Source of the DNA: an uncultured Eubacteriales bacterium
GTDB taxonomy: Bacteria; Bacillota; Clostridia; Oscillospirales; CAG-382
DNA: 64,000 nucleotides
Direction of reading: 5' to 3'
Assembly: GCA_934446095.1 (NCBI GenBank)
Contig: CAKSDR010000001.1
Location: 4,893-68,892 of the forward strand
Positions 1-64,000 of this stretch are shown here, one piece after another (positions within the stretch are counted from its first letter, which is position 1; every line of letters starts with the position of its first letter). The notes beneath the pieces are model-generated. The model was not told the origin of the DNA, searched no databases, and worked only from the letters and a program-made list of their open reading frames with translations. Both the position numbers and the translations under genes were made by a program.

Positions 1-66
1 TCCGCAGGACAGAACTTCAACGCTGTAAAGTCCGCCCGTTCCTTTTACTATTCTTCCTTTTTCCAT
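1..66 (-). CDS. rsgA: Ribosome small-subunit-dependent GTPase RsgA/YloQ, N-terminal 22 codons (runs off window start)
   Basis: Reverse-strand ATG at 66 opens MEKGRIVKGTGGLYSVEVLSCG, which resembles an RsgA N-terminus. rsgA conventionally follows prkC. Only 22 codons are visible. Confidence 0.5.
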   Translation of the reverse strand, partial: MEKGRIVKGTGGLYSVEVLSCG

Positions 67-72
67 TGCAGG

Positions 73-1821
73 TTAAGTTTCAACAGGTTCATCGGAATTA
101 CCCATGTCGCTGTTGGTGTCGGGATTGTTTTCATTGCGGTCCTCCGGCGGAGTTGTTTCTTTCTTCCCCAAACTTACGGTAAGGTTTGCTTTTGTGAGGT
201 TTTCATAAACTGTCTGGCCTACGGACAGACTGGATTTTATAACCGTCCCTTCGGGTGAAGATGATTCTTCATAGGTAATGTCGCCTATTTTAATATTAAG
301 GCGGGTAAGTGTGCGCTTTGCTTCGTCAAGAGACATTCCTACAACGGCGGGGGCAAGTACGGTTTTTATTTCTTTGCCCTTGCTTACATAAATTGTAATT
401 TTATCTCCTGCCGTAACGGTATCTCCCGCTTCGGGTGAGGTTTTGATAACATATCCGTCGAGAACCGTGTCGTCATACTGCTGCACAATTTCACATTCAA
501 GTCCCAGGTTTTCAAGATCAATTTTTGCTTCTCTGTAATCGGTAAGAGCGCAGTTCGGAAGTGAAATGCTGTCGGGACCTTTGTTTACTGTCAAAGTCAG
601 GTCATAATATTGTTTTTCGGCGTCAAGTTTCCTTATGGAATCCGCTTCGGGGTCCTGGGAAGTGATTTCACCGACTTCTTTGTCCGAAAGAGAAACGTAT
701 TTTATATCAAGAACATTGAATTTTTTATTCTTAAGGTCTTCAATAAGATCGTCGCTGTATATTTGGCCGACAAGATTCGGAATCAAAATATCCGAAGAGG
801 TGTCGTTTTTTCCGGAAACCAAAACGTTATATAATATTACGGCGGCAGAAATTATCGCAACGACAAAAAACGCAAGTGTAATTCCGGTGACAACAGGAAA
901 AATCGCAGACTTCCCGTCAAAGAATTTTTTGATGCCGAAACGTTTTTTCGGTTCGTCGTGGGAGTGATCCGTAAATATTGTTTCGGGGTTTGCAAATATT
1001 ACTTCAAGGGCTTTTGCCATTGTTTTACATGATGAAAAACGGCAGACAGGGTCTTTTTCCATAGATTTTAAAATTATTTGTTCAAGTCCGCATGGGATAT
1101 TGGGATTTAATTCCCGAACGGGCTTCGGGGTGTCGTTTATCTGCATCATGGCAACAGCCACGGGGGATTCTGCCGTAAACGGGAGCGTTCCCGAGGTCAT
1201 CTCATAAAGCATTACTCCGACAGAGTATATATCAGAGTAAAAACCTACGGGCTTTCCGCTTGCCTGCTCGGGACTTATATAATTTACGGTGCCTATAGCC
1301 TTATCGGTCATTGTAATTGACTCGGAAGTCGGAATTTTTGCAATTCCGAAATCGGTAACCTTTATTATGCCGTCTTTTGTGAGCATGACATTCTGCGGTT
1401 TCATGTCGCGGTGGATGATATTTTTTGAGTGCGCGTGCTCAAGCGCAGAAAGAATCTGCTTTGTGTAATATACGGCTTCTTTCCACGCAAGAATATGCTT
1501 TGTGTCGATATATTCTTTCAAGGTTATACCGTCGATATATTCCATTACAATATATTTTATGTCATTTTCGATTGCAACGTCGTAAATCTTTACGATATTC
1601 GGATGAGAAAGCATCGAAACGGCTTTCGATTCGTTTATAAAACGCTTTACCGCTTTGGTATCGTTTTTGTATTCATCGTTAAGAATTTTTACGGCGACGG
1701 TTCTGTGCATAACTATATCTTCGGCCTTGAAAACATATGCCATGCCGCCGATGCCGATAAGGCTTTTAATGTTGTATCTTGCGTCGAAAGTTTTGTTTAA
1801 ATACTGTTCATATCTCTTCAT
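73..1821 (-). CDS. prkC: Ser/Thr protein kinase with three C-terminal PASTA domains (PrkC/PknB type)
   Basis: Kinase motifs HRDMKPQN, DFG and SPEQ. A central TM segment is followed by three PASTA-like repeats (PNLVGQ.., LPNCALTDYREAK.., APAVVGMSLDEAK..). Sits in stp-prkC synteny. Confidence 0.95.
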   Translation of the reverse strand: MKRYEQYLNKTFDARYNIKSLIGIGGMAYVFKAEDIVMHRTVAVKILNDEYKNDTKAVKRFINESKAVSMLSHPNIVKIYDVAIENDIKYIVMEYIDGITLKEYIDTKHILAWKEAVYYTKQILSALEHAHSKNIIHRDMKPQNVMLTKDGIIKVTDFGIAKIPTSESITMTDKAIGTVNYISPEQASGKPVGFYSDIYSVGVMLYEMTSGTLPFTAESPVAVAMMQINDTPKPVRELNPNIPCGLEQIILKSMEKDPVCRFSSCKTMAKALEVIFANPETIFTDHSHDEPKKRFGIKKFFDGKSAIFPVVTGITLAFFVVAIISAAVILYNVLVSGKNDTSSDILIPNLVGQIYSDDLIEDLKNKKFNVLDIKYVSLSDKEVGEITSQDPEADSIRKLDAEKQYYDLTLTVNKGPDSISLPNCALTDYREAKIDLENLGLECEIVQQYDDTVLDGYVIKTSPEAGDTVTAGDKITIYVSKGKEIKTVLAPAVVGMSLDEAKRTLTRLNIKIGDITYEESSSPEGTVIKSSLSVGQTVYENLTKANLTVSLGKKETTPPEDRNENNPDTNSDMGNSDEPVET

Positions 1822-1838
1822 AAAAACCCTCCGGACAA

Positions 1839-2594
1839 TTACTGTTTGATAATAATGACTGTGATATTGTCACCGCCGCCGTTTTCGTTTGCGGTGTCAA
1901 TAAGGACAGAGGACGCGGAATTTATGTCATAGTCTTTGTTTTTAAGTATAGTTTCAATAGTTTCGTCGGATACAAAGTTTGTAAGTCCGTCGGAACATAA
2001 AAGAACGTTGTTGTCTTTTACGGGTATTTTGAAAATATCTGCGGATACTTCTTTTTCTATTCCGAGAGCCCTTGTAATAACGTTTTTGTTGGGGTGATCA
2101 AGAGCCTGCTGCGGAGTGATTTTGCCGCTGTCTATAAGCAACTGCACATATGAATGATCGTGCGTGAGCTGCGAAAGTTTTTTGTTTTCCGAAAAAACAT
2201 ATAGTCTGCTGTCACCGATATTTACTATATAATAGTAATCTTTGTATATAAGACATGCGACAAGCGTTGTTCCCATTCCTTTTAAGTCATCATTCTCCAA
2301 AGCCTTTTTAAAAAGCGCTGAGTTTGCGCTTTTGCAGGCGCAGAGAAGCGACTGCTCGCAAAAACTGTCAGCCGGCATTTCCTCGTCTGACATTTTTTTG
2401 AATTTGTCGTAAAGGGAGGTTTTAAAAGTGTCGGCCGCAAGCGTGCTTGCAATGTTTCCGCCGGCAGCGCCGCCCATGCCGTCGCATAGGACGGCAAGAA
2501 AAACATTTTTGTTTTTATCAAGATATCCGGTAAAAAAACTGTCCTGATTTGAAGTTCTTTTTTTCCCAATATCGGTTTTTCCGCAGAATATCAT
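1839..2594 (-). CDS. stp: PP2C-family Ser/Thr phosphatase (Stp/PrpC)
   Basis: MIFCGKTDIGKKRTSNQDSF and LCDGMGG PP2C motifs. I moved the start to the internal ATG at 2594 because the track ORF start at 2699 would overlap rlmN and adds a non-homologous extension. Confidence 0.9.
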   Translation of the reverse strand: MIFCGKTDIGKKRTSNQDSFFTGYLDKNKNVFLAVLCDGMGGAAGGNIASTLAADTFKTSLYDKFKKMSDEEMPADSFCEQSLLCACKSANSALFKKALENDDLKGMGTTLVACLIYKDYYYIVNIGDSRLYVFSENKKLSQLTHDHSYVQLLIDSGKITPQQALDHPNKNVITRALGIEKEVSADIFKIPVKDNNVLLCSDGLTNFVSDETIETILKNKDYDINSASSVLIDTANENGGGDNITVIIIKQ

Positions 2595-2646
2595 AAAACT
2601 AATACCTTTTATCACAGGATAGTGAATAATCCTTTCAGTATGGATT

Positions 2647-3711
2647 TTACAGTTTGTTTTCAAGTTTTGAAGCACGCAACTGGCCGCATGATGCGTCAAT
2701 GTCGGAACCGAGTTTGCGCCTTACAGTGACTGTAATATTGTTTTTTTCCAAAATATGTGAAAAGTTTTTTATGGAATCTGAATAACTTTTGTCAAAATTT
2801 CTGTCTTTTACTTTATTTAAAGGGATAAGATTTACGTGGCACAGCAGTCCGCGCAGCAGTTTTATAAGCATTGTCGCACACTCTTTTGTGTCGTTTTCTC
2901 CTCTTATCATCGTATATTCAAAGGATATGCGGCGTCCGCCGTTTTTTATATGGTTTCTGCATGCCGAAATCAGTTCGTCGAGATTGTATTTTTTTGCTAC
3001 CGGCATCAGTTTTTCACGCATCTTTTGATTTGGAGCATGAAGCGAAATCGAAAGCGTTACCGGAAAATTGTATTTTGAAAACTCAACAATCTTGTCGGCA
3101 ATGCCGCAGGTGGATATAGAAATGTGACGGTATCCTATGCAGAGTCCGTCCTTGTCGTTTACAAGCGTCAGAAATTTTATTACATTGTCAAAATTGTCAA
3201 AAGGCTCACCTATACCCATCATAACAATATTTGATATTTTTTCGCCGGTGTCTTTTGCGGCGGCAATTACCTGCCCGAGAATTTCGGAAGGAGTAAGGTT
3301 TCTTGAAAATCCCGAGATGGTTGACGCGCAGAATCTGCATCCCATCCGGCAACCTGCCTGGGAAGAAATGCATATTGTATTGCCGTGATTATACCGCATA
3401 AATACGCTTTCTATGCATTCTCCGTCATAAAGGGCAAAAAGATATTTTATTGTCCCGTCAATTTTTGATACAAATTTTTTGTAAATTTTCGGAGTGGCAA
3501 TGTATGCTTCTTCGCAAAGTACGGTTCTGAGGTTTGCCGGCAGGTTTGACATGTTGGCAAAAGAATCGACTCCCGACATAAGCCATGAAAAAATCTGCTT
3601 TGCCCTGAAAGATTCGATTTTTATGTTTCTTCTTTGCGAAATATCTGATAAAAATTCTGATATTTCGGGGATAGTCAGACTTAAAATGTCTTTTTTCTGA
3701 AAAGTTTCCAT
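2647..3711 (-). CDS. rlmN: 23S rRNA/tRNA (adenine-C2) methyltransferase RlmN, radical SAM
   Basis: CRMGCRFC radical-SAM cluster motif, a C-terminal catalytic Cys region (DIDASCGQL) and typical length. Confidence 0.95.
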   Translation of the reverse strand: METFQKKDILSLTIPEISEFLSDISQRRNIKIESFRAKQIFSWLMSGVDSFANMSNLPANLRTVLCEEAYIATPKIYKKFVSKIDGTIKYLFALYDGECIESVFMRYNHGNTICISSQAGCRMGCRFCASTISGFSRNLTPSEILGQVIAAAKDTGEKISNIVMMGIGEPFDNFDNVIKFLTLVNDKDGLCIGYRHISISTCGIADKIVEFSKYNFPVTLSISLHAPNQKMREKLMPVAKKYNLDELISACRNHIKNGGRRISFEYTMIRGENDTKECATMLIKLLRGLLCHVNLIPLNKVKDRNFDKSYSDSIKNFSHILEKNNITVTVRRKLGSDIDASCGQLRASKLENKL

Positions 3712-3728
3712 TTTCGGTTCGCTTTCGT

Positions 3729-5066
3729 TTATTTTATTCTTACAAGCTTTGCAACAAAGAAGCCGTCGCTCGAAAAATCAAACGGAAAAATTGTAATCAT
3801 TCCGGCGTTGTCGTTCGGAAGCCCCGTTTTTTCTAACTTAAAATTTTTATTTTCACTTAAAAATTTATTTATTATATCTTCATTTTCACGCTTGTTTAAG
3901 GTACAGGTTGAATAAACTATAAATCCGCCCGCTTTTACGTATGACGATGAGGTTTTTAAAATTTTATACTGTATTTCCGGAAGTTTTTCGGTGCCCTTAA
4001 GAGGCTTGTACCGAATGTCGGGTTTTTTCGCGATAACTCCGAGTCCGGAACATGGAACGTCGCATATTACGGCGTCGCATTTGTTGATAAGAGCGCTGTT
4101 TTCCGTCTTTGCATCGTGCGCACATACACTGATATTTGATATGCCAAGACGCGAAGCGGCATTTGTTATAAGTGAAAGTTTATTTTCATGAAGGTCGCTC
4201 GCGTATATGCGGGCTTTGTTATTGAGGTTTATAGCGCATGAAAAACTCTTTCCTCCGGGACATGCGCATACGTCCGCTATAACTGCATTTTCCGGCGAAA
4301 GGCATGTTGATGAAAGACTTTCTGGATTTATGAGAGACGACGCAAGTTGCGACGAGATGTCCTGAACAAAAAACAGACCCTGTTCAAATCCATATATTTC
4401 TTCGACAGGAAATGATCCCGACAAAACTATTGCGCTGAGGCACACATCACTTGCGCTTGCAATTTTTCCAAGGCTTGAAAGAAGGGCTTCCCTTGTGATT
4501 TTAAGTGTGTTTACCCTTAAAGTTACGCTCGGCGGCAATGCTGCAAAATGATTTGCAATTTTAAGGGCGGTATCTTTTCCGTAGTCGCGTACCCATAAAC
4601 TTATAATTTCTTCCGGTATGCTTGAAAAAACCGATATTCTCGTCAGTTCCTTTTCTTTTGATATTGTTTCGAAAATTTTATCTTTGCTTCTCGCAACGCT
4701 TCTCAAAACTGCGTTTACAAAACTCACCGAACTTTTCGGGCAGTACCTTTTCGCAAGTTCGACAGATTCGCAGCATGCCGCGCTGTCGGGAACTCTGTCC
4801 ATGAACAGAATCTGGTAAATGCCCGTGCGCAAAAGGCACAGTACCATGTTGTCGATTTTTTCGAATTTTACGGAAGAAAATTTTTTAATTATATAATCAA
4901 GAGTAATAAGTTTTTCAACGGTGCCGTAAAAAAGCGCGGTAAAAAAACTTTTGTCAAGTCCTTCGAACTTGTATTTTTTTATTACGGAAGAAACTTCAAG
5001 ATTCGAATATCTTCCGTTTTTTATGCTTGAGTTTACTGATAGTAGCGCGGCTTGTCGTGGAGTCAA
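3729..5066 (-). CDS. rsmB: 16S rRNA (cytosine967-C5) methyltransferase RsmB/Sun
   Basis: NusB-like N-terminus plus methyltransferase motifs DVCACPGGKS, CDVPCSGLG and YSTCT. fmt-rsmB synteny. Confidence 0.9.
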   Translation of the reverse strand: MTPRQAALLSVNSSIKNGRYSNLEVSSVIKKYKFEGLDKSFFTALFYGTVEKLITLDYIIKKFSSVKFEKIDNMVLCLLRTGIYQILFMDRVPDSAACCESVELAKRYCPKSSVSFVNAVLRSVARSKDKIFETISKEKELTRISVFSSIPEEIISLWVRDYGKDTALKIANHFAALPPSVTLRVNTLKITREALLSSLGKIASASDVCLSAIVLSGSFPVEEIYGFEQGLFFVQDISSQLASSLINPESLSSTCLSPENAVIADVCACPGGKSFSCAINLNNKARIYASDLHENKLSLITNAASRLGISNISVCAHDAKTENSALINKCDAVICDVPCSGLGVIAKKPDIRYKPLKGTEKLPEIQYKILKTSSSYVKAGGFIVYSTCTLNKRENEDIINKFLSENKNFKLEKTGLPNDNAGMITIFPFDFSSDGFFVAKLVRIK

Positions 5067-5086
5067 AACGGGTACCTCTTTCTTTG

Positions 5087-5794
5087 TTATCTTTTTCTGT
5101 TGCCGCTGCCGGAAACCAAAATTATGAGCCTTAAAAGGTTCGCAAGAGAAACGAAAAGAGCCGCAACATAGGTAAGTGCCGCCGCACGAAGGGTTTTCCG
5201 GGCGGCAGAAATATCGTCGCCGTTCATATATGAACAGCCTTTTATTGCCTCCATTGCCCGTGCGCTCGCATTGAATTCGACCGGAAGCGTAACAAGCTGA
5301 AATAAGGTTGCAACAGCGAATGCGGCAACGCCGATTAAGGCAAGATTAAATGCGTCAAGAATTATTCCGAGAATTACGAGAGGCATTGCAATGTTGGAAC
5401 TTACGGAGCACAAAGGAATTATGGCCGTGCGTATTTTAACCGGGGTATATCCCTTTGCAAATTGCACTGCGTGGCCTGCTTCGTGACATGCAACGCCGAT
5501 TGCGGCAGCGCTTGACGAAGAATATACGCTGTCGGAAAGATATATTTTGTTCGTTCTCGGATCATAGCAGTCTGTAAGATTGCCGTTTATATGTTCGATG
5601 GCAACGCCGGAAACGCCGTTTTTTTCAAGAACCATTCTTGCGGCGTCAGCTGCTGAAATATGCGAACTTGTCTGTACTGACGAATATTTTTTAAATGTTA
5701 TGGATACGTTCATCTGTGCCCACATCGCAAAAAGTACGGCGGGCAGAACAAGAACAAAATATGAAGAATAATAATCGAATCCCATAAATATCAC
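5087..5794 (-). CDS. Membrane zinc metallopeptidase, YugP-like
   Basis: HEAGHAVQ zinc-binding motif flanked by TM segments, about 230 aa. Confidence 0.75.
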   Translation of the reverse strand: MIFMGFDYYSSYFVLVLPAVLFAMWAQMNVSITFKKYSSVQTSSHISAADAARMVLEKNGVSGVAIEHINGNLTDCYDPRTNKIYLSDSVYSSSSAAAIGVACHEAGHAVQFAKGYTPVKIRTAIIPLCSVSSNIAMPLVILGIILDAFNLALIGVAAFAVATLFQLVTLPVEFNASARAMEAIKGCSYMNGDDISAARKTLRAAALTYVAALFVSLANLLRLIILVSGSGNRKR

Positions 5795-5808
5795 CTTTCA
5801 AAAAATTG

Positions 5809-6747
5809 TTATGAGAAGATACTTTCAAAACTAAGCTTTCTTCCGTTTATAAGGTCGCCTACCGATAAGGCTTTTGAGCCTTCCGGTTTTATTTTTCTTA
5901 TTTTTATGCAGTCGCGTCCGCATGCCACGGTAACGCCGATGCATGATAAAGATATTATTTCGCCGGGTTTTTTGCCATGCTGCATTTTTATATATTCGGT
6001 GTCGTAAATTTTTGCGGGCCTTCCGTCTATATTGCATATAGCGGAGGGAAAAGGCGAAAGTCCGCGGATTTTGTCGTGAACTTTTTTTGCGTCGCAACTA
6101 AAATCTATATGGGTTTCCGGCTTTTCTATTTTCGGAGCGTAGGTTGCAAGTGAATCGTCCTGTTTTATTCTCGGAAAATCACCGTCTTTTATGGCGTTTA
6201 CGGTTTTTACAAGCAGTTCTCCACCCATTTGCGCAAGTCTGTCCCAAAGTTCACCGACGGTTTCGTTTTCACCTATTTCGGTTTTCTTTGTAAATATAAT
6301 ATCTCCGGTATCAAGGGAGGTGTCCATGAACATTGTTGTAATGCCGGTAGCGGTTTTTCCGTCAATTACCGCCCGCTGTATAGGCGCGGCGCCCCTGTAT
6401 TCCGGCAGGAGAGAACCGTGAACGTTGATGCAGCCGTATTTAGGATAATTTATAACATATTCCGGAAGCAGTTTTCCATAAGCGACAACCGTTATTATAT
6501 CGGGCTGCAGCAGCGCCAAAAGATCTGCAATCGCGTCGTTTTTTAAAGTAGCCGGCTGATATACGGGAAGGGCTTTGGAATTTGCGTATTCCTTTACCGG
6601 GGAGTATGCGATTTTAAGCCCGCGCCCCTTTGCCTTGTCTTCTCCCGTAATTACACCGACTATATTTTCTCCGGCTTCAAACAGGCATTTTAAAGAACAC
6701 ATGGCGAAATCAGGCGTTCCCATAAAAAGTATCCTTAATTTTTCCAT
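5809..6747 (-). CDS. fmt: Methionyl-tRNA formyltransferase
   Basis: HGSLLPEYRGAAPIQ motif and N-terminal MGTPDFA. Abuts def with no gap. Confidence 0.95.
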   Translation of the reverse strand: MEKLRILFMGTPDFAMCSLKCLFEAGENIVGVITGEDKAKGRGLKIAYSPVKEYANSKALPVYQPATLKNDAIADLLALLQPDIITVVAYGKLLPEYVINYPKYGCINVHGSLLPEYRGAAPIQRAVIDGKTATGITTMFMDTSLDTGDIIFTKKTEIGENETVGELWDRLAQMGGELLVKTVNAIKDGDFPRIKQDDSLATYAPKIEKPETHIDFSCDAKKVHDKIRGLSPFPSAICNIDGRPAKIYDTEYIKMQHGKKPGEIISLSCIGVTVACGRDCIKIRKIKPEGSKALSVGDLINGRKLSFESIFS

Positions 6748-7239
6748 TTATTCCTCCACGTCTTCGCTGTCAAAAATTTCATAAGCCTTGTCAATGTATA
6801 AAATTCCGTCGAGATGGTCGTACTCATGGCAAAGGCACCTTCCGAAAAGTTCGGTTCCGGTGTATGAGAATTCTTTTCCGTCGGAATTTGTCGCCGTGAC
6901 GGTTACAGTCATGGGACGGATAACGTTTCCGTATTTTCCGGGAATCGAAAGACAGCCTTCAATGCCGTCCTGCGTTCCCTGTTCGCTTATGATTTTCGGA
7001 TTTATAAATTCAATTATCTTATGACCGCCGTTTTCATCTCCGACATCAATTATAAAAATTCTTCTCAGAATACCTACCTGGGGCGCGGCAAGACCTACTC
7101 CGCCTGACTCTATCAGGGTATCTTTCATGTCACCGATAAGGGTTTTTATTTTATCCGTTATTGTATCGACAGGCTTTGATTTTTTTCTTAAAATATCATC
7201 GCCTTCTTTTACGATTTTTAAAAGAGCCAAAACTTTCAC
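6748..7239 (-). CDS. def: Peptide deformylase
   Basis: The three canonical motifs GVGLAAPQ, EGCLS and HEYDHLDG. Confidence 0.95.
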   Translation of the reverse strand: MKVLALLKIVKEGDDILRKKSKPVDTITDKIKTLIGDMKDTLIESGGVGLAAPQVGILRRIFIIDVGDENGGHKIIEFINPKIISEQGTQDGIEGCLSIPGKYGNVIRPMTVTVTATNSDGKEFSYTGTELFGRCLCHEYDHLDGILYIDKAYEIFDSEDVEE

Positions 7240-7260
7240 TTCCTTATTTTATGTTCGGAA

Positions 7261-9786
7261 TCATAAAGAAACCGGATTTATGTCTATCGTAACGAGAACG
7301 TCTTCCGGCAGCCCGGAAAAATCCGAGTACATAGTCTGTAAAAACTGACGCGTTCTTCTTGTATTTTTGCATTTAATTATATATCTTATTCTGTACTGTC
7401 CCTGAAGTTTAAATATGGGAGCCTGAAACGGCCCGTAAACTATGAGGCTTACATCTTTAAATTCTGATTTTGCGTATGTTGATAACTTTTCGCCGAAAAG
7501 TTTCGATGTGTTTATGGCATCCGCCTTGACGGGACTTGAAAAATTTATGCATACAATATCGCAGAACGGAGGAAATACGGAGGCCTTGCGAAGTTTTATT
7601 TCTCCGTCGTAGAACTTTTCGTAATTTTGACTTGAGGCAAGCTGCAGAATCTCGTTGTCCGGACGGTATGTCTGAATAACAGCTCTTCCGCTGTGATTTC
7701 CTCTGCCCGCTCTGCCGAGAACTTGGGTTATAAGTGAAAAAGTTTTTTCATTCGCGCGAAAATCGTTGATGTAAAGAGATGTATCGGCCATGATAACGCC
7801 CACAAGCGTTACATTCTTAAAGTCATGACCTTTTGTTACCATTTGGGTTCCGACAAGAATGTCTGCTTCGTTATTCCTGAATGATGATAAGATTTTTTCA
7901 TGCGACAGTTTTCCGCCTGTGGAATCCGTATCCATTCTCAAAATCCGTGCCGTCGGATAAAAACTTTTCAGTTCTTCCTCCAAAAGCTGCGTTCCGAATC
8001 CCATATATGCGATTTTATCGCTGCCGCACAAGGTACATGTCTTAAAATCCGGAACTGTGTATCCGCAGTAATGACACATAAGGTAACCTTCGCCGGTGCT
8101 TTTTCTGTGGTATGTAAGCGAGACCGAACAGTTCGGACAGCTTGCAACGCCGCCGCAGTTTCTGCAGTTAACGAAAGCATGATACCCGCGCCGGTTTACG
8201 AAAAGTATGGATTGCATGGAATCCTCAAGGTTTTTTTGAAGTTCGTCATGCAAAACCTTGCCTATCATTTTGGGTTTTGCGGATTTTTCGGCATCTGTGT
8301 AAGCAGCTTCGCTTTTCATGTCATATATATAAACCTTCGGAAGACATGCGTTTCCGAAACGTTTTTTCAGTTTTATAAGAGTATACGCGCCGCACTCGGC
8401 CTTGTAGTAACTTTCAATGCTCGGGGTTGCCGAAGATAAAAGCATGAGGCAATTGTTCTTGGCACACCGAAACCGCGCAATATCTCTTGCATGGTATTTC
8501 GGTTTCATGTCTGATTTAAAAGACGTTTCCTGCTCTTCGTCGATTACTATAAGCCCGAGGTTATCAACGGGCGCAAATACTGCGGAGCGGGTACCTATTA
8601 TTACGTCGGCTTTCCCTTCGTTGATTCTTTTCCATGTATCGATTTTTTCCCCTGCGGAAAGCGCGGAATGTATTATGGCGATTCTTCCGGGATACCGTCC
8701 GGCAAATACGGCGATATTCTGACTTGTAAGGGCTATTTCCGGGACGAGAAAAATTACTTTTTTGTTTTCAGCCACAACCCTGTCGGTGAGTTTCAAAATA
8801 ACGTTTGTTTTTCCGCTGCCGGTTATTCCGAACAGCAACGCGGCTTTTGCAGTATGGGAATTATATAAATCCAAAAGTTTGCAAAAAGCGTCGTTTTGTT
8901 CGTCCGAAAGGCGAAAATCCTCCGATTTTGGCATGCTTTCAAAATCATACGGGTTTCTGTACTGCCCGATGTCCACATATTCCGCGCAGCCTTTTTTAAT
9001 AAGTTCTTTTACAACAGATGCGCCGGCATTTGCCAGTTTTAAAACCTCGGACACTGAGCATATTGAATTGCAGTTCTGCAAAACACGAAGGACGTTTTTT
9101 TGCTTCGGCGTGATTTTTTTATTTTGTTCGGATAAACATTCATCGAGTTTGCAATGATCGATTTTAAGTTTTAAGTATCTTACGGTTTTTTCGTTTATGT
9201 GCATATTCGTATCGGAGTGTTTTTCGAGAATTCCGAGCCGGCACAGAGAGTTTGCGCATACTTTTGCTCCCGAGCCGAAATTTTTAGTAAGGTCGAATGA
9301 GGAAACTTTTGAATTTCTTTTTATATATTCGACTATTTCGCACGCAGCCTGATTTAGGGAATCATAAGTTTTGCCTGAAATTACGGTGTCTTTTTTTATT
9401 TCAAAATATTCGTCGGTCTTTATGCTGATACCTGCCGGCATCACCGTTTTTACTGCTTCTCCAACGGTGCAAATGCACATTTCCTTGATATACATGCAAA
9501 GATCCAGCAGGTCGTCCTTTAAAAACACCCCGTCCCGCTGTACCCAGCTCAGCGGCTTTGCCTTGTCAAATTTCGGAGCGTCATATAAACTTGAAACGAC
9601 GGCGGTTTTGATTGAATTTCCCATGCCGAACGGAACGGTTGCAATGCAGCCGCGCTTTATATATTCTCTGAAATTTTCCGGAACAAAATATTCGTATTCT
9701 TTGTCGATTTTATACGGAGAAGAAAGAATATACACGCCGGCATAAAGATTTTTGCATGTTTGTTCATCGCATCTTTGCTCGGACAT
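7261..9786 (-). CDS. priA: Primosomal replication-restart helicase PriA
   Basis: Walker A GITGSGKT, DEEQ box and a Cys-rich zinc-binding insert (CRNCGGVASCPNCS..CHYCG..CTLCGS). Confidence 0.95.
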   Translation of the reverse strand: MSEQRCDEQTCKNLYAGVYILSSPYKIDKEYEYFVPENFREYIKRGCIATVPFGMGNSIKTAVVSSLYDAPKFDKAKPLSWVQRDGVFLKDDLLDLCMYIKEMCICTVGEAVKTVMPAGISIKTDEYFEIKKDTVISGKTYDSLNQAACEIVEYIKRNSKVSSFDLTKNFGSGAKVCANSLCRLGILEKHSDTNMHINEKTVRYLKLKIDHCKLDECLSEQNKKITPKQKNVLRVLQNCNSICSVSEVLKLANAGASVVKELIKKGCAEYVDIGQYRNPYDFESMPKSEDFRLSDEQNDAFCKLLDLYNSHTAKAALLFGITGSGKTNVILKLTDRVVAENKKVIFLVPEIALTSQNIAVFAGRYPGRIAIIHSALSAGEKIDTWKRINEGKADVIIGTRSAVFAPVDNLGLIVIDEEQETSFKSDMKPKYHARDIARFRCAKNNCLMLLSSATPSIESYYKAECGAYTLIKLKKRFGNACLPKVYIYDMKSEAAYTDAEKSAKPKMIGKVLHDELQKNLEDSMQSILFVNRRGYHAFVNCRNCGGVASCPNCSVSLTYHRKSTGEGYLMCHYCGYTVPDFKTCTLCGSDKIAYMGFGTQLLEEELKSFYPTARILRMDTDSTGGKLSHEKILSSFRNNEADILVGTQMVTKGHDFKNVTLVGVIMADTSLYINDFRANEKTFSLITQVLGRAGRGNHSGRAVIQTYRPDNEILQLASSQNYEKFYDGEIKLRKASVFPPFCDIVCINFSSPVKADAINTSKLFGEKLSTYAKSEFKDVSLIVYGPFQAPIFKLQGQYRIRYIIKCKNTRRTRQFLQTMYSDFSGLPEDVLVTIDINPVSL

Positions 9787-9911
9787 ACTTTTTCCTCCTT
9801 TTAAACCGTTATTTTGATACGCATATAAATGCAGACAAGGCTGCGGGCATAGAATGCTTTTAAAAGCGAAAATGCGCAGCCTTATATTTTTATTTTAATT
9901 TGAAAGCGCTG

Positions 9912-10193
9912 TTATTCAATGCCGTTAAGCCCTGCGTTAAGGGCCTTTTCAAGAGAGGTTTCTTCAAGTTTTATATCTCCCGACGCAATTTTATTTATAG
10001 CAATTTTTATTGGTTTTTCTTCAAGAAGTTCTTTTTTTGTGACAAGGGTGCTGTCGCAAAGTGCAGAATCGGGATTTTCAAGTTCCTTTTCACATAAATT
10101 TGTAATATACCTTGCGCTTTTTGCTGCTGCTATAACCAGTATATATCTGTTGAATTTTCCTTTTGTAAGCTGTTGTATTGATGGTTTTACCAT
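9912..10193 (-). CDS. rpoZ: DNA-directed RNA polymerase omega subunit
   Basis: 93 aa. N-terminal PSIQQLTKGKFNRYILVIAAAKSARYI is RpoZ-like. gmk-rpoZ synteny. Confidence 0.8.
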   Translation of the reverse strand: MVKPSIQQLTKGKFNRYILVIAAAKSARYITNLCEKELENPDSALCDSTLVTKKELLEEKPIKIAINKIASGDIKLEETSLEKALNAGLNGIE

Positions 10194-10234
10194 GATTTTC
10201 GGTTCTCCTTATGATTTAAATTATTAATTATCTA

Positions 10235-10849
10235 TTAGTCGTCAAAATAAGATTTTATAATATCGTATCTGTTGAACGGGGTAAGACACGAGGCCCTTAC
10301 AGCCGCAAAAAAGTCATCGGCGGCTTCTTTTATACGGCCGTGTTTGTTTAAGATTATATAGTCGTATAAAAGCGCGGAGGAAAGTTCGTGCGACGCAATT
10401 TTGAGCCTGTTGCATATGGTTTGCTCGTTTTCGGTGTTTCTTCCGCGAAGCCTTTTTTCGAGTTCGGCGCGGCTTTCCGGTGTTATAAATATAAATACTG
10501 CGCCGGGGAAAATTTTCTTTATCTGCATCGCGCCCTGAACGTCTATTTCAAGTATTACGTTTTTGCCCTTGTTAAGGTTTTCATTTACAAAGTCAAGCGG
10601 CGTTCCGTAATAATTTCCGTTATACTTTGCGTGTTCCACAAATCCTGAGGCTTTTATTTTGTTTTCAAACTCTTTTTTCGTTATGAAAAAATAATTTTTT
10701 CCGTCTATCTCGCCTTCACGCGGTTTTCTTGTGGTTGCGGAAACGGAATATATAAAAGAGTCGTTTTTAAGAATTTCTTTAAGAAGCGTACCTTTGCCGG
10801 CACCTGACGGACCTGATACAACAACTAATTTTCCAAGGGTTTTCTTCAT
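10235..10849 (-). CDS. gmk: Guanylate kinase
   Basis: P-loop GPSGAGKGT and [11 protein letters not shown] motif. Confidence 0.95.
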
Positions 10850-11115
10850 TCTTTTATTTCCTCTTCGTCATAGGATTCTTCATCGCCGGCTATCCGGTTT
10901 TTGATTGTTTCCGGTTGTATTGCGGATAAAATTATATGTTCGCTGTCAGTGATAATAACGGCTCTTGTGCGTCTTCCGCATGTAACGTCAACCAGTCTTA
11001 AACTGTCCCTTGTATCCTGGACCATTCTTTTTACCGGCGCTGAATCGGGGCTTACGAGGGCAACGATTCTTTCGGCGCAGACCATGTTCCCAAAACCTAT
11101 ATTTATAAGTTTCAT
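10846..11115 (-). CDS. remA: RemA/YlzA (DUF370) family regulator
   Basis: [30 protein letters not shown] is the characteristic N-terminus. Has a 4-nt overlap with gmk. Confidence 0.85.
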
Positions 11116-11145
11116 TTTTATATCCTTTCGGTTAGCAAATAAGTT

Positions 11146-12045
11146 TTATTCGATATTTTGAATTTGTTCCCTTATTTTTTCAGTTTCGCTTTTTGCCTCG
11201 ACAACAAGTGCGGCAATACCGGCATCGAGAACTTTGGAACCTGTCGTATTAATCTCACGGTTGATTTCCTGAAGCAAAAAGTCAAGTTTTCTTCCGACAA
11301 GGTTAGGATCTTTCGGGTCGCCGCCCGATAAAATTTTTCTGAACTGAGAGAAATGACTTTCAAGACGGACCATTTCTTCGTCAACGGCAACTTTGTCCGC
11401 AAATATCGCCACTTCCGTAAGTATTCTTGATTCGTCTATCGGCAGATTGCCGATTGTTTCTTTTATTTTCTCCGTAAGGCGCGCTTTATATGACGATGTA
11501 ATCTCGGGCAGGTGTTCCTTTATTTTTTCGATTATACCTTCAAGAACAGAAAGTTTTGAAAGTACGTCTTGCTGAAGTTTTTCGCCTTCCGCACATTTCA
11601 TGGAATATAACTGCTCAAGCGCCTGTGTTATTACCGGCAAAAGAGGGTTCCATATTTTTTCGTCATCGTCTTCTTCGGGTTTTGTAATCATAAAAATATC
11701 TTTGTTCTGTGCAACTTTTGATACTGTTATATCGTCACGCAGCGAAAAATCGTCGCGCAGAGAGTAAAGGCAGTCGAGATAGTTTTTAAGATATGTTTTG
11801 TTCAAAGATATAAGATTTTCGTCAGAGTCCGTAAAATTATCGAAACTTATGTAAAAATCTATTTTTCCTCGCTTTGCGTATTCGGAAACAAGGCTTTTGA
11901 TTTTTTCTTCAAACCTCAGGTATACCCTCGGCATTTTGCAAGTGATGTCAAGGTATCTTGAGTTTACGGATTTAAGTTCTACGGTGACGGTTTTTCCCGA
12001 AATCGGAGCGGAGGCTCTTCCGTGACCTGTCATGCTAAGTATCAT
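11146..12045 (-). CDS. yicC: YicC-family stress-induced protein
   Basis: MTGHGRA start, YicC N-terminal and C-terminal (DUF1732-like) regions, and typical position upstream of remA-gmk. Confidence 0.85.
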   Translation of the reverse strand: MILSMTGHGRASAPISGKTVTVELKSVNSRYLDITCKMPRVYLRFEEKIKSLVSEYAKRGKIDFYISFDNFTDSDENLISLNKTYLKNYLDCLYSLRDDFSLRDDITVSKVAQNKDIFMITKPEEDDDEKIWNPLLPVITQALEQLYSMKCAEGEKLQQDVLSKLSVLEGIIEKIKEHLPEITSSYKARLTEKIKETIGNLPIDESRILTEVAIFADKVAVDEEMVRLESHFSQFRKILSGGDPKDPNLVGRKLDFLLQEINREINTTGSKVLDAGIAALVVEAKSETEKIREQIQNIE

Positions 12046-12145
12046 AATTTATTTAAAACCCTTCTCAATTATATAAGGTTTATTTTATACCGTGCAGGGC
12101 ACGAGTATTTTTTTATAGTATAATTTACACATTATACTATAATAC

Positions 12146-12174
12146 AGTATAAATCATAGAGGCTTTTTTGTCAA
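12146..12174 (-). promoter_or_regulatory. Candidate sigma-A promoter for the yicC...prkC block
   Basis: On the minus strand: TTGACA, 17-nt spacer, TATACT. Confidence 0.45.
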
Positions 12175-12184
12175 TAAACAAAGG

Positions 12185-12724
12185 TTAATTTTTCCTGTCT
12201 GAAGGTAATATTTTCCGAAATTTTGCGTTATACACGAGAATAATTCTCGAAAGGGCGATGTCGTATGCAATAAAAAAGATGTTTGCAAAAATTATTATGA
12301 CCGCAGTGTAAATCCCGGAAAGTTCTCCGAATCCCTGCACGGACAAAAAGTGAATAGAAATGTATATAATAAGAGCCATCGCCGCGTCAAAAGATAAAAA
12401 CTTGAGTATTGTACATGGTATTTTCGGAATTTTGCTTTCAAGAAACCTCTTTAATATCGGATAGTACCCTATAAATGCCGCGAAATATATAACCGATGTG
12501 CGAAACGGCATAAATATAAAGGATAGCACGCAGCTGATAAAGTATATTGAAAAAGCCGCTGCATACCCGAACCGATACAGCCCTATAATTACTGCGAAAG
12601 ACGCGATGGCACATGATGTAAGGTCAAGTATGTCAATTATTCCTCCGATAATAAGAAGTACCGTGCAGAGTCCTGAGAGAAGAGCGCATGCGGCGAGCAT
12701 GCTTATGTTTGTCTTTTTTTTCAT
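12185..12724 (-). CDS. Polytopic membrane protein, family not recognised
   Basis: 179-aa ORF with about 5 hydrophobic segments. No motif I can name. Confidence 0.5.
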   Translation of the reverse strand: MKKKTNISMLAACALLSGLCTVLLIIGGIIDILDLTSCAIASFAVIIGLYRFGYAAAFSIYFISCVLSFIFMPFRTSVIYFAAFIGYYPILKRFLESKIPKIPCTILKFLSFDAAMALIIYISIHFLSVQGFGELSGIYTAVIIIFANIFFIAYDIALSRIILVYNAKFRKILPSDRKN

Positions 12725-12939
12725 AAAATATATTCCTTTTTTTGTTTTTGTATGTTATAATAGCGGCAGTAAGTTTTGCAAAGCAAAACTTTGCGCGTCC
12801 GCAGGACGCTTTCCGCGGAGCACGGTTAAAAATGTGCCGGCCGACGCTTTGCTTTTGCGCAATAACATCACTTAATAAATTATACGATAAAAAAGCGCGA
12901 TTTTCAATAAATTGCCGAAGATTTTCGGAAAGGGCTTTT

Positions 12940-13374
12940 ATGATCATGAAAAAAACTTTCGGTTTTAAAAAAATTTTATACGGAACGTGTACTTTGTATG
13001 CGGCAATTTCGGTTTTTATGTGTCTTATTCAGAAATTTTTCGGCGGCAGTCTTGACGCTGTCAGAATTTCATTTTTGTATTCGACATTACTTTTTTCTTT
13101 TCTTGTCTGCCTGTCGAACGGAATATTGTCATACTTTAAAATAAATAAAATACTCTTGCGTGCAGCACATTTTATCTGCTCGTGCATATTCCTGTTTTTG
13201 TCGTATTTTGCGGTTTTGCGCAAAAATGAAGAGATAAAGCAATATATACTTGCGCTTATGTTGTTTACGGTGGTGTATGCGCTGTTTTTTGCTATAAGTG
13301 CGGCGGCAGAAAAAATTAAAAATAAAAAAAGCACGCATTATGAAGAAATATATAAGGATACGGAACAAAAATAA
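12940..13374 (+). CDS. Small polytopic membrane protein, family not recognised
   Basis: Start moved to ATG 12940 (MIMKKTFGF..). The upstream part of track ORF 12742 reads as a non-protein-like GC-rich leader. About 4 TM segments. Confidence 0.5.
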   Translation: MIMKKTFGFKKILYGTCTLYAAISVFMCLIQKFFGGSLDAVRISFLYSTLLFSFLVCLSNGILSYFKINKILLRAAHFICSCIFLFLSYFAVLRKNEEIKQYILALMLFTVVYALFFAISAAAEKIKNKKSTHYEEIYKDTEQK

Positions 13375-13376
13375 TT

Positions 13377-14516
13377 ATGAAAGATATAAATTTTGTTGCG
13401 ACATGTCTTTTCGGACTTGAAAAGTTTGTCGGCGAAGAGATAGACGCACTTGGGTATGAAAGAAGACAGACGATCGACGGAAGAGTATATTTCAAGGGTC
13501 CTCCGGAGGCTGTCGCAAGATGCAATATGTGGCTCAGAACCGCAGAGAGGGTATATATAGAACTTTCATCTTTCAATGCGGAAAGTTTTACGGAACTTTT
13601 TGACGGAGTGAAAAATATACCGTGGGAAAAATTTATCGGAAAAGACGATATGTTTCCGGTTAAAGGCCATTCCGTAAAGTCGGTGCTCCATAGTATTCCC
13701 GATTGCCAGAGCATTATTAAAAAAGCCATAGTTGAACGGCTGAAACAAAGTTATGGAATCGAATGGTTTCCGGAAACCGGAATAAAATATCAGATAGATT
13801 TTTTTATTTTCTGCAACAAAGTTTCAATTATGATGGACACAAGCGGGGAGCCTCTTTATAAAAGGGGATACCGCACAAAGACAAATATTGCGCCGATAAG
13901 GGAAACGCTTGCGTGCGCCATGGTTAAATTGTCAAGGCCCAGAGAAAATGTAATTTTATGGGATCCTTTCTGCGGTTCCGGTACAATTGCAATTGAGGCG
14001 GCGCTTCTTATGACAAATTCCGCACCGGGCAGAAACAGGGCTTTTGCCGCGGAAAAGTATGCATGGATTCCGAAAAAATACTTTGAAAATGCAAGAGAAG
14101 AAGCAAGAGCGTCGTTCAATTCCGATACAAAATTCAGGGCAATAGCAACCGATATTGACGGAGAAAGCGTTGAGATTGCAAGAGATAACATAAGGCGCGC
14201 AGGTATGTGGGATTATATAGACTGCTTTAAAAAAGACGCTTTGACAATCCGCCGCGATGACAGGAGGACAACTATTGTGTGCAATCCGCCGTACGGCGAA
14301 AGAATGGATACGAAGACTGCCGCACATGAATTGTACCGCAAGATGGGCCGTACTTTTTCGAAACTTTCTCCGTGGCAGATATACATAATAACAAGCGACG
14401 AAGAATTCGAAAGCCTGTATGGAATGAAAGCCGATAAGGCAAGAAAACTTTATAACGGCATGATAAAATGTAATTTGTATCAGTATTTTAAAAATAAAGA
14501 ACCGCGTCGTACCTGA
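13377..14516 (+). CDS. THUMP-domain class I SAM-dependent RNA methyltransferase (RlmL/YpsC-like)
   Basis: N-terminal THUMP-like region, SAM motif DPFCGSGT and catalytic NPPYGER. Confidence 0.85.
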   Translation: MKDINFVATCLFGLEKFVGEEIDALGYERRQTIDGRVYFKGPPEAVARCNMWLRTAERVYIELSSFNAESFTELFDGVKNIPWEKFIGKDDMFPVKGHSVKSVLHSIPDCQSIIKKAIVERLKQSYGIEWFPETGIKYQIDFFIFCNKVSIMMDTSGEPLYKRGYRTKTNIAPIRETLACAMVKLSRPRENVILWDPFCGSGTIAIEAALLMTNSAPGRNRAFAAEKYAWIPKKYFENAREEARASFNSDTKFRAIATDIDGESVEIARDNIRRAGMWDYIDCFKKDALTIRRDDRRTTIVCNPPYGERMDTKTAAHELYRKMGRTFSKLSPWQIYIITSDEEFESLYGMKADKARKLYNGMIKCNLYQYFKNKEPRRT

Positions 14517-14535
14517 CGCGGTTCTTTATTTGCCG
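14496..14535. terminator. Bidirectional intrinsic terminator between convergent genes
   Basis: Perfect stem aaagaaccgcgtc / gacgcggttcttt around a 6-nt loop, flanked by A-run and T-run. Overlaps the methyltransferase stop codon. Confidence 0.7.
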
Positions 14536-14553
14536 CATAAAATCTTTGCAGCT

Positions 14554-15132
14554 TTATTTATTATTGTCCGCATAAACAAACGAATGTGTCTGCGGAAGTT
14601 TCAGCAGTATTGAAAGTGCAAGCAAGGTAAGTATAAGTTCGGGAAGAATGAACGAACCGTTGTAGCATATGGAATATATAAACGGGCTTTGCCAACCTTC
14701 CGGACACCATATGTCAAAGAAGATCGTGCCTGAGATGACATGTGAAACGAATCTTAAAAACAGGGCGAGAGTCGTGCCGGCAATAATTCCGGCCGTGCCT
14801 TTTTTTCTGAAAATTCCGGCAATTCCGAGGACGGTAAACGCAATAAGGTAATCGAATATTATGGCGCCTATCCAGATTCTTACCGTCAACCCCCAACTCA
14901 TGAGAGAGGGAATGTCAAGACAAAGCTGCAGCACCGAATATGCAAAAGAAGAAAACAGGCCGGTTTTTAAACCGTGGCGAAAAGATATCATGCATATGGG
15001 GAGCATGCTTAAAAGAGTTACGGCTCCGCCCAGAGGAAGCGTGTAAAGTTTGATGAGCGACAGCACTGTTGCAAGCGCTATCATAATCGAACATTCGACT
15101 AAAGTTTTTGTTTTTGAGTTTTTCATTTGCAA
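14554..15132 (-). CDS. thiT: Thiamine ECF transporter S component ThiT
   Basis: 192 aa, colinear in my recollection with B. subtilis ThiT/YuaJ (GG.V..P...SFR.G.K.GL, DY..AF..LG..G, HVISG..FF, YN.S). Preceded by a TPP riboswitch. Confidence 0.85.
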   Translation of the reverse strand: MQMKNSKTKTLVECSIMIALATVLSLIKLYTLPLGGAVTLLSMLPICMISFRHGLKTGLFSSFAYSVLQLCLDIPSLMSWGLTVRIWIGAIIFDYLIAFTVLGIAGIFRKKGTAGIIAGTTLALFLRFVSHVISGTIFFDIWCPEGWQSPFIYSICYNGSFILPELILTLLALSILLKLPQTHSFVYADNNK

Positions 15133-15174
15133 AATCTCCTTGATTTTAATATAACTAAAAACGGAGGCGCGCTT

Positions 15175-15213
15175 TTTGTAAAAACAATCCCTGCCGGAAA
15201 AACACGGCAGGGA
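15175..15213 (-). terminator. Expression-platform terminator of the TPP riboswitch
   Basis: Minus strand reads ccctgccg-tgttttt-ccggcaggg followed by attgttttt, between the aptamer and the thiT RBS. Confidence 0.6.
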
Positions 15214-15234
15214 AAAACAGGAGCATTATGTTAT

Positions 15235-15335
15235 ATCTTCCTTCGCCGGCATTATCCGTACAGGTTAAAAGGGTTCGGATTGCTCCGTCTCAGCAAGTAT
15301 AAAGGTCTGCTTTATACTTTTACGCACCCCCGATA
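15235..15335 (-). promoter_or_regulatory. TPP (THI-box) riboswitch aptamer
   Basis: Minus strand reads gggggtgcg...gctgagacggagcaatccgaacccttttaacctgtacggataatgccggcgaaggaag. This matches the conserved CUGAGA and ACCUGAUCUGGAUAAUGCCAGCG cores. Sits upstream of thiT. Confidence 0.85.
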
Positions 15336-15347
15336 TTTGGTTGTGAA

Positions 15348-16244
15348 TTAAAAAATAAAATTTTTTATGTAATTTATCGTAAATTTTAAACCTTCTTTGC
15401 CGAGTCTTGAGTCTTTCTTCCAGACAGCCGAGTGAGGTTCTATCGAAAGATCGCCGTTATATCCGGCGGAATACAGTGCTGCAAATACGCTCGGCCATGC
15501 TATTTCATCAAGACCTGCAGGAGGATCCGCAATGGGCTTTCCGACTCTTGGGCTTATAATTCCCGCATATCCTTTTTTGCAAAGTAAAGATGACATTCCG
15601 GCCCAGTCTGCACCGTGCAGTCCTGTCGGCGGACTCAGAAACGGAGATGACAGCCGTGTTTTGACAGTACCCTTTATATGTACATGCGCGATTCTTTCTC
15701 CGAATTCCGCAATTTCCGCAATATAATCGCAATCTCTGTTGAGAGCATGCGAGCAATCGTATTTAAGCATAAGTTCAGGAAGTTCGCCTAGAATAACTCT
15801 CCACTGCTCCGGAGATATAACAAAATTCTGCCAGTCGCAATTCTGGACGGCAATTTTTATTTTTCCGTCTGCACGGCGTATAAGTTCCGAAAAGAATTTT
15901 ATGGCAGCCGTGTAGTTTTTGTAAAGGCTTATGCTATCGTCGCGGTTGATTCCGCAGACAAAAGTCTTGGCGCCGAGAGTTATTGCCGTGTCAAGAAGCG
16001 AATAATATATACAAAGTTCATGACTGTCAAGGACTCCCGCATTGTTGACACTGTGCGACCATCTTCCGACAGATGAAATATCAAGCGGAAAAATTTCGAG
16101 AAGTTTTTTCACTTCTTTTTGCGCAGAAACAAAACTTTTTGATTCTTCTGCGCTGTTGCAGCATATTTCAACAAAATCAAGTCCGAGATCTTTTACATAT
16201 CCGAATTCTTCCCGGGTGTATCCCGCGATCATTCCCAGACGCAT
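15348..16244 (-). CDS. Sugar phosphate isomerase/epimerase (xylose isomerase-like TIM barrel)
   Basis: AP-endonuclease-2/xylose-isomerase-like pattern (..HVHIKG.., ..SIEPHS..). Start set to ATG 16244, which follows GGAG with a 9-nt spacer. The track TTG at 16268 is the alternative. Confidence 0.75.
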   Translation of the reverse strand: MRLGMIAGYTREEFGYVKDLGLDFVEICCNSAEESKSFVSAQKEVKKLLEIFPLDISSVGRWSHSVNNAGVLDSHELCIYYSLLDTAITLGAKTFVCGINRDDSISLYKNYTAAIKFFSELIRRADGKIKIAVQNCDWQNFVISPEQWRVILGELPELMLKYDCSHALNRDCDYIAEIAEFGERIAHVHIKGTVKTRLSSPFLSPPTGLHGADWAGMSSLLCKKGYAGIISPRVGKPIADPPAGLDEIAWPSVFAALYSAGYNGDLSIEPHSAVWKKDSRLGKEGLKFTINYIKNFIF

Positions 16245-16270
16245 TTTTTCTTTCTCCAGTTTATGCAAAG

Positions 16271-16960
16271 TTATTGCTGAATAAGTTCAAATTTATATCC
16301 GACGCCCCATACGGTCTTAAGCGTCCATTTGTCGGAAACTCCTTCGAGTTTTTCACGAAGGCGTTTTACGTGAACGTCAACGGTCCGCGAATCCCCGAGA
16401 TAATCAAATCCCCATACTTTGTCCAAAAGCTGATCGCGCGTAAATACTCTGTTGTAGTTTGACGCAAGAAAATATAAAAGTTCAAGTTCCTTGGGCGGGA
16501 TATCAACGGCTTTTCCGCAAAGTTTAAGTTCGTATTTCTGAAGGCTTATTTCAAGGTTGTCGAATTTTATAACTTCCGAGTCGTCGTTTTCGTGTCCGCT
16601 GCATCTGCGCAGAACCGCTTTTACCCTTGCGGAAACTTCTTTCATGTCAAAAGGCTTTGTAATAAAATCATCCGCGCCGAGTTCAAGTCCCAGAACTTTA
16701 TCGAAAACTTCGCTCTTTGCCGTGATCATAATTATGGGTTTCGACGAGATTTCGCGTATTTCCCGGCATACCTGCCAGCCGTCTTTCCCGGGCATCATTA
16801 TATCAAGGAGAACAAGATCGGGTTCATAGATTTTAAATGCCGAAACGGTTTTGATACCGTTGTTTGCCGTGACGATTTCGTACCCTTCGTTTTCAAGATA
16901 GAGTTTTAAAAGATCACATATGTTTGTGTCATCGTCGGCGATAAGTATTTTTAATCCCAT
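16271..16960 (-). CDS. OmpR/PhoB-family response regulator (no adjacent histidine kinase)
   Basis: Receiver domain (ILIADDD, LLDIMMPGKDG, ITAKSE) plus winged-helix output (RTVDVHVKRLREKL, VWGVGYKF). Start set to ATG 16960, which follows GGAGGAGGGG. Confidence 0.9.
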   Translation of the reverse strand: MGLKILIADDDTNICDLLKLYLENEGYEIVTANNGIKTVSAFKIYEPDLVLLDIMMPGKDGWQVCREIREISSKPIIMITAKSEVFDKVLGLELGADDFITKPFDMKEVSARVKAVLRRCSGHENDDSEVIKFDNLEISLQKYELKLCGKAVDIPPKELELLYFLASNYNRVFTRDQLLDKVWGFDYLGDSRTVDVHVKRLREKLEGVSDKWTLKTVWGVGYKFELIQQ

Positions 16961-17181
16961 AGGTAACCCCTCCTCCGGAAGTTTTCCGATATAGATTTTT
17001 AAAATCAATTACATAAAAATTTGAATTAAATGTAAATATTTTTTAAAAAAATATATTACTTTACCTGATGATTATAACTTAAATTTCGACGCAATACATG
17101 AACTTTTAATTAACAAATTATGTATATTATGTTACTTTATTAACAGTTTTATAAAAAATAGAGCAAAAAGTTCAAACTTTG

Positions 17182-17796
17182 TTATTTTAAACTTCCAAAA
17201 GTTTTTTTAATTTGTTCACTTTCTCGGTTCATTTTTTCAAAAATTTCAAGGCAATTCGCAGTATTTTTTTGCGTTATGCCGTCAACCGCAAAATTTATCA
17301 TAGGCATAATTGTCGGCAAAAGTTCGGATATAAAATCCCTGTCCGCTCTTATATTCAGCACAAGGCAGCCGCAGCAAATGCCGGAGGTGCCTTTTGTGGG
17401 CATATATTTTTTCGGAGTTTTTTTGTGCAGAAAAGAAGATGAATAATTTGAAATGTTTGAATTTCCGCATAGATGCGACGTAAAAAATTCAGTTTTTTCC
17501 TCGCATAATTTTTCGGTTATTTCCGGAATCCTGTCGTTTTTATCAAACCCATCTGAGCCTATTGTTACGACGACATCGGAGCAGAAACACAGATGGTACA
17601 GTTTTTCGGTGCATAGTTTCATGCTGTCTTTTGAAGACGCATTTGTGATACATGTGTGATATCCTCCAAGAAGATATCCGCTTTCTTTGAAAATTTTTGT
17701 TACGCTGCCGGAGCAGAAAACCGAATGCGAAAGTTCCTCGGAGTTTTTTCCGCAGCATAATATTCCTATTTTAGGCATATCCGTCATTTTACTCAT
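17182..17796 (-). CDS. Cysteine-rich hypothetical protein, possibly a degenerate MogA/MoaB-like fold
   Basis: 204-aa ORF with 13 Cys by my count. KIGIL...VVVTIGSDGFDKNDRIPEIT loosely resembles the MoCF-biosynthesis TTGGTG..RD.TPEA segment. The assignment is weak. Confidence 0.45.
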   Translation of the reverse strand: MSKMTDMPKIGILCCGKNSEELSHSVFCSGSVTKIFKESGYLLGGYHTCITNASSKDSMKLCTEKLYHLCFCSDVVVTIGSDGFDKNDRIPEITEKLCEEKTEFFTSHLCGNSNISNYSSSFLHKKTPKKYMPTKGTSGICCGCLVLNIRADRDFISELLPTIMPMINFAVDGITQKNTANCLEIFEKMNRESEQIKKTFGSLK

Positions 17797-18015
17797 CCCT
17801 TCTTAAATCTGTTTATTTAATATAATTTGTTTTTCTAAGTCAGATTATATTGCCGCCGGAATAAACATTTCAAGAAAAACCGTTATGCAATAATCATGCA
17901 AAACCTATCTTTTTCGCAGAAATTTTTTTGCGCGTATACTGATTTTGAATCATCAAATGCAATAATTTGGAAATAAAAATCGCACTTTTAAATAAAATGT
18001 ATTACGATTTTTGTC

Positions 18016-18044
18016 TTGACATAAAATCTCAAATTATGTATCAT
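18016..18044 (+). promoter_or_regulatory. Candidate sigma-A promoter for ribF
   Basis: TTGACA, 17-nt spacer, TATCAT. A second TATAAT lies at 18050-18055. Confidence 0.4.
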
Positions 18045-18108
18045 ATTAGTATAATAGAAGACAGCGGAATAATTTTTCACGAAATACAGGGGAATATGAA
18101 AATATATT

Positions 18109-19065
18109 ATGAAAATAATTTATAAAGGCGACAGAACCGATTTTTTAAAAGAAAAAGGCACCGCTTTGGCGCTCGGAAATTTTGACGGCGTTCATACGGG
18201 CCATAAAAGACTGCTTTGCGCGACCTCTGAGATCGCTCGTGAAAACGGACTTGTTTCGTGTGTGTATACTTTTTTGAAGCACCCGAGAACATATACCGAA
18301 GATAATACCACAAGTCTTATCACGAACAACAGTGAAAAGGAAAAAATAATATCTTCGCTCGGCCTTGACGCCATATATTATGAAAATTTTCCCGACGTGA
18401 AAGACTATGACGCGCAGAAATTTTGCAGCAGGATACTTAAGGACACTCTTAACTGCAAAATTGTTATCTGCGGAGAAAATTTCAGATTTGCAAAAGACAG
18501 AAGCGCCGGAAGCGGCGTTTTGAAAACCGAAGCTGAAAAACTCGGAATGAACTGCATAGTTATTCCGTATATGGACGATGATAATGAAAAACTGAATTCC
18601 ACAAGAATCCGCAAACTTATCCGCGCGGGGGATATACAAAAGGCGAACGAACTTTTGGGACACACGTTTTCTATATATTATCCCGTGATTCATGGGAGGC
18701 ATCTCGGAACCCAGATAGGCGTTCCGACAATAAATCAGACTTTTGAAGAAGAAAAACTCAAGCCTAAAAACGGAGTTTACGCATGTATATGCCATATTGA
18801 CGGAAAAGAATATATGTCAGTGTCAAACGTCGGCGTAAAGCCTACCGTAACATATAACGAAAAAAATCCGCCCGTTCTTTGCGAAACGCATATAATAGGC
18901 TACAGCGGAAATCTGTACGGCAAAAGCATAAAAGTGGATTTTTATAAAAAACTCCGCGACGAAAAACGGTTTTCATCGCTTGATGAACTCGTATCGGAAG
19001 TTAAGAAAAATATAGAAGAAACAGAACTTTATTTTTCACGGGAGAAAAAAATTGAAAAAGAATAA
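18109..19065 (+). CDS. ribF: Bifunctional riboflavin kinase / FAD synthetase
   Basis: GNFDGVHTGH nucleotidyltransferase motif and a C-terminal riboflavin kinase region (GRHLGTQIGVPTIN). Confidence 0.95.
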   Translation: MKIIYKGDRTDFLKEKGTALALGNFDGVHTGHKRLLCATSEIARENGLVSCVYTFLKHPRTYTEDNTTSLITNNSEKEKIISSLGLDAIYYENFPDVKDYDAQKFCSRILKDTLNCKIVICGENFRFAKDRSAGSGVLKTEAEKLGMNCIVIPYMDDDNEKLNSTRIRKLIRAGDIQKANELLGHTFSIYYPVIHGRHLGTQIGVPTINQTFEEEKLKPKNGVYACICHIDGKEYMSVSNVGVKPTVTYNEKNPPVLCETHIIGYSGNLYGKSIKVDFYKKLRDEKRFSSLDELVSEVKKNIEETELYFSREKKIEKE

Positions 19066-20458
19066 ATTTAACTTATTCAAAAAGTCGGTATGCATATTTT
19101 TATTGCTGAGCCTTGCGTTTTCGGGAATTTCGGTTTTTGCCGACGAAGAACAGGCACCGGAGCAGAAAAATGAATCGTACGTAAAGCCTTTCGTTTATTT
19201 CCATGAAAAACCGATGTGCGAGTTTGCGGGAATAGAAAGCCCCGAGATCCACGGGAAATATGCCGTTGCCGTGAATGCCGACACGGGGAGCATAATGTAC
19301 TGCAAGAATCAAAATGTACTTGCTTTTCCGGCATCTACCGTGAAAATTATGACGGCAATTGTCGCATATGAAAATATTCCGGACCTTGAAACGGAGATTA
19401 TGGCTTCCGAAAACGCAGTAAAAATATCGAGAGGAACAAGACTGAATCCGCTTCAGCCGATAAAGGCGGGAGAAAAATTTACTGCAAGGCAGCTTATGTA
19501 CGCAATGCTTATGAACGGAGCGAACGATGCCGCAAATGTTCTTGCGGAGCATGTCGGCGGAAGCGTGGCAAAATTCTGCGAAATGATGAACGACAAGGCG
19601 AAAGAAATAGGGGCGGTAAACACAGTATTCAAAAATCCCACCGGTCTTCATGAAGAGGGAATGGTGACAACGGCTTACGATATGGCCCTTATTGCAAACT
19701 ACGCATATTTTATTAATGAAATTACCGAAATGGCGTCGACTGCGAATTATACTATCGATAAAACCGAAAAGACCGATACCAGCCGGTATATAATCAACCG
19801 CAACAGAATGATTTTAAGGCTTGAGGGGCAGAAAAACTATTTTTACAAAGGTTCGCGCGGACTAAGTTCCGGAAGCACTCCTCAGGGAGGCGTATGCATT
19901 GTTGCCGCGGCAAAAAGAAACGGCCTTACGTATATTGTTGTAGTACTTGATTCAGAAGAAACAGACAGCGAAAATTTCGGATATTCGGACGCCGAAAGCA
20001 TACTTGACATGTGCTTTAATGAGTTTTCGATGCAGGAGGTCATAAGCAAGAATAAAATTGCATGCGAGGTGCCTGTAGGACTTTCGTCGTCTACCGACTA
20101 TGCAACGCTTTTCCCGAAGGAAAGCGTAAGCGCACTTTTGCCGAACAATATTGATACAGGCGCGGATTTAAAATATGAAAAACTCATATATAAAGACGCG
20201 AACGCGCCTATAAGGCAAGGCGACGAATTCGGAGATTATGTTGCGGTTTTTAAAGATGATATTGTTCTCGGCAGGACAAAACTTGTGTCCGGAACGGACA
20301 TTGAAAGAAGCAATATCTTATATATAATGCACAGAATAACAAATTTTTTGAAGAGCAGATGGTTTAAGGCGGCGGCAGTTTCCGCAGTTGTAATATTCAT
20401 TATATACTGCGTCGCATACGCAAGAGCCAGAAAGAAAAGAAGAAATTACAGACGCTGA
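19052..20458 (+). CDS. D-alanyl-D-alanine carboxypeptidase (S11 family, PBP5/DacB-like) with C-terminal membrane anchor
   Basis: TTG start after GGGAGAA, a signal peptide, SxxK (ASTVK), an SxN-like motif (NGAND), a KTG-like motif (KNPTG) and a C-terminal TM plus basic tail. Confidence 0.88.
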   Translation: MKKNKFNLFKKSVCIFLLLSLAFSGISVFADEEQAPEQKNESYVKPFVYFHEKPMCEFAGIESPEIHGKYAVAVNADTGSIMYCKNQNVLAFPASTVKIMTAIVAYENIPDLETEIMASENAVKISRGTRLNPLQPIKAGEKFTARQLMYAMLMNGANDAANVLAEHVGGSVAKFCEMMNDKAKEIGAVNTVFKNPTGLHEEGMVTTAYDMALIANYAYFINEITEMASTANYTIDKTEKTDTSRYIINRNRMILRLEGQKNYFYKGSRGLSSGSTPQGGVCIVAAAKRNGLTYIVVVLDSEETDSENFGYSDAESILDMCFNEFSMQEVISKNKIACEVPVGLSSSTDYATLFPKESVSALLPNNIDTGADLKYEKLIYKDANAPIRQGDEFGDYVAVFKDDIVLGRTKLVSGTDIERSNILYIMHRITNFLKSRWFKAAAVSAVVIFIIYCVAYARARKKRRNYRR

Positions 20459-20512
20459 ATTTTAAAAATATTTTTTAAATTTTAAAAAACCCTTTCATTT
20501 TTCAAAACTATG

Positions 20513-20521
20513 TGATATAAT
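20513..20521 (+). promoter_or_regulatory. Extended -10 element (TGaTATAAT) upstream of ferredoxin gene
   Basis: tgatataat read directly. No convincing -35 element. Confidence 0.35.
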
Positions 20522-20631
20522 ACCTAAAACAGAAGAAAACGGCGGGGTGCCGCGGGATTTTGTTTTTGGATTTTATCCCTGATTAAGAGCCGGGGGATCC
20601 GGCAAAAATATTTGATTTTGGAGGTGCTAAC

Positions 20632-20802
20632 ATGGCATATTTAATTACTGATGAATGTATTTCGTGCGGCGCTTGCGCCGATGAATGTCCGGTGAAGTGC
20701 ATTTCGGAGGGCGACGGCAAATTTGTAATCAATAAAGACGAATGTATTGATTGCGGAACATGCGCAAGCGTTTGCCCCGTAAGTGCTCCCGTTTCGGAAT
20801 AA
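20632..20802 (+). CDS. fdx: Clostridial-type 2x[4Fe-4S] ferredoxin (56 aa; below the ORF-track size cutoff)
   Basis: Translates to MAYLITDECISCGACADECPVKCISEGDGKFVINKDECIDCGTCASVCPVSAPVSE, which carries two CxxCxxCxxxCP motifs. RBS GGAGGTG lies 5 nt upstream. Confidence 0.88.
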   Translation: MAYLITDECISCGACADECPVKCISEGDGKFVINKDECIDCGTCASVCPVSAPVSE

Positions 20803-20820
20803 TTTTTTTGAAAAGTAAGA

Positions 20821-20850
20821 TAGACGCTCCTTGCGGGCGTCTATTTTAAT
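20821..20850 (+). terminator. Intrinsic terminator after ferredoxin gene
   Basis: Stem tagacgc / gcgtcta followed by ttttaattttt. Confidence 0.7.
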
Positions 20851-20866
20851 TTTTGCGGTTTTGCTA

Positions 20867-20895
20867 TTGAAATAAAAATATTTTTGCTATATAAT
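20867..20895 (+). promoter_or_regulatory. Candidate sigma-A promoter for truB
   Basis: TTGAAA, 17-nt spacer, TATAAT. Confidence 0.5.
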
Positions 20896-20943
20896 AAAAA
20901 TGTAACTTCATTGTGATATTTCTTTTGGAGAAAAGCAAATAAT

Positions 20944-21861
20944 ATGGATGGAATTATAAATATATATAAAACCTGCGGCGTAACATCTCACAGCACTGTT
21001 TCGAGGCTTAAAAAAATTCTCGGCATTAAAAAAGCGGGGCATGCCGGAACGCTTGACCCCATGGCGACGGGAGTTCTTCCGGTACTGATCGGCAGGGCTA
21101 CCTGCGCTCAGGACTATATTATGGGAAAGAGCAAATGCTACCGCGCGGGAATCCGTTTCGGTACGGAAACGGACAGCGGAGATATCACGGGAAATATTAT
21201 TAAGAAGGAAGACTTTAATAAAGACAAGGAAACAGTCATTGACGCCGCAAAATCATTTTGCGGAAAAATAAAGCAGACGCCTCCCATGTACTCTGCCGTT
21301 AAAGTCGGCGGCAGAAAACTTTACGAACTTGCAAGGGAAGGGAAAACGGCAGAACGAAAAGAACGTGAAATTGAGATATACAGTATTGATTTTGAAAAAA
21401 AACTCAATGATACCGACTACGTTTTCGTTGTAATGTGTTCTAAGGGAACATATATAAGGACGCTTGCAGAAGATATAGGAAAAAAACTCGGGACGGGAGC
21501 GTGCCTTTTCAGTCTTGAAAGAATTTCAAACGGCATGTTTACGGCCGATGACAGCATAACTCTTGACGAACTTCAGGAATATGCGGACAGGAATGAAACC
21601 GATAAAATCAGTGAACGGATAATTTCCTGCGAGAAAATTTTCGAAAAATATCCTGCGGTCACTCTTTCGGCGTTTTATTCGAAACTTTGCAAAAACGGCT
21701 GCGAAATATATGCGTCAAAGGCGGGAATAGATATCGGTATATTCGATTCCTGCGGATTTTGCAGACTTTATGACCAAAACAACGTGTTTTTTGCCTTGGG
21801 CAAACTTTCATTATACAATTCGGGACATGCAGTAAAGGCGGTCCTGCGCTTTGCCGACTGA
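20944..21861 (+). CDS. truB: tRNA pseudouridine(55) synthase
   Basis: GHAGTLDPMATGVLPV catalytic-Asp motif and a PUA-like C-terminus. Confidence 0.95.
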   Translation: MDGIINIYKTCGVTSHSTVSRLKKILGIKKAGHAGTLDPMATGVLPVLIGRATCAQDYIMGKSKCYRAGIRFGTETDSGDITGNIIKKEDFNKDKETVIDAAKSFCGKIKQTPPMYSAVKVGGRKLYELAREGKTAERKEREIEIYSIDFEKKLNDTDYVFVVMCSKGTYIRTLAEDIGKKLGTGACLFSLERISNGMFTADDSITLDELQEYADRNETDKISERIISCEKIFEKYPAVTLSAFYSKLCKNGCEIYASKAGIDIGIFDSCGFCRLYDQNNVFFALGKLSLYNSGHAVKAVLRFAD

Positions 21862-21885
21862 TATTTTTTAAAGGACTTTGGTTTT

Positions 21886-22458
21886 ATGAAAAAAATAATC
21901 GCAATATCGCTTGCAGCGATTTTTGTATGCGTTGCCGCGGCGGCAGGAGTATTGGTTTTAAAAAATCGCAAAGATCGGGGCGGCGTAAAAAAAACAACAT
22001 ATATTTTTTACGAATACGACGGAATTTCATGCGCCGACGATGACCCCGATTATCTTTTGTGCAACAGGTTTATGCAATACGAAAACGACGGTGTGTCAGT
22101 GCTTATTACCGATGATAACTATGAAGAATACGGCGACGGAGCAGTGTTTTTTTCGAAGTATTTCGATATTTTGCGCAGAGGCGATAATGAAGAATACAAA
22201 AACTGTTTTGCGGACGGCGTTTACAATAACGCAGATGAAATCCGGGAGTTTACGCCGCAGAGAATTTATGATATTATTATAGAAGATGTATCTGATGAAG
22301 AAAAATTAAGATATGTTGTGAGATATAAGATATTGAAAAACGACGGCTCTTTCAGGACCGATATAATTGACGATATATATCATCCGCTTGTGTTTGAACT
22401 GAGTCCCGGCAGCGATGGCAGTTTGAAAATATCGGATATATATGAATATTATAAATAG
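21886..22458 (+). CDS. Membrane-anchored hypothetical protein
   Basis: N-terminal TM or signal anchor (IIAISLAAIFVCVAAAAGVLVL) followed by a 150-aa acidic domain. Family not recognised. Confidence 0.5.
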   Translation: MKKIIAISLAAIFVCVAAAAGVLVLKNRKDRGGVKKTTYIFYEYDGISCADDDPDYLLCNRFMQYENDGVSVLITDDNYEEYGDGAVFFSKYFDILRRGDNEEYKNCFADGVYNNADEIREFTPQRIYDIIIEDVSDEEKLRYVVRYKILKNDGSFRTDIIDDIYHPLVFELSPGSDGSLKISDIYEYYK

Positions 22459-22483
22459 TATTTTTAAAACGGAGGTATTTTAT

Positions 22484-22849
22484 ATGAGTTTCTTTGATGA
22501 TTTTTCAAAAAATGTAAGCTATTCCGCAGGGAAAGTATGCGAGAAGGCTGAAAAACTTGCCAAGGTTTCGGCTGTGACGATAGAAATTGCTTCCCAGAAG
22601 GATAAACTTTCGAAAATTTATGCTAAAATCGGAGAAAGAGTAGTCGAAAACGCTCTTGAATCCTGCGAGCATGAAAACGACGTATTTTATAAACTTATCG
22701 ACGAGGCAAAGTGCGAGAGGGGAAAACTTCTTGACCTTATCAAAAAGAAGGAAGAAATACAAAAAATAAAAAAATGCCGCAACTGCGGAGAAAAACTCTG
22801 CGGCGATGTTTTGTACTGCCCGTCATGCGGTGCTAAAGTTTCCGAGTAA
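22484..22849 (+). CDS. Zinc-ribbon domain protein with helical N-terminal region
   Basis: Start set to ATG 22484, which follows GGAGG. C-terminal CRNCGEKLCGDVLYCPSCGAKV is a CxxC...CxxC zinc ribbon. Confidence 0.6.
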   Translation: MSFFDDFSKNVSYSAGKVCEKAEKLAKVSAVTIEIASQKDKLSKIYAKIGERVVENALESCEHENDVFYKLIDEAKCERGKLLDLIKKKEEIQKIKKCRNCGEKLCGDVLYCPSCGAKVSE

Positions 22850-22868
22850 ACCGGGAAAACGCAGTTTT

Positions 22869-22900
22869 GCAGGACGCCTTCGGCGTCCTGCGTTTTATTC
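22869..22900 (+). terminator. Intrinsic terminator or attenuator immediately upstream of the ABC-F gene
   Basis: Perfect 10-bp GC-rich stem gcaggacgcc-ttcg-ggcgtcctgc followed by gttttattctt. Confidence 0.75.
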
Positions 22901-22926
22901 TTAAGCATCTACAGGGAGAGTTTTGT

Positions 22927-24849
22927 GTGATAATACTGAGTCTTGATAATATAAATATTTCTTTCGGAGAAAAAAATATTCTTCGGAACATATCTTTTGG
23001 GCTTAATGAAGGGGATAAACTCGGGATTGTGGGTGTAAACGGCGCCGGAAAAAGCCTGCTTCTGAAAACCATTACGGGAAAAATTTCTCCCGAGTCCGGC
23101 GGAGTTTATATATCCCGCGACAAAAAGATTTCATATCTCGAGCAAAACGATTATTTTGATCCCGAAAAAACAATTTTTGATGAAATGCTTCCGGCCTTTT
23201 CAGAACTTTGCGCGCTTGAAGAAAAACTTGCGCAGCTTTATGAAAAAATGAATGATAAAAATGATTCAAACAATCATATGGCCCTTGCAAAAGAATATAC
23301 TTTAAGTGAGGAAAAATTCCGAACATGCGGAGGATATGAATATAAAAACCGCATAAAAAGCATGCTGTGCTCGCTCGGGTTTGACGAGGAAAGGCAAAAA
23401 TCTAAAACAAGCACGCTTTCGGGCGGGCAGAAAACAAGGCTCTGCCTTGCAAGAACGCTGCTTTGCGAAAGCGATATTCTGATTCTCGACGAGCCGACAA
23501 ACCATCTTGATATAAAAACGGTAGTGTGGCTTGAGGAGTTCTTGTCTTCATACAAAAAGACGCTGCTTGTTGTTTCGCATGACAGATACTTTCTTGACAA
23601 AGTGACAAATAAAACTTTTGAAATTGAAAACGGCGAGGGTAAAATGTATAATGTCCCTTATACAAAATTCGTCGAACAAAAGCAAAAGAATCTTGAAACC
23701 GATATTAAGCATTATGAAATGCAGAAACGCGAAATTGAAAGAATGGAAGCGTTTATAGAAAACCAGAGAAGGTGGAACAGGCAAAGAAATATAATTGCTG
23801 CCGAAAGCCGCATGAAAGCCATTGAAAGAATGGACAAACTTGAAAGGCCAAAGAATGCTCCTGGCAAAATTTCGATGAAATTTTCATCCGGAGAACATAA
23901 ACTTTTGTCTGATAATATTCTTGAGGCGAGAGAACTTACAAAGGGATTTTCCGGGAAAACTCTTTTTTCGGGAGTGTCATTCGTGCTTCACAGCAGAGAA
24001 AGAATGTTTATATTCGGTCAGAACGGAGTCGGAAAATCAACGCTGTTAAAAATTCTCAGCGGGAAAATCACAGAATACGGCGGCAGTTTTGAATATATAA
24101 ACAAGATAAAAATAGGTTATTACGACCAGGAACACCAAGGACTTAATCCCGGCAACACAGTACTTGAAGAGTTGTGGGACGATTTTCCGGATAAAAATCA
24201 GAACGAAATAAGAAGCATTCTTGCAAGATTTCTGTTTACGGCGGATGATGTTGAGAAAAAAGTTTCGAGCCTGTCGGGAGGCGAAAAAGCAAGGCTTACA
24301 TTCGCAAAAATGATGCTTGAAAAACTCAACCTTCTGATACTTGACGAGCCCACAAATCACCTTGACGCGCAAAGCAGAGAGGTGCTGGAAGACGCGCTTT
24401 CGGAATATGACGGAACTATACTTGCAGTGTCGCACGACAGATATTTTATAAAAAAACTTGCGACAAGAATTATGGAACTGTATCCCGGAGGTTATTTCGA
24501 CTACACGGGAGGATATGAGGATTTTTGCGAATATGTTAAAAATCATCCTCGTGACGCGAAAACCGGAGAGCGCGGAGAAGACAGCAAAAAGGATAATAAA
24601 AGTGAGTATATTAAGGGCAAAGAGGAAAAAAGCATAAAAAGAAAGAATCAAAAACAACTTTCCGATACTGAAAATGAAATTCTGAAAATTGAAGAAAGAC
24701 TTTCTGAAATAGAGAAACTTATGCAGGAAAACGCATCTGATTATATTGCCGCGGCAAAATTTTATGAGGAAACCGAAAAGTTAAACTTAAAACTCGAGGA
24801 ACTTTACGAAAAACTGGAAAAACTCACGGAAGCCTGCGGACTTTCCTGA
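22927..24849 (+). CDS. ABC-F family ATPase (two NBDs, no TMD; ribosome-associated type)
   Basis: Two Walker A motifs (GVNGAGKS, GQNGVGKS), two signatures (LSGGQK, LSGGEK), an inter-domain linker and a C-terminal coiled coil. GTG start at 22927 after AGGGAGAG gives a typical MIILSLDNINISFG N-terminus. Confidence 0.9.
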   Translation: MIILSLDNINISFGEKNILRNISFGLNEGDKLGIVGVNGAGKSLLLKTITGKISPESGGVYISRDKKISYLEQNDYFDPEKTIFDEMLPAFSELCALEEKLAQLYEKMNDKNDSNNHMALAKEYTLSEEKFRTCGGYEYKNRIKSMLCSLGFDEERQKSKTSTLSGGQKTRLCLARTLLCESDILILDEPTNHLDIKTVVWLEEFLSSYKKTLLVVSHDRYFLDKVTNKTFEIENGEGKMYNVPYTKFVEQKQKNLETDIKHYEMQKREIERMEAFIENQRRWNRQRNIIAAESRMKAIERMDKLERPKNAPGKISMKFSSGEHKLLSDNILEARELTKGFSGKTLFSGVSFVLHSRERMFIFGQNGVGKSTLLKILSGKITEYGGSFEYINKIKIGYYDQEHQGLNPGNTVLEELWDDFPDKNQNEIRSILARFLFTADDVEKKVSSLSGGEKARLTFAKMMLEKLNLLILDEPTNHLDAQSREVLEDALSEYDGTILAVSHDRYFIKKLATRIMELYPGGYFDYTGGYEDFCEYVKNHPRDAKTGERGEDSKKDNKSEYIKGKEEKSIKRKNQKQLSDTENEILKIEERLSEIEKLMQENASDYIAAAKFYEETEKLNLKLEELYEKLEKLTEACGLS

Positions 24850-24886
24850 AATTTCGTCCGAAAATGGAAATTTTAGGCGTAAAAAT

Positions 24887-24923
24887 ATGACGAACAGTGG
24901 AATTTTCGGTTCGTCATTTTTTA
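24887..24923 (+). terminator. Intrinsic terminator after ABC-F gene
   Basis: Stem atgacgaac / gttcgtcat followed by a T-run. Confidence 0.7.
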
Positions 24924-25271
24924 TACAGTGTAGAAAATAACGGCATATTTTTGTAAATTTTCAACAAAACATTTGTTGCGATTTTTAAGTTAAAATATGA
25001 ATATGAGTTCAAAAAGTAAATTTAACGGCAATTATTTATTTAAAAAACTTATATGATAAAATTATATATAACAAAAATAAAAACGCGAAAACCCTATAAT
25101 TATAATGCACAAAATATTTAATAAAATTAATTATATATAACTATAATTATTAAATTTGTGAATTTTTTAATTTAATATAAATTTTTTATACAAACTTTTC
25201 CACATTTTTTGCAAGCGTTTTTGTGCCATTTTATAAAGTTGACTAAATAAAGGACCCGGTAATTGTCATAC

Positions 25272-25300
25272 TTGACAAAAAAGGCATATTATGCTATTCT
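25272..25300 (+). promoter_or_regulatory. Candidate sigma-A promoter of the 25.6-37.7 kb operon
   Basis: TTGACA, 17-nt spacer, TATTCT, with TG at the extended -10 position. Sits at the end of a very AT-rich tract. Confidence 0.4.
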
Positions 25301-25575
25301 TTTTATAAGAATAAATAGGTATATTTATGTCATTTTTTGTCGGTCTTTTTTGCATTTTGAAACATGCTCGCATGTTTTGCCGCACGGGCTTTTGCACAAG
25401 AAAAAATATATTTTTCGGCGCAGAAGATTCCGAACGACGCATGCCTGTAAAAATTACCGCGGAAAACAGATATAAAAATTCCGCGCCGGCCGGGTCAGAA
25501 GCATGGATTCGGCACATATTTTGCGGCGCGGATTTATGTTTCGGCTTTGCAAATATTTTAGGAGGAAATAAACGA

Positions 25576-28500
25576 ATGAACAAAAATGTAAAATTTTTCG
25601 GCAAGTTTATATGCGCAACTCTCGCTGCATCAACGATCTTTTCTTCCGCAGCGTTTGTATCTGCGGCAAAAGGTTCGTCCGAGCCTACATATAATTCGCT
25701 TGCGCAGACTGCCGAACTGCTTACATCCACAACATATGACGAATATCTTATAAGATACTCCAAGACCGATATGGCAAACGAAACCGTAGTTGTTGACGCT
25801 GTGGATTTCGACCGCAAAAGCACGACTTCCGACGTTCTTGTGCTTGATGATAAAGATGGCATCTTGGGCGGGAATTTTGAGAAAGTGTTGTACACTCCCG
25901 ATACCGGTAAGACAGGGTTTAAGGTAAATATTCCCAAGACCGGACTTTACAATATCGAAATTTCATATTTCCCGTTTTCAAAAGTATATTACGACGACGA
26001 GAACAAAATAGTTGCGACCGAGCAGTCAAATCCTAAAAATCTGAATACCGGCGATTACAACTGCCTTTCCGGAAACACTTCTGCTATCGAACGCGTTTTT
26101 GCGATAGATTCCGAAGTTCCCTTCTCCGAGGCGAGAAACATTTCTTTCCCGAGAATATGGAAGAACAACTATATAAATCCCGGACACAGGGAATTCAAAC
26201 TTGACATAAACGGCAATGAGATCCGTCCTAAAATGTATGAGGCGCCGGAATGGAGAAGCGTTACACTGAAAGACTCCAACGCCTTTTACGACGATTCGTT
26301 TGTTTTCTATTTTGAACAGGGCGAGCATACGATACAGTTTGATTCTTCGCGTGAACCTGTTATTTTGGGAGAAATAAAGTTATATACCGAAGAAAAATTA
26401 AAGACATATGAAGAAGTGAAAAGCGAATACGAAAAGAACGGATATAAATCCGCATCTTCCGACGCTTCGATAAAACTTCAGGCCGAAACGCCGAAATACA
26501 CTTCCGAGCAGGTTATCTATCCCGTAAACGACAGAACATCCGCTGTTACCGAACCCCAGGAGGGCGCAGTTTCGCTTCTCAATACGATAGGCGGAGAAAA
26601 GTGGGAAATTGCGGGTCAGCAGGTAGCGTATGAATTTACCTGTAAGGAATCGGGACTGTATTATATAATTCCGCGTTCAAAGCAGTCGGTATACTCCGGC
26701 ATATTTTCATCAAGATCGCTGAAAATTAACGGGGAATATCCGTTCAGCGACGCAAAACACCTTCAGTTCAACTATTCCGACAACTGGAAAACAGATCCGT
26801 TAAATGACGGAAAGACAGAATTTGTATTCTATTTTGAAGAAGGAAAAACATACGAGATTTGTTTTGAAGTAGTTCTCGGAAATCTTACCGAGGATTTAAG
26901 AAAAGTTAACCAGAGTCTTGAAAAAATGAATGAGTATTACAGAAAAATACTTATGATAACAGGACCCAATCCGGATAAATATACTGATTACGACTTTGCA
27001 AAACTTATTCCCGAAGTTTTGAAAGGAATGAGAACAGAAGCCGAAAATCTCTATAGCATATCTGCGGAACTTGAGCAGATTATGGGACAGAAGGGCGAAC
27101 ACTCTGTTCTTCTTGATAAAATAGCATATATTCTTGATCTTATGGGAAATAACCAGACGAAAATACCCGATAACTTATCTGTACTCAAGACATATATTGG
27201 TTCTCTCGGTACATGGCTTCTTCAGTCTAAAAACCAGCCTTTGCAGGTTGACTATATTCTTATACAGGGTATAGATGAGGAACTTCCCAAACCCGAGGCA
27301 AGTTTTTGGCAGTCATTGAAATTTGAGGTAAGTTCGTTTATAAAATCGTTCTTTACTGATTATAACTCGCTCGGCTCGACTGCCGAATCCAAAGGCAGCG
27401 ATCAGTCGATTGAAGTATGGGTAACGACAGGACGCGACCAGGCTCAGATTTTGCGCGAAATGGTAGATGATTTTACTCAGAGTTCAGGAATTTCGGTAAA
27501 TATTAAACTTGTTGCGACAGGAACTCTTCTGCCCGCAACGCTTGCCGGCGTGGGGCCGGACGTTGCGGACGATGCGGATCCTACGAGTTACGGCGTAAGA
27601 ACTGCGGTTAAAAACCTTAACGAGAAAGATCCCGAAACAGGGGAATATGTGTTCTCCGGCATGGATGAAGTGAAGACGTGGTTCAGCGATGCCGCATGGA
27701 GAGCCGTTACGGTATATAATCCCGACGCTACCGACGCAATTAACGAAGAGGCGATTTACGGTGTTCCCGTAACGCAGTCATTCCCGATACTTTTCTACCG
27801 CAAGGATATTTTCACGGATCTCGGACTTCAGGTTCCGGAAACGTGGGATGATGTATACGGAATTATAAGAACATTGTCCGACAACAATATGTCAATGGGT
27901 CTTTTGAGCGATTCGAACATGCTTCTTACATTCATGTATCAGAAAAACGAACCGCTGTATGCGGGTGATACGCCAGAAACTCTCGGTATGAGAACAAACC
28001 TTGATTCAAATATTGCACTTGACGCATTCCAGACGATGTGCGAGTTCTTCACAATGTACAGCCAGCCCGTAAAATTTGACTTCCCGAACCGTTTCAGGAC
28101 AGGAGAAATGCCGATAGGCATTGCCGATTACAGCACTATTTATAATCAGCTTGAGTGCTTTGCCCCTGAAATCAAAGGTCTTTGGGAATTTGTAAGAATT
28201 CCCGGCACGCTTCAGGAAGACGGAACTGTAAATCATGCAATTCCCACTACCATCACAGCTTCAATGATTATGCATAATTCCAAAAATCCTCAGGCTGCAT
28301 GGGAGTACATAAAATGGTGGACGAGTGTTTCCGCACAGGAAAGATTCGGAAAAGAACAGGTTGCCGTTATGGGATCTGCCGCAAAATATAATACGGCGAA
28401 TATTGAGGCGCTTAAGGCTCAGCCGTGGTCATCTCAGGAAGTTAAAAATCTTTCCCAGCAATTCGAGTCCCTCGAGGGAACGCCTATGACGCCGGGTAAC

Positions 28501-28686
28501 TATATAATTGCAAGATATGAAAACTTCGCTTTCCTTGACGCATACGATAACGGAAAGTCTCCTTCCGATGCTCTGCTTTATTATATAGACGAAATAAACA
28601 GTGAGATAACAAGAAAACGTGACGAATATGATTTTCTTACCTATGAGAAATATCTTGAAAGAAAAGATAGTTCCGGGTCTAACTAA
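25576..28686 (+). CDS. Giant (1036 aa) extracellular solute-binding protein: signal peptide, duplicated beta-sandwich-like modules, helical linker, family-1 SBP domain
   Basis: Start set to ATG 25576, which follows AGGAGG. The signal peptide ends ..AFVSA|AKG. The C-terminal ~430 aa (SIEVWVTTGRDQAQILREMVDDF..) resembles sugar SBPs. Permease genes follow it. Confidence 0.8.
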   Translation: MNKNVKFFGKFICATLAASTIFSSAAFVSAAKGSSEPTYNSLAQTAELLTSTTYDEYLIRYSKTDMANETVVVDAVDFDRKSTTSDVLVLDDKDGILGGNFEKVLYTPDTGKTGFKVNIPKTGLYNIEISYFPFSKVYYDDENKIVATEQSNPKNLNTGDYNCLSGNTSAIERVFAIDSEVPFSEARNISFPRIWKNNYINPGHREFKLDINGNEIRPKMYEAPEWRSVTLKDSNAFYDDSFVFYFEQGEHTIQFDSSREPVILGEIKLYTEEKLKTYEEVKSEYEKNGYKSASSDASIKLQAETPKYTSEQVIYPVNDRTSAVTEPQEGAVSLLNTIGGEKWEIAGQQVAYEFTCKESGLYYIIPRSKQSVYSGIFSSRSLKINGEYPFSDAKHLQFNYSDNWKTDPLNDGKTEFVFYFEEGKTYEICFEVVLGNLTEDLRKVNQSLEKMNEYYRKILMITGPNPDKYTDYDFAKLIPEVLKGMRTEAENLYSISAELEQIMGQKGEHSVLLDKIAYILDLMGNNQTKIPDNLSVLKTYIGSLGTWLLQSKNQPLQVDYILIQGIDEELPKPEASFWQSLKFEVSSFIKSFFTDYNSLGSTAESKGSDQSIEVWVTTGRDQAQILREMVDDFTQSSGISVNIKLVATGTLLPATLAGVGPDVADDADPTSYGVRTAVKNLNEKDPETGEYVFSGMDEVKTWFSDAAWRAVTVYNPDATDAINEEAIYGVPVTQSFPILFYRKDIFTDLGLQVPETWDDVYGIIRTLSDNNMSMGLLSDSNMLLTFMYQKNEPLYAGDTPETLGMRTNLDSNIALDAFQTMCEFFTMYSQPVKFDFPNRFRTGEMPIGIADYSTIYNQLECFAPEIKGLWEFVRIPGTLQEDGTVNHAIPTTITASMIMHNSKNPQAAWEYIKWWTSVSAQERFGKEQVAVMGSAAKYNTANIEALKAQPWSSQEVKNLSQQFESLEGTPMTPGNYIIARYENFAFLDAYDNGKSPSDALLYYIDEINSEITRKRDEYDFLTYEKYLERKDSSGSN

Positions 28687-28728
28687 ATCTTCGTTTACAA
28701 CAGAAATTCACATTAAGGAGTGAAACAA

Positions 28729-29694
28729 ATGTCTGAAAAGACAATAGAGCAGAACAATCCTGCGGCAAAAAGACCTACTCTGCGTAAAGATATGACAAAG
28801 TGGGAATGGACAAAAAAAGAAATGAAAGTAAACCGTGTGGGTTATTATATGGTTGCTCCGTTCTTTCTTATATTCCTTACATTTACGATAGCGCCGGTTG
28901 TTTTATCGCTTATACTGAGTTTTACGTCGTTCAACATGCTTGAATGGCCTAAATTCCTATTTCTTGATAATTACATAAGATTATTTCTTGAGGACGATAT
29001 ATTTCTCCTTGCTGTAAAAAATACTCTTATTTTTGCAATAATGACAGGTCCTGCATCATATTTCTTATGTCTTATATTTGCGTGGTTTATAAATGAACTT
29101 ACCCCTAAAATCAGGGCTATAGTAACACTTATATTCTATGCGCCGAGTATTTCCGGACAGATATATATAGTTTGGACGGTTATGTTTTCTTCGGACCAGT
29201 ACGGTTACGCAAACGGTATTCTTATGAAACTCGGAATTATAAATTCACCGATACTTTGGTTCCAGGACACAAATTACATAATGCCTCTTGTTATACTCGT
29301 AGCATTATGGACATCTCTCGGAACATCTTTCCTTTCGTTTATAGCCGGATTTCAGGTTGTTGACAAAAGTCTTTACGAGGCTGCGGCTGTTGACGGCATA
29401 AAGAACAGATGGCAGGAGCTGTGGTTTGTAACATTGCCCGCAATGAAGAACCAGATGGTTTTCGCGGCAATTATGTCTATAACACAATCATTCGGTTTCG
29501 GCGGAGTTGTAACTACGCTTTGCGGATTCCCGTCTCCGAATTACTGCGCATGGACAATCATGCATCACCTTGAAGATTACGGCGGACAGCGCTGGGAAGT
29601 CGGATACGCGTCGGCTATTGCAACGGTACTGTTTGCGATCATGATAGGTTCGAACTTGTTGGTTAACAGAATGCTGTCGAAAGTAGGTAAGTAA
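28729..29694 (+). CDS. Carbohydrate ABC transporter permease, MalF/UgpA-like (pair 1)
   Basis: Six TM segments and EAA loop YEAAAVDGIKNRWQELWFVTLPAM. ATG 28729 lies 8 nt after AAGGAG. Confidence 0.9.
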   Translation: MSEKTIEQNNPAAKRPTLRKDMTKWEWTKKEMKVNRVGYYMVAPFFLIFLTFTIAPVVLSLILSFTSFNMLEWPKFLFLDNYIRLFLEDDIFLLAVKNTLIFAIMTGPASYFLCLIFAWFINELTPKIRAIVTLIFYAPSISGQIYIVWTVMFSSDQYGYANGILMKLGIINSPILWFQDTNYIMPLVILVALWTSLGTSFLSFIAGFQVVDKSLYEAAAVDGIKNRWQELWFVTLPAMKNQMVFAAIMSITQSFGFGGVVTTLCGFPSPNYCAWTIMHHLEDYGGQRWEVGYASAIATVLFAIMIGSNLLVNRMLSKVGK

Positions 29695-29695
29695 G

Positions 29696-30577
29696 ATGGA
29701 TAAAAAGAAAAAATTTAAGATTCAGATAAAGTCCCATCGTCTTAACCGTTCCGTCGGCGGCGATATCGGAATAGATATAATGCTGATAATTTTCGGCGCA
29801 TTTATGTTTCTGCCTATGCTTTATGCAATCTGTCAGGCACTGAAACCTCTTGATGAATTGTGGATGTTCCCTCCGAGATTTTTTGTTCAGAACCCGACGT
29901 TTAAAAACTTTTCAGACCTGTTCAAACTTATGAGCAGTTCGTGGGTTCCGTTTTCAAGATATATTTTCAATACCGCGTTTGTTTCATTTGCAGGCACTTT
30001 CGGGCATTTGTTTATCGCGTCGATGGCAGCATATGCCCTTACGAAAATAAAATTTCCGGGAAGAAATTTTATTTTCCAATTGATATATCTTTCCCTTATG
30101 TTTAACTCGACTGTAACAAGTATAACAAACTATATTACAATGTCGGCTCTCGGCTGGATAGATACATACTGGGCACTTATAGTTCCGGCTTTCGGTTCGA
30201 CGCTCGGACTTTACCTTATGCGTCAGTTTATGGATTCTTCGGTGCCTGATCAGGTAATAGAATCCGCAAGACTTGACGGAGCAAGCGAACTTAATATTTA
30301 CTGGAATATTGTAATGCCTATGGTAAAACCCGCGTGGCTTACACTTATAGTATATTGTTTCCAGGGACTTTGGAACAGCGGCTCTTCAATATTTATATAC
30401 AGTGAGCAGCTTAAAACATTTAACTACGCGATAACGCAGATATTGTCCGGCGGTATCGTAAGAAGCGGCGCCGCATCAGCTTCGGCTGTTGTAATGATGA
30501 TTGTGCCGATCGCGGTATTCGTTGTAACACAGAGTAATATTATAGAAACAATGGCAAGTTCCGGAATGAAGGATTAA
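29696..30577 (+). CDS. Carbohydrate ABC transporter permease, MalG/UgpE-like (pair 1)
   Basis: EAA loop IESARLDGASELNIYWNIVMPMVKP. Separated from the previous gene by a 1-nt gap. Confidence 0.9.
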   Translation: MDKKKKFKIQIKSHRLNRSVGGDIGIDIMLIIFGAFMFLPMLYAICQALKPLDELWMFPPRFFVQNPTFKNFSDLFKLMSSSWVPFSRYIFNTAFVSFAGTFGHLFIASMAAYALTKIKFPGRNFIFQLIYLSLMFNSTVTSITNYITMSALGWIDTYWALIVPAFGSTLGLYLMRQFMDSSVPDQVIESARLDGASELNIYWNIVMPMVKPAWLTLIVYCFQGLWNSGSSIFIYSEQLKTFNYAITQILSGGIVRSGAASASAVVMMIVPIAVFVVTQSNIIETMASSGMKD

Positions 30578-30588
30578 GGAGGATAAAA

Positions 30589-32778
30589 ATGAAACATTTA
30601 AAAAGAATACTGGTCCTTCAGGTGCTTTTGCTTGTTGTCGTTTCAATGGTACCGGTTTCGGCTATAACGCCATATTCAACGTATACCTATGACATTGACG
30701 GAGAATATATGGAATCTCCGCATGCATTTGTGCCGTACAAAATAGTTGACTACAAGTCAATGGGTCTTGACACCGAACTTTTAGATCCTGAAGACGTTCA
30801 TGTCCGCAAAATAACGGATGATTCCGGAAATGTTACGGATTATCAGATTTTTATATCAGATACCGGAAACAAACGGGTAGTTGTAACAGATTCGGATTTT
30901 AAAACCATAGCGATTATAGACAGTTTTATAAATGAATGGGGCGTACCGGATTCAATTAACGACCCGAGAGGAATTTATGTTGCATACGGAAAACTTTATA
31001 TATGCGACTGCAATTCCAACAGAATTCTTGTGTTTAATGCCGAGGCTTCAGAAGACGGAACGTATTCATTTGACTTTATAAAAACACTCGAAGAACCTAA
31101 AGGGGATGTTTTTTCCGAAAGTACGGTTTATAAACCGGTTGCGGTTGCTGTTGATAATTCGGGAAGAATATATGTAGTTTCGTCGACTTGTTATCAGGGA
31201 ATTATTTCAATGACAACAGACGGCGTGTTTACTGCATTTTTAGGTCCTCAGGCAAGCGATATATCTTTCTGGGACATGATATGGAGAAATATCCAGACAG
31301 CAGAACAGAGAAGCCAGAAAGAAAAGAATGTGTCTACCGCTTACAACAATATAAATATTGATGACAGTGGATTTATATATGCGACGACATCGTCGCTGTC
31401 AGAGAGCAAACAGCTTGAGGCTATAACTTCAAAGTCTAAGGACAGCACGTACGCTCCTGTCAAGATGCTGAACCCGGGCGGCGAAGACGTAATGAAAAGA
31501 AACGGATTTTATCCGCCTTCCGGCGAAGTCAATGTAAACGAAGAAGAAACCTCTGACGCAAAAATTACGGGAGTTTCAAAGATTATTGACGTTGCTTTGG
31601 GGCCTGACGGCGTATGGAGCATACTCGATTCAAAAAGACAGAAGATATATACATATAACAATAACGGAGAATTATTGTATATATTCGGCGACCAGGGCAA
31701 CCAACTCGGAAATCTGCAGAATGCTTCGGCAATAGATTATCTTGGAACAAGCATAATTGCTCTTGATAAAATCAACAAAAATATTACCGTATACAACAGA
31801 ACCGAATACGGAGATTTGCTTGCGGTAGCGCTCAAGCATCAGAACGAGCGTCAGTATAGCCAGACTGTAGAAGACTGGACCGAAGTGCTTCAGAGAAATT
31901 CAAACTTTGATATGTCGTATGTAAGCATCGGTCAGAGTTATTACAGAGAAGGCAAGTACCGCCAGGCAATGAATATGTATAAATATGCGTATGATGTCAG
32001 CGATTATTCAGATGCTTATAAAGAACTCCGTAAGGAAACGATATCTAAAGTAATAATACTTATTCCGATTGCGGTTATCGTGATCTGCATTTTGCTCTCG
32101 AAATTCCTTTCGTATGCGGCAAAAGTAAATACTGCGGCGCAGTCATCCTCATATAAGCGTAATTTATGGTCCGAATATTGCTACGGATATCACTTAATAT
32201 TCCACCCGTTCGACGGTTTCTGGGATATAAAGCACGAAAAGCGTGCGACCGCAAAGGGCGCAACATTAATACTCGGATTTACCGTGATAGCGTATATATA
32301 CAATTCCATAGGCAAGGGATATATAATAAATCCCACGCCCAAAGGCGCAAGCCTTGTAATGTCGATACTTTCGATACTCATGCCGGTATTTTTGTGGATA
32401 TTGGCAAACTGGTGTCTTACAACGCTGTTTGATGGCGAAGGCACTATGAAAGATATATATATTGCAACCTGCTATTCGTTGTTCCCGCTGCCGCTGTTTA
32501 TGATGGTTGCAACGTTTGCATCGAACTTTATTACAGTAGACGAAGTATCTGTAATAAATATGATTACGGGAATTGCATATTTCTGGGTAGGATTTCTGCT
32601 GTTTTTCGGAATGCTTACGATACATGACTATTCTCTTGGAAAAAATGTTCTTACAAGTCTTGGAACAATAATAGGTATGGCATTTATCATGTTCATAGGA
32701 GTTTTATTCTCAAGCCTTATAGGAAAAATCATATCTTTCGTATATAGCATTATCGTAGAATTTTCATATAGGATATAA
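30589..32778 (+). CDS. Signal peptide + NHL-like beta-propeller + TPR-like segment + C-terminal Yip1-family polytopic membrane domain
   Basis: Signal peptide ..VSA|ITP. NHL-like blades (GIYVAYGKLYICDCNSNRILVFN, PVAVAVDNSGRIYVVSS, ALGPDGVWSILDSKRQKIYTYN, AIDYLGTSIIALDKINKNITVYN). TPR-like GQSYYREGKYRQAMNMYKYAY. Five or six C-terminal TM segments with a Yip1-like HPFDGFWDIK entry motif. Confidence 0.7.
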   Translation: MKHLKRILVLQVLLLVVVSMVPVSAITPYSTYTYDIDGEYMESPHAFVPYKIVDYKSMGLDTELLDPEDVHVRKITDDSGNVTDYQIFISDTGNKRVVVTDSDFKTIAIIDSFINEWGVPDSINDPRGIYVAYGKLYICDCNSNRILVFNAEASEDGTYSFDFIKTLEEPKGDVFSESTVYKPVAVAVDNSGRIYVVSSTCYQGIISMTTDGVFTAFLGPQASDISFWDMIWRNIQTAEQRSQKEKNVSTAYNNINIDDSGFIYATTSSLSESKQLEAITSKSKDSTYAPVKMLNPGGEDVMKRNGFYPPSGEVNVNEEETSDAKITGVSKIIDVALGPDGVWSILDSKRQKIYTYNNNGELLYIFGDQGNQLGNLQNASAIDYLGTSIIALDKINKNITVYNRTEYGDLLAVALKHQNERQYSQTVEDWTEVLQRNSNFDMSYVSIGQSYYREGKYRQAMNMYKYAYDVSDYSDAYKELRKETISKVIILIPIAVIVICILLSKFLSYAAKVNTAAQSSSYKRNLWSEYCYGYHLIFHPFDGFWDIKHEKRATAKGATLILGFTVIAYIYNSIGKGYIINPTPKGASLVMSILSILMPVFLWILANWCLTTLFDGEGTMKDIYIATCYSLFPLPLFMMVATFASNFITVDEVSVINMITGIAYFWVGFLLFFGMLTIHDYSLGKNVLTSLGTIIGMAFIMFIGVLFSSLIGKIISFVYSIIVEFSYRI

Positions 32779-32801
32779 GATTGAAAGGAGAAAAACGAAA
32801 A

Positions 32802-35681
32802 ATGAAAAAAATAATATCTGTAATTCTTTCAATCTTTATGCTTGCGTGCACCCTTTCTTCTTTTACATTCGTTCACGCCGAAGGACCTGAGTTTTTGTGC
32901 AAGTCCGGAGGTGCCGATGTATTTGTAGATAAAAGCACGGGAGATGTTCAGTTTTATCTGAACGGCAAACTGCTTTTTTCCGAAGACGTGCCCGACGGTA
33001 CAAAAATTACCGATACCGTTGCTGTTGAAGATTATACTTCAAAAGTTTTTAAAAGCCCGCAGGAAAAAGTTGCAACTACAATGAATTACTTTTATGACAA
33101 CGGCGAATATGCGATATTTGCCGACAAGGATTCCGGAGAAGTTGCAATGATGACAAAAAGCACGGGACAAATACTTCTTACGAACCCTTATGACGTAGGC
33201 GCGACCACATCTGACACAAAAATCAAGAATCAATTGCTTTCGCAGGTAATTCTGACTTATCAGAAACGCGGAAATGAAAATACATATTCGAGTTTTGGCG
33301 AAGGCGCGCTTAATAATCAGGTAAAAATTAAAAAAATCCGTTCCGGTGTTAGGGTTGAATATACAATAGGACGTTCGGAAATCCGCACTCTTGTTCCGGA
33401 ACTTATCGAAAAGGGAGCTTTTGAAGAAAAGATTCTTTCAAAGGTTACAATCGAAAACGCAGTATCGGGAAAAACCGAGGCTGCTGTAAAAAAAGATTAC
33501 AGCAAACTCACGGCGTTCTATAACCTTAAAGACCCGAATGCTAAAGGTCTTTCGGATACCGCCAAGAAAAATATGAAACTTACATATCCGATAACTCAGA
33601 AGTATGCCGTGTACATGCTCGATGCCGGTACTTCCGCAAGACAGAAGTACGAAATAGAAAGCATAATTAAAGAATATACCGATTACTCGTTTGAGGACAT
33701 GGAAAGCGATTATGCGACTGTTGAATATGAGGGTACAGAGGCTTCTCCCCCACTGTTCAAAATTGCAATAGAATATTATGCGGACGAATACGGATTTAAG
33801 GTAAGAGTTCCGTCTAAGAGCATAAGATATGATTCCGCCGAATATACGGTTTCAAATATGATTATTCTTCCTTATCTCGGCGCAGGCTCAAATGATGAAT
33901 CCGGATATACTTTCATTCCTGATGGCTCCGGCGTTATTACTTATTTCAAGGACGCTGTCGAAAAGCCTATCGTAATTACCGGCAAAATGTACGGGATGGA
34001 TTATTCATATCATAAAACAAGCGGCCAGAATCAGGAAGTAATGAGATTACCCGCATTTGGTGTTGCAAGAGATTCTTCGTATATGCTCGTTACAAAGAAG
34101 ACTGCAAAAACAAATGTCGATCAGGCTTCCGCAAACCAAACCTCGGATTTTGACTATTCCGGTGTTAATGTCAGCGAAAAGACCGCATATCTCGGATATG
34201 TTGAGGAAGGCGAATCTCTTATTGACATATCAACGGCTCATGGCGGAACTGTAAGCCATAAGTACAATTCAGCGTATACAAAAATATATCCGATATTGAA
34301 GGATACGTATAAATTGTCGGGCGTAAATGCTGAAATGACGGTCGATTCAAACAGAAAATATACCGGAAACTATACATACAGAATTTTCCCGCTTTCTGAT
34401 GAAAAGGCAAATTATATAGGCATGGCGGAAGTTTTGAGAGATTACCTCGAGAAAACAGGAGTTATTTCAAAACTCGATAAAGAAAACGGAAACAGCGATA
34501 TACCCCTGTATCTTGAAAACTTCGGTTCGCTCACCACAAGTCAAAAAATAATGGGATTTCCTGTCAGCGAACAAACTCCTCTTACAACTTTTGAACAGAG
34601 CAAAACCATGATCTCTGAACTCAAAGAAGCGGGCGTTGAAAATATCAATCTGAAACTTACCGGTTGGTATAACGGCGGTCTTAGCCATACGGTGCCGAGT
34701 AAACTTAAAGTTGAAAAGGCTCTCGGCGGTGAAAAAGATCTTTTGGACCTTATAAAATATGCCTCCGAAAACAAAATCGGAATCTATCCCGACTTGGAAT
34801 TTACGTTTGTAAGCAAAACCGAAATGTTTGACGGTTATAACTACAAGAAGGATGCTGTGAAAACTATCGATAAGCGTTCTGCCGTAATTCAGGAATACAG
34901 CCCGCTGTATCAGGAATTTGAAGACGGAAGATATCAGATACTTTCTCCGAACGCAATCTCAAAGTTCTACGAAAAATCTTCCGAAAAATATTTGAAGTAT
35001 AATGCCGGAGGAATTTCCGTCGCAAGTCTTGGCTCATATCTGAATTCCGATCAGAATGAAGACTATCCTTATACAAGAGAAGAAGCAAAATCCGAGATTT
35101 CCAATATTTTGTCAAAAATGAAGGAAGATAACGGAAGTGTGCTTGTAGACGGAGGAAATTCATATACGCTGAAATATGCCGACCATATTCTAAATATGCC
35201 TGTCGACAGCAGCCGTAACGTTTATACGAGCGAGGCAATCCCATTTATCGGAATGGTGCTTCACGGATATAAGGAATACACGGGAACTGCCATGAACCTT
35301 GACGGTGACTATAAATATTCTATACTGAAAGCCGTTGAAAACGGTGCATCTCCGTACTTCATACTTTCTTATACATCAGATGAATTTGACAATACTTCGG
35401 AACTTAAAAACTATCCGGAGTTTAGAAAATATTATTCTATCAAATATAATATTTGGAAAAATGACCTTGTGGAAACGTATAACACTTTGAATGATGCTCT
35501 TTCCAATGTAAAATATTCCACAATTTCATCTCACGAATATATAGATGAAAGAGTTGTAAAAGTAACATATTCTAACGGTGTATCGTTTATTCTGAATTAT
35601 AACGATGAACCGTATGAATATAACGGAACAACAATAGAAAAATTAAGTTTTATAAATGAGAAAGGAGAAGACCATGAATAA
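32802..35681 (+). CDS. Large secreted protein, DUF5696-like (possible glycoside-hydrolase-like TIM barrel)
   Basis: Start set to ATG 32802, with a signal peptide (..FTFVHA|EGP). The DUF5696 assignment is from memory of annotated Clostridia/Paenibacillus neighbourhoods. LKLTGWYNGGL...GIYPDLEFTF resembles barrel strands. Confidence 0.6.
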   Translation: MKKIISVILSIFMLACTLSSFTFVHAEGPEFLCKSGGADVFVDKSTGDVQFYLNGKLLFSEDVPDGTKITDTVAVEDYTSKVFKSPQEKVATTMNYFYDNGEYAIFADKDSGEVAMMTKSTGQILLTNPYDVGATTSDTKIKNQLLSQVILTYQKRGNENTYSSFGEGALNNQVKIKKIRSGVRVEYTIGRSEIRTLVPELIEKGAFEEKILSKVTIENAVSGKTEAAVKKDYSKLTAFYNLKDPNAKGLSDTAKKNMKLTYPITQKYAVYMLDAGTSARQKYEIESIIKEYTDYSFEDMESDYATVEYEGTEASPPLFKIAIEYYADEYGFKVRVPSKSIRYDSAEYTVSNMIILPYLGAGSNDESGYTFIPDGSGVITYFKDAVEKPIVITGKMYGMDYSYHKTSGQNQEVMRLPAFGVARDSSYMLVTKKTAKTNVDQASANQTSDFDYSGVNVSEKTAYLGYVEEGESLIDISTAHGGTVSHKYNSAYTKIYPILKDTYKLSGVNAEMTVDSNRKYTGNYTYRIFPLSDEKANYIGMAEVLRDYLEKTGVISKLDKENGNSDIPLYLENFGSLTTSQKIMGFPVSEQTPLTTFEQSKTMISELKEAGVENINLKLTGWYNGGLSHTVPSKLKVEKALGGEKDLLDLIKYASENKIGIYPDLEFTFVSKTEMFDGYNYKKDAVKTIDKRSAVIQEYSPLYQEFEDGRYQILSPNAISKFYEKSSEKYLKYNAGGISVASLGSYLNSDQNEDYPYTREEAKSEISNILSKMKEDNGSVLVDGGNSYTLKYADHILNMPVDSSRNVYTSEAIPFIGMVLHGYKEYTGTAMNLDGDYKYSILKAVENGASPYFILSYTSDEFDNTSELKNYPEFRKYYSIKYNIWKNDLVETYNTLNDALSNVKYSTISSHEYIDERVVKVTYSNGVSFILNYNDEPYEYNGTTIEKLSFINEKGEDHE

Positions 35682-36642
35682 AGCGGTATCTGCCCCAAAC
35701 CAGGGTACAAAAAAGAAAAAAAAGCCCGCATCGCTTGACGCAAAAAAGGCAAGGGCCGGAATATGGTTTGTTCTTCCTTTCCTTATAGGTCTTGTTTGTA
35801 TATATCTTCCTATGATATACGATTCTATAAAACTCAGTTTTCATAGAATTCATATAGTAAGGGGCGGAGGGTTTGTCCTTGAATATGTAGGCTGGCAAAA
35901 TTACAGCGACGCCCTTTTTTCGGATGCAAACTATGTTCAGGTGCTTGTTGAAAGCGTAAAACAATTGGTACTCGATATACCTGCAATAGTTCTGTTTTCA
36001 CTCTTTATGGCAATAATACTTAACCAGAAGATGATAGGCCGTGCAGTGTTCCGTGCAATATTCTTCATACCTGTAATAATTTCAACCGGCATTATAGACT
36101 CTCTTGACCAGAGCAACGCGATATCGAATTATATGAGTTCCGACTCTATAGATACGGGTAACATAAACGGTTCTTCAGCAACAGAGATTGTTTCAAGCAT
36201 GGATATTACAAACCTGCTTGGAAATATGGCGGTCGGAACGGAACTTGTGCAATATGTCGTTAATATTGTAAATAATATATTCAATATTGTAAACCGTTCC
36301 GGCGTACAGATGCTGATTTTCCTTGCGGGACTTCAGTCGATTTCTCCGTCGATTTATGAATCGTGCACCATGGAGGGAGCAACTCCTTGGGAAACTTTCT
36401 GGAAGATAACATTCCCGATGATAAGTCCTATGATACTTGTAAACTCTATATATACGGTCATAGATTCATTTACATCGGAATCGAATAAGGTTATGTCATA
36501 TATAACGGAAGTATACAGAGGCGAGGACGGAAACGTGCTTAGCGCCGCCATGTCGTGGATGTACTTTTTAATAGTAATGCTGATAATTCTTCTGGTAGCG
36601 GCAATACTTTCTTCATATGTATTCTACCAGAGAAGAGATTGA
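35674..36642 (+). CDS. Carbohydrate ABC transporter permease, MalF-like (pair 2)
   Basis: EAA loop YESCTMEGATPWETFWKITFPMISP. ATG 35674 follows AAAGGAG and overlaps the previous gene by 8 nt. Confidence 0.9.
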   Translation: MNKAVSAPNQGTKKKKKPASLDAKKARAGIWFVLPFLIGLVCIYLPMIYDSIKLSFHRIHIVRGGGFVLEYVGWQNYSDALFSDANYVQVLVESVKQLVLDIPAIVLFSLFMAIILNQKMIGRAVFRAIFFIPVIISTGIIDSLDQSNAISNYMSSDSIDTGNINGSSATEIVSSMDITNLLGNMAVGTELVQYVVNIVNNIFNIVNRSGVQMLIFLAGLQSISPSIYESCTMEGATPWETFWKITFPMISPMILVNSIYTVIDSFTSESNKVMSYITEVYRGEDGNVLSAAMSWMYFLIVMLIILLVAAILSSYVFYQRRD

Positions 36643-36654
36643 TGAAGGGAGGAA

Positions 36655-37704
36655 ATGAAAATGACTGATAACGGCACACAGAAGAAACTTTATGTATATA
36701 ATGCCGACCAGAATAAAGAATATAAAAAAGTTTCATGGTTTGAAAAGTTAAAATTAAAAGTATTTTCAGTGAACTTCCTTGTGAAAGTATTGTGGGCAAT
36801 ATTCAGATTTGTATTGCTTATAGGCATCTCTTTTATTATAATATATCCCTTTTTCACAAAAATCACATCATCTTTTATGAGTCCTGACGATTTTCTTGAC
36901 AGCACCGTAAAAATGATACCGAAGTATCCAACGCTTGATCAGTATAAGTATATAATAATCGAAAACAAATATTTTAAAGCTCTGTTTAATACGGCGCTGA
37001 TATCAGGGCTTTCCGCAGTCCTGCAGACAATAGTCTGCGCACTTGTCGGATATGGCCTTGCAAAATTTAAATTTAAAGGAAGAGGTCTTGTATTTGCATT
37101 TGTTGTACTTACAATGATAGTTCCGAACAAAACGCTTATGCTGTCCATGTTTATGAAATTTAAATATTTCGATGTGTTTGGCATTTATAAGGGTCTTAAT
37201 GCGATCTTCCATTATTCGACGAAGGCAACTCCGTCTATTGACCTTATAAATACGTTTTGGCCGATGCTTATACTTTCGGCAACCGCAATAGGTTTTAAGA
37301 ACGGACTTTACATATTTATATTCAGGCAGTTCTATAAAGGCGTGCCTGACGAACTGGAAGAGGCGGCTTATGTTGACGGTTCCGGCACTTTCGGGACATA
37401 TTTTAAAATCATATTGCCTCTTACAATTCCGATGATGGTAACGGTATTTATGTTCTCGTTCTCGTGGGGGTGGACGGATACATTCTATTCATCTATTTTC
37501 TACACCTCAACAGGACCTTTAATGCTGGCAAATATAATAAAAGTCCCGGCAAGTCTTAATATTATGTTTGCGGCAAGCGCCCTTTACAACTCGGCAGTTA
37601 CGAATACGTGCGCACTCCTTGTTATTCTGCCGTTGTTTATAATATTCCTGTTTGCACAGAAATCACTTGTACAGGGAATTGAACGTTCCGGTATCGTTGG
37701 TTAA
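36655..37704 (+). CDS. Carbohydrate ABC transporter permease, MalG-like with N-terminal extension (pair 2)
   Basis: EAA loop EEAAYVDGSGTFGTYFKIILPLTIP and six TM segments. Confidence 0.9.
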   Translation: MKMTDNGTQKKLYVYNADQNKEYKKVSWFEKLKLKVFSVNFLVKVLWAIFRFVLLIGISFIIIYPFFTKITSSFMSPDDFLDSTVKMIPKYPTLDQYKYIIIENKYFKALFNTALISGLSAVLQTIVCALVGYGLAKFKFKGRGLVFAFVVLTMIVPNKTLMLSMFMKFKYFDVFGIYKGLNAIFHYSTKATPSIDLINTFWPMLILSATAIGFKNGLYIFIFRQFYKGVPDELEEAAYVDGSGTFGTYFKIILPLTIPMMVTVFMFSFSWGWTDTFYSSIFYTSTGPLMLANIIKVPASLNIMFAASALYNSAVTNTCALLVILPLFIIFLFAQKSLVQGIERSGIVG

Positions 37705-37716
37705 AAAATATATAAG

Positions 37717-37749
37717 GAAAATTTCCGGCATATGCCGGAAATTTTTTTG
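37717..37749 (+). terminator. Intrinsic terminator ending the seven-gene operon
   Basis: Stem aaatttccggca-ta-tgccggaaattt followed by a T-run. Confidence 0.8.
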
Positions 37750-37812
37750 CGTTTGTGAAAAAAATAATTATGAATAAACTGTAAATAAACATAAGATATT
37801 TTAAAAAATCAA

Positions 37813-37851
37813 GAACACTTGTTTGACATTGCAAAAATTATATGCTATAAT
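37813..37851 (+). promoter_or_regulatory. lexA promoter with overlapping SOS (Cheo-type) box
   Basis: GAACACTTGTTT (GAAC-N4-GTTT) at 37813-37824 overlaps a perfect TTGACA (37823-37828), 17-nt spacer, TATAAT (37846-37851). Confidence 0.7.
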
Positions 37852-37931
37852 TGCAGTGTAATTAAGAAAAACTGTTTTATTTTAATAGAGTTTAATTTTG
37901 TTTGTAAATTATGGTTTAAGAGGTATAATGT

Positions 37932-38534
37932 ATGGCTGAAATGAAAACGAAAGAAAAAATGATTTTGGATTACATCGCGCGGACAATAAATCAGGAAGGG
38001 TATGCGCCTTCTGTAAGAGATATATGTCAGGCGCTCGGAATAAAATCAACATCAACCGTTCATATGTATCTTGAAAGACTTGAAAACAACGGTTATATAC
38101 AAAGACAAAGCGGAAAGAGCAGAACAATACGCCTTGAAAAGGCCAAAGACAGCGAGATAAGTTATAAAGTTCCGATTCTCGGGCAGGTAGCGGCAGGCCA
38201 GCCGATACTTACAATAGAAAACATGGAAGGATATATAGAATACACAACTTTCAAACACTACGACAATGACTCTTTGTTTGCGCTCAGGATATCCGGAAAC
38301 AGCATGATTGAAGCAGGTATACTTAACGGAGATATAGTAATCGTCGAACAGAGGACATATGCCGATAACGGCGATATAGTTGTCGCTATGATAGATGACA
38401 GCGCGACAGTAAAAAGATTTTTCAAGGAAAAAGGAAGATACAGACTTCAGCCGGAAAACTCTCAGATGGCTCCGATCTTTACCGACGAGGTTGTAATTTT
38501 GGGAAAAGTTATTGCAAGTCTTAGATATTATTAA
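37932..38534 (+). CDS. lexA: LexA repressor
   Basis: N-terminal winged HTH, AG cleavage region (QVAAGQP), catalytic Ser (SGNSM) and Lys (VKRF). Confidence 0.95.
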   Translation: MAEMKTKEKMILDYIARTINQEGYAPSVRDICQALGIKSTSTVHMYLERLENNGYIQRQSGKSRTIRLEKAKDSEISYKVPILGQVAAGQPILTIENMEGYIEYTTFKHYDNDSLFALRISGNSMIEAGILNGDIVIVEQRTYADNGDIVVAMIDDSATVKRFFKEKGRYRLQPENSQMAPIFTDEVVILGKVIASLRYY

Positions 38535-38562
38535 TAATTATAATCTAATTTGAACACAGTAT

Positions 38563-38592
38563 AAAGAAACCGTAAAAACGGTTTCTTTTTTT
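38563..38592 (+). terminator. Intrinsic terminator after lexA
   Basis: Stem aaagaaaccg-taaaaa-cggtttcttt followed by a T-run. Confidence 0.8.
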
Positions 38593-38789
38593 GTTGGGTT
38601 TGGAAATGTTCTGGGAGTTTTTGTTGAAAATCACCTGTATATCACATAAAAAGACGGAAGTATTTGTATAGTGTTCAAAAAATGTTAATAAACAAATGTT
38701 ACAATTAAAAAGTATATTTTTATTCTTTTTTATAAATTTTCATGTGATTTTCCAAAGATCAAAAAAGGAAAACCGGAAAGGATTAACTG

Positions 38790-39779
38790 ATGATAGAAGT
38801 AGAGCATATAGTAAAAAAGTATGCTTCGGTTGTTGCGATTGATGATATTTCGTTTAAGGTTGAAACGGGCGAAATAGTAGGATTCCTAGGACCAAACGGC
38901 GCCGGCAAGAGCACTATGATGAATATTATTACGGGATATCTTTCTGCAACATCGGGAAATGTAAGGGTAGACGGTATAGATATTCTTGAAAATCCTATAG
39001 AAGCAAAAAAGAAAATAGGATTTTTGCCGGAAATTCCGCCGCTGTACCTCGATATGACAGTCAAAGAATATCTGAATTTTGTATACGAACTTAAACAGTG
39101 TAAACTGTCAAGACAGGAACACATAGATGAAATTTGCAGAGTCGTAAAAATAGAAGACGTGTATAACCGCGTTATAAAGCACCTTTCAAAAGGTTACCGT
39201 CAGCGTGTCGGCATAGCTCAGGCGCTTGTCGGAAATCCGCCTGTTATAATATTTGATGAACCCACAGTAGGTCTTGACCCTGTGCAGATAATTGAGATAA
39301 GAAATCTTATAAAAACGCTGGGGAAAAAGCACACCGTAATACTCAGCACTCATATATTATCCGAGGTGCAGTCTGTATGCGACAGGGTAATCGTAATAAA
39401 TAAGGGCAAACTTGCGGCAGATGAAAAAACCGTTGAACTTCAAAAAGACAGCGACAGCACAATAAAATATTCCGCAAAAATCTGCGGTCCGCGGACACTT
39501 GTGCTGAAGGCGATAAGAGGTCTTGACGGCGTTATAAAAGCAGGATGCGCAGGCGCGGGAGAAGAAAATAGCCTTATATATATCTTTGAGGCAGAATCCT
39601 GTGCAGAAATAAGAAAACCGCTGTTTTCCATACTTTCGGAACATGGCTGGCCTCTTGTCGGGCTTGAAAAGGCTGACGCAAGCCTTGAGGATGCTTTTAT
39701 GAGAATCGTATCTGACGCCGATGACGGCGCGGAAGAGGAAAATTCACAGACCGGCAAAAACGACGTGCAGGAGGGATAA
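38790..39779 (+). CDS. ABC-2-type transporter ATP-binding protein (GldA-like)
   Basis: Walker A GPNGAGKST, signature LSKGYRQR, Walker B IIFDEP and a C-terminal extension. Confidence 0.9.
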   Translation: MIEVEHIVKKYASVVAIDDISFKVETGEIVGFLGPNGAGKSTMMNIITGYLSATSGNVRVDGIDILENPIEAKKKIGFLPEIPPLYLDMTVKEYLNFVYELKQCKLSRQEHIDEICRVVKIEDVYNRVIKHLSKGYRQRVGIAQALVGNPPVIIFDEPTVGLDPVQIIEIRNLIKTLGKKHTVILSTHILSEVQSVCDRVIVINKGKLAADEKTVELQKDSDSTIKYSAKICGPRTLVLKAIRGLDGVIKAGCAGAGEENSLIYIFEAESCAEIRKPLFSILSEHGWPLVGLEKADASLEDAFMRIVSDADDGAEEENSQTGKNDVQEG

Positions 39780-39781
39780 AA

Positions 39782-40495
39782 ATGATTGCAATATACAAAA
39801 GGGAAATGAAGGCATATTTCGCCTCTGCCATAGGATATATTTTTTCGGCGGTATTTTTCGCTCTTTCAGGCTTGATTTTCTCGCTTACAACTTTGTTTAT
39901 GCGCACATCAGAGCCTTCAAATTATTTTGTAATTATGATGTTTTTATTCATAATACTGATTCCGATACTTACAATGAAACTTTTTTCCGAAGAAAGAAAA
40001 CTGAAGACGGAACAAATTCTGCTTACCTCGCCCGTAAGTCTATTCGGAATGGTTTTTGCAAAATTTGCAGCGGCATTTACGATGTTTGCGGGGACATTTA
40101 TCGCCTCTTGTCTTGTAAACTTTGTAACGCTTGCGGCGATTTCTAAAAAGAGTTTGAATATAGGCAGCATTGCGGGCAGCGTTATAGGCATTTTGTTTAT
40201 AGGCGGAGTATTTATTTCAATAGGAATACTTTTGTCGTCGCTTACCGAAAATCAGTTGATTGCGGCAGTTTCAACGATCGGAACAATAATATTTATGCTT
40301 TCCCTGCAGTTTATAACTTCTATATTTGACTCACCGGCGGTAAGAAACGTTATAAAATGGTTCTCCGTAATAGACAGATTTACCTATTTTACAAACGGAA
40401 TATTTTCTGTATCGGCAATTATATTTTTTATAAGCCTTATTATAATTTTTCTTTTTCTCACAATACGAGTATTTGAAAAACGCCGTTGGGAGTAA
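39782..40495 (+). CDS. ABC-2 family permease (GldF-like)
   Basis: 237 aa with six TM segments. Its N-terminus MIAIYKREMKAYFASAIGYIF is typical of ABC-2/GldF permeases. Confidence 0.75.
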   Translation: MIAIYKREMKAYFASAIGYIFSAVFFALSGLIFSLTTLFMRTSEPSNYFVIMMFLFIILIPILTMKLFSEERKLKTEQILLTSPVSLFGMVFAKFAAAFTMFAGTFIASCLVNFVTLAAISKKSLNIGSIAGSVIGILFIGGVFISIGILLSSLTENQLIAAVSTIGTIIFMLSLQFITSIFDSPAVRNVIKWFSVIDRFTYFTNGIFSVSAIIFFISLIIIFLFLTIRVFEKRRWE

Positions 40496-40512
40496 AGGGG
40501 AAGGAAAGCAGT

Positions 40513-42018
40513 ATGAATAATTTTTTCAATAAAGAAATTTTTAAGACCAGAAAATTTAAATACGGCTCTGTCGCAACTGCATTTATTGTGATTTTTATAG
40601 CACTGATACTTGTAATAAATGTTATAATAACCGCGCTTGACAACAAGTTCGGTTTGTATATCGATACCACAAAGGAAAAAATTTATGATGTTGGCGACGA
40701 GTCCAGGGCAATACTTGATTCGATAGACAGCGATATTGAAATAATTTTTTGCCGCGATAGGGATAAACTTGCAAGCAATACATATATGAACATGGTAGTT
40801 ACCCTTGCGGAAAATTATGAAAGACTTTACCCGAACATTAAGGTGAAATTCTGCGATATTGCGCGAAATCCTAAGGAAGTTGAAAAATTTAAGGAAACAA
40901 CCTCATCAAAATTATATGCGACAAGCGTTATCGTAAACTGTCCGGATACCGGCAAATATAAAGTTTATACGAATAACACAGCTTTCTTTACATTTACCGA
41001 AAATAACACTTCTGCTCCTTACGGATTTAACGGCGAGATGAGGTTTACCTCGGCGATAATTTCGGTTACGGGTTCCGCAAATGACAAGATAGTGTTTACC
41101 GTGGGTCACGGAGAAACGGTATCTTCGTCATCGTTTATAGAAATATTCCAGAACGCAGGATATTCCGCGGATTCAGTTTTAAGCATAGACTTGTCCACCC
41201 AGGATATTCCCGATAATACAAAACTTGTAATAATCAGCAATCCTCTGTATGACTTTGCAGGTGAGGCAGAAGAACTTTCGGGAAGCGTCAATGAAATCTC
41301 AAAACTTAAAAAATATCTTAATTCTTTCGGAAATTTGTTTGTTCTCATAAATAATCAGACCGAAGAACTTCCGGAAATCTCTGAACTTTTAAAAGAAGAT
41401 TACGGAATTTCATGGCACAGCGGAGAAACCGTAAAAGACACAGAAAAATCGGTATCTGCCGATGGGCTCGGTATAATTTCACAATACAACGATTCCGAGG
41501 ACGATACATACGCATATAAAATCACAAAGGAAATAACAAGCGCTTCTTCATCAAAGACTGTAATGAGCAACACAACGCCGCTGTATATTAATAAGGATAA
41601 ACAGTCGCTGAAGGTTTCTCCGGTGCTGATGTCGTCGGACAAGGCGCAGGTTACATTGCTTGGCAAGGAAATATCAAAAGGACAGTCTGTTCTTATGGCT
41701 GTTTCAACTTATACGCAGTATGTAAATAACGAAGAAAAAACTTCAAATGTTATAGTGTCCGGTTCAACGGACTTTTCATCTGCGTCATATATTTCTTCCG
41801 CTACATATGCAAACGCCGATGTGGTATACAGTATACTGAAACTTGCCGGCAGACAGCAAGTTCCTATAAACATTGAATTCCGTCCGTTTGAAGACACGGG
41901 TATTTCCGACATCAGCATGTCGAGCATTAAAAACACAGCTGTTGTGCTTTCACTTGTATTTCCGGCGATTATACTTGCTGCAGGCATTGTCGTATGGAGA
42001 AGGAGAAAGTCCTTATGA
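40513..42018 (+). CDS. GldG-like ABC-transporter auxiliary protein (bitopic, large extracytoplasmic domain)
   Basis: N- and C-terminal TM anchors flank a ~440-aa domain. It holds the position and architecture of GldG in gldAFG loci. Start set to ATG 40513. Confidence 0.7.
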   Translation: MNNFFNKEIFKTRKFKYGSVATAFIVIFIALILVINVIITALDNKFGLYIDTTKEKIYDVGDESRAILDSIDSDIEIIFCRDRDKLASNTYMNMVVTLAENYERLYPNIKVKFCDIARNPKEVEKFKETTSSKLYATSVIVNCPDTGKYKVYTNNTAFFTFTENNTSAPYGFNGEMRFTSAIISVTGSANDKIVFTVGHGETVSSSSFIEIFQNAGYSADSVLSIDLSTQDIPDNTKLVIISNPLYDFAGEAEELSGSVNEISKLKKYLNSFGNLFVLINNQTEELPEISELLKEDYGISWHSGETVKDTEKSVSADGLGIISQYNDSEDDTYAYKITKEITSASSSKTVMSNTTPLYINKDKQSLKVSPVLMSSDKAQVTLLGKEISKGQSVLMAVSTYTQYVNNEEKTSNVIVSGSTDFSSASYISSATYANADVVYSILKLAGRQQVPINIEFRPFEDTGISDISMSSIKNTAVVLSLVFPAIILAAGIVVWRRRKSL

Positions 42019-43469
42019 TAAAAAAACAATTAAAATTAATTGTGATATTATTTATATCGGCAGTGATTCTGATAACGGGATTTTTAATATTAAAACCGCA
42101 TATTTTGAAAAGTACTTCTGAAGACGAAGAACGGTATGACAAAGACGGTGATAAACTCGTCGGCACATCCGGCGCGGTTTATGTCTTTGAACCTGCGGAT
42201 TTTGAAAAGGTGAGCAGCGTTGAAATAAAAAATTACGGCGAGCCTTGGATAAAATTGTACAGAACTGAAGACGGCGGCAGTTTTTTCATTCAGGGATACG
42301 AGCAGTATGCTTATGACAGCGCAAGTATAAGCACGCTTGTGCACGCATGCTGCAGTCTTACCGCTGCGGAAAAAGTAAATGATCCGAAGGATTTTAAAGA
42401 GTATGGAATAGACGGAGAAAACAGCGCGGCAAGCGTTACTGTGACATTAAATGATAACACGGCCTATAAATTTTATGTAGGCGATAAACTTGTAACCGGC
42501 AATGCGTATTATGTTGAATACGAGGGCAAACCTTATTTATATGCCGTAACGACGGATATTGAACTTTTGTTTTCCGACACCGGAACATTGTTTGCAACCG
42601 CGTTGTCACAAAATGTTCCGGCAAGCGATAATTATAATGTTACCGATTTTAAATTGTACCGCAACAATGAACTTTTTTTGAACATTCAGAGAATACCTGA
42701 CGAGAATATAGACAAAAACGACGCATTCAATTATTTTAAAATGGTATATCCCGAGGGCTACAGAGTGTCCGGAACAAACTACTCGAGCGTGCTTGAAACT
42801 TTTTCGGACTGGCAGAACGAAGAAGTCATAACGGTTGAAATTTCGGATGATAAACTTCGCGAATATGATCTTTCGGAGCCTTTATATGAAATTGATTACA
42901 CATATAAAGACCACGAGAGCAAAATCTATTTCGGAAGCAAAACCGACGACGGATATATCTACACTCTTTCGGCAGATTATATGACGATAGGCAAAATTCC
43001 CTTCGAAAAGGTATCTTTCCTTGATTACGATGTTATTTTCTTCACTGACATGTTTTTGTATACAAAAAATATTGACGCCGTGTCCGAAATTTCGGTAAAA
43101 TCAAAGGATATTGACGCGGCATTTGCACTTTCGGGAGAGGGAAACGAACTTACAGTTACAAGAAAAAGAACGGGAGAGGCAATAGATACAAGAAATTTCA
43201 GACAGTTTTATATGACTTTTCTTATGGCAAAAGCCGAAGGAATAAGCGACATAAAGTCGCAGGATAATCTTGTTCTGACGATTGCCGTAACCGAAAAGGA
43301 CGGAAGTTCCAAAGTATTTAACTTTTATTCAGTTTCCACGAGAAAATGTTTTTACACGGTAAACGGCATCGGTTCTTTTTATGTAAGCAGAGACTGCGTT
43401 GACAAAATAATAAGCGATGCCGGAAAACTCATAAACGGCGAAAGCATAGATTCGTTTCAAAAGGAATAA
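42015..43469 (+). CDS. DUF4340-like membrane-anchored protein
   Basis: N-terminal TM plus a 450-aa extracytoplasmic domain. ATGA overlap with the gldG-like stop. DUF4340 proteins commonly follow gldG homologues, as far as I recall. Confidence 0.6.
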   Translation: MIKKQLKLIVILFISAVILITGFLILKPHILKSTSEDEERYDKDGDKLVGTSGAVYVFEPADFEKVSSVEIKNYGEPWIKLYRTEDGGSFFIQGYEQYAYDSASISTLVHACCSLTAAEKVNDPKDFKEYGIDGENSAASVTVTLNDNTAYKFYVGDKLVTGNAYYVEYEGKPYLYAVTTDIELLFSDTGTLFATALSQNVPASDNYNVTDFKLYRNNELFLNIQRIPDENIDKNDAFNYFKMVYPEGYRVSGTNYSSVLETFSDWQNEEVITVEISDDKLREYDLSEPLYEIDYTYKDHESKIYFGSKTDDGYIYTLSADYMTIGKIPFEKVSFLDYDVIFFTDMFLYTKNIDAVSEISVKSKDIDAAFALSGEGNELTVTRKRTGEAIDTRNFRQFYMTFLMAKAEGISDIKSQDNLVLTIAVTEKDGSSKVFNFYSVSTRKCFYTVNGIGSFYVSRDCVDKIISDAGKLINGESIDSFQKE

Positions 43470-43487
43470 AACTGAAAGGCGATTTAC

Positions 43488-44717
43488 ATGAAAGACAAAA
43501 AGAAAACCGATATTATAATTTATATTGTTACGATTGTTTTATCGGTGTTGTTTATAGTTTTGGGAAATAAAATTGTTACGGGCAAGGAGTCACTCGTAGG
43601 TTACGAAGATGACGGTACGGAAATTTTAAAAGTTGTTGTCACAAAGGTATCTCCCACAGAAGAAAATGCCGACAGTTGGAACGGGTATACCGAAAAAGTT
43701 ACTTTTTTTGAAGGACAGGTAATTTCAGGCGCGAAAAAAGGGCAGACGGTAGTTGCAGTGCAGCAGAACGACGATTACTTTAATCCGGATGCCGAAACCG
43801 TAAAATTAAAAGATAAAGTTATTTTAAATTCAAATTCGTATATAGACGGCGCCGACTATATCATGACAGACTACGCAAGAAGCGATTATATGATATTTCT
43901 TATGGCACTTTTCTGCGTCAGCCTTGTGATTTTCGGCAGGTTCAAAGGCTTTAGTACCCTTATATCGCTTGCGTTTACCGTTGCATCTGTAATTTTTATA
44001 TTTATCCCGGGAATTTTGCATGGCGCAAATATTTATGTGACGGCATTTGCAGTATGCGTTTATATGATAGTTATGACGCTTGTTATTGTCAGCGGAATAA
44101 ATAAAAAGTGCCTTTGCGCCATAATAGGCTGCACTTTCGGTACTATGACGATTGCGGCAATTTATTTTATATCCGACGCGATTATAAATCTTACGGGCTA
44201 TCTTAACGATACTTCAATATATATACATATGCTGAACAATGAAAATCCGATAGACTTAAAGGCGATAATTTTCGGTTCGATTTTAGTTGGGGCTGTGGGT
44301 GCCGTTATGGACGTTGCAATGTCATTGTCATCATCGCTTTATGAACTTTATAACGAAATCGAAAATCCGACATTTGGAGTTCTTATGCGTTCCGGAATGA
44401 ATATCGGACGGGATATGATGGGTACGATGTCAAATACGCTGATACTTGCGTACATCGGAAACTCGCTGCCGGTCTTGCTTATGATGATAGCGACCGTCTC
44501 GTCATCAATGGACTTTTTCAACAGGGAACTTATAGTTGTAGAAATGCTGAAATCTTTGTCGGGAAGTCTTGGAATACTGCTTACAATACCTCTTACGTCT
44601 TTTGTTTGTTCAGCCATATATTGCGGCAACAGACGAAAAAAGAACGATTCTTCAGAGGAGCCCGGAAGTTTTTCGGGAGATCCTTTTTCAGAGGAAAACG
44701 TAAAAAAATTTATGTAA
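43488..44717 (+). CDS. YibE/F family polytopic membrane protein
   Basis: N-terminal TM plus an extracytoplasmic domain, then about 7 TM segments with GAVGAVMDVAMSLSSSLYEL and GRDMMGTMSNTLILAYIG motifs. Confidence 0.8.
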   Translation: MKDKKKTDIIIYIVTIVLSVLFIVLGNKIVTGKESLVGYEDDGTEILKVVVTKVSPTEENADSWNGYTEKVTFFEGQVISGAKKGQTVVAVQQNDDYFNPDAETVKLKDKVILNSNSYIDGADYIMTDYARSDYMIFLMALFCVSLVIFGRFKGFSTLISLAFTVASVIFIFIPGILHGANIYVTAFAVCVYMIVMTLVIVSGINKKCLCAIIGCTFGTMTIAAIYFISDAIINLTGYLNDTSIYIHMLNNENPIDLKAIIFGSILVGAVGAVMDVAMSLSSSLYELYNEIENPTFGVLMRSGMNIGRDMMGTMSNTLILAYIGNSLPVLLMMIATVSSSMDFFNRELIVVEMLKSLSGSLGILLTIPLTSFVCSAIYCGNRRKKNDSSEEPGSFSGDPFSEENVKKFM

Positions 44718-44718
44718 T

Positions 44719-44750
44719 AAAACCGCAGGCATATGCCTGCGGTTTTATTT
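44719..44750. terminator. Bidirectional intrinsic terminator
   Basis: aaaaccgcaggc-atat-gcctgcggtttt. Overlaps the stop of the convergent AI-2E gene. Confidence 0.8.
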
Positions 44751-45881
44751 GCCTCTTTTATATTTTTTATATTTTTTCCTTGTTTCGCAAAGTTCATCGC
44801 ACGGAAGATTTTGCGGATTTTTATAAAGATGAATAAATCCCGATTCGTTTAGATTTTTTATAACAATAATAATTGCGGGAAGCAGGAAAAGTCCTGTGAT
44901 GCCGAAAAGATAAAACCCTATATACACCGATATCAGCGATACTACAGGATAAAGACCCGTAAGTTCTCCTATTATCTTCGGTTCGCAGATGTGCCGCACG
45001 ATAAGCATTGCTATATATAAAAATATAAGTTCTGTTCCCAAAAGAGTGTTACCCGAAATGTAATTTATAAGCGACATAGGAATAAGAACGGTTCCGACGC
45101 CGAGCACCGGCAGAATATCTATAAAAGTAATTGCAAACGACGCTATAAAGGCGTATTCGATTTTAAACAGGGTAAAAGCGCACAGAAGTTCAAGAAAGGT
45201 AATTACCGCAAGAATTATATAAGCCTTAATATATTTAAAAACAACATCATAAAGCTGATTTTTTGCCTTTGACATAAAAAGTTTGATGTTCAAAGGGAAC
45301 TGCGAAAGAAAAAATATATTTATTTTTTTAATATCGCACATAAAATATATTGATGATATGACAAATACAACAAAACAAAAAATAAAATATGGGATAAAAC
45401 TGAAAATTTTTCCGATAAATTCCGTGATTTTCGGAGTAAGGCTTGATAAAAACGACGTCAAGAGGTTTGAAATTTTAAGGCCGCCGTTTTCAAGTTCTGA
45501 TGCAAAACCATAATTTTTTATATATTTATTTGAATAAACAAAATTTTTTACTTTTTCTATATAACCCGGAATATCTTTTATTAAATTTTCAAATACTCCG
45601 TCGAGATTTGATACTTCAAAAAACAACCTGTCAAAAATTATCAGCATAAGCGCAAGAATTGTCAGCGTTATAAATATAACGAGAAAAAAAGCTGATATTT
45701 TTTTCGGTATGCCGAACTCTTTCGAAAGAAAATAAACGCAGCAGTGAAATACATGTGCGAAAAAATATGCAAGCAAAAACGGGAAAACCAGTACAAAAAT
45801 GTATTTTATAAATACATATATTAAGATGGCAAGAACCAGAAATTTTATTGACTGTATTGCAAAATTTTTATATTTTATCAT
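44745..45881 (-). CDS. AI-2E family transporter (YtvI/PerM-like integral membrane protein)
   Basis: 378 aa, 8 TM segments, a characteristic central loop and C-terminal PVLGVGTVLIP..GEL.G motifs. Confidence 0.75.
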   Translation of the reverse strand: MIKYKNFAIQSIKFLVLAILIYVFIKYIFVLVFPFLLAYFFAHVFHCCVYFLSKEFGIPKKISAFFLVIFITLTILALMLIIFDRLFFEVSNLDGVFENLIKDIPGYIEKVKNFVYSNKYIKNYGFASELENGGLKISNLLTSFLSSLTPKITEFIGKIFSFIPYFIFCFVVFVISSIYFMCDIKKINIFFLSQFPLNIKLFMSKAKNQLYDVVFKYIKAYIILAVITFLELLCAFTLFKIEYAFIASFAITFIDILPVLGVGTVLIPMSLINYISGNTLLGTELIFLYIAMLIVRHICEPKIIGELTGLYPVVSLISVYIGFYLFGITGLFLLPAIIIVIKNLNESGFIHLYKNPQNLPCDELCETRKKYKKYKRGK

Positions 45882-45930
45882 ATTATCCCCGTATTGCAGA
45901 AAATTTCACATATTTATTTTTCCGACATTA

Positions 45931-45959
45931 TTGATTTTAATTCATATATATGATAAAAT
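45931..45959 (+). promoter_or_regulatory. Candidate sigma-A promoter for hom
   Basis: TTGATT, 17-nt spacer, TAAAAT with an extended -10 TG. Confidence 0.45.
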
Positions 45960-45994
45960 AATATATTAAAAAAGTAATTTGTGGAAGGTATATA

Positions 45995-47185
45995 ATGAGG
46001 ATAAATATTGCGATTTTGGGATTCGGTGTTGTGGGTTCAGGCGTTGCGGAAGTAATAAAAATGAATTCCGAAACTCTTGCGGCAAGACTTTCAGGCGAAA
46101 AACTTCACGTTAAATATATTTTTGACAGAAAAACATTTCCCGGTCATGAACTGAACGACAGGGTAACCACGGATTTTGACAAAATCATAAACGACGAGGA
46201 AGTTTTGATAGTTGTTGAAACGATGGGCGGCGCGGATTTTGCATATGAATGCGCAAAAAAGGCGCTATGCGCAGGGAAAAGCGTTGTCACATCAAATAAG
46301 GAATGCGTTGCGAAATACGGTTACGAATTGTTGAAACTCGCGCGCGAAAACAATGTAAGTTATTTGTTCGAAGCAAGTGTCGGCGGCGGTATACCGATAA
46401 TAAGACCTATGTGGCAGTGCCTTGCGGCAAATGAAATTTTGTCTGTTGCGGGAATACTTAACGGTACGACAAACTTTATACTTACAAAAATGATAAGAGA
46501 CAATGAGAGTTTTGAAACCGCGCTGAAACAGGCTCAAAGCCTCGGATATGCGGAGGCAAATCCGACAGCCGATATTGAGGGGCACGATACATGCAGAAAA
46601 ATTTGTATTCTTGCCTCGCTTGCTTTCGGATATCATGTTTTTCCCGAACAGGTTCACTGCGAAGGAATTATGAATGTTTCTTTGCCTGATATATTCTGCG
46701 CTTCAAAACTCGGTTACGGAATAAAACTTATCGGAAAGACAGAAAAAACTCCCGACGGCGTATATGTAATAACATGCCCGTCGCTTGTAAAAAGAGAAGA
46801 TACCCTTGCCGGCATAAACGATGTATATAACGGCATTGAAGTTACCGGAAACGCTGTAGAAAAAGTTACTTTCTGCGGGAGAGGCGCCGGCAAAATTCCG
46901 ACGGCAAGCGCGGTTATGGCGGATGTTCTTGATATCATACGCGACTGCAAAAAAAATATAGGCTGGGAATATACGGACAAAAAATTCCTTTGCGATTATA
47001 AAAACTATAAGTTAAAATATTTTGTAAGAACAAACGACGAGAATGCAAAGAATTATTTTGATTTAAGCGGTTGTTATCAAAAAGACGGCGAGTATGCATT
47101 TATTACTCATAAGGATACCGAAAAAAATCTTGACGGACTGCTTGAAAAAATAAATATTATTTCAAAAATAAGAGTGTTGCTGTAA
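45995..47185 (+). CDS. hom: Homoserine dehydrogenase
   Basis: N-terminal Rossmann GFGVVGSG and catalytic-domain motifs (EASVGGGIPII, NGTTNFILT, EADP..DIEG.D). Confidence 0.9.
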   Translation: MRINIAILGFGVVGSGVAEVIKMNSETLAARLSGEKLHVKYIFDRKTFPGHELNDRVTTDFDKIINDEEVLIVVETMGGADFAYECAKKALCAGKSVVTSNKECVAKYGYELLKLARENNVSYLFEASVGGGIPIIRPMWQCLAANEILSVAGILNGTTNFILTKMIRDNESFETALKQAQSLGYAEANPTADIEGHDTCRKICILASLAFGYHVFPEQVHCEGIMNVSLPDIFCASKLGYGIKLIGKTEKTPDGVYVITCPSLVKREDTLAGINDVYNGIEVTGNAVEKVTFCGRGAGKIPTASAVMADVLDIIRDCKKNIGWEYTDKKFLCDYKNYKLKYFVRTNDENAKNYFDLSGCYQKDGEYAFITHKDTEKNLDGLLEKINIISKIRVLL

Positions 47186-47205
47186 CAAAAAACGAGGTGT
47201 GAAAT

Positions 47206-48198
47206 TTGGCTGAAAATAATATCGAAAACAGAATCGGCACTGTCGGCGGCGAAGCTGTAATAGAAGGCGTTATGATGCGCGCAGGCAACAGAATAGCGCT
47301 GTCTGTGCGCGATACAAGCGGAAATATTAAAACTGAAATAAGCAATCTTTCACCGATTAAAAGCAAGTTTTTAAAACTTCCCCTGATACGCGGAGTTGTA
47401 AATTTTCTGCTTTCAATGAAAATGAGCATAGATTGTCTTAACCGCGCCTGTGATATGCTTGGTATCGAAGATGAAGAAACTAAATTCAGTAAATGGCTTT
47501 CCGAAAAGTTCGGAAAAAGTATAACTGCCGTGGCGTCTGCCATAGGAACAGTTCTTGGAATTGCGCTTTCGCTTTTCCTTTTTATGTATATACCTACCGC
47601 ATGTTCGAAACTCATATTCGGCACAGAAACCGAAGGCGGAATGAGAATTTTAAAAAGCGTATTTCAGGGCGTTTTTAAAATTGCAATATTTCTCTGCTAT
47701 GTTTCGCTTGTGTCCCTTTTGCCCGACATAAAAAGGGTATTTCAATACCACGGTGCCGAGCATAAATCAATATTCTGCCACGAGGCATATCTTGAATTAA
47801 CTGTGGAAAACGTTAAAGCGCAGTCGAGATTTCATCCGAGATGCGGCACAAGTTTCCTTGTCGTTATGATGATTATAGGAATTATAAGTTCATTCTTCCT
47901 CGTAAACCTTCCTACGCTGCCGCAGGTTATCTGCAAAATAATAACTTTGCCGCTGGTAGTTGGACTCGGATATGAATTTATAAAGTACGCAGGAAAGCAT
48001 GACAATATGTTTGTAAAAATATTGTCTGCTCCGGGACTTTGGATTCAGAGGATAACAACAAAAGAACCCGACGAACAGCAGATGGAAGTTGCAATCCGTT
48101 CGTTAAAAGCGGCGCTTCCCGATATATATCCGGAAGTGCTTGAAGAACTTGACGAAAAGAAATGCGAAGATGAAAACAACGTTTCATCGGAAAATTAA
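47206..48198 (+). CDS. DUF1385 family membrane-associated protein (YqhQ-like)
   Basis: TTG start after GAGGTG. GGEAVIEGVMMR and YHGAEHK motifs. The family is typically encoded upstream of prmC. Confidence 0.8.
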   Translation: MAENNIENRIGTVGGEAVIEGVMMRAGNRIALSVRDTSGNIKTEISNLSPIKSKFLKLPLIRGVVNFLLSMKMSIDCLNRACDMLGIEDEETKFSKWLSEKFGKSITAVASAIGTVLGIALSLFLFMYIPTACSKLIFGTETEGGMRILKSVFQGVFKIAIFLCYVSLVSLLPDIKRVFQYHGAEHKSIFCHEAYLELTVENVKAQSRFHPRCGTSFLVVMMIIGIISSFFLVNLPTLPQVICKIITLPLVVGLGYEFIKYAGKHDNMFVKILSAPGLWIQRITTKEPDEQQMEVAIRSLKAALPDIYPEVLEELDEKKCEDENNVSSEN

Positions 48199-48200
48199 CT

Positions 48201-49043
48201 ATGACATATGAAGAACTGAAAAATACTTCAAAGAAAATTTTGCTTTCCGACGCCGAAAAAAGCGAAGATACGGCGGCATTTGAAGCGGATACGCTTGTTT
48301 TATTTTTTTCGGGCCTTTCAAAAAGCAGGCTTATTTTGGAAAAAAAGACGCAGGCTGAAAACAGCTTTACAGACAAAGTGCTTTCTGCCTCGAAAAGTAT
48401 CGCGCAGGGGATGCCTTTGCAGTATGTAATCTCAGAGTGGGAATTTTTCGGAAACCGGATTTTTTGCGGAAAAGGCTGCCTTATTCCAAGACCTGAAACC
48501 GAACTTCTGGTTGAAAAGGCGATAGAAGAACTGCCGCATGGGGGAAGATTTTTAGACCTTTGCACGGGAAGCGGATGTATTTCGACAGCCGTGCTTAATG
48601 CGAGAAAAGATAGTTCCTGCGTGTCTGTGGATATATCGGAGGACGCTTTGAAATACGCGGAGAAAAACCGGGATTATTATAATCTTAAGAACAGAATGTC
48701 GATAGTTTTGTGCGACGCTGCAAAATTTGACCCGGGTGAAAAATTTGATTTGATAATATCAAATCCGCCGTATATAAAAAGCGCGGATATCCAAAACCTT
48801 GAAAAGTGCGTGCTGCAGGAACCGTTGATTGCGCTTGACGGCGGAAGTGACGGACTTTACTTTTACAAAATGATAGTAAAAAAATACGCCGATTTTTTAA
48901 AGGATGACGGAAGTTTTTTGTTTGAAATAGGATATGATATATCGGACGGCGTTAAAAATATACTTTGTGAAAACGGCTTTTGCGTTGATTTTATGGAAGA
49001 TTTTCACAAAATTTTAAGAGTTTGCATCGGCAAAAGACAATGA
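48201..49043 (+). CDS. prmC: Peptide chain release factor N5-glutamine methyltransferase
   Basis: SAM motif LDLCTGSG and catalytic NPPY. Confidence 0.9.
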   Translation: MTYEELKNTSKKILLSDAEKSEDTAAFEADTLVLFFSGLSKSRLILEKKTQAENSFTDKVLSASKSIAQGMPLQYVISEWEFFGNRIFCGKGCLIPRPETELLVEKAIEELPHGGRFLDLCTGSGCISTAVLNARKDSSCVSVDISEDALKYAEKNRDYYNLKNRMSIVLCDAAKFDPGEKFDLIISNPPYIKSADIQNLEKCVLQEPLIALDGGSDGLYFYKMIVKKYADFLKDDGSFLFEIGYDISDGVKNILCENGFCVDFMEDFHKILRVCIGKRQ

Positions 49044-49049
49044 ATATAC

Positions 49050-49078
49050 TTGACAAAATGATATTTTAAGATTATAAT
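49050..49078 (+). promoter_or_regulatory. Sigma-A promoter of the thrS T-box leader
   Basis: Perfect TTGACA, 17-nt spacer, TATAAT. Confidence 0.7.
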
Positions 49079-49084
49079 ATCTAA

Positions 49085-49316
49085 AGACGATGAGAAAGAT
49101 ACGATTTGAAAAAACTTGTGCAAAGAGAGAATATCCGCCGGCTGAAAGATATTTCATAAAGATTTTCAAGTTACCGCTTTTGAGTCCCGTGCAGGAAATG
49201 GCACGGCGCATATCTTGCGTTAAAAGATGAAACGAGAGGCAGTTTGCCGGAAAATCGGGTGGAACCGCGGATTTGTTTATTCGCCCCGTGAAAGAAAACT
49301 TTCACGGGGCTTTTTT
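49085..49316 (+). promoter_or_regulatory. T-box leader (threonine specifier) with terminator
   Basis: T-box core aaatcgggtggaaccgcg (49252-49269). Candidate ACC specifier at 49173-49175. Stem I AGAGA/GA elements. Terminator gccccgtgaaag...ctttcacggggc plus a T-run (49283-49316). Confidence 0.85.
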
Positions 49317-49347
49317 GTTGCAAAATATTTGAAAGAGGGGAATATAT

Positions 49348-51285
49348 ATGAAAAAAATTACTCTTCCTAACGGAGATATTCTTGAATTTGAGAAAGGCAC
49401 GGCATTGGAACTTGCGGAAAAAATAAGCGCGGGACTTGCAAGAGCAGCGCTTGCGGTTAAGATTGACGGAAAAATGTGCGATCTTTTTACAAATATAGAC
49501 CATGACTGCAGCGTCGAATTTTTCACGTTTGACAGCACCGAGGGCAGGAAGGTATATAATCATACGGCGTCGCATGTGTTGGCGCAGGCTGTAAAGAGAT
49601 TGTTCCCCGAAGCAAAACTTACAATAGGTCCTGCAATAGAAAACGGTTTTTATTATGATATAGATTCCGAAGTAAGTTTTAACGCTGAAAATCTTCTGAA
49701 GATAGAAGATGAGATGAAAAAAATCATAAAAGAAGATTTAAAAATCGAAAGATTTACACTTGACAAAGACGCCGCTATGGAATTTATGAAAGACGAACCG
49801 TACAAAAGGGAACTTATAAGCGAACTTGCGCCCGGTGAAGAAATATCTTTCTATAAACAGGGTGAGTTTACAGACCTTTGCGCAGGACCGCACCTTGTTT
49901 CAACCGGCAAAATAAAAGCTGTAAAACTTATGCAGTGTACAGGCGCTTACTGGAGAGGCGATTCAAAAAATAAGATGCTTCAGAGAATTTACGGAATTGC
50001 TTTCCCGAAACAGTCGATGCTTGACGAATATATAGCAAAGACAGAAGAAGCAAAAAAGAGAGATCATAACAAACTCGGCCGCGAACTTGAGTATTTTACA
50101 ACTGTAGATACGATAGGGCAGGGTCTGCCGGTGCTTTTGCCTAAAGGTGCGCGCACAATACAACTTTTGCAGAGATGGGTTGAAGATGTGGAGCAGGCTC
50201 ACGGATATCTTCTTACAAAAACGCCGCTTTTTGCAAAGAGAGAATTTTTTAAGATTTCCGGCCACTGGGATCATTATCTTGACGGAATGTTTATTATGGG
50301 AGATCCGTATGACGAAACCAAAGAATGTTTTGCACTTCGTCCTATGACATGTCCTTTCCAATATCAGGTTTTTCTTAACCGTCAGCGTTCGTACCGCGAT
50401 CTGCCCATGAGGCTCGGAGAAACTTCAACATTGTTCAGAAACGAAGATTCCGGAGAAATGCACGGACTTATCCGCGTCCGCCAGTTTACAATTTCCGAAG
50501 GACATAACATAGTCCGTCCGGACCAGTTGGAAGAAGAATTCAGAGATTGTCTTGAACTTGCAAAATATTTTCTCGGTACAGTAGGACTTTTGGAGGACTG
50601 TACGTTCAGATTTTCACAGTGGGATCCCAAAAACCCGAACAATAAATACGAAGGAACCGCACAGCAGTGGGATGAAGCGCAGAGGATTATGGGACAGATA
50701 CTTGATCATCTCGGAATAAAATATGATATCGGTGTAGACGAGGCGGCTTTCTACGGTCCGAAACTTGATATTCAGTATAAAAATGTTCACGGCAAGGAAG
50801 ATACTCTTGTTACAATACAGATAGATATGCTTCTTGCTCAAAGGTTCGGAATGTATTATATAGATGAAAACGGCGAGAAAAAACTTCCGTATATTCTGCA
50901 CCGTACATCTCTCGGCTGTTATGAAAGAACGCTTGCATATCTTATTGAAAAATATGCGGGAGCGCTTCCGACCTGGCTTTCTCCGACGCAGGTTAAAATT
51001 CTTCCCATTGGGGAAAATCAACATGAATATGCAAATCATATAAGAGACGAACTTGCAAAAAGCGGACTTCGCTGTACGGTCGATGACAGAAATGAAAAAA
51101 TCGGCTATAAGATACGTGAGGCACAACTTGACAAGACCCCTTATATGCTTGTTATAGGAGAAAAGGAACAGACGGCAAAAACAGTTGCCGTAAGGTCAAG
51201 AAAAGGCGGCGATATGGGAGTTATGAGCCTTTGCGAATTTAAAGAAAAAATACTTAAGGAAGTATCGGAAAAAACAAATAACTGA
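49348..51285 (+). CDS. thrS: Threonyl-tRNA synthetase
   Basis: TGS domain, editing-domain HxxxH (HTASHVLAQA), class II core and anticodon-binding domain. 645 aa. Confidence 0.97.
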   Translation: MKKITLPNGDILEFEKGTALELAEKISAGLARAALAVKIDGKMCDLFTNIDHDCSVEFFTFDSTEGRKVYNHTASHVLAQAVKRLFPEAKLTIGPAIENGFYYDIDSEVSFNAENLLKIEDEMKKIIKEDLKIERFTLDKDAAMEFMKDEPYKRELISELAPGEEISFYKQGEFTDLCAGPHLVSTGKIKAVKLMQCTGAYWRGDSKNKMLQRIYGIAFPKQSMLDEYIAKTEEAKKRDHNKLGRELEYFTTVDTIGQGLPVLLPKGARTIQLLQRWVEDVEQAHGYLLTKTPLFAKREFFKISGHWDHYLDGMFIMGDPYDETKECFALRPMTCPFQYQVFLNRQRSYRDLPMRLGETSTLFRNEDSGEMHGLIRVRQFTISEGHNIVRPDQLEEEFRDCLELAKYFLGTVGLLEDCTFRFSQWDPKNPNNKYEGTAQQWDEAQRIMGQILDHLGIKYDIGVDEAAFYGPKLDIQYKNVHGKEDTLVTIQIDMLLAQRFGMYYIDENGEKKLPYILHRTSLGCYERTLAYLIEKYAGALPTWLSPTQVKILPIGENQHEYANHIRDELAKSGLRCTVDDRNEKIGYKIREAQLDKTPYMLVIGEKEQTAKTVAVRSRKGGDMGVMSLCEFKEKILKEVSEKTNN

Positions 51286-51341
51286 TTTTAAAAAAATAAT
51301 TTTAAAATCAGGTTGAAAAAAAGTAAAAACTGAGTTAAAAT

Positions 51342-51376
51342 AAAGAGAGCAAAATTATTTGCTCTCTTTGATTTTT
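51342..51376 (+). terminator. Intrinsic terminator after thrS
   Basis: Stem aaagagagc / gctctcttt followed by gatttttt. Confidence 0.75.
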
Positions 51377-51395
51377 TGCAAAAATAATCGAATAT

Positions 51396-51430
51396 TGTAA
51401 AAGACCCTTGAAAACGCTTTCAAAGGTCTA
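51396..51430 (-). terminator. Probable terminator of the Dabb gene
   Basis: Minus strand reads agacctttgaaa-gcgt-tttcaagggtct followed by tttac. The stem has one mismatch. Confidence 0.5.
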
Positions 51431-51524
51431 TTTGTGCTGATATGGTATAAATTTGCAGAAAACTTTGCGGTTTTGACCGGCTTGCCCGTACCTTTTGCCG
51501 CCGACAAAAAAATGCAGGCATATA

Positions 51525-51815
51525 TTAAAGTTCAACATCGACAGCAATGCTTGAAAGCCTTACGCTGTGCATATGTTTTTTTACGATATTGCAGTGATAG
51601 TCGTTGTTCTGATAACTTGAAAGAGACTCTTTTGAATCAAGCAAAACTTCAAGAATTATATCATAGGAACGGTCCGAATGAAGAAAATCTATTCCGACTG
51701 TGATATCGCGAATTTCAGGCACATTTCCTTTCATTGAAAGAAGAACGTCTTTGGAACGAAGACAGTTTTCAAGAGAATTATCTTTTAATTTAAAGCATAC
51801 GACGTGTTTAATCAT
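51525..51815 (-). CDS. Dabb (stress-responsive alpha/beta barrel) domain protein
   Basis: 96 aa. MIKHVVCFKLKD start and overall pattern are typical of Dabb proteins. Confidence 0.8.
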   Translation of the reverse strand: MIKHVVCFKLKDNSLENCLRSKDVLLSMKGNVPEIRDITVGIDFLHSDRSYDIILEVLLDSKESLSSYQNNDYHCNIVKKHMHSVRLSSIAVDVEL

Positions 51816-51893
51816 AAAAAACCACCTTTTTATTTAGTATAAATGAATTTTACCATAAAATAATTTTTAAAACAATACTTTTCAGGAGTTTAT

Positions 51894-54800
51894 ATGACAG
51901 AAATAAAAAATGCAGGCGCGAAACTCATAACGGCGGCCGTTGGAAAAGAAAATGAGTATTTTGACCTTATAGGTTCGCTTATGAATTATAATATTAAAAA
52001 TTTCAGACAGCATCCGGCACTTGTTACGGGTCTTTGCGAAACTCCGCTGTGCGCCGTAATTGCCGAAATATGCGGCAAGAATATTTTTGACGGCACAAAT
52101 CTTGTTATTGCAAGTGATGAAAAAACATGCATAAAACTTGTCGGAATTCTTGAAACTTTCCTTGAAAACGTGTATTTTTTTCCCGAAAAGGATTTTGTGT
52201 TTTATAACATATCCGCCTTTTCTCACGAGTGGGAATATGAAAGAATCCGTGTTTTGAGAAAGGTGCTTGAAAATAAGGCCGAAATTGTCGTATGCACTCC
52301 CAAAGCGGCACTTGAAATACTTGAACCTGTTCATAACATAAAAGGGCAAATCGATATAAAATACGGCGGCGAGATGAATTTATATGAACTTGCGGCAGAA
52401 TTGTGCAATTTTGGATATGTAAGGACGGATACCGTCGAGGGAAAAGGACAGTTTTCAAACAGGGGCGATATTCTTGATATATATCCTGCAAATTCGGAAT
52501 ATCCTGTCAGAATCGAATTTTTCGGAGATGAAGTTGACAGTATCGGATATTTTGATATTATGACGCAAAGACGGACAGAAAATATAAAAGAAATAACAAT
52601 TATGCCGGCAAGAGAAGTAAGGCTTACTCAGGACGAACAACAAAAATGCATTGAAAGTACGCAAAGACTTATTTTGCAGGCGGAAAAAAGGCTTGAAAAA
52701 GCAGAGAAAAGATCTGCCGATAAATCCGAAATTCTTTTATTAAAGCAAACGCTTGAGAAACTGAACAGTCAAAAGCAGCAGTTGACGGACGGAACCTTTG
52801 CAAATACCGATAAATTTCTGCCGATTCTCAATCCCGAAAAAAAGTGCCTTGCGGATTTTGCCGGCGCCGGAATATTTCTTATTGATCATTATAAAATTGA
52901 CGAGAGCATAAAGGCATATTTATGGCAATTGAACGAGAATGTAACATCGCTTTTGCAGTCAGGCGAAATAGAGCCGGAATACTGCACATTTGCAAACGAC
53001 AGGACATATCTGTACTCAAAACTTGAAAAACTTCCGAGCGTGATTTTTGATAATTTTTCTTCAGGATTTGATTTTGAAATATCGGGATTATATCAGTTTT
53101 CCACAAAAAATACAACGCCGTTTGTTCATGGACTTGACGTTTTGTGCGAGGATCTTAAAAATTATATGGGAAGCGAATATAAAAGCATTATTATATCGCA
53201 GAATGTAAAAACTGCCGAAAATTTAAATTCTCTTCTCCTTTCAAACGGCATAAAATCATTTATAGCGCAGACGCATGAGGTCGAGAAAAACATTAAAGCA
53301 GGGCAGGTATATATTGTGCCCGGCGACGGAAAGGTCAATAAACTGTGCGGATTTGAACTTGTAAAGTCAAAAATTGCTTTTATATGCGAAAATTATGAAA
53401 ATTCTGCCGCAAAGAAAAAAAATTCGGTTTATACTTCCAAAAAGAAAAAAACCGCAGGTCAGAAAATTCTTTCATATACAGATCTTAATATAGGCGATTA
53501 TGTTGTCCATTCCGTTCACGGAATTGCAAGGTATGAAGGAATAAAGACGCTGACTGTCGATAATGTCACAAGGGATTACATTACTCTTCAATATGCCGGA
53601 AGCGATGTTTTGTACGTTCCGGCAGGACAACTCGACAAAGTTTCAAAATATGCGTCGGGAGAAGCAAATGTAAAACTGTCAAGCATGGGTTCCAAAGACT
53701 TTATGAAAGCCAAAAGCAGAGCGAAGAAGGCTGCACGCGAAATGGCAAAACAGTTAATAGAACTTTATGCCGAAAGACAGAGAATAAAGGGGTACGCTTT
53801 CTCGCCCGACACCGAATGGCAGAAAGACTTTGAGGAACGATTCGAATATGAAGAAACCGAAGGACAACTTCAGGCTGTAAGCGAAATAAAGGGCGATATG
53901 GAAACAAGCCATCCTATGGACCGGCTTTTGTGCGGAGATGTGGGATTCGGAAAAACCGAAGTGGCGCTCCGCGCGATATTCAAGTGTGTGACTGACGGCA
54001 AGCAGGCCGCAGTTCTTGTGCCAACGACAATACTTGCATGGCAGCACAACCAGACCATCCTTTCAAGAATGAAGGGTTTCCCGGTAAAGGTTGAAATGCT
54101 CTCAAGATTTTGCAAGCCGAAACAGGCAAAAGAGATAATAAAACGGCTTGAAACGGGTGAAACCGATATTGTTATAGGCACTCATAAACTTCTGAATAAA
54201 AATATTAAATTTCATGACCTTGGACTTTTGGTAATTGACGAGGAACAGAGATTCGGCGTTGCCCACAAAGAACGGTTAAAAGAAATGTCGCAAAGCGTAG
54301 ATGTTCTGACGCTTTCCGCAACGCCTATTCCGAGAACATTAAACATGGCAATGGCAGGTATACGCGACATGTCTGTTCTTGAGGAGGCCCCGCAAAACAG
54401 GTACCCGGTTCAGACATATGTTCTTGAATATGACGACCTTATAATATGCGAGGCGATAAAAAAGGAACTGAGAAGATCGGGACAGGTATTTTACCTATTT
54501 AATAAAACGGAAGGAATAGAAGAAAAGGCGGCAAGATTAAGAGAAGAATTTCCGGAGGCTGCAATAAGCGTTGCTCATGGGAAGATGTCTCAGGAGGAAC
54601 TGTCGGAAATATGGAAATCCCTTGTAGACGGACAGACGGATATTCTTGTATGCACAACGATAATTGAAACCGGAGTTGACGTTCCGAATGCAAATACCCT
54701 TATTATTGAGGATGCAGACAGGCTCGGACTTTCCCAGCTGCATCAGATAAGAGGGCGCATAGGCAGATCCAGCAGAAAGGCATACGCTTATATAACATGG

Positions 54801-55484
54801 AAAAAGAGCGCGAGTCTTTCGGAAATTGCAACAAAAAGACTTGAAGCGCTGCGTGAATTTACCGAGTTTGGTTCGGGATATAAAATTGCAATGAGAGATC
54901 TTGAAATACGCGGAGCCGGGAATTTGCTTGGCGCCGAGCAGTCGGGACATATGGAAAGCATAGGATATGATTTGTATATAAAAATACTTGAGCAGGCAGT
55001 CCTTTCCGAAAAAGGCGTAAAAACCGAGGAAAAAAAGGATTGCGCAATAGATCTTCGCATGGACGCATTTATTCCGGAAAAATATATAAAAATGCCGGGA
55101 GCAAGAATTGAAATATACAAAAAAATCGCGGCTGTGGACAGCAAGGAAGACGCGGACGATGTAACGGACGAACTTCAGGACAGGTATGGAAATATTCCAA
55201 AGCAGGTTATAAATCTTATAGACATTTCTTATATAAGGTCATGCGCCGAAAAGAGGGGAATTTACAAAATAGAGCAGCGCGACGGCAAGATTATACTGTA
55301 TCCGCTCGAGATAAAAAATGATATTACGGCCGACATTACGAAGCATTTCATGGGAAAAGTTCTTTTGACTATGGGCAAAATGCCGTGCTATAACATAAAA
55401 CTTTCAAAGAATGATAATGTAAAAGACGTTATTTTTGAAATTTTTGATATAATAGATAAGCACTGTGAAGGTGAAAATTTATAA
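51894..55484 (+). CDS. mfd: Transcription-repair coupling factor
   Basis: UvrB-homology N-terminus, CarD-like RNAP-interaction domain (GDYVVHSVHGIARY), helicase motifs GDVGFGKTEV and DEEQ, and a TRG motif region. Confidence 0.95.
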   Translation: MTEIKNAGAKLITAAVGKENEYFDLIGSLMNYNIKNFRQHPALVTGLCETPLCAVIAEICGKNIFDGTNLVIASDEKTCIKLVGILETFLENVYFFPEKDFVFYNISAFSHEWEYERIRVLRKVLENKAEIVVCTPKAALEILEPVHNIKGQIDIKYGGEMNLYELAAELCNFGYVRTDTVEGKGQFSNRGDILDIYPANSEYPVRIEFFGDEVDSIGYFDIMTQRRTENIKEITIMPAREVRLTQDEQQKCIESTQRLILQAEKRLEKAEKRSADKSEILLLKQTLEKLNSQKQQLTDGTFANTDKFLPILNPEKKCLADFAGAGIFLIDHYKIDESIKAYLWQLNENVTSLLQSGEIEPEYCTFANDRTYLYSKLEKLPSVIFDNFSSGFDFEISGLYQFSTKNTTPFVHGLDVLCEDLKNYMGSEYKSIIISQNVKTAENLNSLLLSNGIKSFIAQTHEVEKNIKAGQVYIVPGDGKVNKLCGFELVKSKIAFICENYENSAAKKKNSVYTSKKKKTAGQKILSYTDLNIGDYVVHSVHGIARYEGIKTLTVDNVTRDYITLQYAGSDVLYVPAGQLDKVSKYASGEANVKLSSMGSKDFMKAKSRAKKAAREMAKQLIELYAERQRIKGYAFSPDTEWQKDFEERFEYEETEGQLQAVSEIKGDMETSHPMDRLLCGDVGFGKTEVALRAIFKCVTDGKQAAVLVPTTILAWQHNQTILSRMKGFPVKVEMLSRFCKPKQAKEIIKRLETGETDIVIGTHKLLNKNIKFHDLGLLVIDEEQRFGVAHKERLKEMSQSVDVLTLSATPIPRTLNMAMAGIRDMSVLEEAPQNRYPVQTYVLEYDDLIICEAIKKELRRSGQVFYLFNKTEGIEEKAARLREEFPEAAISVAHGKMSQEELSEIWKSLVDGQTDILVCTTIIETGVDVPNANTLIIEDADRLGLSQLHQIRGRIGRSSRKAYAYITWKKSASLSEIATKRLEALREFTEFGSGYKIAMRDLEIRGAGNLLGAEQSGHMESIGYDLYIKILEQAVLSEKGVKTEEKKDCAIDLRMDAFIPEKYIKMPGARIEIYKKIAAVDSKEDADDVTDELQDRYGNIPKQVINLIDISYIRSCAEKRGIYKIEQRDGKIILYPLEIKNDITADITKHFMGKVLLTMGKMPCYNIKLSKNDNVKDVIFEIFDIIDKHCEGENL

Positions 55485-55554
55485 AATATTTGCAAAGAAA
55501 GCAAATATTTAGTATAATAAAAATATCATAAATATTCACATGGAGAAAACAAAA

Positions 55555-56640
55555 ATGAAAAAAATTCATAAATTGTCCGCAATGTTTTTAACATTGTGCA
55601 TGATTTTTTTGTGTTCGTGTTCTCAAAGCCGCGATTATTGTATATACGCGCAGGACAAAAACGGAAAAGCAACTGTAGGAATGACAGAAGGAATGTATAA
55701 TTTTTTCTTTTCACAGAAAAAGACAGAGTATCTTACAGTATTAAAATATAATGATAATACCATAACCGAAGATTCTCCCGAAATTTGGGACAGAGTCGGT
55801 GACAACGGAAAAACTTACGGTGAAACTTTCGAGGACCAGATTCTTGAGGACGCAAAATATACGGTTGCGGCATCTCACATATTGTACGATGTATATGGAT
55901 ATAAACTTCCCGACGCTTATACCGATTATGTGGATAAACTTATACTTAACAATGCCGTGACGGGGTATGGATCAAAAGACGAATTTTCGGCATATTTGTC
56001 AAATTTCGGTACAAGTTATAAGGAATACTGCGATTTGTATTATATGACGGCAAATGTTGACTTATTGAAAGAACTTTTATATAACAAAGATTCCGGCGCC
56101 GTAAAATTCACTGACGAAGAAAAACGCAGTTTTTTTGCCGAAAATTTCTATACTGTAAATCATATATACATAAATACAAATTATGACGCAAAAGCAGACG
56201 GCACAAAATATGCCGTGACCGAAGAACAAAAAGCACAAAGAGAAGGTACGGCGAATGAAATTTTCGCAAGACTTAAGGCGGGCGAGAGTTTTGAAGATAT
56301 AAAAAATGAGTATAAAGACGATGCATTTGTCAGCGTTTATACGGACAAAACATTTGTAAATAAAAACGGAAGCACTGCTTTGTCGCAGCTTGGCGATACT
56401 ATAAAGACCATGACGCCGGGAGAGATGAAAATGTGCAATACGGCTGTCGGAACGCACATTTTGTTAAGACTTGAAACTTTGCCGGACGATTACAATACCG
56501 ATGAAGATTTGGATTCATCAATAATTTCCGGTCTTGCAAATGAGGATTTTAAAAAGTTAATTGAAAAATATAAGGACGAAATCAAGGTAAATTCAGATTT
56601 TACAAACGGACTTAATATTGCAAACGCTCCAATATCATAA
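55555..56640 (+). CDS. PrsA/SurA-like lipoprotein with degenerate parvulin PPIase domain
   Basis: Start set to ATG 55555, which follows GGAG. Lipobox-like LCSC. The C-terminal region (ARLKAGESFEDIKNEY...GTHILLRLE) is parvulin-like. Conventional position after mfd. Confidence 0.6.
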   Translation: MKKIHKLSAMFLTLCMIFLCSCSQSRDYCIYAQDKNGKATVGMTEGMYNFFFSQKKTEYLTVLKYNDNTITEDSPEIWDRVGDNGKTYGETFEDQILEDAKYTVAASHILYDVYGYKLPDAYTDYVDKLILNNAVTGYGSKDEFSAYLSNFGTSYKEYCDLYYMTANVDLLKELLYNKDSGAVKFTDEEKRSFFAENFYTVNHIYINTNYDAKADGTKYAVTEEQKAQREGTANEIFARLKAGESFEDIKNEYKDDAFVSVYTDKTFVNKNGSTALSQLGDTIKTMTPGEMKMCNTAVGTHILLRLETLPDDYNTDEDLDSSIISGLANEDFKKLIEKYKDEIKVNSDFTNGLNIANAPIS

Positions 56641-56655
56641 GAGGGATCGGATAAA

Positions 56656-57204
56656 ATGCAGAATTCAAAAAAGAAAATAAACGCAGTTTTTATAGGCTTT
56701 TTTACAATTATATATTTTTTCAGTATATGTATAATGCCGCGGATACAGATTTCAGTATTTCCGGAGCTGAAGGTCGGCGCTGATATAATACTCGGTTCGC
56801 TTATTTCATTTTCGCTTTTGCGCGGAAGAAAGACCGCATGTATTTTTGCCCTTGTTCTCGGTTTTGCGGTAGATATATATGCAAATCCGTACATGTTTTC
56901 TCCGGTTGTGTATTTTTTATGCGCATATCTTGTAAAACCCGCTTCCGCGCCGTTTTCAAAAAAGTCGCCGCTGTCATGTCTTGTAATTTCTGCACAAGTG
57001 CTTTTGATTAAGGAAATGGTAAGCATATTTTATCTTACTGCGGTGCTGCGCGATGTAAAATTTTCACATATATTGTTAAAAGCCGTGGTTCCGGAATATT
57101 TGCTGTGCATTGCCGCAAGTGTTATAATGCTTGTTTTTATGAAAGCCGTGATGGCGGTCTTTAAAATACCTGTAAAAGGACCTGATACAAGATGGAATCT
57201 TTAA
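56656..57204 (+). CDS. Polytopic membrane protein (possibly MreD-like)
   Basis: 182 aa with 5 TM segments. LVLGFAVDIYANPYMF vaguely resembles the MreD conserved Asp region. The assignment is weak. Confidence 0.4.
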   Translation: MQNSKKKINAVFIGFFTIIYFFSICIMPRIQISVFPELKVGADIILGSLISFSLLRGRKTACIFALVLGFAVDIYANPYMFSPVVYFLCAYLVKPASAPFSKKSPLSCLVISAQVLLIKEMVSIFYLTAVLRDVKFSHILLKAVVPEYLLCIAASVIMLVFMKAVMAVFKIPVKGPDTRWNL

Positions 57205-58100
57205 ACGGGGAAATTTTATGCCGCCTTTGCCCGAGAAACTGCGGGATAGACAGAAATTTAAAAAATGGCTTTTGCGGCGCCGGAAATAAAATAAAAATCG
57301 CGCGGTACGGACTTCATATGTGGGAAGAACCCTGCATTTCGGGAGAAAAAGGTTCGGGAACGGTGTTCTTTTCAGGCTGTCCGTTAAAGTGCGTATTCTG
57401 TCAGAATTATGAGATTTCTTGTAAAAATAAAGGAAAGTACATAACCGAAGATGATCTTGAGAGAATATTTCTTTATCTTCAGGAAAATGGTGCTTGCAAC
57501 ATTAACCTTGTAAGTCCCACGCATTATTCCGATAAAATTGTAAAAGTTCTTGACAGGATAAAGCATAAACTTTATATACCGGTTGTTTATAATACCGGCG
57601 GTTATGAAAAAAGCGAGGAAATTGAAAAATTAAAGGGATATATAGATGTTTTTCTGCCGGATCTTAAATATGTATCGTCCGAACTTTCGGGAAAATATTC
57701 GGGAGCGAAAGATTACTTTGAGTATGCGTCAAAGGCTGTAATCAAAATGTTCGATATTGCAGGATATCCCAAGTTTGAAAATGGCAGAATCATCTCTGGT
57801 GTTATTGTAAGACATCTTGTTTTGCCTTCACATGTTGAAGATTCTTTTAAAGTTGTAGATTTTCTGAGCGAAAATCTTGATTGTGAAAAATTATATTTAA
57901 GTATTATGCGCCAATATTTTCCGTCGTTTAATGCCTGCAAATACAAGGAAATCTCAAGAAAACTTACTTCTTTGGAATATAAAAAGGTAGTCGACTATGC
58001 GATCTCCAAAGGCATAAAAAATGGATTTATGCAAGATAAAAACACGTCGGAAGAAGAATATGTCCCTGATTTTTCAGGAGAAGAACTGATTCTTCCGTAA
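57192..58100 (+). CDS. Radical SAM protein, PflX-like (PFL-activase homologue, COG1313 type)
   Basis: CPLKCVFCQN radical SAM triad plus an N-terminal extra Cys cluster (CRLCPRNCG...GFCG). Confidence 0.8.
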   Translation: MESLNGEILCRLCPRNCGIDRNLKNGFCGAGNKIKIARYGLHMWEEPCISGEKGSGTVFFSGCPLKCVFCQNYEISCKNKGKYITEDDLERIFLYLQENGACNINLVSPTHYSDKIVKVLDRIKHKLYIPVVYNTGGYEKSEEIEKLKGYIDVFLPDLKYVSSELSGKYSGAKDYFEYASKAVIKMFDIAGYPKFENGRIISGVIVRHLVLPSHVEDSFKVVDFLSENLDCEKLYLSIMRQYFPSFNACKYKEISRKLTSLEYKKVVDYAISKGIKNGFMQDKNTSEEEYVPDFSGEELILP

Positions 58101-58124
58101 AAATTAAAAGTAGATTCTTTTTTC

Positions 58125-58154
58125 AGCGCAGTATAAAAACTGCGCTTTTTTTTA
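58125..58154 (+). terminator. Intrinsic terminator after the radical SAM gene
   Basis: Stem agcgcagt-ataaaa-actgcgct followed by 8 T. Confidence 0.8.
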
Positions 58155-58440
58155 CATTTTAAGATTTGTCTTGTAAAAATTATACCGAGATTTACGATTT
58201 TTTTAACGTAAGTGGATTTTACTGCGGTTGAAGTTTTGAACCGTAATTACTGCCCGTTTTTCTCCGACAGGGGCGGACGAACTGACCCCCGATGGCGGTA
58301 GGCTGCAAATTTTACCAAACTCCGATCGAGTTTTTGCAAAAGAGCGGTAAGTAAATTAAATGACAGCGAATAATGGATGGATTGAGGTTTGGTTTTTGTC
58401 TATGCACGGCGCGGCTTATATGTACTTAAAAAGGCTTTTG

Positions 58441-58480
58441 TGACAAAAAAGATGCCTTAACTTTTGTTAAGACATCTTTC
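58441..58480 (-). terminator. Intrinsic terminator after pnp
   Basis: Minus strand reads aaagatgtcttaa-caaaa-gttaaggcatcttt followed by tttttgt. Confidence 0.75.
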
Positions 58481-58501
58481 TTTATATAATATACAAATTT
58501 T

Positions 58502-60589
58502 TTATTCAAGACAATCTTTTCTTGAAAGGTTAATTCTGCCCTTGTCGTCTATTTCAATAACTTTAACGCGTATTTCATCGCCTACCGAAACCACATCTTC
58601 AACTTTTTCAACTCTTTTTTTGTCAAGTTTTGAGATGTGAACAAGCCCTTCTTTTCCGGGAGCATATTCAACGAAAGCGCCGAACGACATTATTCTTGTT
58701 ACTTTTCCGACAAATTCTGTGCCTACTTCGGGATCTTTTGCAATAGCATTTACAATAGAAAGAGCTTTTTCGGCAGCGTCTTTGTCAACGCATGAAATGA
58801 ATACCGATCCGTCGTCTTCAATGTCGATTTTTGCTCCGGTATCCGCACATATCTTCTGAATAACCTTTCCGCCGCTTCCTATAACTTCGCGGATTTTTTC
58901 AGGATCTATTTTTGTGCTTATCATTTTGGGAGCATATTTCGAAACTTCAGCTCTGGGCTCGGGAATTGCCTTTAACATAACTTCATCGAGAATATACATA
59001 CGGCCGGCTTTTGTCTGCTCGAAAGCGGCTTTAATAATTTCAGGGGTAAGTCCGTCAATCTTAAGGTCCATCTGGATTGCGGTGATGCCTTCCGTTGTAC
59101 CGGTCACCTTGAAATCCATGTCTCCGAAGAAGTCCTCAAGTCCCTGGATATCAAGCATTGTCATCCATCTTTCGCCTTCGGTTACAAGACCGCATGAAAT
59201 ACCTGCAACAGGCGCAGTAATCGGAACGCCTGCGTCCATGAGGGCAAGTGTTGAAGCACATATGGATCCTTGAGAAGTAGAGCCGTTTGATGAAACTACC
59301 TCAGAAACGAGTCTTAAAGCGTACGGGAAAGTTTCAACCGGCGGAATAACCGGAAGCAATGCACGTTCTGCAAGAGCTCCATGACCTATTTCGCGGCGTC
59401 CGGGACTTCTTGAAGGTTTTGCCTCTCCGACAGAATATCCGGGCATATTATAATGGTGCATATAGCGTTTTGTTTCTTCGGGTTCGATACCGTCAAGCAA
59501 CTGCTGATCGGCAACAGGACCTAATGTAACCGATGTGAGAACCTGAGTCTGTCCTCTTGTAAAGAGGGCGGAACCGTGAACTCTGGGCAAAAGGCCTACT
59601 TCTGAAGCAAGGGGTCTTATCTGGTCAAGACGTCTGCCGTCAACGCGCTTTCCGTCGTCAAGAAGCCATCTGCGAACTACAAATTTCTGAAGTTTGTAAA
59701 GACATTCAGTCATAGCCTCTTTGCTTTCGGGATACTGTTCTTCAAAATGTGCAAACACATCGTCATATACTACTTTGAGTCTTTCCTCGCGTACGGTCTT
59801 ATCATCTGTATCGAGCGCTGCGCGCACTTTTTCTATGGCATAGTCGCTTATTGCGTCGTACATGTCATGGTCAACTTCACATGACGGGTACTGGAATTTG
59901 GGTTTGCCTATTTCATTTTGAATATCTTTTATGAATTTGACGATTTTTTTGATTTCCTCATGAGCTTTCATAATTGCGTCAAACATCTGATCTTCGGGCA
60001 CTTCTTTTGCGCCTGCTTCAATCATGACAACTTTCTGTTCGCTTCCCGCAACGGTAAGTTCAAGAGTACTTCTGCTTCTTTGTTCAACTGTCGGGTTAAC
60101 GACAAGTTTGCCGTCTACAAGGCCCATGAAAACGCCTGCGATAGGACCGTTCCACGGAATATCGGATATCGAAAGGGCAATAGACGCGCCGATCATAGCT
60201 GTGATTTCGGGCGAATTGTCGGGATCAACCGATAAAACAAGAAGACTTATGCATACATCGTTCCTTAAATCTTTAGGGAAAAGCGGGCGGATAGGTCTGT
60301 CAATAACACGAGAAGTTAAAATTGCTTTTTCGGTAGGTTTTCCTTCTCTTTTGAGAAAACTTCCGGGTATGCGGCCTACAGAATAAAGACGCTCTTCGAA
60401 ATCTACCGACAGCGGAAGAAAATCGATGCCGTCTCTCGGGGCTGCACTTGCCGTAGCGGTTGCAAGAATAACGGTATCACCGTAGCGTACAAGCGCCGAA
60501 CCGTTTGCAAGCTGTGCGATTTTACCGGTTTCAACAACCAAAGGTCTTCCTTCAAACTCTGTGCTGAAGGTTCTGTAATTTTCGAACAA
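58502..60589 (-). CDS. pnp: Polyribonucleotide nucleotidyltransferase (PNPase)
   Basis: Two RNase PH domains, a KH domain and an S1 domain. Start set to TTG 60589, 6 nt after ACGGAGGCG, which gives the homology-consistent N-terminus MFENYRTFSTEFEGRPLVVETGK. TTG at 60658 also has an RBS and is the alternative. Confidence 0.95.
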   Translation of the reverse strand: MFENYRTFSTEFEGRPLVVETGKIAQLANGSALVRYGDTVILATATASAAPRDGIDFLPLSVDFEERLYSVGRIPGSFLKREGKPTEKAILTSRVIDRPIRPLFPKDLRNDVCISLLVLSVDPDNSPEITAMIGASIALSISDIPWNGPIAGVFMGLVDGKLVVNPTVEQRSRSTLELTVAGSEQKVVMIEAGAKEVPEDQMFDAIMKAHEEIKKIVKFIKDIQNEIGKPKFQYPSCEVDHDMYDAISDYAIEKVRAALDTDDKTVREERLKVVYDDVFAHFEEQYPESKEAMTECLYKLQKFVVRRWLLDDGKRVDGRRLDQIRPLASEVGLLPRVHGSALFTRGQTQVLTSVTLGPVADQQLLDGIEPEETKRYMHHYNMPGYSVGEAKPSRSPGRREIGHGALAERALLPVIPPVETFPYALRLVSEVVSSNGSTSQGSICASTLALMDAGVPITAPVAGISCGLVTEGERWMTMLDIQGLEDFFGDMDFKVTGTTEGITAIQMDLKIDGLTPEIIKAAFEQTKAGRMYILDEVMLKAIPEPRAEVSKYAPKMISTKIDPEKIREVIGSGGKVIQKICADTGAKIDIEDDGSVFISCVDKDAAEKALSIVNAIAKDPEVGTEFVGKVTRIMSFGAFVEYAPGKEGLVHISKLDKKRVEKVEDVVSVGDEIRVKVIEIDDKGRINLSRKDCLE

Positions 60590-60850
60590 TTTGTTCGCCT
60601 CCGTTTCTTTTTTTGAAGTGCGGAGGTCACAAAATAAATTTTTTAAACTTTCAAACAATGGTTTTTCCTCCGTAAAAAATTTAAAACAGAGCGTCAGTCA
60701 TGCAAAATGCACGGATTTAGCACTTAAAAATAAATCCGAATATCAGACTTGTTTTTAAATGCTAACTCACCGACGCTTTGCAAATGGGTATATGCTTAAT
60801 TTGGGTGAACACGCATTTTTATAAACATGTTCACCCATTTTTGCCTGAAA

Positions 60851-61117
60851 TTACTTTCTGATGTTAAGTTTTTCAATGATTGTGCGATAACGGTTGATAT
60901 CTTTTTTCATAAGATAACCGAGAAGATTTCTTCTGTGTCCTACCATTTTAAGAAGACCTCTTCTTGAATGATGGTCGTTCTTGTTGGTTTTTAAATGCTC
61001 TGTTAAAGAGTTGATTCTTGAAGTGAGAATAGCAATCTGAACCTCAGGAGAACCTGTATCACCTTCATGAATTTTGTACTCGTTGATAATGTTTTGTTTT
61101 TCGTCTTTCTGCATCAT
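60851..61117 (-). CDS. rpsO: 30S ribosomal protein S15
   Basis: [13 protein letters not shown] and [12 protein letters not shown] motifs. Start set to ATG 61117 (88 aa), which follows GGTGGA. The longer track ORF adds a non-homologous extension. Confidence 0.95.
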
Positions 61118-61267
61118 AAGTATGATTCCACCTTTATATAAAAATTCGAAAATACCGTCGCAGACCAAAGCATAGGCGGGTGAAAACCTTTTCGAACCGC
61201 GCGCAAAGACGCATGCGGCAAAAGCCTAACTCCATATACTGAGATGAGGACAAATATTTACCTATAG

Positions 61268-61296
61268 AGTATATCACAAATATTTTGATTTGTAAA
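61268..61296 (-). promoter_or_regulatory. Candidate sigma-A promoter for rpsO
   Basis: Minus strand: TTTACA, 17-nt spacer, TATACT with extended -10 TG. This predicts a leader of about 140 nt. Confidence 0.5.
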
Positions 61297-61334
61297 TATA
61301 TTTTTTGAAAAAATATATTTTATATGTAATTTTC

Positions 61335-61363
61335 TTGAAAACCGGCGCGGATTATGTTATAAT
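61335..61363 (+). promoter_or_regulatory. Candidate sigma-A promoter for the HTH-ytfI-ytfJ genes
   Basis: TTGAAA, 17-nt spacer, TATAAT with extended -10 TG. Confidence 0.55.
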
Positions 61364-61412
61364 CAATATAAATTAAGTGAAATTATATGAATAAAAAAGT
61401 TTGGGCCGGAAA

Positions 61413-61766
61413 ATGAAAAATAAATTTCAGAAGAAAATCTTTTCGATATTGCTTGAAAAGGCAAAAGGCACGCGAAGCGTCAGGGCGTTTGCCGCCGACT
61501 GCAATATAAGTTACGTGCAGATGAGAAAACTTATAAATTGCGAGCAGGAAAATCCGCCCGGGAAAAAACTTTTGCAAAAAATTGCCGAAAACAGCATGTG
61601 CGGAATAGACTACGACGACTACGCTTTTGCATGCGGACTTGCTTTTGAAAATGACAAGGACTCGGTATTTTCAAAACAAGAGGAACTGCTCGTGGAAAAA
61701 TTCAGAAATCTTTCCAATAATCAGAAAAAAACAGTATTTAAATTTATAGATTTTTTGGATTTTTAA
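61413..61766 (+). CDS. XRE/Cro-type helix-turn-helix protein
   Basis: SVRAFAADCNISYVQMRKLINCE is an HTH_3-like motif. ATG 61413 is preferred over the track TTG at 61401. Confidence 0.6.
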   Translation: MKNKFQKKIFSILLEKAKGTRSVRAFAADCNISYVQMRKLINCEQENPPGKKLLQKIAENSMCGIDYDDYAFACGLAFENDKDSVFSKQEELLVEKFRNLSNNQKKTVFKFIDFLDF

Positions 61767-61822
61767 TGATTGCCGCGGTGTTTTTCGCCGAAGCAAAATA
61801 AAAAATATTTAAAAGGAGAAAT

Positions 61823-62455
61823 ATGGTAATACTTAAAGCGCTTTTATATATTTTTATATTTTTGCTTTTAATGATTTTTATATCTTTATGCCTTAAAGTG
61901 AAAGTTTTTTTCATATATAAGGAAAACAAGCCCAGGATATATTTAAAAATTCTGTTTTTTAAATTTGATTTTTCAAAGAAAACCGGTCAATCGAAATCAA
62001 AAATTAAGGCTGAGAGAAAAAAAATGTCCGGAGAACACGCGCAGGATAAAGTCGTAAATGACGGTAAAAATGCCGAAAACAAAGCGGCAAAGACAAAAAA
62101 AGAACCGGAACTTTTTGATGTTTTGAAACTTGTGCTCAAACTTTTAGAAGATTTCGTACCGAGGTTTGCAAAGGCAATTTTTGTACATATAAAAAGCATA
62201 AATATTATTGTGGGCAAGGAAGATGCAGCCGATACAGCCGTGTTTTACGGCCAGGTGTGCGCGATTGTCGGCGGGATATGCGCTTTTGAAAACCTTATAC
62301 CGAATTTTTCGATAGCCGACGGCGCAATTTTTGTGGATGTTGACTATGAAAGCGGAAAAACTGTCGGAGAAACAGAAATTATTATTTCCGCAAGAGTCGG
62401 AAAACTCGTATTTTGCGCGCTCCATACGGGAATTGTATACCTTTTGAATAAATAA
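61823..62455 (+). CDS. DUF2953 (YtfI-like) sporulation-associated membrane protein
   Basis: N-terminal TM, a Lys-rich linker, and a position directly upstream of a ytfJ homologue as in B. subtilis ytfI-ytfJ. Confidence 0.5.
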   Translation: MVILKALLYIFIFLLLMIFISLCLKVKVFFIYKENKPRIYLKILFFKFDFSKKTGQSKSKIKAERKKMSGEHAQDKVVNDGKNAENKAAKTKKEPELFDVLKLVLKLLEDFVPRFAKAIFVHIKSINIIVGKEDAADTAVFYGQVCAIVGGICAFENLIPNFSIADGAIFVDVDYESGKTVGETEIIISARVGKLVFCALHTGIVYLLNK

Positions 62456-62475
62456 CTTTTTGGGAGGATTTAATC

Positions 62476-62946
62476 ATGTCTGAAAATATGCCGCTCAGCG
62501 ACGTTATAAAAACATCGCTTGAAAACATTAAAAATGTAATAGATACAAGCACAGTAATCGGCGAACCTATAACAGTGCTTGAAGATACGGTTATAATTCC
62601 CGTGTCAAAAGTTTCCGTGGGCTTTGCCTCCGGCGGCGCGGAATATAACGGAAAAAAAGACAATCAGGCAAAAAATCCGAAATTCGGAGGAGGCGGGGGA
62701 ACCGGTCTTACAGTCAACCCTGTGGCATTTCTTATTGTGAATAAGTCGGGCGACGTAAGAATGCTTAATGTTGACGAAAACAGCGGATATTCCGGAAACG
62801 AAGGATATGTAGGCATGGTTGCCGCATTGGATGAATTTATAAACAGAGCTCCGGATATGCTTGAAAAATTTAAATTTATGTTCGGAAAAAAGAAAAACGA
62901 AAAGCAGGACGAAGAACCGGAAAAAGAAGATTTAAAAGAAGAATGA
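62476..62946 (+). CDS. ytfJ: GerW/YtfJ family sporulation protein
   Basis: STVIGEPITVLEDTVIIPVSKVSVGFASGG...FGGGGGTGLTVNPVAFLIV is the family signature. Confidence 0.85.
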   Translation: MSENMPLSDVIKTSLENIKNVIDTSTVIGEPITVLEDTVIIPVSKVSVGFASGGAEYNGKKDNQAKNPKFGGGGGTGLTVNPVAFLIVNKSGDVRMLNVDENSGYSGNEGYVGMVAALDEFINRAPDMLEKFKFMFGKKKNEKQDEEPEKEDLKEE

Positions 62947-63001
62947 TATTCTGTCTTCTGCAAGACATTTGTCTGCAAATGCAGAGGTTTTGGGTTTAAT
63001 T

Positions 63002-63040
63002 AAAAAAAAAGCCGCAACGAAAAATTCGTTGCGGCTTTTA
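63002..63040. terminator. Bidirectional intrinsic terminator between ytfJ and gdhA
   Basis: An A-run, then gccgcaacgaa-aaa-ttcgttgcggc, then a T-run. Confidence 0.8.
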
Positions 63041-63126
63041 TATTGATTGTTTTAATTTTTAAAAACTCATAAGGGCGGGCAATTCCGCATACTTTAAGTG
63101 AAATTTTGCGAATGATGTGAATACAA

Positions 63127-64000
63127 TTAATATGCAACGCCCTGTGCCTTCATCGCCTCGGCAACTTTCATAAAGCCTGCGATGTTTGCGCCCACAACAA
63201 GATTTCCGGGGAAACCGTAATCAACCGATGCTTTGTAAGCGTTTTTGTAAATATTTACCATGATATCGTGAAGTTTGCTGTCAACTTCTTCGAAAGTCCA
63301 TGACAATCTTAATGAGTTCTGGCTCATTTCAAGACCGCTTGTTGCAACGCCGCCTGCGTTTGAAGCCTTGGCAGGAGCAAACAAAACGTTGTTTTTCTGG
63401 AAGTATTCTATAGCATCGGGAGTTGACGGCATGTTCGCACCTTCGGCAACGGCAATACAACCGTTGGCAACAAGCGCTTTTGCTCCGTCGATGTCAAGTT
63501 CATTCTGAGTAGCGCAGGGAAGAGCAATATCGCATTTAACGGTCCAGATGCCCTTGCAGCCTTCAAAATACTGTGCTGAAGGAACTTCGGAAGCGTAAAC
63601 TTTTATTCTTTCGCGGCGAACTTCCTTGATATCTTTCATAACATCAAGATTTATACCGTTTTTATCAACAACATATCCGTTTGAATCCGACATTGCAATT
63701 ACTTTTCCGCCGAGAGCGTATGTTTTTTCCGCAGCGTATATTGCGACATTTCCGGAACCGGAGATTACAACGTCTTTATCCTTGAAACTCTGGCCCGCAC
63801 TCTTTAACATTTCATCGGTGAAATAGCAAAGTCCGTAGCCTGTAGCCTCGGTTCTTGCAAGAGAACCGCCGTAAGTTAAGCCCTTGCCTGTGAGTACGCC
63901 CGTAAATTCATTGCGCAGTCTTTTGTACTGGCCGAACATAAATCCGATTTCACGGGCTCCAACTCCGATGTCACCGGCGGGAACGTCTGTGTCGGCACCG
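63127..64000 (-). CDS. gdhA: NADP-specific glutamate dehydrogenase, C-terminal part (N-terminus beyond window end)
   Basis: The frame stays open to base 64000 (..GADTDVPAGDIGVGAREIGFMFGQYK..), followed by the GSGNVA Rossmann motif and a typical GDH C-terminus. Confidence 0.9.
   Translation of the reverse strand, partial: GADTDVPAGDIGVGAREIGFMFGQYKRLRNEFTGVLTGKGLTYGGSLARTEATGYGLCYFTDEMLKSAGQSFKDKDVVISGSGNVAIYAAEKTYALGGKVIAMSDSNGYVVDKNGINLDVMKDIKEVRRERIKVYASEVPSAQYFEGCKGIWTVKCDIALPCATQNELDIDGAKALVANGCIAVAEGANMPSTPDAIEYFQKNNVLFAPAKASNAGGVATSGLEMSQNSLRLSWTFEEVDSKLHDIMVNIYKNAYKASVDYGFPGNLVVGANIAGFMKVAEAMKAQGVAY

Follow-up and report, generated by a model that had tools for sequence, protein, structure and literature searches.

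The open reading frame at positions 30589..32778 of the forward strand of the window, as the whole stretch of 64,000 nucleotides analysed here is called, encodes an outward-facing propeller joined to a Yip1-type membrane domain in one membrane protein. This NHL-Yip1 protein is an invariant, unstudied part of a widespread Clostridia cassette comprising two sugar ABC importers and a secreted GH129-like enzyme. The cassette consists of seven genes, encoding in this order a giant CBM-bearing solute-binding protein (SBP), two permeases (A1 and A2), the NHL-Yip1 protein, a GH129-like protein of family DUF5696 and two further permeases (B1 and B2). The coordinates of all features are given in Table 1.

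Table 1. Features of the cassette and segments of the NHL-Yip1 protein, with positions in the window.
Feature	Positions	Strand	Basis
Promoter-like site TTGACA, 17 nt, TATTCT, with TG; ~270 nt 5' of first cassette gene	25263..25300	+	Consensus scan only
Giant SBP, 1036 aa	25576..28686	+	ATG 25576 with AGGAGG RBS; SBP_bac_1 1.8e-16
Permease A1, MalF/UgpA-like TMD, EAA loop EAAAVDG	28720..29694	+	BPD_transp_1, UgpA and GlcT matches
Permease A2, MalG/UgpE-like TMD, EAA loop ESARLDG	29696..30577	+	Profile matches, motif
NHL-Yip1: signal peptide, aa 1-25 (MKHLKRILVLQVLLLVVVSMVPVSA / ITPY)	30589..30663	+	Hydropathy; cleavage inferred
NHL-Yip1: six-bladed NHL beta-propeller, extracytoplasmic, aa 26-405	30664..31803	+	Pfam NHL, PDB profile matches, AF2, Foldseek
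NHL-Yip1: TPR-like, five helices, ~2.5 repeats, aa 406-488, running directly into TM helix	31804..32052	+	Profile, AF2
NHL-Yip1: TM helix 1 (out to in), aa 489-517	32053..32139	+	Hydropathy, AF2
NHL-Yip1: predicted cytoplasmic segment, aa 518-554	32140..32250	+	Conservation; stand-alone Yip1 proteins begin here
NHL-Yip1: five TM helices of Yip1, aa 555-729 and stop	32251..32778	+	PF04893, AF2 helices, conservation
Secreted DUF5696 protein of 959 aa with type-I signal peptide, lacking an anchor; GH129-like multidomain fold	32802..35681	+	PF18952 1e-157
Permease B1, MalF-like, extracytoplasmic loop ~150 aa, EAA-like loop ESCTMEG	35656..36642	+	Profiles, hydropathy, motif
Permease B2, MalG-like, EAA loop EAAYVDG	36655..37704	+	Profile matches, motif
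Palindromic hairpin AAAATTTCCGGCATATGCCGGAAATTTT, 14 nt past last cassette gene, likely terminator	37718..37745		Pattern scan

The NHL-Yip1 gene begins with ATG, is preceded by an RBS-like GGAGG and encodes 729 residues. It is evidently a real gene and not a chance ORF, since an identical protein and more than 2000 homologues were found, the best 120 of which are full length with 49–67% identity. Its signal peptide is followed by a six-bladed NHL propeller and about 2.5 TPR-like repeats; a single TM helix then leads, over a short cytoplasmic stretch, to a Yip1 domain of five TM helices. A preliminary description, made from the DNA alone, had read essentially this architecture, and Pfam, profile searches, an AF2 model and Foldseek bore it out; where it had counted at least four NHL blades, the model has six. 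Signal-peptide cleavage and topology were judged solely from hydropathy, charge and conserved AxA motifs. In the alignment of homologues A25 and P28 are invariant, and residues 22–27 have low pLDDT in the AF2 model.

In the ectodomain, two stretches match Pfam NHL when this part is searched in isolation; the PF01436 match of the protein spans residues 124–149 (32.3 bits against a cut-off of 20), and the remaining blades are too diverged for the Pfam model. The family profile matched the PDB NHL propellers TRIM71, Thin, Brat and PknD over residues 82–228 and 331–403. The AF2 model (pLDDT 82) showed six four-stranded blades in a propeller of residues 30–405, for which Foldseek returned the NHL domains of Thin, TRIM71, Lin41 and Brat (E 1e-12 to 1e-10), with target-normalised TM-scores of 0.70–0.77 against six-bladed NHL domains. 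Residues 406–488 are best called TPR-like, with about 2.5 repeats. Here Pfam TPR_1 scored 17.8–19.3 bits, under its cut-off of 27.8, and the family profile matched consensus TPR proteins over residues 417–480 at 1.4e-8 to 2.5e-9.

The Yip1 model PF04893 matched residues 535–702 with 54.9 bits (cut-off 28.6; HMM positions 2–169 of 173), and the C-terminal fragment alone still scored 54.4 bits. Helices were placed by AF2 at residues 555–575, 589–614, 620–647, 650–679 and 683–728, in agreement with hydropathy, giving the polytopic bundle of about five TM helices behind a cytoplasmic N-terminal segment that is expected of Yip1. The single TM segment quoted in the preliminary description was located at residues 487–506, ahead of these five helices at 555–728; the same TM1 stretch forms the C-terminal anchor of the NHL protein in loci where the gene is split (see below). 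The predicted orientation of the bundle was read from the signal peptide, the ectodomain, TM1 and a K/R-rich segment at 504–554. Residues 518–554 start with a poorly conserved linker, followed by a near-invariant HPFDGFWDIKHEKR motif, and as a whole are the best-conserved region of the protein (mean top-residue frequency 0.77); this segment is the fusion joint and the beginning of the Yip1 domain. Conserved motifs of the Yip1 domain, NWCLTTLFDGEG and HDY..KN, lie at predicted cytoplasmic helix ends, and the best-conserved residues on the predicted cytoplasmic face are HPFDGFWDxKHEKR, NWCxTTLxDGEG and HDY.

The gene lies 11 nt behind permease A2 and 23 nt ahead of its downstream neighbour, exactly as first described. 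The translational linkage to permeases then proposed does not hold downstream, where the neighbour is the secreted, GH129-like DUF5696 protein and no permease. Likewise, the locus does encode importer permeases, but it is no simple ABC importer operon, as it holds two TMD pairs, a giant CBM-bearing SBP and an enzyme-like protein. All four permeases matched BPD_transp_1, three above the threshold and A1 below it (23.6 vs 26.4), all four kept an EAA-like motif, and their NCBIfam relatives are UgpA/E, MalF/G and GlcT/U. A1 and A2 are separated by 1 nt. The gene call for A1 in locus L001 begins 9 nt later than the start in Table 1, and ATG 35674 is a possible alternative start for B1.

The giant SBP has a type-I signal peptide, and no lipobox, C-terminal TM segment or LPXTG motif was found in it. 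Its N-terminal ~570 residues consist of CBM35/CBM6/Golvesin_C-like beta-sandwiches and a helical segment (of 30 orthologues, 6 matched CBM_35 and 10 Golvesin_C). They are followed by a family-1 SBP domain, with SBP_bac_1 and SBP_bac_8 matches in the C-terminal 420 residues; the closest PDB relative is Lin1841 (6.8e-24). A start at 25327, taken from the program-made ORF, was rejected in favour of ATG 25576, which has an RBS and agrees with the gene calls. With BPD_transp_1 subunits carrying the EAA loop and a cognate family-1 SBP, the locus has the membrane and binding components of a type-I CUT1 importer. No gene for the transporter ATPase was found in the cassette, either in the window or in any annotated locus checked; the ABC-F protein encoded upstream is a translation factor. 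Firmicutes CUT1 sugar importers, for which MalFGK2-MalE is the structural paradigm, share one ATPase of the MsmX/MsmK type, so that an ATPase encoded elsewhere is usual for such systems. Like these, the cassette combines MalF/MalG-like TMD pairs that carry EAA loops with a family-1 SBP, and its ATPase would be encoded elsewhere. It differs from them in having two TMD pairs per operon, an SBP of ~1000 residues with CBM-like modules and no lipid anchor, and three invariant extras, namely NHL, Yip1 and the GH129-like protein. A search for a riboswitch or leader element 5' of the operon gave no Rfam match, even at E <=1. The lexA promoter (37823–37851) comes next after the hairpin at the other end.

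For the DUF5696 protein, a TTG start at 32781 was rejected, ATG 32802 having an RBS and agreeing with the gene calls. Its AF2 model (pLDDT 87) has the multidomain fold of GH129 enzymes, including the central (beta/alpha)8 barrel. Foldseek returned ZgGH129 (1.6e-27) and NagBb (2e-22), followed by GH101, GH31 and GH36, and target-normalised TM-scores against GH129 structures were 0.68–0.74. By sequence, only three weak colinear matches to ZgGH129 were seen, and the coverage of PDB GH129 entries was confined to flanking segments. The conserved acidic residues include D677 and E846, both invariant, and D750, found in 8 of 9 sequences. The protein may be catalytic or structural. A literature search for 'DUF5696' found no paper.

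The order of the cassette genes was invariant in all 86 loci examined (67 complete, 19 contig-truncated), each with a target-type gene between permease A2 and DUF5696 at median gaps of 12 nt upstream and 21 nt downstream, and the intergenic gaps are tiny throughout. The flanks are unrelated in different genomes, and the cassette moves as a unit into these different surroundings. Relatives of the fused form were found in at least 586 species genomes, and more than 1500 relatives came up when one stand-alone Yip1 from the split form was used as query. Host bacteria belong to the Oscillospiraceae and Lachnospiraceae of gut and rumen and, judged by annotation, to the biomass-degrading Caldicellulosiruptor.

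In Lachnospiraceae and others the protein occurs in split form, as adjacent genes for an NHL part (~500 residues, including the TM helix) and a Yip1 part (~207 residues). In 6 of 6 looked-up loci the stand-alone Yip1 gene has the NHL gene directly upstream within the same cassette; the two overlap or abut in five, and in locus L091 the NHL gene call stops one base ahead of the Yip1 start. The split NHL protein of locus L088 aligns colinearly to residues 5–513 of the target (9e-71) and a stand-alone Yip1 to residues 532–728 (2e-46). Since this cassette elsewhere carries NHL and Yip1 on two neighbouring genes, the gene in the window is a fusion of two partners, which probably work together. The split cassettes neighbour GH43, GH5, GH106, GH113, a sulfatase and AraC/LacI regulators, in keeping with a sugar importer; the NHL/Yip1/DUF5696 core is constant while the flanking CAZymes differ. 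An ordinary lipoprotein SBP follows permease B2 in 5 of the 6 split-type loci; a second SBP is missing from the window, and only 2 of the 86 fused-type loci have a weak SBP-like match just downstream. Where present, the ordinary second SBPs carry lipoboxes (LAVSC, FTAC, VAGC).

The NHL-Yip1 unit is thereby shown to be an obligate, co-inherited part of a self-contained cassette for carbohydrate uptake. Genomic evidence gives strong support to the preliminary proposal that the gene belongs to the transporter locus as a dedicated component and is not independent of it, namely the invariant position in 86 of 86 loci, the mobility of the cassette and the neighbouring split genes. Of the two outcomes that it had named as speaking against the idea neither was observed: both the NHL propeller and Yip1 were matched in domain searches, and homologues are not scattered in unrelated contexts but keep the cassette order in all 86 loci.

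An apparent counterpart is found in the xylan locus of Caldicellulosiruptor (Anaerocellum) bescii, with the operon xloEFG-X-GH129-axoFGE (Athe_0174-0181; Csac_2419-2412 in C. saccharolyticus; PMC8579813, PMC12285236). By annotation it encodes, in the same order, an SBP, two permeases, an NHL protein, a secreted GH129-family protein, two permeases and an SBP; it also lacks an ATPase, msmK being encoded elsewhere. It differs in its second SBP at the locus end and the xylanase genes behind it, neither of which the window cassette has. Xylan and Avicel induce the operon, which has a XynR operator ahead of its first gene (PMC8579813, PMC12285236). X is Athe_0177, a 'NHL repeat-containing protein' whose gene is induced on xylan (log2 fold change 4.4) along with msmK (PMC8579813). 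Both papers describe two neighbouring transporters at this locus and are silent on X (PMC8579813, PMC12285236), and no paper found mentions Athe_0177 or Csac_2416 in its main text. The operon looks like the same cassette, Athe_0177 and Athe_0178 being likened by annotation and gene order alone. No Caldicellulosiruptor entry appeared among the names of 20 representative clusters, including the 10 most thermophile-like in composition. Read/FPKM ratios in the C. bescii tables gave no length for Athe_0177, the values being inconsistent. Literature searches for Yip1 together with ABC, solute-binding or NHL gave nothing on a propeller-Yip1 cassette.

Bacterial Yip1 proteins had been called essentially uncharacterised in the preliminary description, which overlooks YknW of the Bacillus subtilis ABC exporter YknWXYZ. 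YknW is a Yip1-family accessory membrane protein reported to modulate assembly of the transporter complex (PMC4887032, citing Yamada et al. 2012). It resembles the target as a polytopic bacterial Yip1 protein encoded in an ABC-transporter operon, a likeness compared at Pfam-family level only. It differs in its partners, a MacB-type exporter and a membrane fusion protein instead of MalFG-type importer permeases, and it has no propeller or TPR ectodomain partner. The resemblance is one of principle and not of membership, the shared point being co-encoding with an ABC transporter. From the side of the ectodomain, Mycobacterium tuberculosis PknD (PDB 1RWI/1RWL) likewise carries an extracytoplasmic six-bladed NHL propeller on a single TM helix, and the family profile matched its NHL sensor with E 1.9e-6; the partner in the cytoplasm is a Ser/Thr kinase in PknD, and a Yip1 bundle of five TM helices in a transporter operon here. 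Eukaryotic Yip1/Yif1 are Rab-interacting Golgi/ER membrane proteins (PMC5898192). They share PF04893, the polytopic helical bundle and the cytoplasmic N-terminal segment with the target; the partner set is entirely different, and the likeness is one of fold and family only. We know of no Rab GTPases, Yif1 context or vesicle traffic in bacteria.

As for the role of the NHL-Yip1 unit, we tentatively favour, at a little less than an even chance, a dedicated hub or scaffold in the membrane, keeping the anchorless SBP and the enzyme at the permeases. With an ATPase supplied in trans, the unit would be embedded in the membrane with its Yip1 bundle and TM1 beside the permeases, and the TPR stalk and propeller would form an outward docking platform. 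The platform would retain two large secreted proteins, which have neither lipid nor wall anchor, at the cell surface above both translocators, and glycan capture, trimming and import would thereby be physically coupled. The idea of a scaffold rests on an ectodomain made up of an NHL and a TPR-like part, both of classical protein-binding folds, and on the precedent of YknW, the Yip1 protein reported to modulate how the ABC transporter YknXYZ assembles (PMC4887032). Constancy of the NHL/Yip1/DUF5696 core amid varying CAZymes argues for a generic structural role. By motif heuristics, on which the term anchorless is based, the orthologues of the giant SBP and of DUF5696 have AxA-type signal peptides, with lipobox-like strings in 6 of 59 and 1 of 71, respectively, and no later TM segment or LPXTG was seen among those scanned. 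Against the scaffold, both proteins might keep their signal peptides or be retained by the wall, and the propeller itself could bind glycans or be catalytic. A purely extracellular tether would leave the conserved, predicted cytoplasmic Yip1 face unexplained. The high conservation of this face suggests a further contact inside the cell, with permease loops or the shared ATPase.

The same face is the starting point for an alternative that we consider unlikely, namely a transmembrane coupler or regulator. Propeller and TPR would sense the state outside (a loaded binding protein, a glycan or the enzyme), and TM1 and Yip1 would act on the transporters from inside the cell, for instance through recruitment or gating of a shared MsmK-type ATPase or of the EAA loops. 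It would fit that conservation in the protein is highest on the predicted cytoplasmic face of Yip1, which the stand-alone Yip1 partners share, and that the layout is reminiscent of PknD with its extracellular NHL sensor. Furthermore, as no cassette has an ATPase gene, its two TMD pairs must compete for an ATPase encoded in trans. However, no known signalling or nucleotide-binding domain was found in the target, whose cytoplasmic part amounts to only ~40 residues and short loops, and any contact with an ATPase is hypothetical.

Still less probable is a tethered substrate receptor, in which the propeller would bind an oligosaccharide, or the product of the GH129-like protein, and deliver it to permease pair B, replacing the second SBP missing from fused-type cassettes. 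The distribution of second SBPs given above (5 of 6 split loci, none in the window, weak matches in 2 of 86 fused-type loci) and the place of the propeller gene just ahead of the enzyme gene and pair B are consistent with this. Yet split-type cassettes have both the NHL protein and a second SBP, so that NHL is not a simple replacement; moreover, a receptor that determines specificity should vary, whereas the propeller is conserved despite differing flanking CAZymes, and its fold is not that of an SBP.

We regard as improbable that the propeller is an extracytoplasmic lyase, lactonase or esterase acting together with the GH129-like protein, with Yip1 merely as its anchor. Weak or faint Pfam SGL (SMP-30/gluconolactonase-like) matches in several homologues, and many invariant polar residues in the propeller and in a conserved loop at residues 295–330 would agree with an enzyme. 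However, NHL binding domains without catalytic activity are its nearest structural relatives, neither a catalytic motif nor a metal site was seen in the propeller, and the conserved cytoplasmic Yip1 face and the constant pairing with four permeases would go unexplained. Finally, an unrelated passenger with a function of its own, such as envelope maintenance, that merely sits in the operon is highly improbable and already disfavoured, as no positive point speaks for it and the gene keeps its place in all cassettes (86 of 86 of fused and 6 of 6 of split type), reading frames overlap or abut in most split cassettes, the gene is retained when the cassette enters new flanks, and the annotated C. 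bescii counterpart is co-induced on xylan.

Extending the scaffold reading, the cassette might represent an unrecognised class of multi-component ABC importers in monoderms, a 'Gram-positive utilisome', which we put forward as a speculative idea with perhaps one chance in four of being right. NHL/TPR and Yip1 would organise two MalFG-type translocators, the anchorless CBM-SBP and the GH129-like protein, be it catalytic or structural, into one surface super-complex, the cytoplasmic Yip1 face coupling to the shared ATPase. In the SusCD 'utilisome' of Bacteroidota a surface enzyme, a glycan-binding protein and a transporter form one machine. This is a functional analogy only, involving unrelated proteins, an outer membrane and a TonB-dependent transporter; the window cassette is known from genes alone.

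At present the cassette is taken for a pair of neighbouring sugar ABC transporters with additional hypothetical proteins. Its three invariant extras and the anchorless giant SBP suggest that glycan capture, processing and import are organised beyond the textbook SBP-TMD2-NBD2 model. With C. bescii accessible to genetic work and xylan inducing its counterpart operon, the question is directly testable. Work on the cassette would assign a function to bacterial Yip1 proteins, and the super-complex, if it exists, would give the prokaryotic Yip1 family its first mechanistic role in solute import.

The ORF encoding the NHL-Yip1 protein starts with ATG in the mechanical ORF list; its coordinates, translation and quoted transmembrane (TM) segment in the preliminary description agree with that list, the translation and a check of the sequence. 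A database search returned 2083 relatives at E ≤ 0.001, plus one identical protein. The best 120 of the 2083 are 714–774 aa long, share 49–67% identity over 97–100% of the protein and all contain PF04893. The gene is thus real and conserved. In databases its members are called 'hypothetical', 'TPR repeat protein' or 'YIP1 family protein'.

Pfam assigns the protein to both families, with the Yip1 domain (PF04893) at aa 535–702 (54.9 bits; gathering score 28.6) and one NHL repeat (32.3 bits; cut-off 20); a TPR_1 match was below threshold. Compared with solved structures, a family profile built from 45 orthologues matched the NHL propellers of TRIM71, Thin, Brat, PknD and NHLRC2 over aa 82–228 and 331–403, and consensus TPR proteins over aa 417–480, a part that is only 'TPR-like'. 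No match to the Yip1 part was obtained among these structures. The AlphaFold2 model (mean pLDDT 82; layout in the table) was submitted to Foldseek, and six-bladed NHL domains were top-ranked in the PDB (E 1e-12; target-normalised TM-score 0.72–0.77). Hydropathy and charge are consistent with this layout. The predicted topology comprises a signal peptide, an ectodomain outside, TM1, a K/R-rich segment inside and the Yip1 bundle, whose C-terminus is outside. The NHL propeller first proposed from the sequence was borne out by Pfam, profile, model and Foldseek, and the Yip1 domain by Pfam and the model. Some fused homologues are enlarged by extra large inserts within or ahead of the propeller (P0246, 998 aa; P0257, 912 aa; P0268, 883 aa); in P0246, about 250 additional residues lie behind the N-terminal strand.

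Features discussed (window positions; amino acids for parts of the NHL-Yip1 protein; locus positions for second solute-binding proteins, SBPs)
Feature	Location	Strand	Remarks
TPP riboswitch RF00059	15221-15341	-	59.9 bits, above gathering score
ABC-F gene	22867-24849	+	upstream of cassette
SBP	25576-28686	+	1036 aa; ATG 25576, AGGAGG RBS
A1, A2		+	two permeases
NHL-Yip1	30589-32778	+	729 aa
Signal-peptide helix	aa 2-19		AlphaFold2 model
Six four-stranded propeller blades	aa 30-405		AlphaFold2 model
Five helices	aa 406-488		AlphaFold2 model; lead into TM helix
Long TM helix (TM1)	aa 491-517		AlphaFold2 model
Two short helices	aa 526-549		AlphaFold2 model
Five TM helices	aa 555-728		AlphaFold2 model
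DUF5696	32802-35681	+	959 aa; PF18952, 1e-157
B1, B2		+	two further permeases
Perfect palindrome	37718-37745		28 nt
lexA promoter	37823-37851	+	perfect sigma-70 consensus: TTGACA, 17 nt, TATAAT, with TG
Four-gene set	38790-43469	+	ABC ATPase, ABC-2 membrane protein, DUF7088 protein, DUF4340 protein
Split-type locus L088, neighbours			GH5, GH43, GH106, AraC regulator, F5/8-type-C proteins
Split-type locus L090, neighbours			GH43, LacI regulator
Split-type locus L092, neighbours			GH113, GH5, GH18
Split-type locus L093, neighbours			sulfatase, pectate-lyase-like protein, CBM4_9, AraC-type response regulator
Second SBP, L088	15255-17573		fused to two F5/8-type-C domains
Second SBP, L089	16667-18049
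Second SBP, L090	15232-16740
Second SBP, L091	15303-16745
Second SBP, L093	15174-16553

From 25576 to 37704 every gene lies on the + strand, with successive gaps of 33, 1, 11, 23, −26 (or −8) and 12 nt. The 11-nt and 23-nt gaps flanking NHL-Yip1 had been described correctly, but the gene beyond the latter encodes DUF5696 and not, as supposed, a permease. Mechanical ORF starts at 25327 (SBP), 32781 (DUF5696) and 35656 (B1) probably lie too far upstream; the likely starts (25576, 32802 and 35674) are supported by ribosome-binding sites and agree with public gene calls. The cassette is preceded by a promoter-like site and ended by a perfect hairpin, the palindrome of the table, which is probably the terminator of the operon. 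The lexA gene beyond has its own promoter. All four permeases retain an EAA-type loop, and hence both pairs seem competent as TMDs of type-I importers. Pfam and family matches revealed no transporter ATPase gene in the cassette; apart from a cis-encoded ATPase, the cassette has the features of an importer. The upstream ABC-F gene, also present in about a dozen related loci, was rejected as the missing ATPase, being an EttA-/ribosomal-protection-like translation factor. The four-gene set downstream of lexA, with Pfam calls taken from the identical contig L002, resembles a GldA/F/G-type ABC system and has no connection with the cassette.

Scanning one genome per species gave at least 586 confirmed relatives, the best 80 of which all belong to Oscillospiraceae, Eubacteriales or Clostridia MAGs. 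When window proteins were compared by tblastn with these 80 loci and six metagenome contigs, the only order seen was SBP, A1, A2, NHL-Yip1, DUF5696, B1, B2. It is complete in 67 of the 86 loci; the other 19 end at contig edges and none deviates. Intergenic distances are tiny throughout (medians 1–42 nt). The flanks differ (ABC-F and lexA in the window, ribosomal genes in L004, VanY and SpoVA in L087), so the seven genes move together as one block. NHL-Yip1 is co-inherited with two importer TMD pairs, a CBM-bearing SBP and a GH129-like protein, which upholds its description as a dedicated component of a transporter locus; that it is an unrelated passenger is hardly credible.

An exhaustive HMMER search with aa 505–729 gave 1637 clusters at E ≤ 0.001 (239 at E ≤ 1e-30). 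Of the top 150, 95 measure 630 aa or more and match at their C-terminal end. Eleven, each complete at about 210 aa, open with the same motif. A search seeded with one such stand-alone Yip1 protein returned 1561 relatives (median 207 aa); their hosts are Clostridiaceae, Lachnospiraceae and Anaerotaenia torta, a cultured species with two copies. Each of the six stand-alone Yip1 genes whose context was looked up is immediately preceded by an NHL gene (about 500 aa), which overlaps or abuts it in five; in L091 the NHL gene call stops one base short of the Yip1 start. The order of these split-type cassettes is SBP (about 965 aa), two permeases, NHL, Yip1, DUF5696, two permeases. The NHL protein of A. 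torta aligns with aa 5–513 of the window protein (31% identity; 9e-71), spanning signal peptide, propeller, TPR and TM1, and its Yip1 protein with aa 532–728 (40%; 2e-46). Hence the window ORF is a fusion of two partners, joined within a poorly conserved cytoplasmic linker. Of all the evidence, this fused/split pattern argues most strongly for joint action of propeller and Yip1 as a two-part unit.

In the SBP, the SBP_bac_1 domain is confined to the last ~420 of 1036 aa; the N-terminal half of its orthologues shows CBM_35, CBM_6 and Golvesin_C matches plus a helical segment. DUF5696, a Pfam family of 'unknown function' with no match in the literature searched, was modelled by AlphaFold2 (pLDDT 87). 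Foldseek ranked GH129 best (ZgGH129 1.6e-27; NagBb 2e-22), followed by GH101, GH31 and GH36, and at the sequence level ZgGH129 is matched weakly and colinearly across three segments. The fold of DUF5696 is GH129-like. Directly before their last beta-domain, DUF5696 orthologues (L042, L061, L040, L076, L046) carry a variable Ala-, Lys- and Glu-rich insert, probably a coiled-coil, of ~20 aa (window protein) to ~1000 aa; the whole proteins reach up to 1978 aa. Both secreted proteins have typical AxA signal peptides. A motif scan found lipobox-like strings in 6 of 59 giant SBP and 1 of 71 DUF5696 orthologues, and neither a later hydrophobic segment nor LPXTG in either set, whereas ordinary second SBPs of split-type loci have clear lipoboxes (LAVSC, FTAC, VAGC). 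Both proteins thus appear to be without lipid or wall anchor.

In a monoderm cell, a binding protein without an anchor must be held by something. With a little less than even confidence, we infer that NHL/Yip1 is a membrane hub or scaffold. Its NHL and TPR ectodomain would be a docking surface for the SBP and/or the GH129-like protein, holding these anchorless partners above the two translocators. This is favoured because NHL and TPR, which make up the ectodomain, are both classical protein-interaction folds, because the giant SBP and DUF5696 lack anchors, and because flanking CAZymes vary around an unchanging NHL/Yip1/DUF5696 core.

The most conserved residues, HPFDGFWDxKHEKR (539–552), NWCLTTLFDGEG (607–618) and HDY..KN (679–686), are all found at the face predicted to be cytoplasmic and recur in stand-alone Yip1 partners. 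A simple tether does not account for them; they speak for a coupler or regulator acting on a trans-encoded ATPase or on permease loops, which we consider unlikely. Split-type cassettes sit in polysaccharide-utilisation neighbourhoods, and in five of six an ordinary second SBP directly follows B2. No second SBP was found in the window, and a weak SBP-like match lies just downstream in only 2 of 86 fused-type loci. NHL-Yip1 might accordingly be a tethered receptor serving permease pair B, a somewhat less likely reading. Faint SGL matches would suit a catalytic propeller, which is improbable.

The first operon of the Caldicellulosiruptor bescii xylan degradation locus, xloEFG-X-GH129-axoFGE, encodes an SBP and two permeases (Athe_0174–0176), then X and GH129, then two permeases and an SBP (Athe_0179–0181) (PMC8579813 and supplementary tables). 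[quoted passage not shown] XynR binds an operator upstream of Athe_0174 (Kd 161 nM; PMC12285236). These papers table X without explanation and do not discuss it. The operon matches the window cassette exactly in order and annotations, a likeness of these two kinds only, and on this basis Athe_0177 is likely the Caldicellulosiruptor counterpart of NHL-Yip1.

Another precedent is YknW, a Yip1 protein that belongs to the YknWXYZ ABC exporter of B. subtilis and is reported to modulate assembly of the complex (PMC4887032). The principle is shared; YknW belongs to another transporter class, which sets the cassette outside the YknW type, and has no known ectodomain partner. PknD, an extracellular NHL sensor, has the same ectodomain-plus-TM design but carries another module on the cytoplasmic side. 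CUT1 importers of the ordinary kind, with a shared MsmK, are also among the nearest precedents of the cassette. We found no paper that analyses the pairing and fusion of propeller and Yip1, its invariance in a dual-permease, GH129-like cassette, or the missing anchors on the two large secreted partners. For the hub or scaffold, the constant core is easier to reconcile with a generic structural role than with substrate recognition. We classify the cassette as an ABC sugar importer whose obligatory accessory parts have gone unrecognised, rather than as a new category.

Follow-up and report, generated by a model that had tools for sequence, protein, structure and literature searches.

A secreted DUF5696 protein of the GH129/GH101 structural superfamily encoded within a seven-gene ABC transporter cassette of Clostridia

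The DUF5696 protein encoded in the 64,000-nt stretch of DNA analysed here (the window) sits in a large core clade of the Pfam family DUF5696, within the GH129/GH101 structural superfamily, and is a fixed subunit of a transporter cassette that forms a single seven-gene transcription unit. We put at roughly 0.5 the probability that it cleaves glycans outside the cell, using a catalytic centre that has changed position, and feeds the importer encoded alongside it.

A seven-gene transporter cassette with DUF5696 as a fixed subunit

The DUF5696 open reading frame runs from an ATG at 32802 to a TAA stop at 35679-35681 and encodes 959 residues; this ATG is favoured over a TTG at 32781 because a ribosome-binding site, AAAGGAG, sits 9 nt upstream of it. 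The N terminus of the product (MKKIISVILSIFMLACTLSSFTFVHA/EG, the slash marking the predicted cleavage) is the sole hydrophobic segment of the protein and resembles a type-I signal peptide. An earlier note, made from the letters of the window, had proposed that the protein is secreted, and this signal peptide bears it out, as does its occurrence across the DUF5696 homologues, just 16 of 269 of which have a lipobox-like motif. The 8-nt overlap that the same note had described between the 3′ end of the gene and the next permease gene is also correct, with the permease starting at the ATG at 35674, the same call as in locus L001.

The cassette encodes, in this order, a giant solute-binding protein (SBP), two permeases, a Yip1/NHL membrane protein, DUF5696 and two further permeases (Table 1), with intergenic gaps of -8 to 33 nt, one promoter-like site and one terminator. 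The Yip1/NHL gene lies directly 5′ of DUF5696 in 59 of 60 loci, and the giant SBP gene is found upstream in all 33 loci whose flank extends over 8 kb or more. The flanks of the cassette vary by genome and consist of housekeeping genes (PriA, ThrRS, Mfd, PNPase, ribosomal proteins, spoVA). No Rfam element or riboswitch was found upstream of the cassette (24700-25700).

Table 1. Features of the cassette and of the DUF5696 protein, in window coordinates
Feature	Position	Strand	Remarks
Promoter-like site, TTGACA-17-TATTCT with TG	25272..25300	+	~275 nt 5′ of the SBP start; candidate cassette promoter, from a consensus scan only
Giant solute-binding protein (SBP), 1036 aa	25576..28686	+	Pfam SBP_bac_1/SBP_bac_8 at the C terminus
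Permease A1, MalF/UgpA/GlcT-like, CUT1-type, EAA loop	28720..29694	+	
Permease B1, MalG/UgpE/GlcU-like, EAA loop	29696..30577	+	
Yip1/NHL membrane protein, 729 aa	30589..32778	+	Pfam Yip1 1.3e-14, NHL 8.5e-8; NHL matches in the PDB
DUF5696 signal peptide, residues 1-26	32802..32879	+	Cleavage predicted after VHA
DUF5696 N-terminal region, residues 27-532, GH129/DagB-type β-sandwich N-domain	32880..34397	+	
DUF5696 (β/α)8 barrel, residues 535-905	34404..35516	+	
DUF5696 C-terminal β-sandwich, residues 906-955	35517..35666	+	H911 kept here and in the NagBb and DagB families
Permease A2, MalF/UgpA-like	35674..36642	+	Variant coupling loop ESCTMEGA
Permease B2, MalG/UgpE-like, EAA loop	36655..37704	+	
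GC-containing palindromic hairpin, 12 bp stem, A/T runs on both sides	37718..37745	.	Probable bidirectional terminator, cassette end

With an SBP_bac_1 protein and MalF/MalG-type permeases (Pfam, NCBIfam), all four of which carry EAA-type loops, the cassette encodes an importer of the CUT1 type. The giant SBP, whose start was deduced from the 1036-aa gene call in locus L002 together with its N-terminal sequence, has a type-I signal peptide, no lipobox and an N-terminal region of ~600 aa without domain assignment, and its best PDB sequence matches are sugar-binding proteins (Lin1841, 5ysb, 6e-7; RafE-like). In its N-terminal region, a search for CBM-like repeats gave no significant Pfam match, and CBM_35 was flagged faintly in a single homologue. 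By its domain matches and hydropathy, the Yip1/NHL protein is laid out as a signal peptide, an extracellular NHL β-propeller with a TPR-like stretch, a transmembrane helix spanning residues 485-503 and, at the C terminus, a Yip1 domain with four transmembrane segments. No ABC_tran ATPase gene is present within 25.3-37.7 kb of the window or in the cassettes of loci L003, L005 and L007, and the ATPase is presumably a shared one of the MsmK type, encoded elsewhere. The cassette contains no cytoplasmic catabolic enzyme or regulator, and DUF5696 is its sole enzyme candidate.

Family membership and fold

Judged by its sequence, the window protein, which the earlier note had called DUF5696-like, belongs to the core of Pfam DUF5696: its PF18952 match (526.6 bits, E 1.2e-157; gathering threshold 25.6 bits) spans profile positions 116-612 and a second stretch, and all its listed homologues likewise carry PF18952. 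This match and the 6,056 clusters (at 50% identity) that the family profile matches establish that the gene is real. The cassette is widespread among Clostridia of widely differing habitats. The protein occurs in rumen, termite, bioreactor and groundwater samples, and the core clade in Clostridia of the human gut, rumen, termite gut and bioreactors. Literature searches for DUF5696 and PF18952 returned no paper mentioning either, and no extra Pfam domain hinting at function was found in the long DUF5696 homologues (1,700-2,500 aa).

Two structurally characterised proteins serve as references: DagB, or ZgGH129 (ZGAL_3152; PDB 5opq, 8rzk), the exo-α-1,3-(3,6-anhydro)-D-galactosidase of Zobellia galactanivorans, and NagBb (PDB 5wzn), the GH129 α-N-acetylgalactosaminidase of Bifidobacterium bifidum. 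A phmmer search of PDB sequences with the window protein gave no match at E ≤ 1, the DUF5696 family profile gave a marginal match to NagBb (E 0.012), and neither PF11308 (GH129) nor PF12905 (GH101) matched the window protein at E ≤ 0.01; true GH129 proteins reach just 20-29 bits on PF11308. With hhalign, the family of the window protein aligns to 75 NagBb-family sequences with a probability of 97.2% (E 4e-11) and to the DagB family with 96.6% (E 6e-10), and the GH129 homology covers residues 319-942 against GH129 residues 4-627 (97%). The full-length GH129 sequences were taken from genome loci, as a 133-aa NagBb fragment used as query returned gene fragments alone. On the DUF5696 model, a NagBb orthologue scores 59.7 bits and DagB 41 bits, both above the Pfam threshold, as against 527 bits for the window protein. 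The description of the protein as unclassified in the earlier note is thus overstated: the protein is homologous to GH129 over residues 319-942 and DagB is itself annotated as DUF5696, but the window protein is not confidently a member of GH129 proper.

The AF2 model of the window protein (pLDDT 87.8, pTM 0.85) has the (β/α)8 barrel flanked by β-rich domains that had been suspected from the letters, where the three motifs quoted at the time are indeed present (DIPLYLENFGS at residues 566-576, INLKLTGWYNGGLS at 615-628 and IGIYPDLEFTFV at 659-670). Its best Foldseek matches are DagB (5opq, E 1.6e-28) and NagBb (5wzn, E 1e-23, TM 0.72 over the target). The next best are GH101 (EngBF, SpGH101), GH31 and GH36 (E 1e-13 to 1e-10), which have the barrel superfamily in common with the window protein, at much lower overall TM-scores of 0.26-0.46. 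Foldseek and hhalign both recover the three domains of GH129, namely an N-terminal β-sandwich, the (β/α)8 barrel and a C-terminal β-sandwich.

Like the window protein, DagB is exported and has the domain order of N-terminal β-sandwich, TIM barrel and C-terminal Ig-like domain, although the identity between the two is ~12% and the window protein is ~270 residues longer, N-domain insertion included. This insertion, which is clade-specific, ~170 aa long and partly helical, interrupts the N-domain, in which DagB 39-87 aligns to residues 99-144 and GH129 4-225 to residues 319-530. When modelled separately, the N-terminal 296 residues (pLDDT 86.6) gave no significant PDB fold match, and the DagB match there was a local one of 91 columns; BLASTP against DagB identified the start of a DagB-type N-domain plus the insertion, and an independent extra domain was rejected. 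The two proteins differ in setting as well, DagB being encoded in a carrageenan PUL of a marine Bacteroidota species and the window protein in an ABC cassette of Clostridia. The recovered NagBb-family proteins are ~630 aa long and have no signal peptide, whereas the window protein is secreted.

Catalytic residues and the sugar pocket

The essential acids of DagB, D202, D486, E517 and E531, are present in 49 of 49 members of the DagB family and are not retained in the DUF5696 clade. At a posterior of ~0.6, D486 corresponds to G737 (G, A, S, N or T, with D in 1 of 269 members), E517 to position 783 (D in 138, S in 64, E in 39, N in 22) and E531 to L797. hhalign places D202 on S345, a mapping that is unreliable; the spacing of a motif (IPxxxG +20 versus +23) is suggestive of D400 as its equivalent, which was rejected as it has no hhalign support. 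In the NagBb family, the nucleophile D435 and the acid/base E478 are conserved in 75 of 75 sequences. D435, at the end of β4, falls in a low-confidence alignment on N748 (hhalign, posterior 0.1) or S739 (best ungapped register), positions that are non-acidic in the DUF5696 clade (N/S and S, respectively), and the nearest conserved acid is D750, in a clade-specific loop. E478, after β5, corresponds to G785/N786 (G in 91%, N in 100%). Furthermore, the LHLDGW motif of the NagBb family includes His317 and Asp319, two of the residues changed in the quadruple mutant 5wzq of NagBb; in the DUF5696 clade they are Lys and Thr, and the acid that follows the β7 His (HD in NagBb, HE in DagB) is Gly in 99% of its members, giving HG. 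The lack of a nameable canonical catalytic motif, as remarked in the earlier note, is confirmed.

Conservation within the clade is nevertheless high: among 269 DUF5696 members of diverse sequence, 71 positions are conserved at 96% or more, and most of those in the barrel lie in β-to-α loops. D374, D501, R759, N786, H821 and E846 are conserved at 100%, D750 at 97%, D677 at 96% and E572 at 95.5%. The invariant residues of the N-domain are N128-P129, Q148, D374 (IPDGSG), D400 (YGxDY) and D501, and the clade-specific residues of the barrel are E572, D664/D666, D750, N786 and E846. The pocket residues W622, D677, Y699, Q704, R759 and H821 are common to NagBb (posterior 0.6-0.9), as is the motif N847-G848-x-x-P-Y. 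Y699 corresponds to W398 of NagBb (posterior 0.8), whose role as the stacking platform of the −1 sugar has been described (PMC8106489), and an aromatic stacking platform (Y, W or F) is kept in 268 of 269 members. Residues in common with DagB are H821 (H556), H911 (H630), D794 (D528) and N786 (Q520).

Two candidates for catalytic residues were set aside. Position 746, considered as the nucleophile, is D or E in 69% of members, but ~30% of the orthologues that are fully conserved elsewhere, the window protein among them, have Y, A, T or S there. E846 lies at the junction of a helix with β8, which from the secondary structure is probably the N-terminal (bottom) end of the barrel.

The earlier suggestion of a glycan-active enzyme is partly supported: the barrel fold and the conserved acids fit it, and the absence of the essential acids of DagB and NagBb weakens it. 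Since the protein is not confidently assigned to a characterised family (no PF11308 or PF12905 match, different catalytic residues) and its fold is not one devoid of conserved acids (D374, D400, D501, E572, D677, D750 and E846, 95-100% conserved), neither of the two outcomes that the earlier note had named as speaking against its proposal was found, and a new family-level clade is possible.

Proposed role and its alternatives

We propose that DUF5696 would act outside the cell on an α-linked glycan, keeping a sugar ring in place on Y699, the aromatic platform of the barrel pocket, and cutting the polymer to oligosaccharides. The SBP would pass these to both ABC permeases, with the energy coming from an ATPase whose gene lies elsewhere. 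Catalysis would proceed via residues other than those of DagB and NagBb, which we propose because the acids of these enzymes are not retained. Candidate catalytic acids, chosen by sequence conservation, are E572, D664/D666, D677 and D750 on the catalytic face and possibly D374, D400 and D501 of the N-domain, and a metal on the acid-rich β4-α4 loop may participate. The idea of a migrated catalytic centre draws on the precedents of DagB and GH97. DagB and NagBb have the nucleophile alone in common, and DagB depends on an Asp of the N-domain that is contributed in trans (PMC5698469). In GH97 (BtGH97a/b), a related α-glycosidase barrel that was not detected as a homologue here and serves as a mechanistic analogy only, one subfamily has Gly in place of the β4 nucleophile Asp and uses a Ca-assisted Glu base instead (PMC2670981).

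A binding platform that is kept while the catalytic acids are lost is, however, also the pattern of a pseudo-glycosidase, and this counts against the enzyme reading. The main alternative, less likely than the enzyme reading, is that DUF5696 is an inactive GH129-like module with its pocket kept. Docked on the Yip1/NHL protein, it would capture glycans for the transporter complex, gate it or act as its scaffold, analogous to the chitinase-like lectins (GH18) and the GH13-like heavy chains of amino-acid transporters. Indeed, inactive variants are documented in GH13, GH18 and GH97, some GH97 members having neither catalytic residue (PMC2670981), and here every known catalytic acid of DagB and NagBb is replaced and the platform and neighbouring pocket residues are kept; on the other hand, catalytic residues move within the superfamily (PMC5698469), and seven acids conserved at 95-100% would be unusual for a pure lectin. 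The gene is locked to transporter subunits, lying between two permease pairs and translationally coupled by its 8-nt overlap, but a dedicated binding protein is already among the products of the cassette, and an inactive DUF5696 would leave the cassette enzyme-free despite its oversized SBP. As both DUF5696 and the SBP are without a lipid anchor, a membrane partner would be needed for surface retention. A Yip1-domain membrane protein is likewise encoded with the ABC transporter YknWXYZ of Bacillus, where the Yip1-family protein YknW modulates transporter assembly (PMC4887032), although YknYZ is a MacB-type exporter, whereas the cassette permeases form a MalFG-type importer and the Yip1 protein of the cassette has a large NHL propeller ectodomain.

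That the protein is an ordinary GH129 enzyme, either a NagBb-like exo-α-N-acetylgalactosaminidase or a DagB-like 3,6-anhydro-D-galactosidase with the same retaining mechanism, is highly improbable and largely refuted: GH129 enzymes are its best structural matches and are homologous to it, with a Pfam model in common, but the identity is 10-17%, the GH129 and GH101 Pfam models do not match, the catalytic residues differ, the protein has the extra N-domain insertion and, unlike the recovered NagBb-type proteins, a signal peptide, and carrageenan is an unlikely substrate in the rumen, termite, bioreactor and groundwater samples. We also consider it decidedly unlikely that the cassette is non-nutritional and remodels or turns over the cell's own envelope or extracellular glycopolymer, in which case DUF5696 would trim it and the fragments would be recycled through the importer. 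Its position amid varying housekeeping genes, its lack of linked regulator or catabolic genes and its spread through Clostridia of very different habitats would fit such a role; this support is genomic context, no glycosyltransferase or polymer-export genes were found adjoining the cassette, and many nutrient CUT1 systems of Firmicutes have neither ATPase nor regulator linked to them. In a more far-reaching proposal, which is unlikely, the cassette would be an undescribed machine with which monoderm Clostridia process and import glycans at the cell surface, a functional Gram-positive counterpart of Sus-like systems. A Yip1/NHL scaffold would organise a GH129-derived protein, with rewired or lost catalysis, and an anchor-less giant SBP over two distinct ABC permease dimers, and the core DUF5696 clade, its catalytic residues arranged in a new way, would be the basis of a new CAZy family.

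The core DUF5696 clade is very large and is without a characterised member. If the protein is an enzyme, it would represent a new family-level branch of GH129/GH101 in which the catalytic centre has moved, and it would reveal the substrate of a transporter cassette that is widespread and strictly conserved. An inactive protein would be an example, rare in bacteria, of a transporter that has taken on a glycosidase fold as an accessory. Either way, the giant SBP, the two permease pairs, the Yip1/NHL protein and the GH-like protein make up an uncharacterised transport architecture.

Family membership, fold and relation to GH129

The gene lies exactly where the earlier note had placed it (ATG at 32802, TAA at 35679–35681, 959 codons), with an AAAGGAG ribosome-binding site 9 nt upstream of the ATG; the 8-nt overlap with the downstream gene also holds, the permease starting at 35674, and the quoted motifs are found at residues 566–576, 615–628 and 659–670. 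The N terminus (MKKIISVILSIFMLACTLSSFTFVHA|EG) is the sole hydrophobic segment of the protein and carries a type-I cleavage site. Signal peptides of this kind recur across the homologues, a lipobox-like motif occurring in just 16/269.

In Pfam, the protein matches DUF5696 (PF18952; 526.6 bits, E = 1.2e-157) and no other family, no NCBIfam model matches, and a literature search for DUF5696 or PF18952 found no mention. A search with a profile built from 52 homologues gave 6,056 clusters (50% identity) at E ≤ 1e-3, 3,610 of those at 1e-30. The few homologues with source names belong to Ruminococcaceae, Oscillospiraceae and other Clostridia; among metagenomes, relatives occur in those of human and termite gut, rumen, fermenters and bioreactors. 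Some homologues of 1,800–2,500 aa (P0170, P0209, P0225 and others) have C-terminal extensions of 900–1,500 aa without any Pfam domain, and match the family profile a second time at a lower score.

The AlphaFold2 model (52-sequence alignment) is confident (pLDDT 87.8, pTM 0.85) and has both kinds of GH129 enzyme as its best Foldseek matches in the PDB: DagB (ZGAL_3152/ZgGH129 of Zobellia galactanivorans; 5opq and 8rzk, E = 1.6e-28), a biochemically and structurally characterised exo-α-1,3-(3,6-anhydro)-D-galactosidase (PMC5698469), and the Bifidobacterium bifidum α-N-acetylgalactosaminidase NagBb (5wzn, E = 1e-23, TM 0.72 over the target). GH101 endo-α-GalNAc-ases (~1e-13) and then GH31 and GH36 α-glycosidases follow. 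At the sequence level, the DUF5696 profile matched NagBb weakly among PDB sequences (E = 0.012), and hhalign paired residues 319–942 with GH129 4–627 (97.2% probability, E = 4e-11), using 75 full-length NagBb-family ORFs taken from genome loci; this comparison was repeated with 269 sequences. On the Pfam DUF5696 model, a NagBb orthologue reaches 59.7 bits, which passes the threshold and exceeds what it scores on the GH129 model of Pfam, and DagB, annotated as a "DUF5696 domain-containing protein", reaches only 41 bits in a partial match. Together, these matches bear out the barrel with β-rich flanks suggested from sequence, and the protein, earlier called unclassified, is not unclassifiable. 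DUF5696 is thus no orphan, but the uncharacterised core of a superfamily with known α-glycosidases at its periphery.

A separate model of residues 27–322 (pLDDT 86.6) gave no significant structural match; the single signal was a 91-column local match to DagB. Since BLASTP places DagB 39–87 on residues 99–144, an independent module was rejected, and the region is instead the start of a DagB-type N-domain with a clade-specific, partly helical insertion.

The transport cassette and its conservation

DUF5696 is gene 5 in a run of seven with spacings of 33, 1, 11, 23, −8 and 12 nt, and the unit contains no ATPase, regulator or cytoplasmic enzyme gene. All 4/4 permeases have EAA-type coupling loops, and the closest solved relatives of the SBP_bac_1 domain bind sugars. 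The giant solute-binding protein (SBP) probably starts at 25576, as this gives a normal signal peptide and the length, 1036 aa, of the gene called on a metagenomic contig with an identical DUF5696; the mechanical ORF start (including 25327–25575) is 83 codons too early. The ~275-nt untranslated leader between the promoter-like site and the SBP has no Rfam match. The signal peptides of the SBP and of DUF5696 are both of type I, and neither protein has a lipobox; such an SBP is unusual in a monoderm bacterium and raises the question of how the two stay at the cell surface.

Features of the locus (window coordinates) and conserved acidic residues of the DUF5696 protein (residue numbers)
Feature	Position	Description
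ABC-F protein	22867–24849 (+)	just 5′ of cassette
Promoter-like site	25272–25300	upstream of cassette
Giant SBP	25576–28686	1036 aa, signal peptide, no lipobox, C-terminal SBP_bac_1
First permease pair		genes 2–3, MalF/MalG-type
Membrane protein		gene 4, 729 aa, extracellular NHL propeller, C-terminal Yip1 domain
DUF5696	32802–35681 (+)	gene 5
Second permease pair		genes 6–7, ~22% identical to first pair
Strong hairpin	37718–37745	after last cassette gene
lexA	37823–38534	after cassette
ABC-2/GldG-like cluster	38790–44717	after lexA
Acidic residue	D374	IPDGSG motif, 100% conserved
Acidic residue	D400	N-domain, 99.6%
Acidic residue	D501	N-domain, 100%
Acidic residue	E572	β1, 95.5%
Acidic residue	D677	barrel, 96%
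Acidic residue	D750	acid-rich β4-α4 loop, 97%
Acidic residue	E846	before β8, 100%

The cassette order is kept around distant homologues (37–55% identity), and the flanking genes vary by genome. Where the flank suffices, the Yip1/NHL gene lies directly 5′ of DUF5696 in 59/60 loci, the SBP and first permease pair lie 5′ in 33/33, and the second permease pair lies 3′ in all, within 900 nt in 60/70 and elsewhere further, up to ~3 kb. This linkage is stricter than that of a typical glycosidase gene merely adjoining a transporter, and suggests that the cassette proteins work together, possibly in one physical complex. YknW, a bacterial Yip1-family protein, modulates ABC transporter assembly (PMC4887032).

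Among the neighbours, the ABC-F protein passes the 380-bit cutoff of NCBIfam NF000355 "ribosomal protection-like ABC-F" with 473 bits and could be of the antibiotic-resistance type. lexA has a promoter of its own, a perfect TTGACA-17-TATAAT extended by TG, and is also found just 3′ of the cassette in some other genomes (L007, L088 and L089), so the adjacency is partly conserved. The ABC-2 type transporter (ATPase and ABC2_membrane) that follows, with DUF7088 and DUF4340 proteins and a YibE/F membrane protein, is a system apart from the cassette.

Pocket residues and catalytic acids

W622, D677, Y699, Q704, R759, H821 and the N847-G848-x-x-P-Y motif align with NagBb at posteriors of 0.6–0.9. 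Y699 corresponds to NagBb Trp398, the sugar-stacking platform (PMC8106489). Among 269 diverse members, 71 positions are at least 96% conserved, the majority in β-to-α loops. In TIM barrels, such loops canonically make up the functional face. The β4-α4 loop (residues 746–755; 35037–35066) is acid-rich, with the family consensus S-D-L-N-S-D-F-D-E-D-D-P, and in sequence resembles a metal-binding loop; NagBb has at the equivalent place an insertion rich in Cys, His and acidic residues, and its sugar recognition uses Ca2+ (PMC8106489).

The NagBb-family nucleophile D435 and acid/base E478 are kept in 75/75 sequences; in the window clade, D435 aligns with N748 or S739, not an acid, and E478 with G785/N786. 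In 99% of the clade, Gly stands in place of the Asp that follows the β7 His of NagBb. At this invariant His and the residue after it (residues 821–822; 35262–35267), NagBb has HD, DagB HE and the window clade HG; a comparable split is seen in GH97, HE (inverting) versus HG (retaining). Similarly, D202, D486, E517 and E531 are essential in DagB (PMC5698469) and kept in 49/49 DagB-family sequences. In hhalign of the window clade against that family (96.6%, E = 6e-10), at posteriors of ~0.6, D486 falls on G737 (column G194 A29 S19 N15 T10 D1), E517 on position 783 (D138 S64 E39 N22) and E531 on L797, and an independent ungapped-register scan chose the same positions. As the β4–β5 alignment is the least certain (posteriors 0.1–0.6, register differing between hhalign runs), we do not regard the known catalytic residues as demonstrably conserved; they are probably absent. 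That the protein is an ordinary GH129 member is essentially excluded.

Active enzyme or pseudo-glycosidase

The best-supported reading, to which we give a probability of about one half, is a putative enzyme of the GH129/GH101 superfamily that would cleave glycans outside the cell from a catalytic centre that has moved, and whose oligosaccharide products would pass to the dedicated double ABC importer. Alternatively, DUF5696 could be a subunit of the importer that has lost catalysis and binds glycans or acts as a scaffold, the main rival, which we consider rather unlikely. A sugar platform retained while the acids are lost is also the look of a pseudo-glycosidase. In enzymes of this kind, however, missing canonical acids are no proof of inactivity. 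DagB and NagBb have the nucleophile alone in common, and DagB requires an Asp that the N-domain of its partner subunit supplies (PMC5698469). In the inverting subfamily of GH97, a related α-glycosidase barrel family, the nucleophile Asp is replaced by Gly and a Ca-assisted Glu serves as base, and some members without both residues "may be inactive or have evolved yet another" mechanism (PMC2670981). A possible variant, which we hold to be improbable, is a part in turning over glycopolymers that belong to the cell itself. Nothing in the locus indicates the substrate; judging from all structural relatives, an α-linked glycan would be the most likely class. The DUF5696 clade is a very large, uncharacterised clade at family level, within an undescribed and strictly conserved transport cassette.
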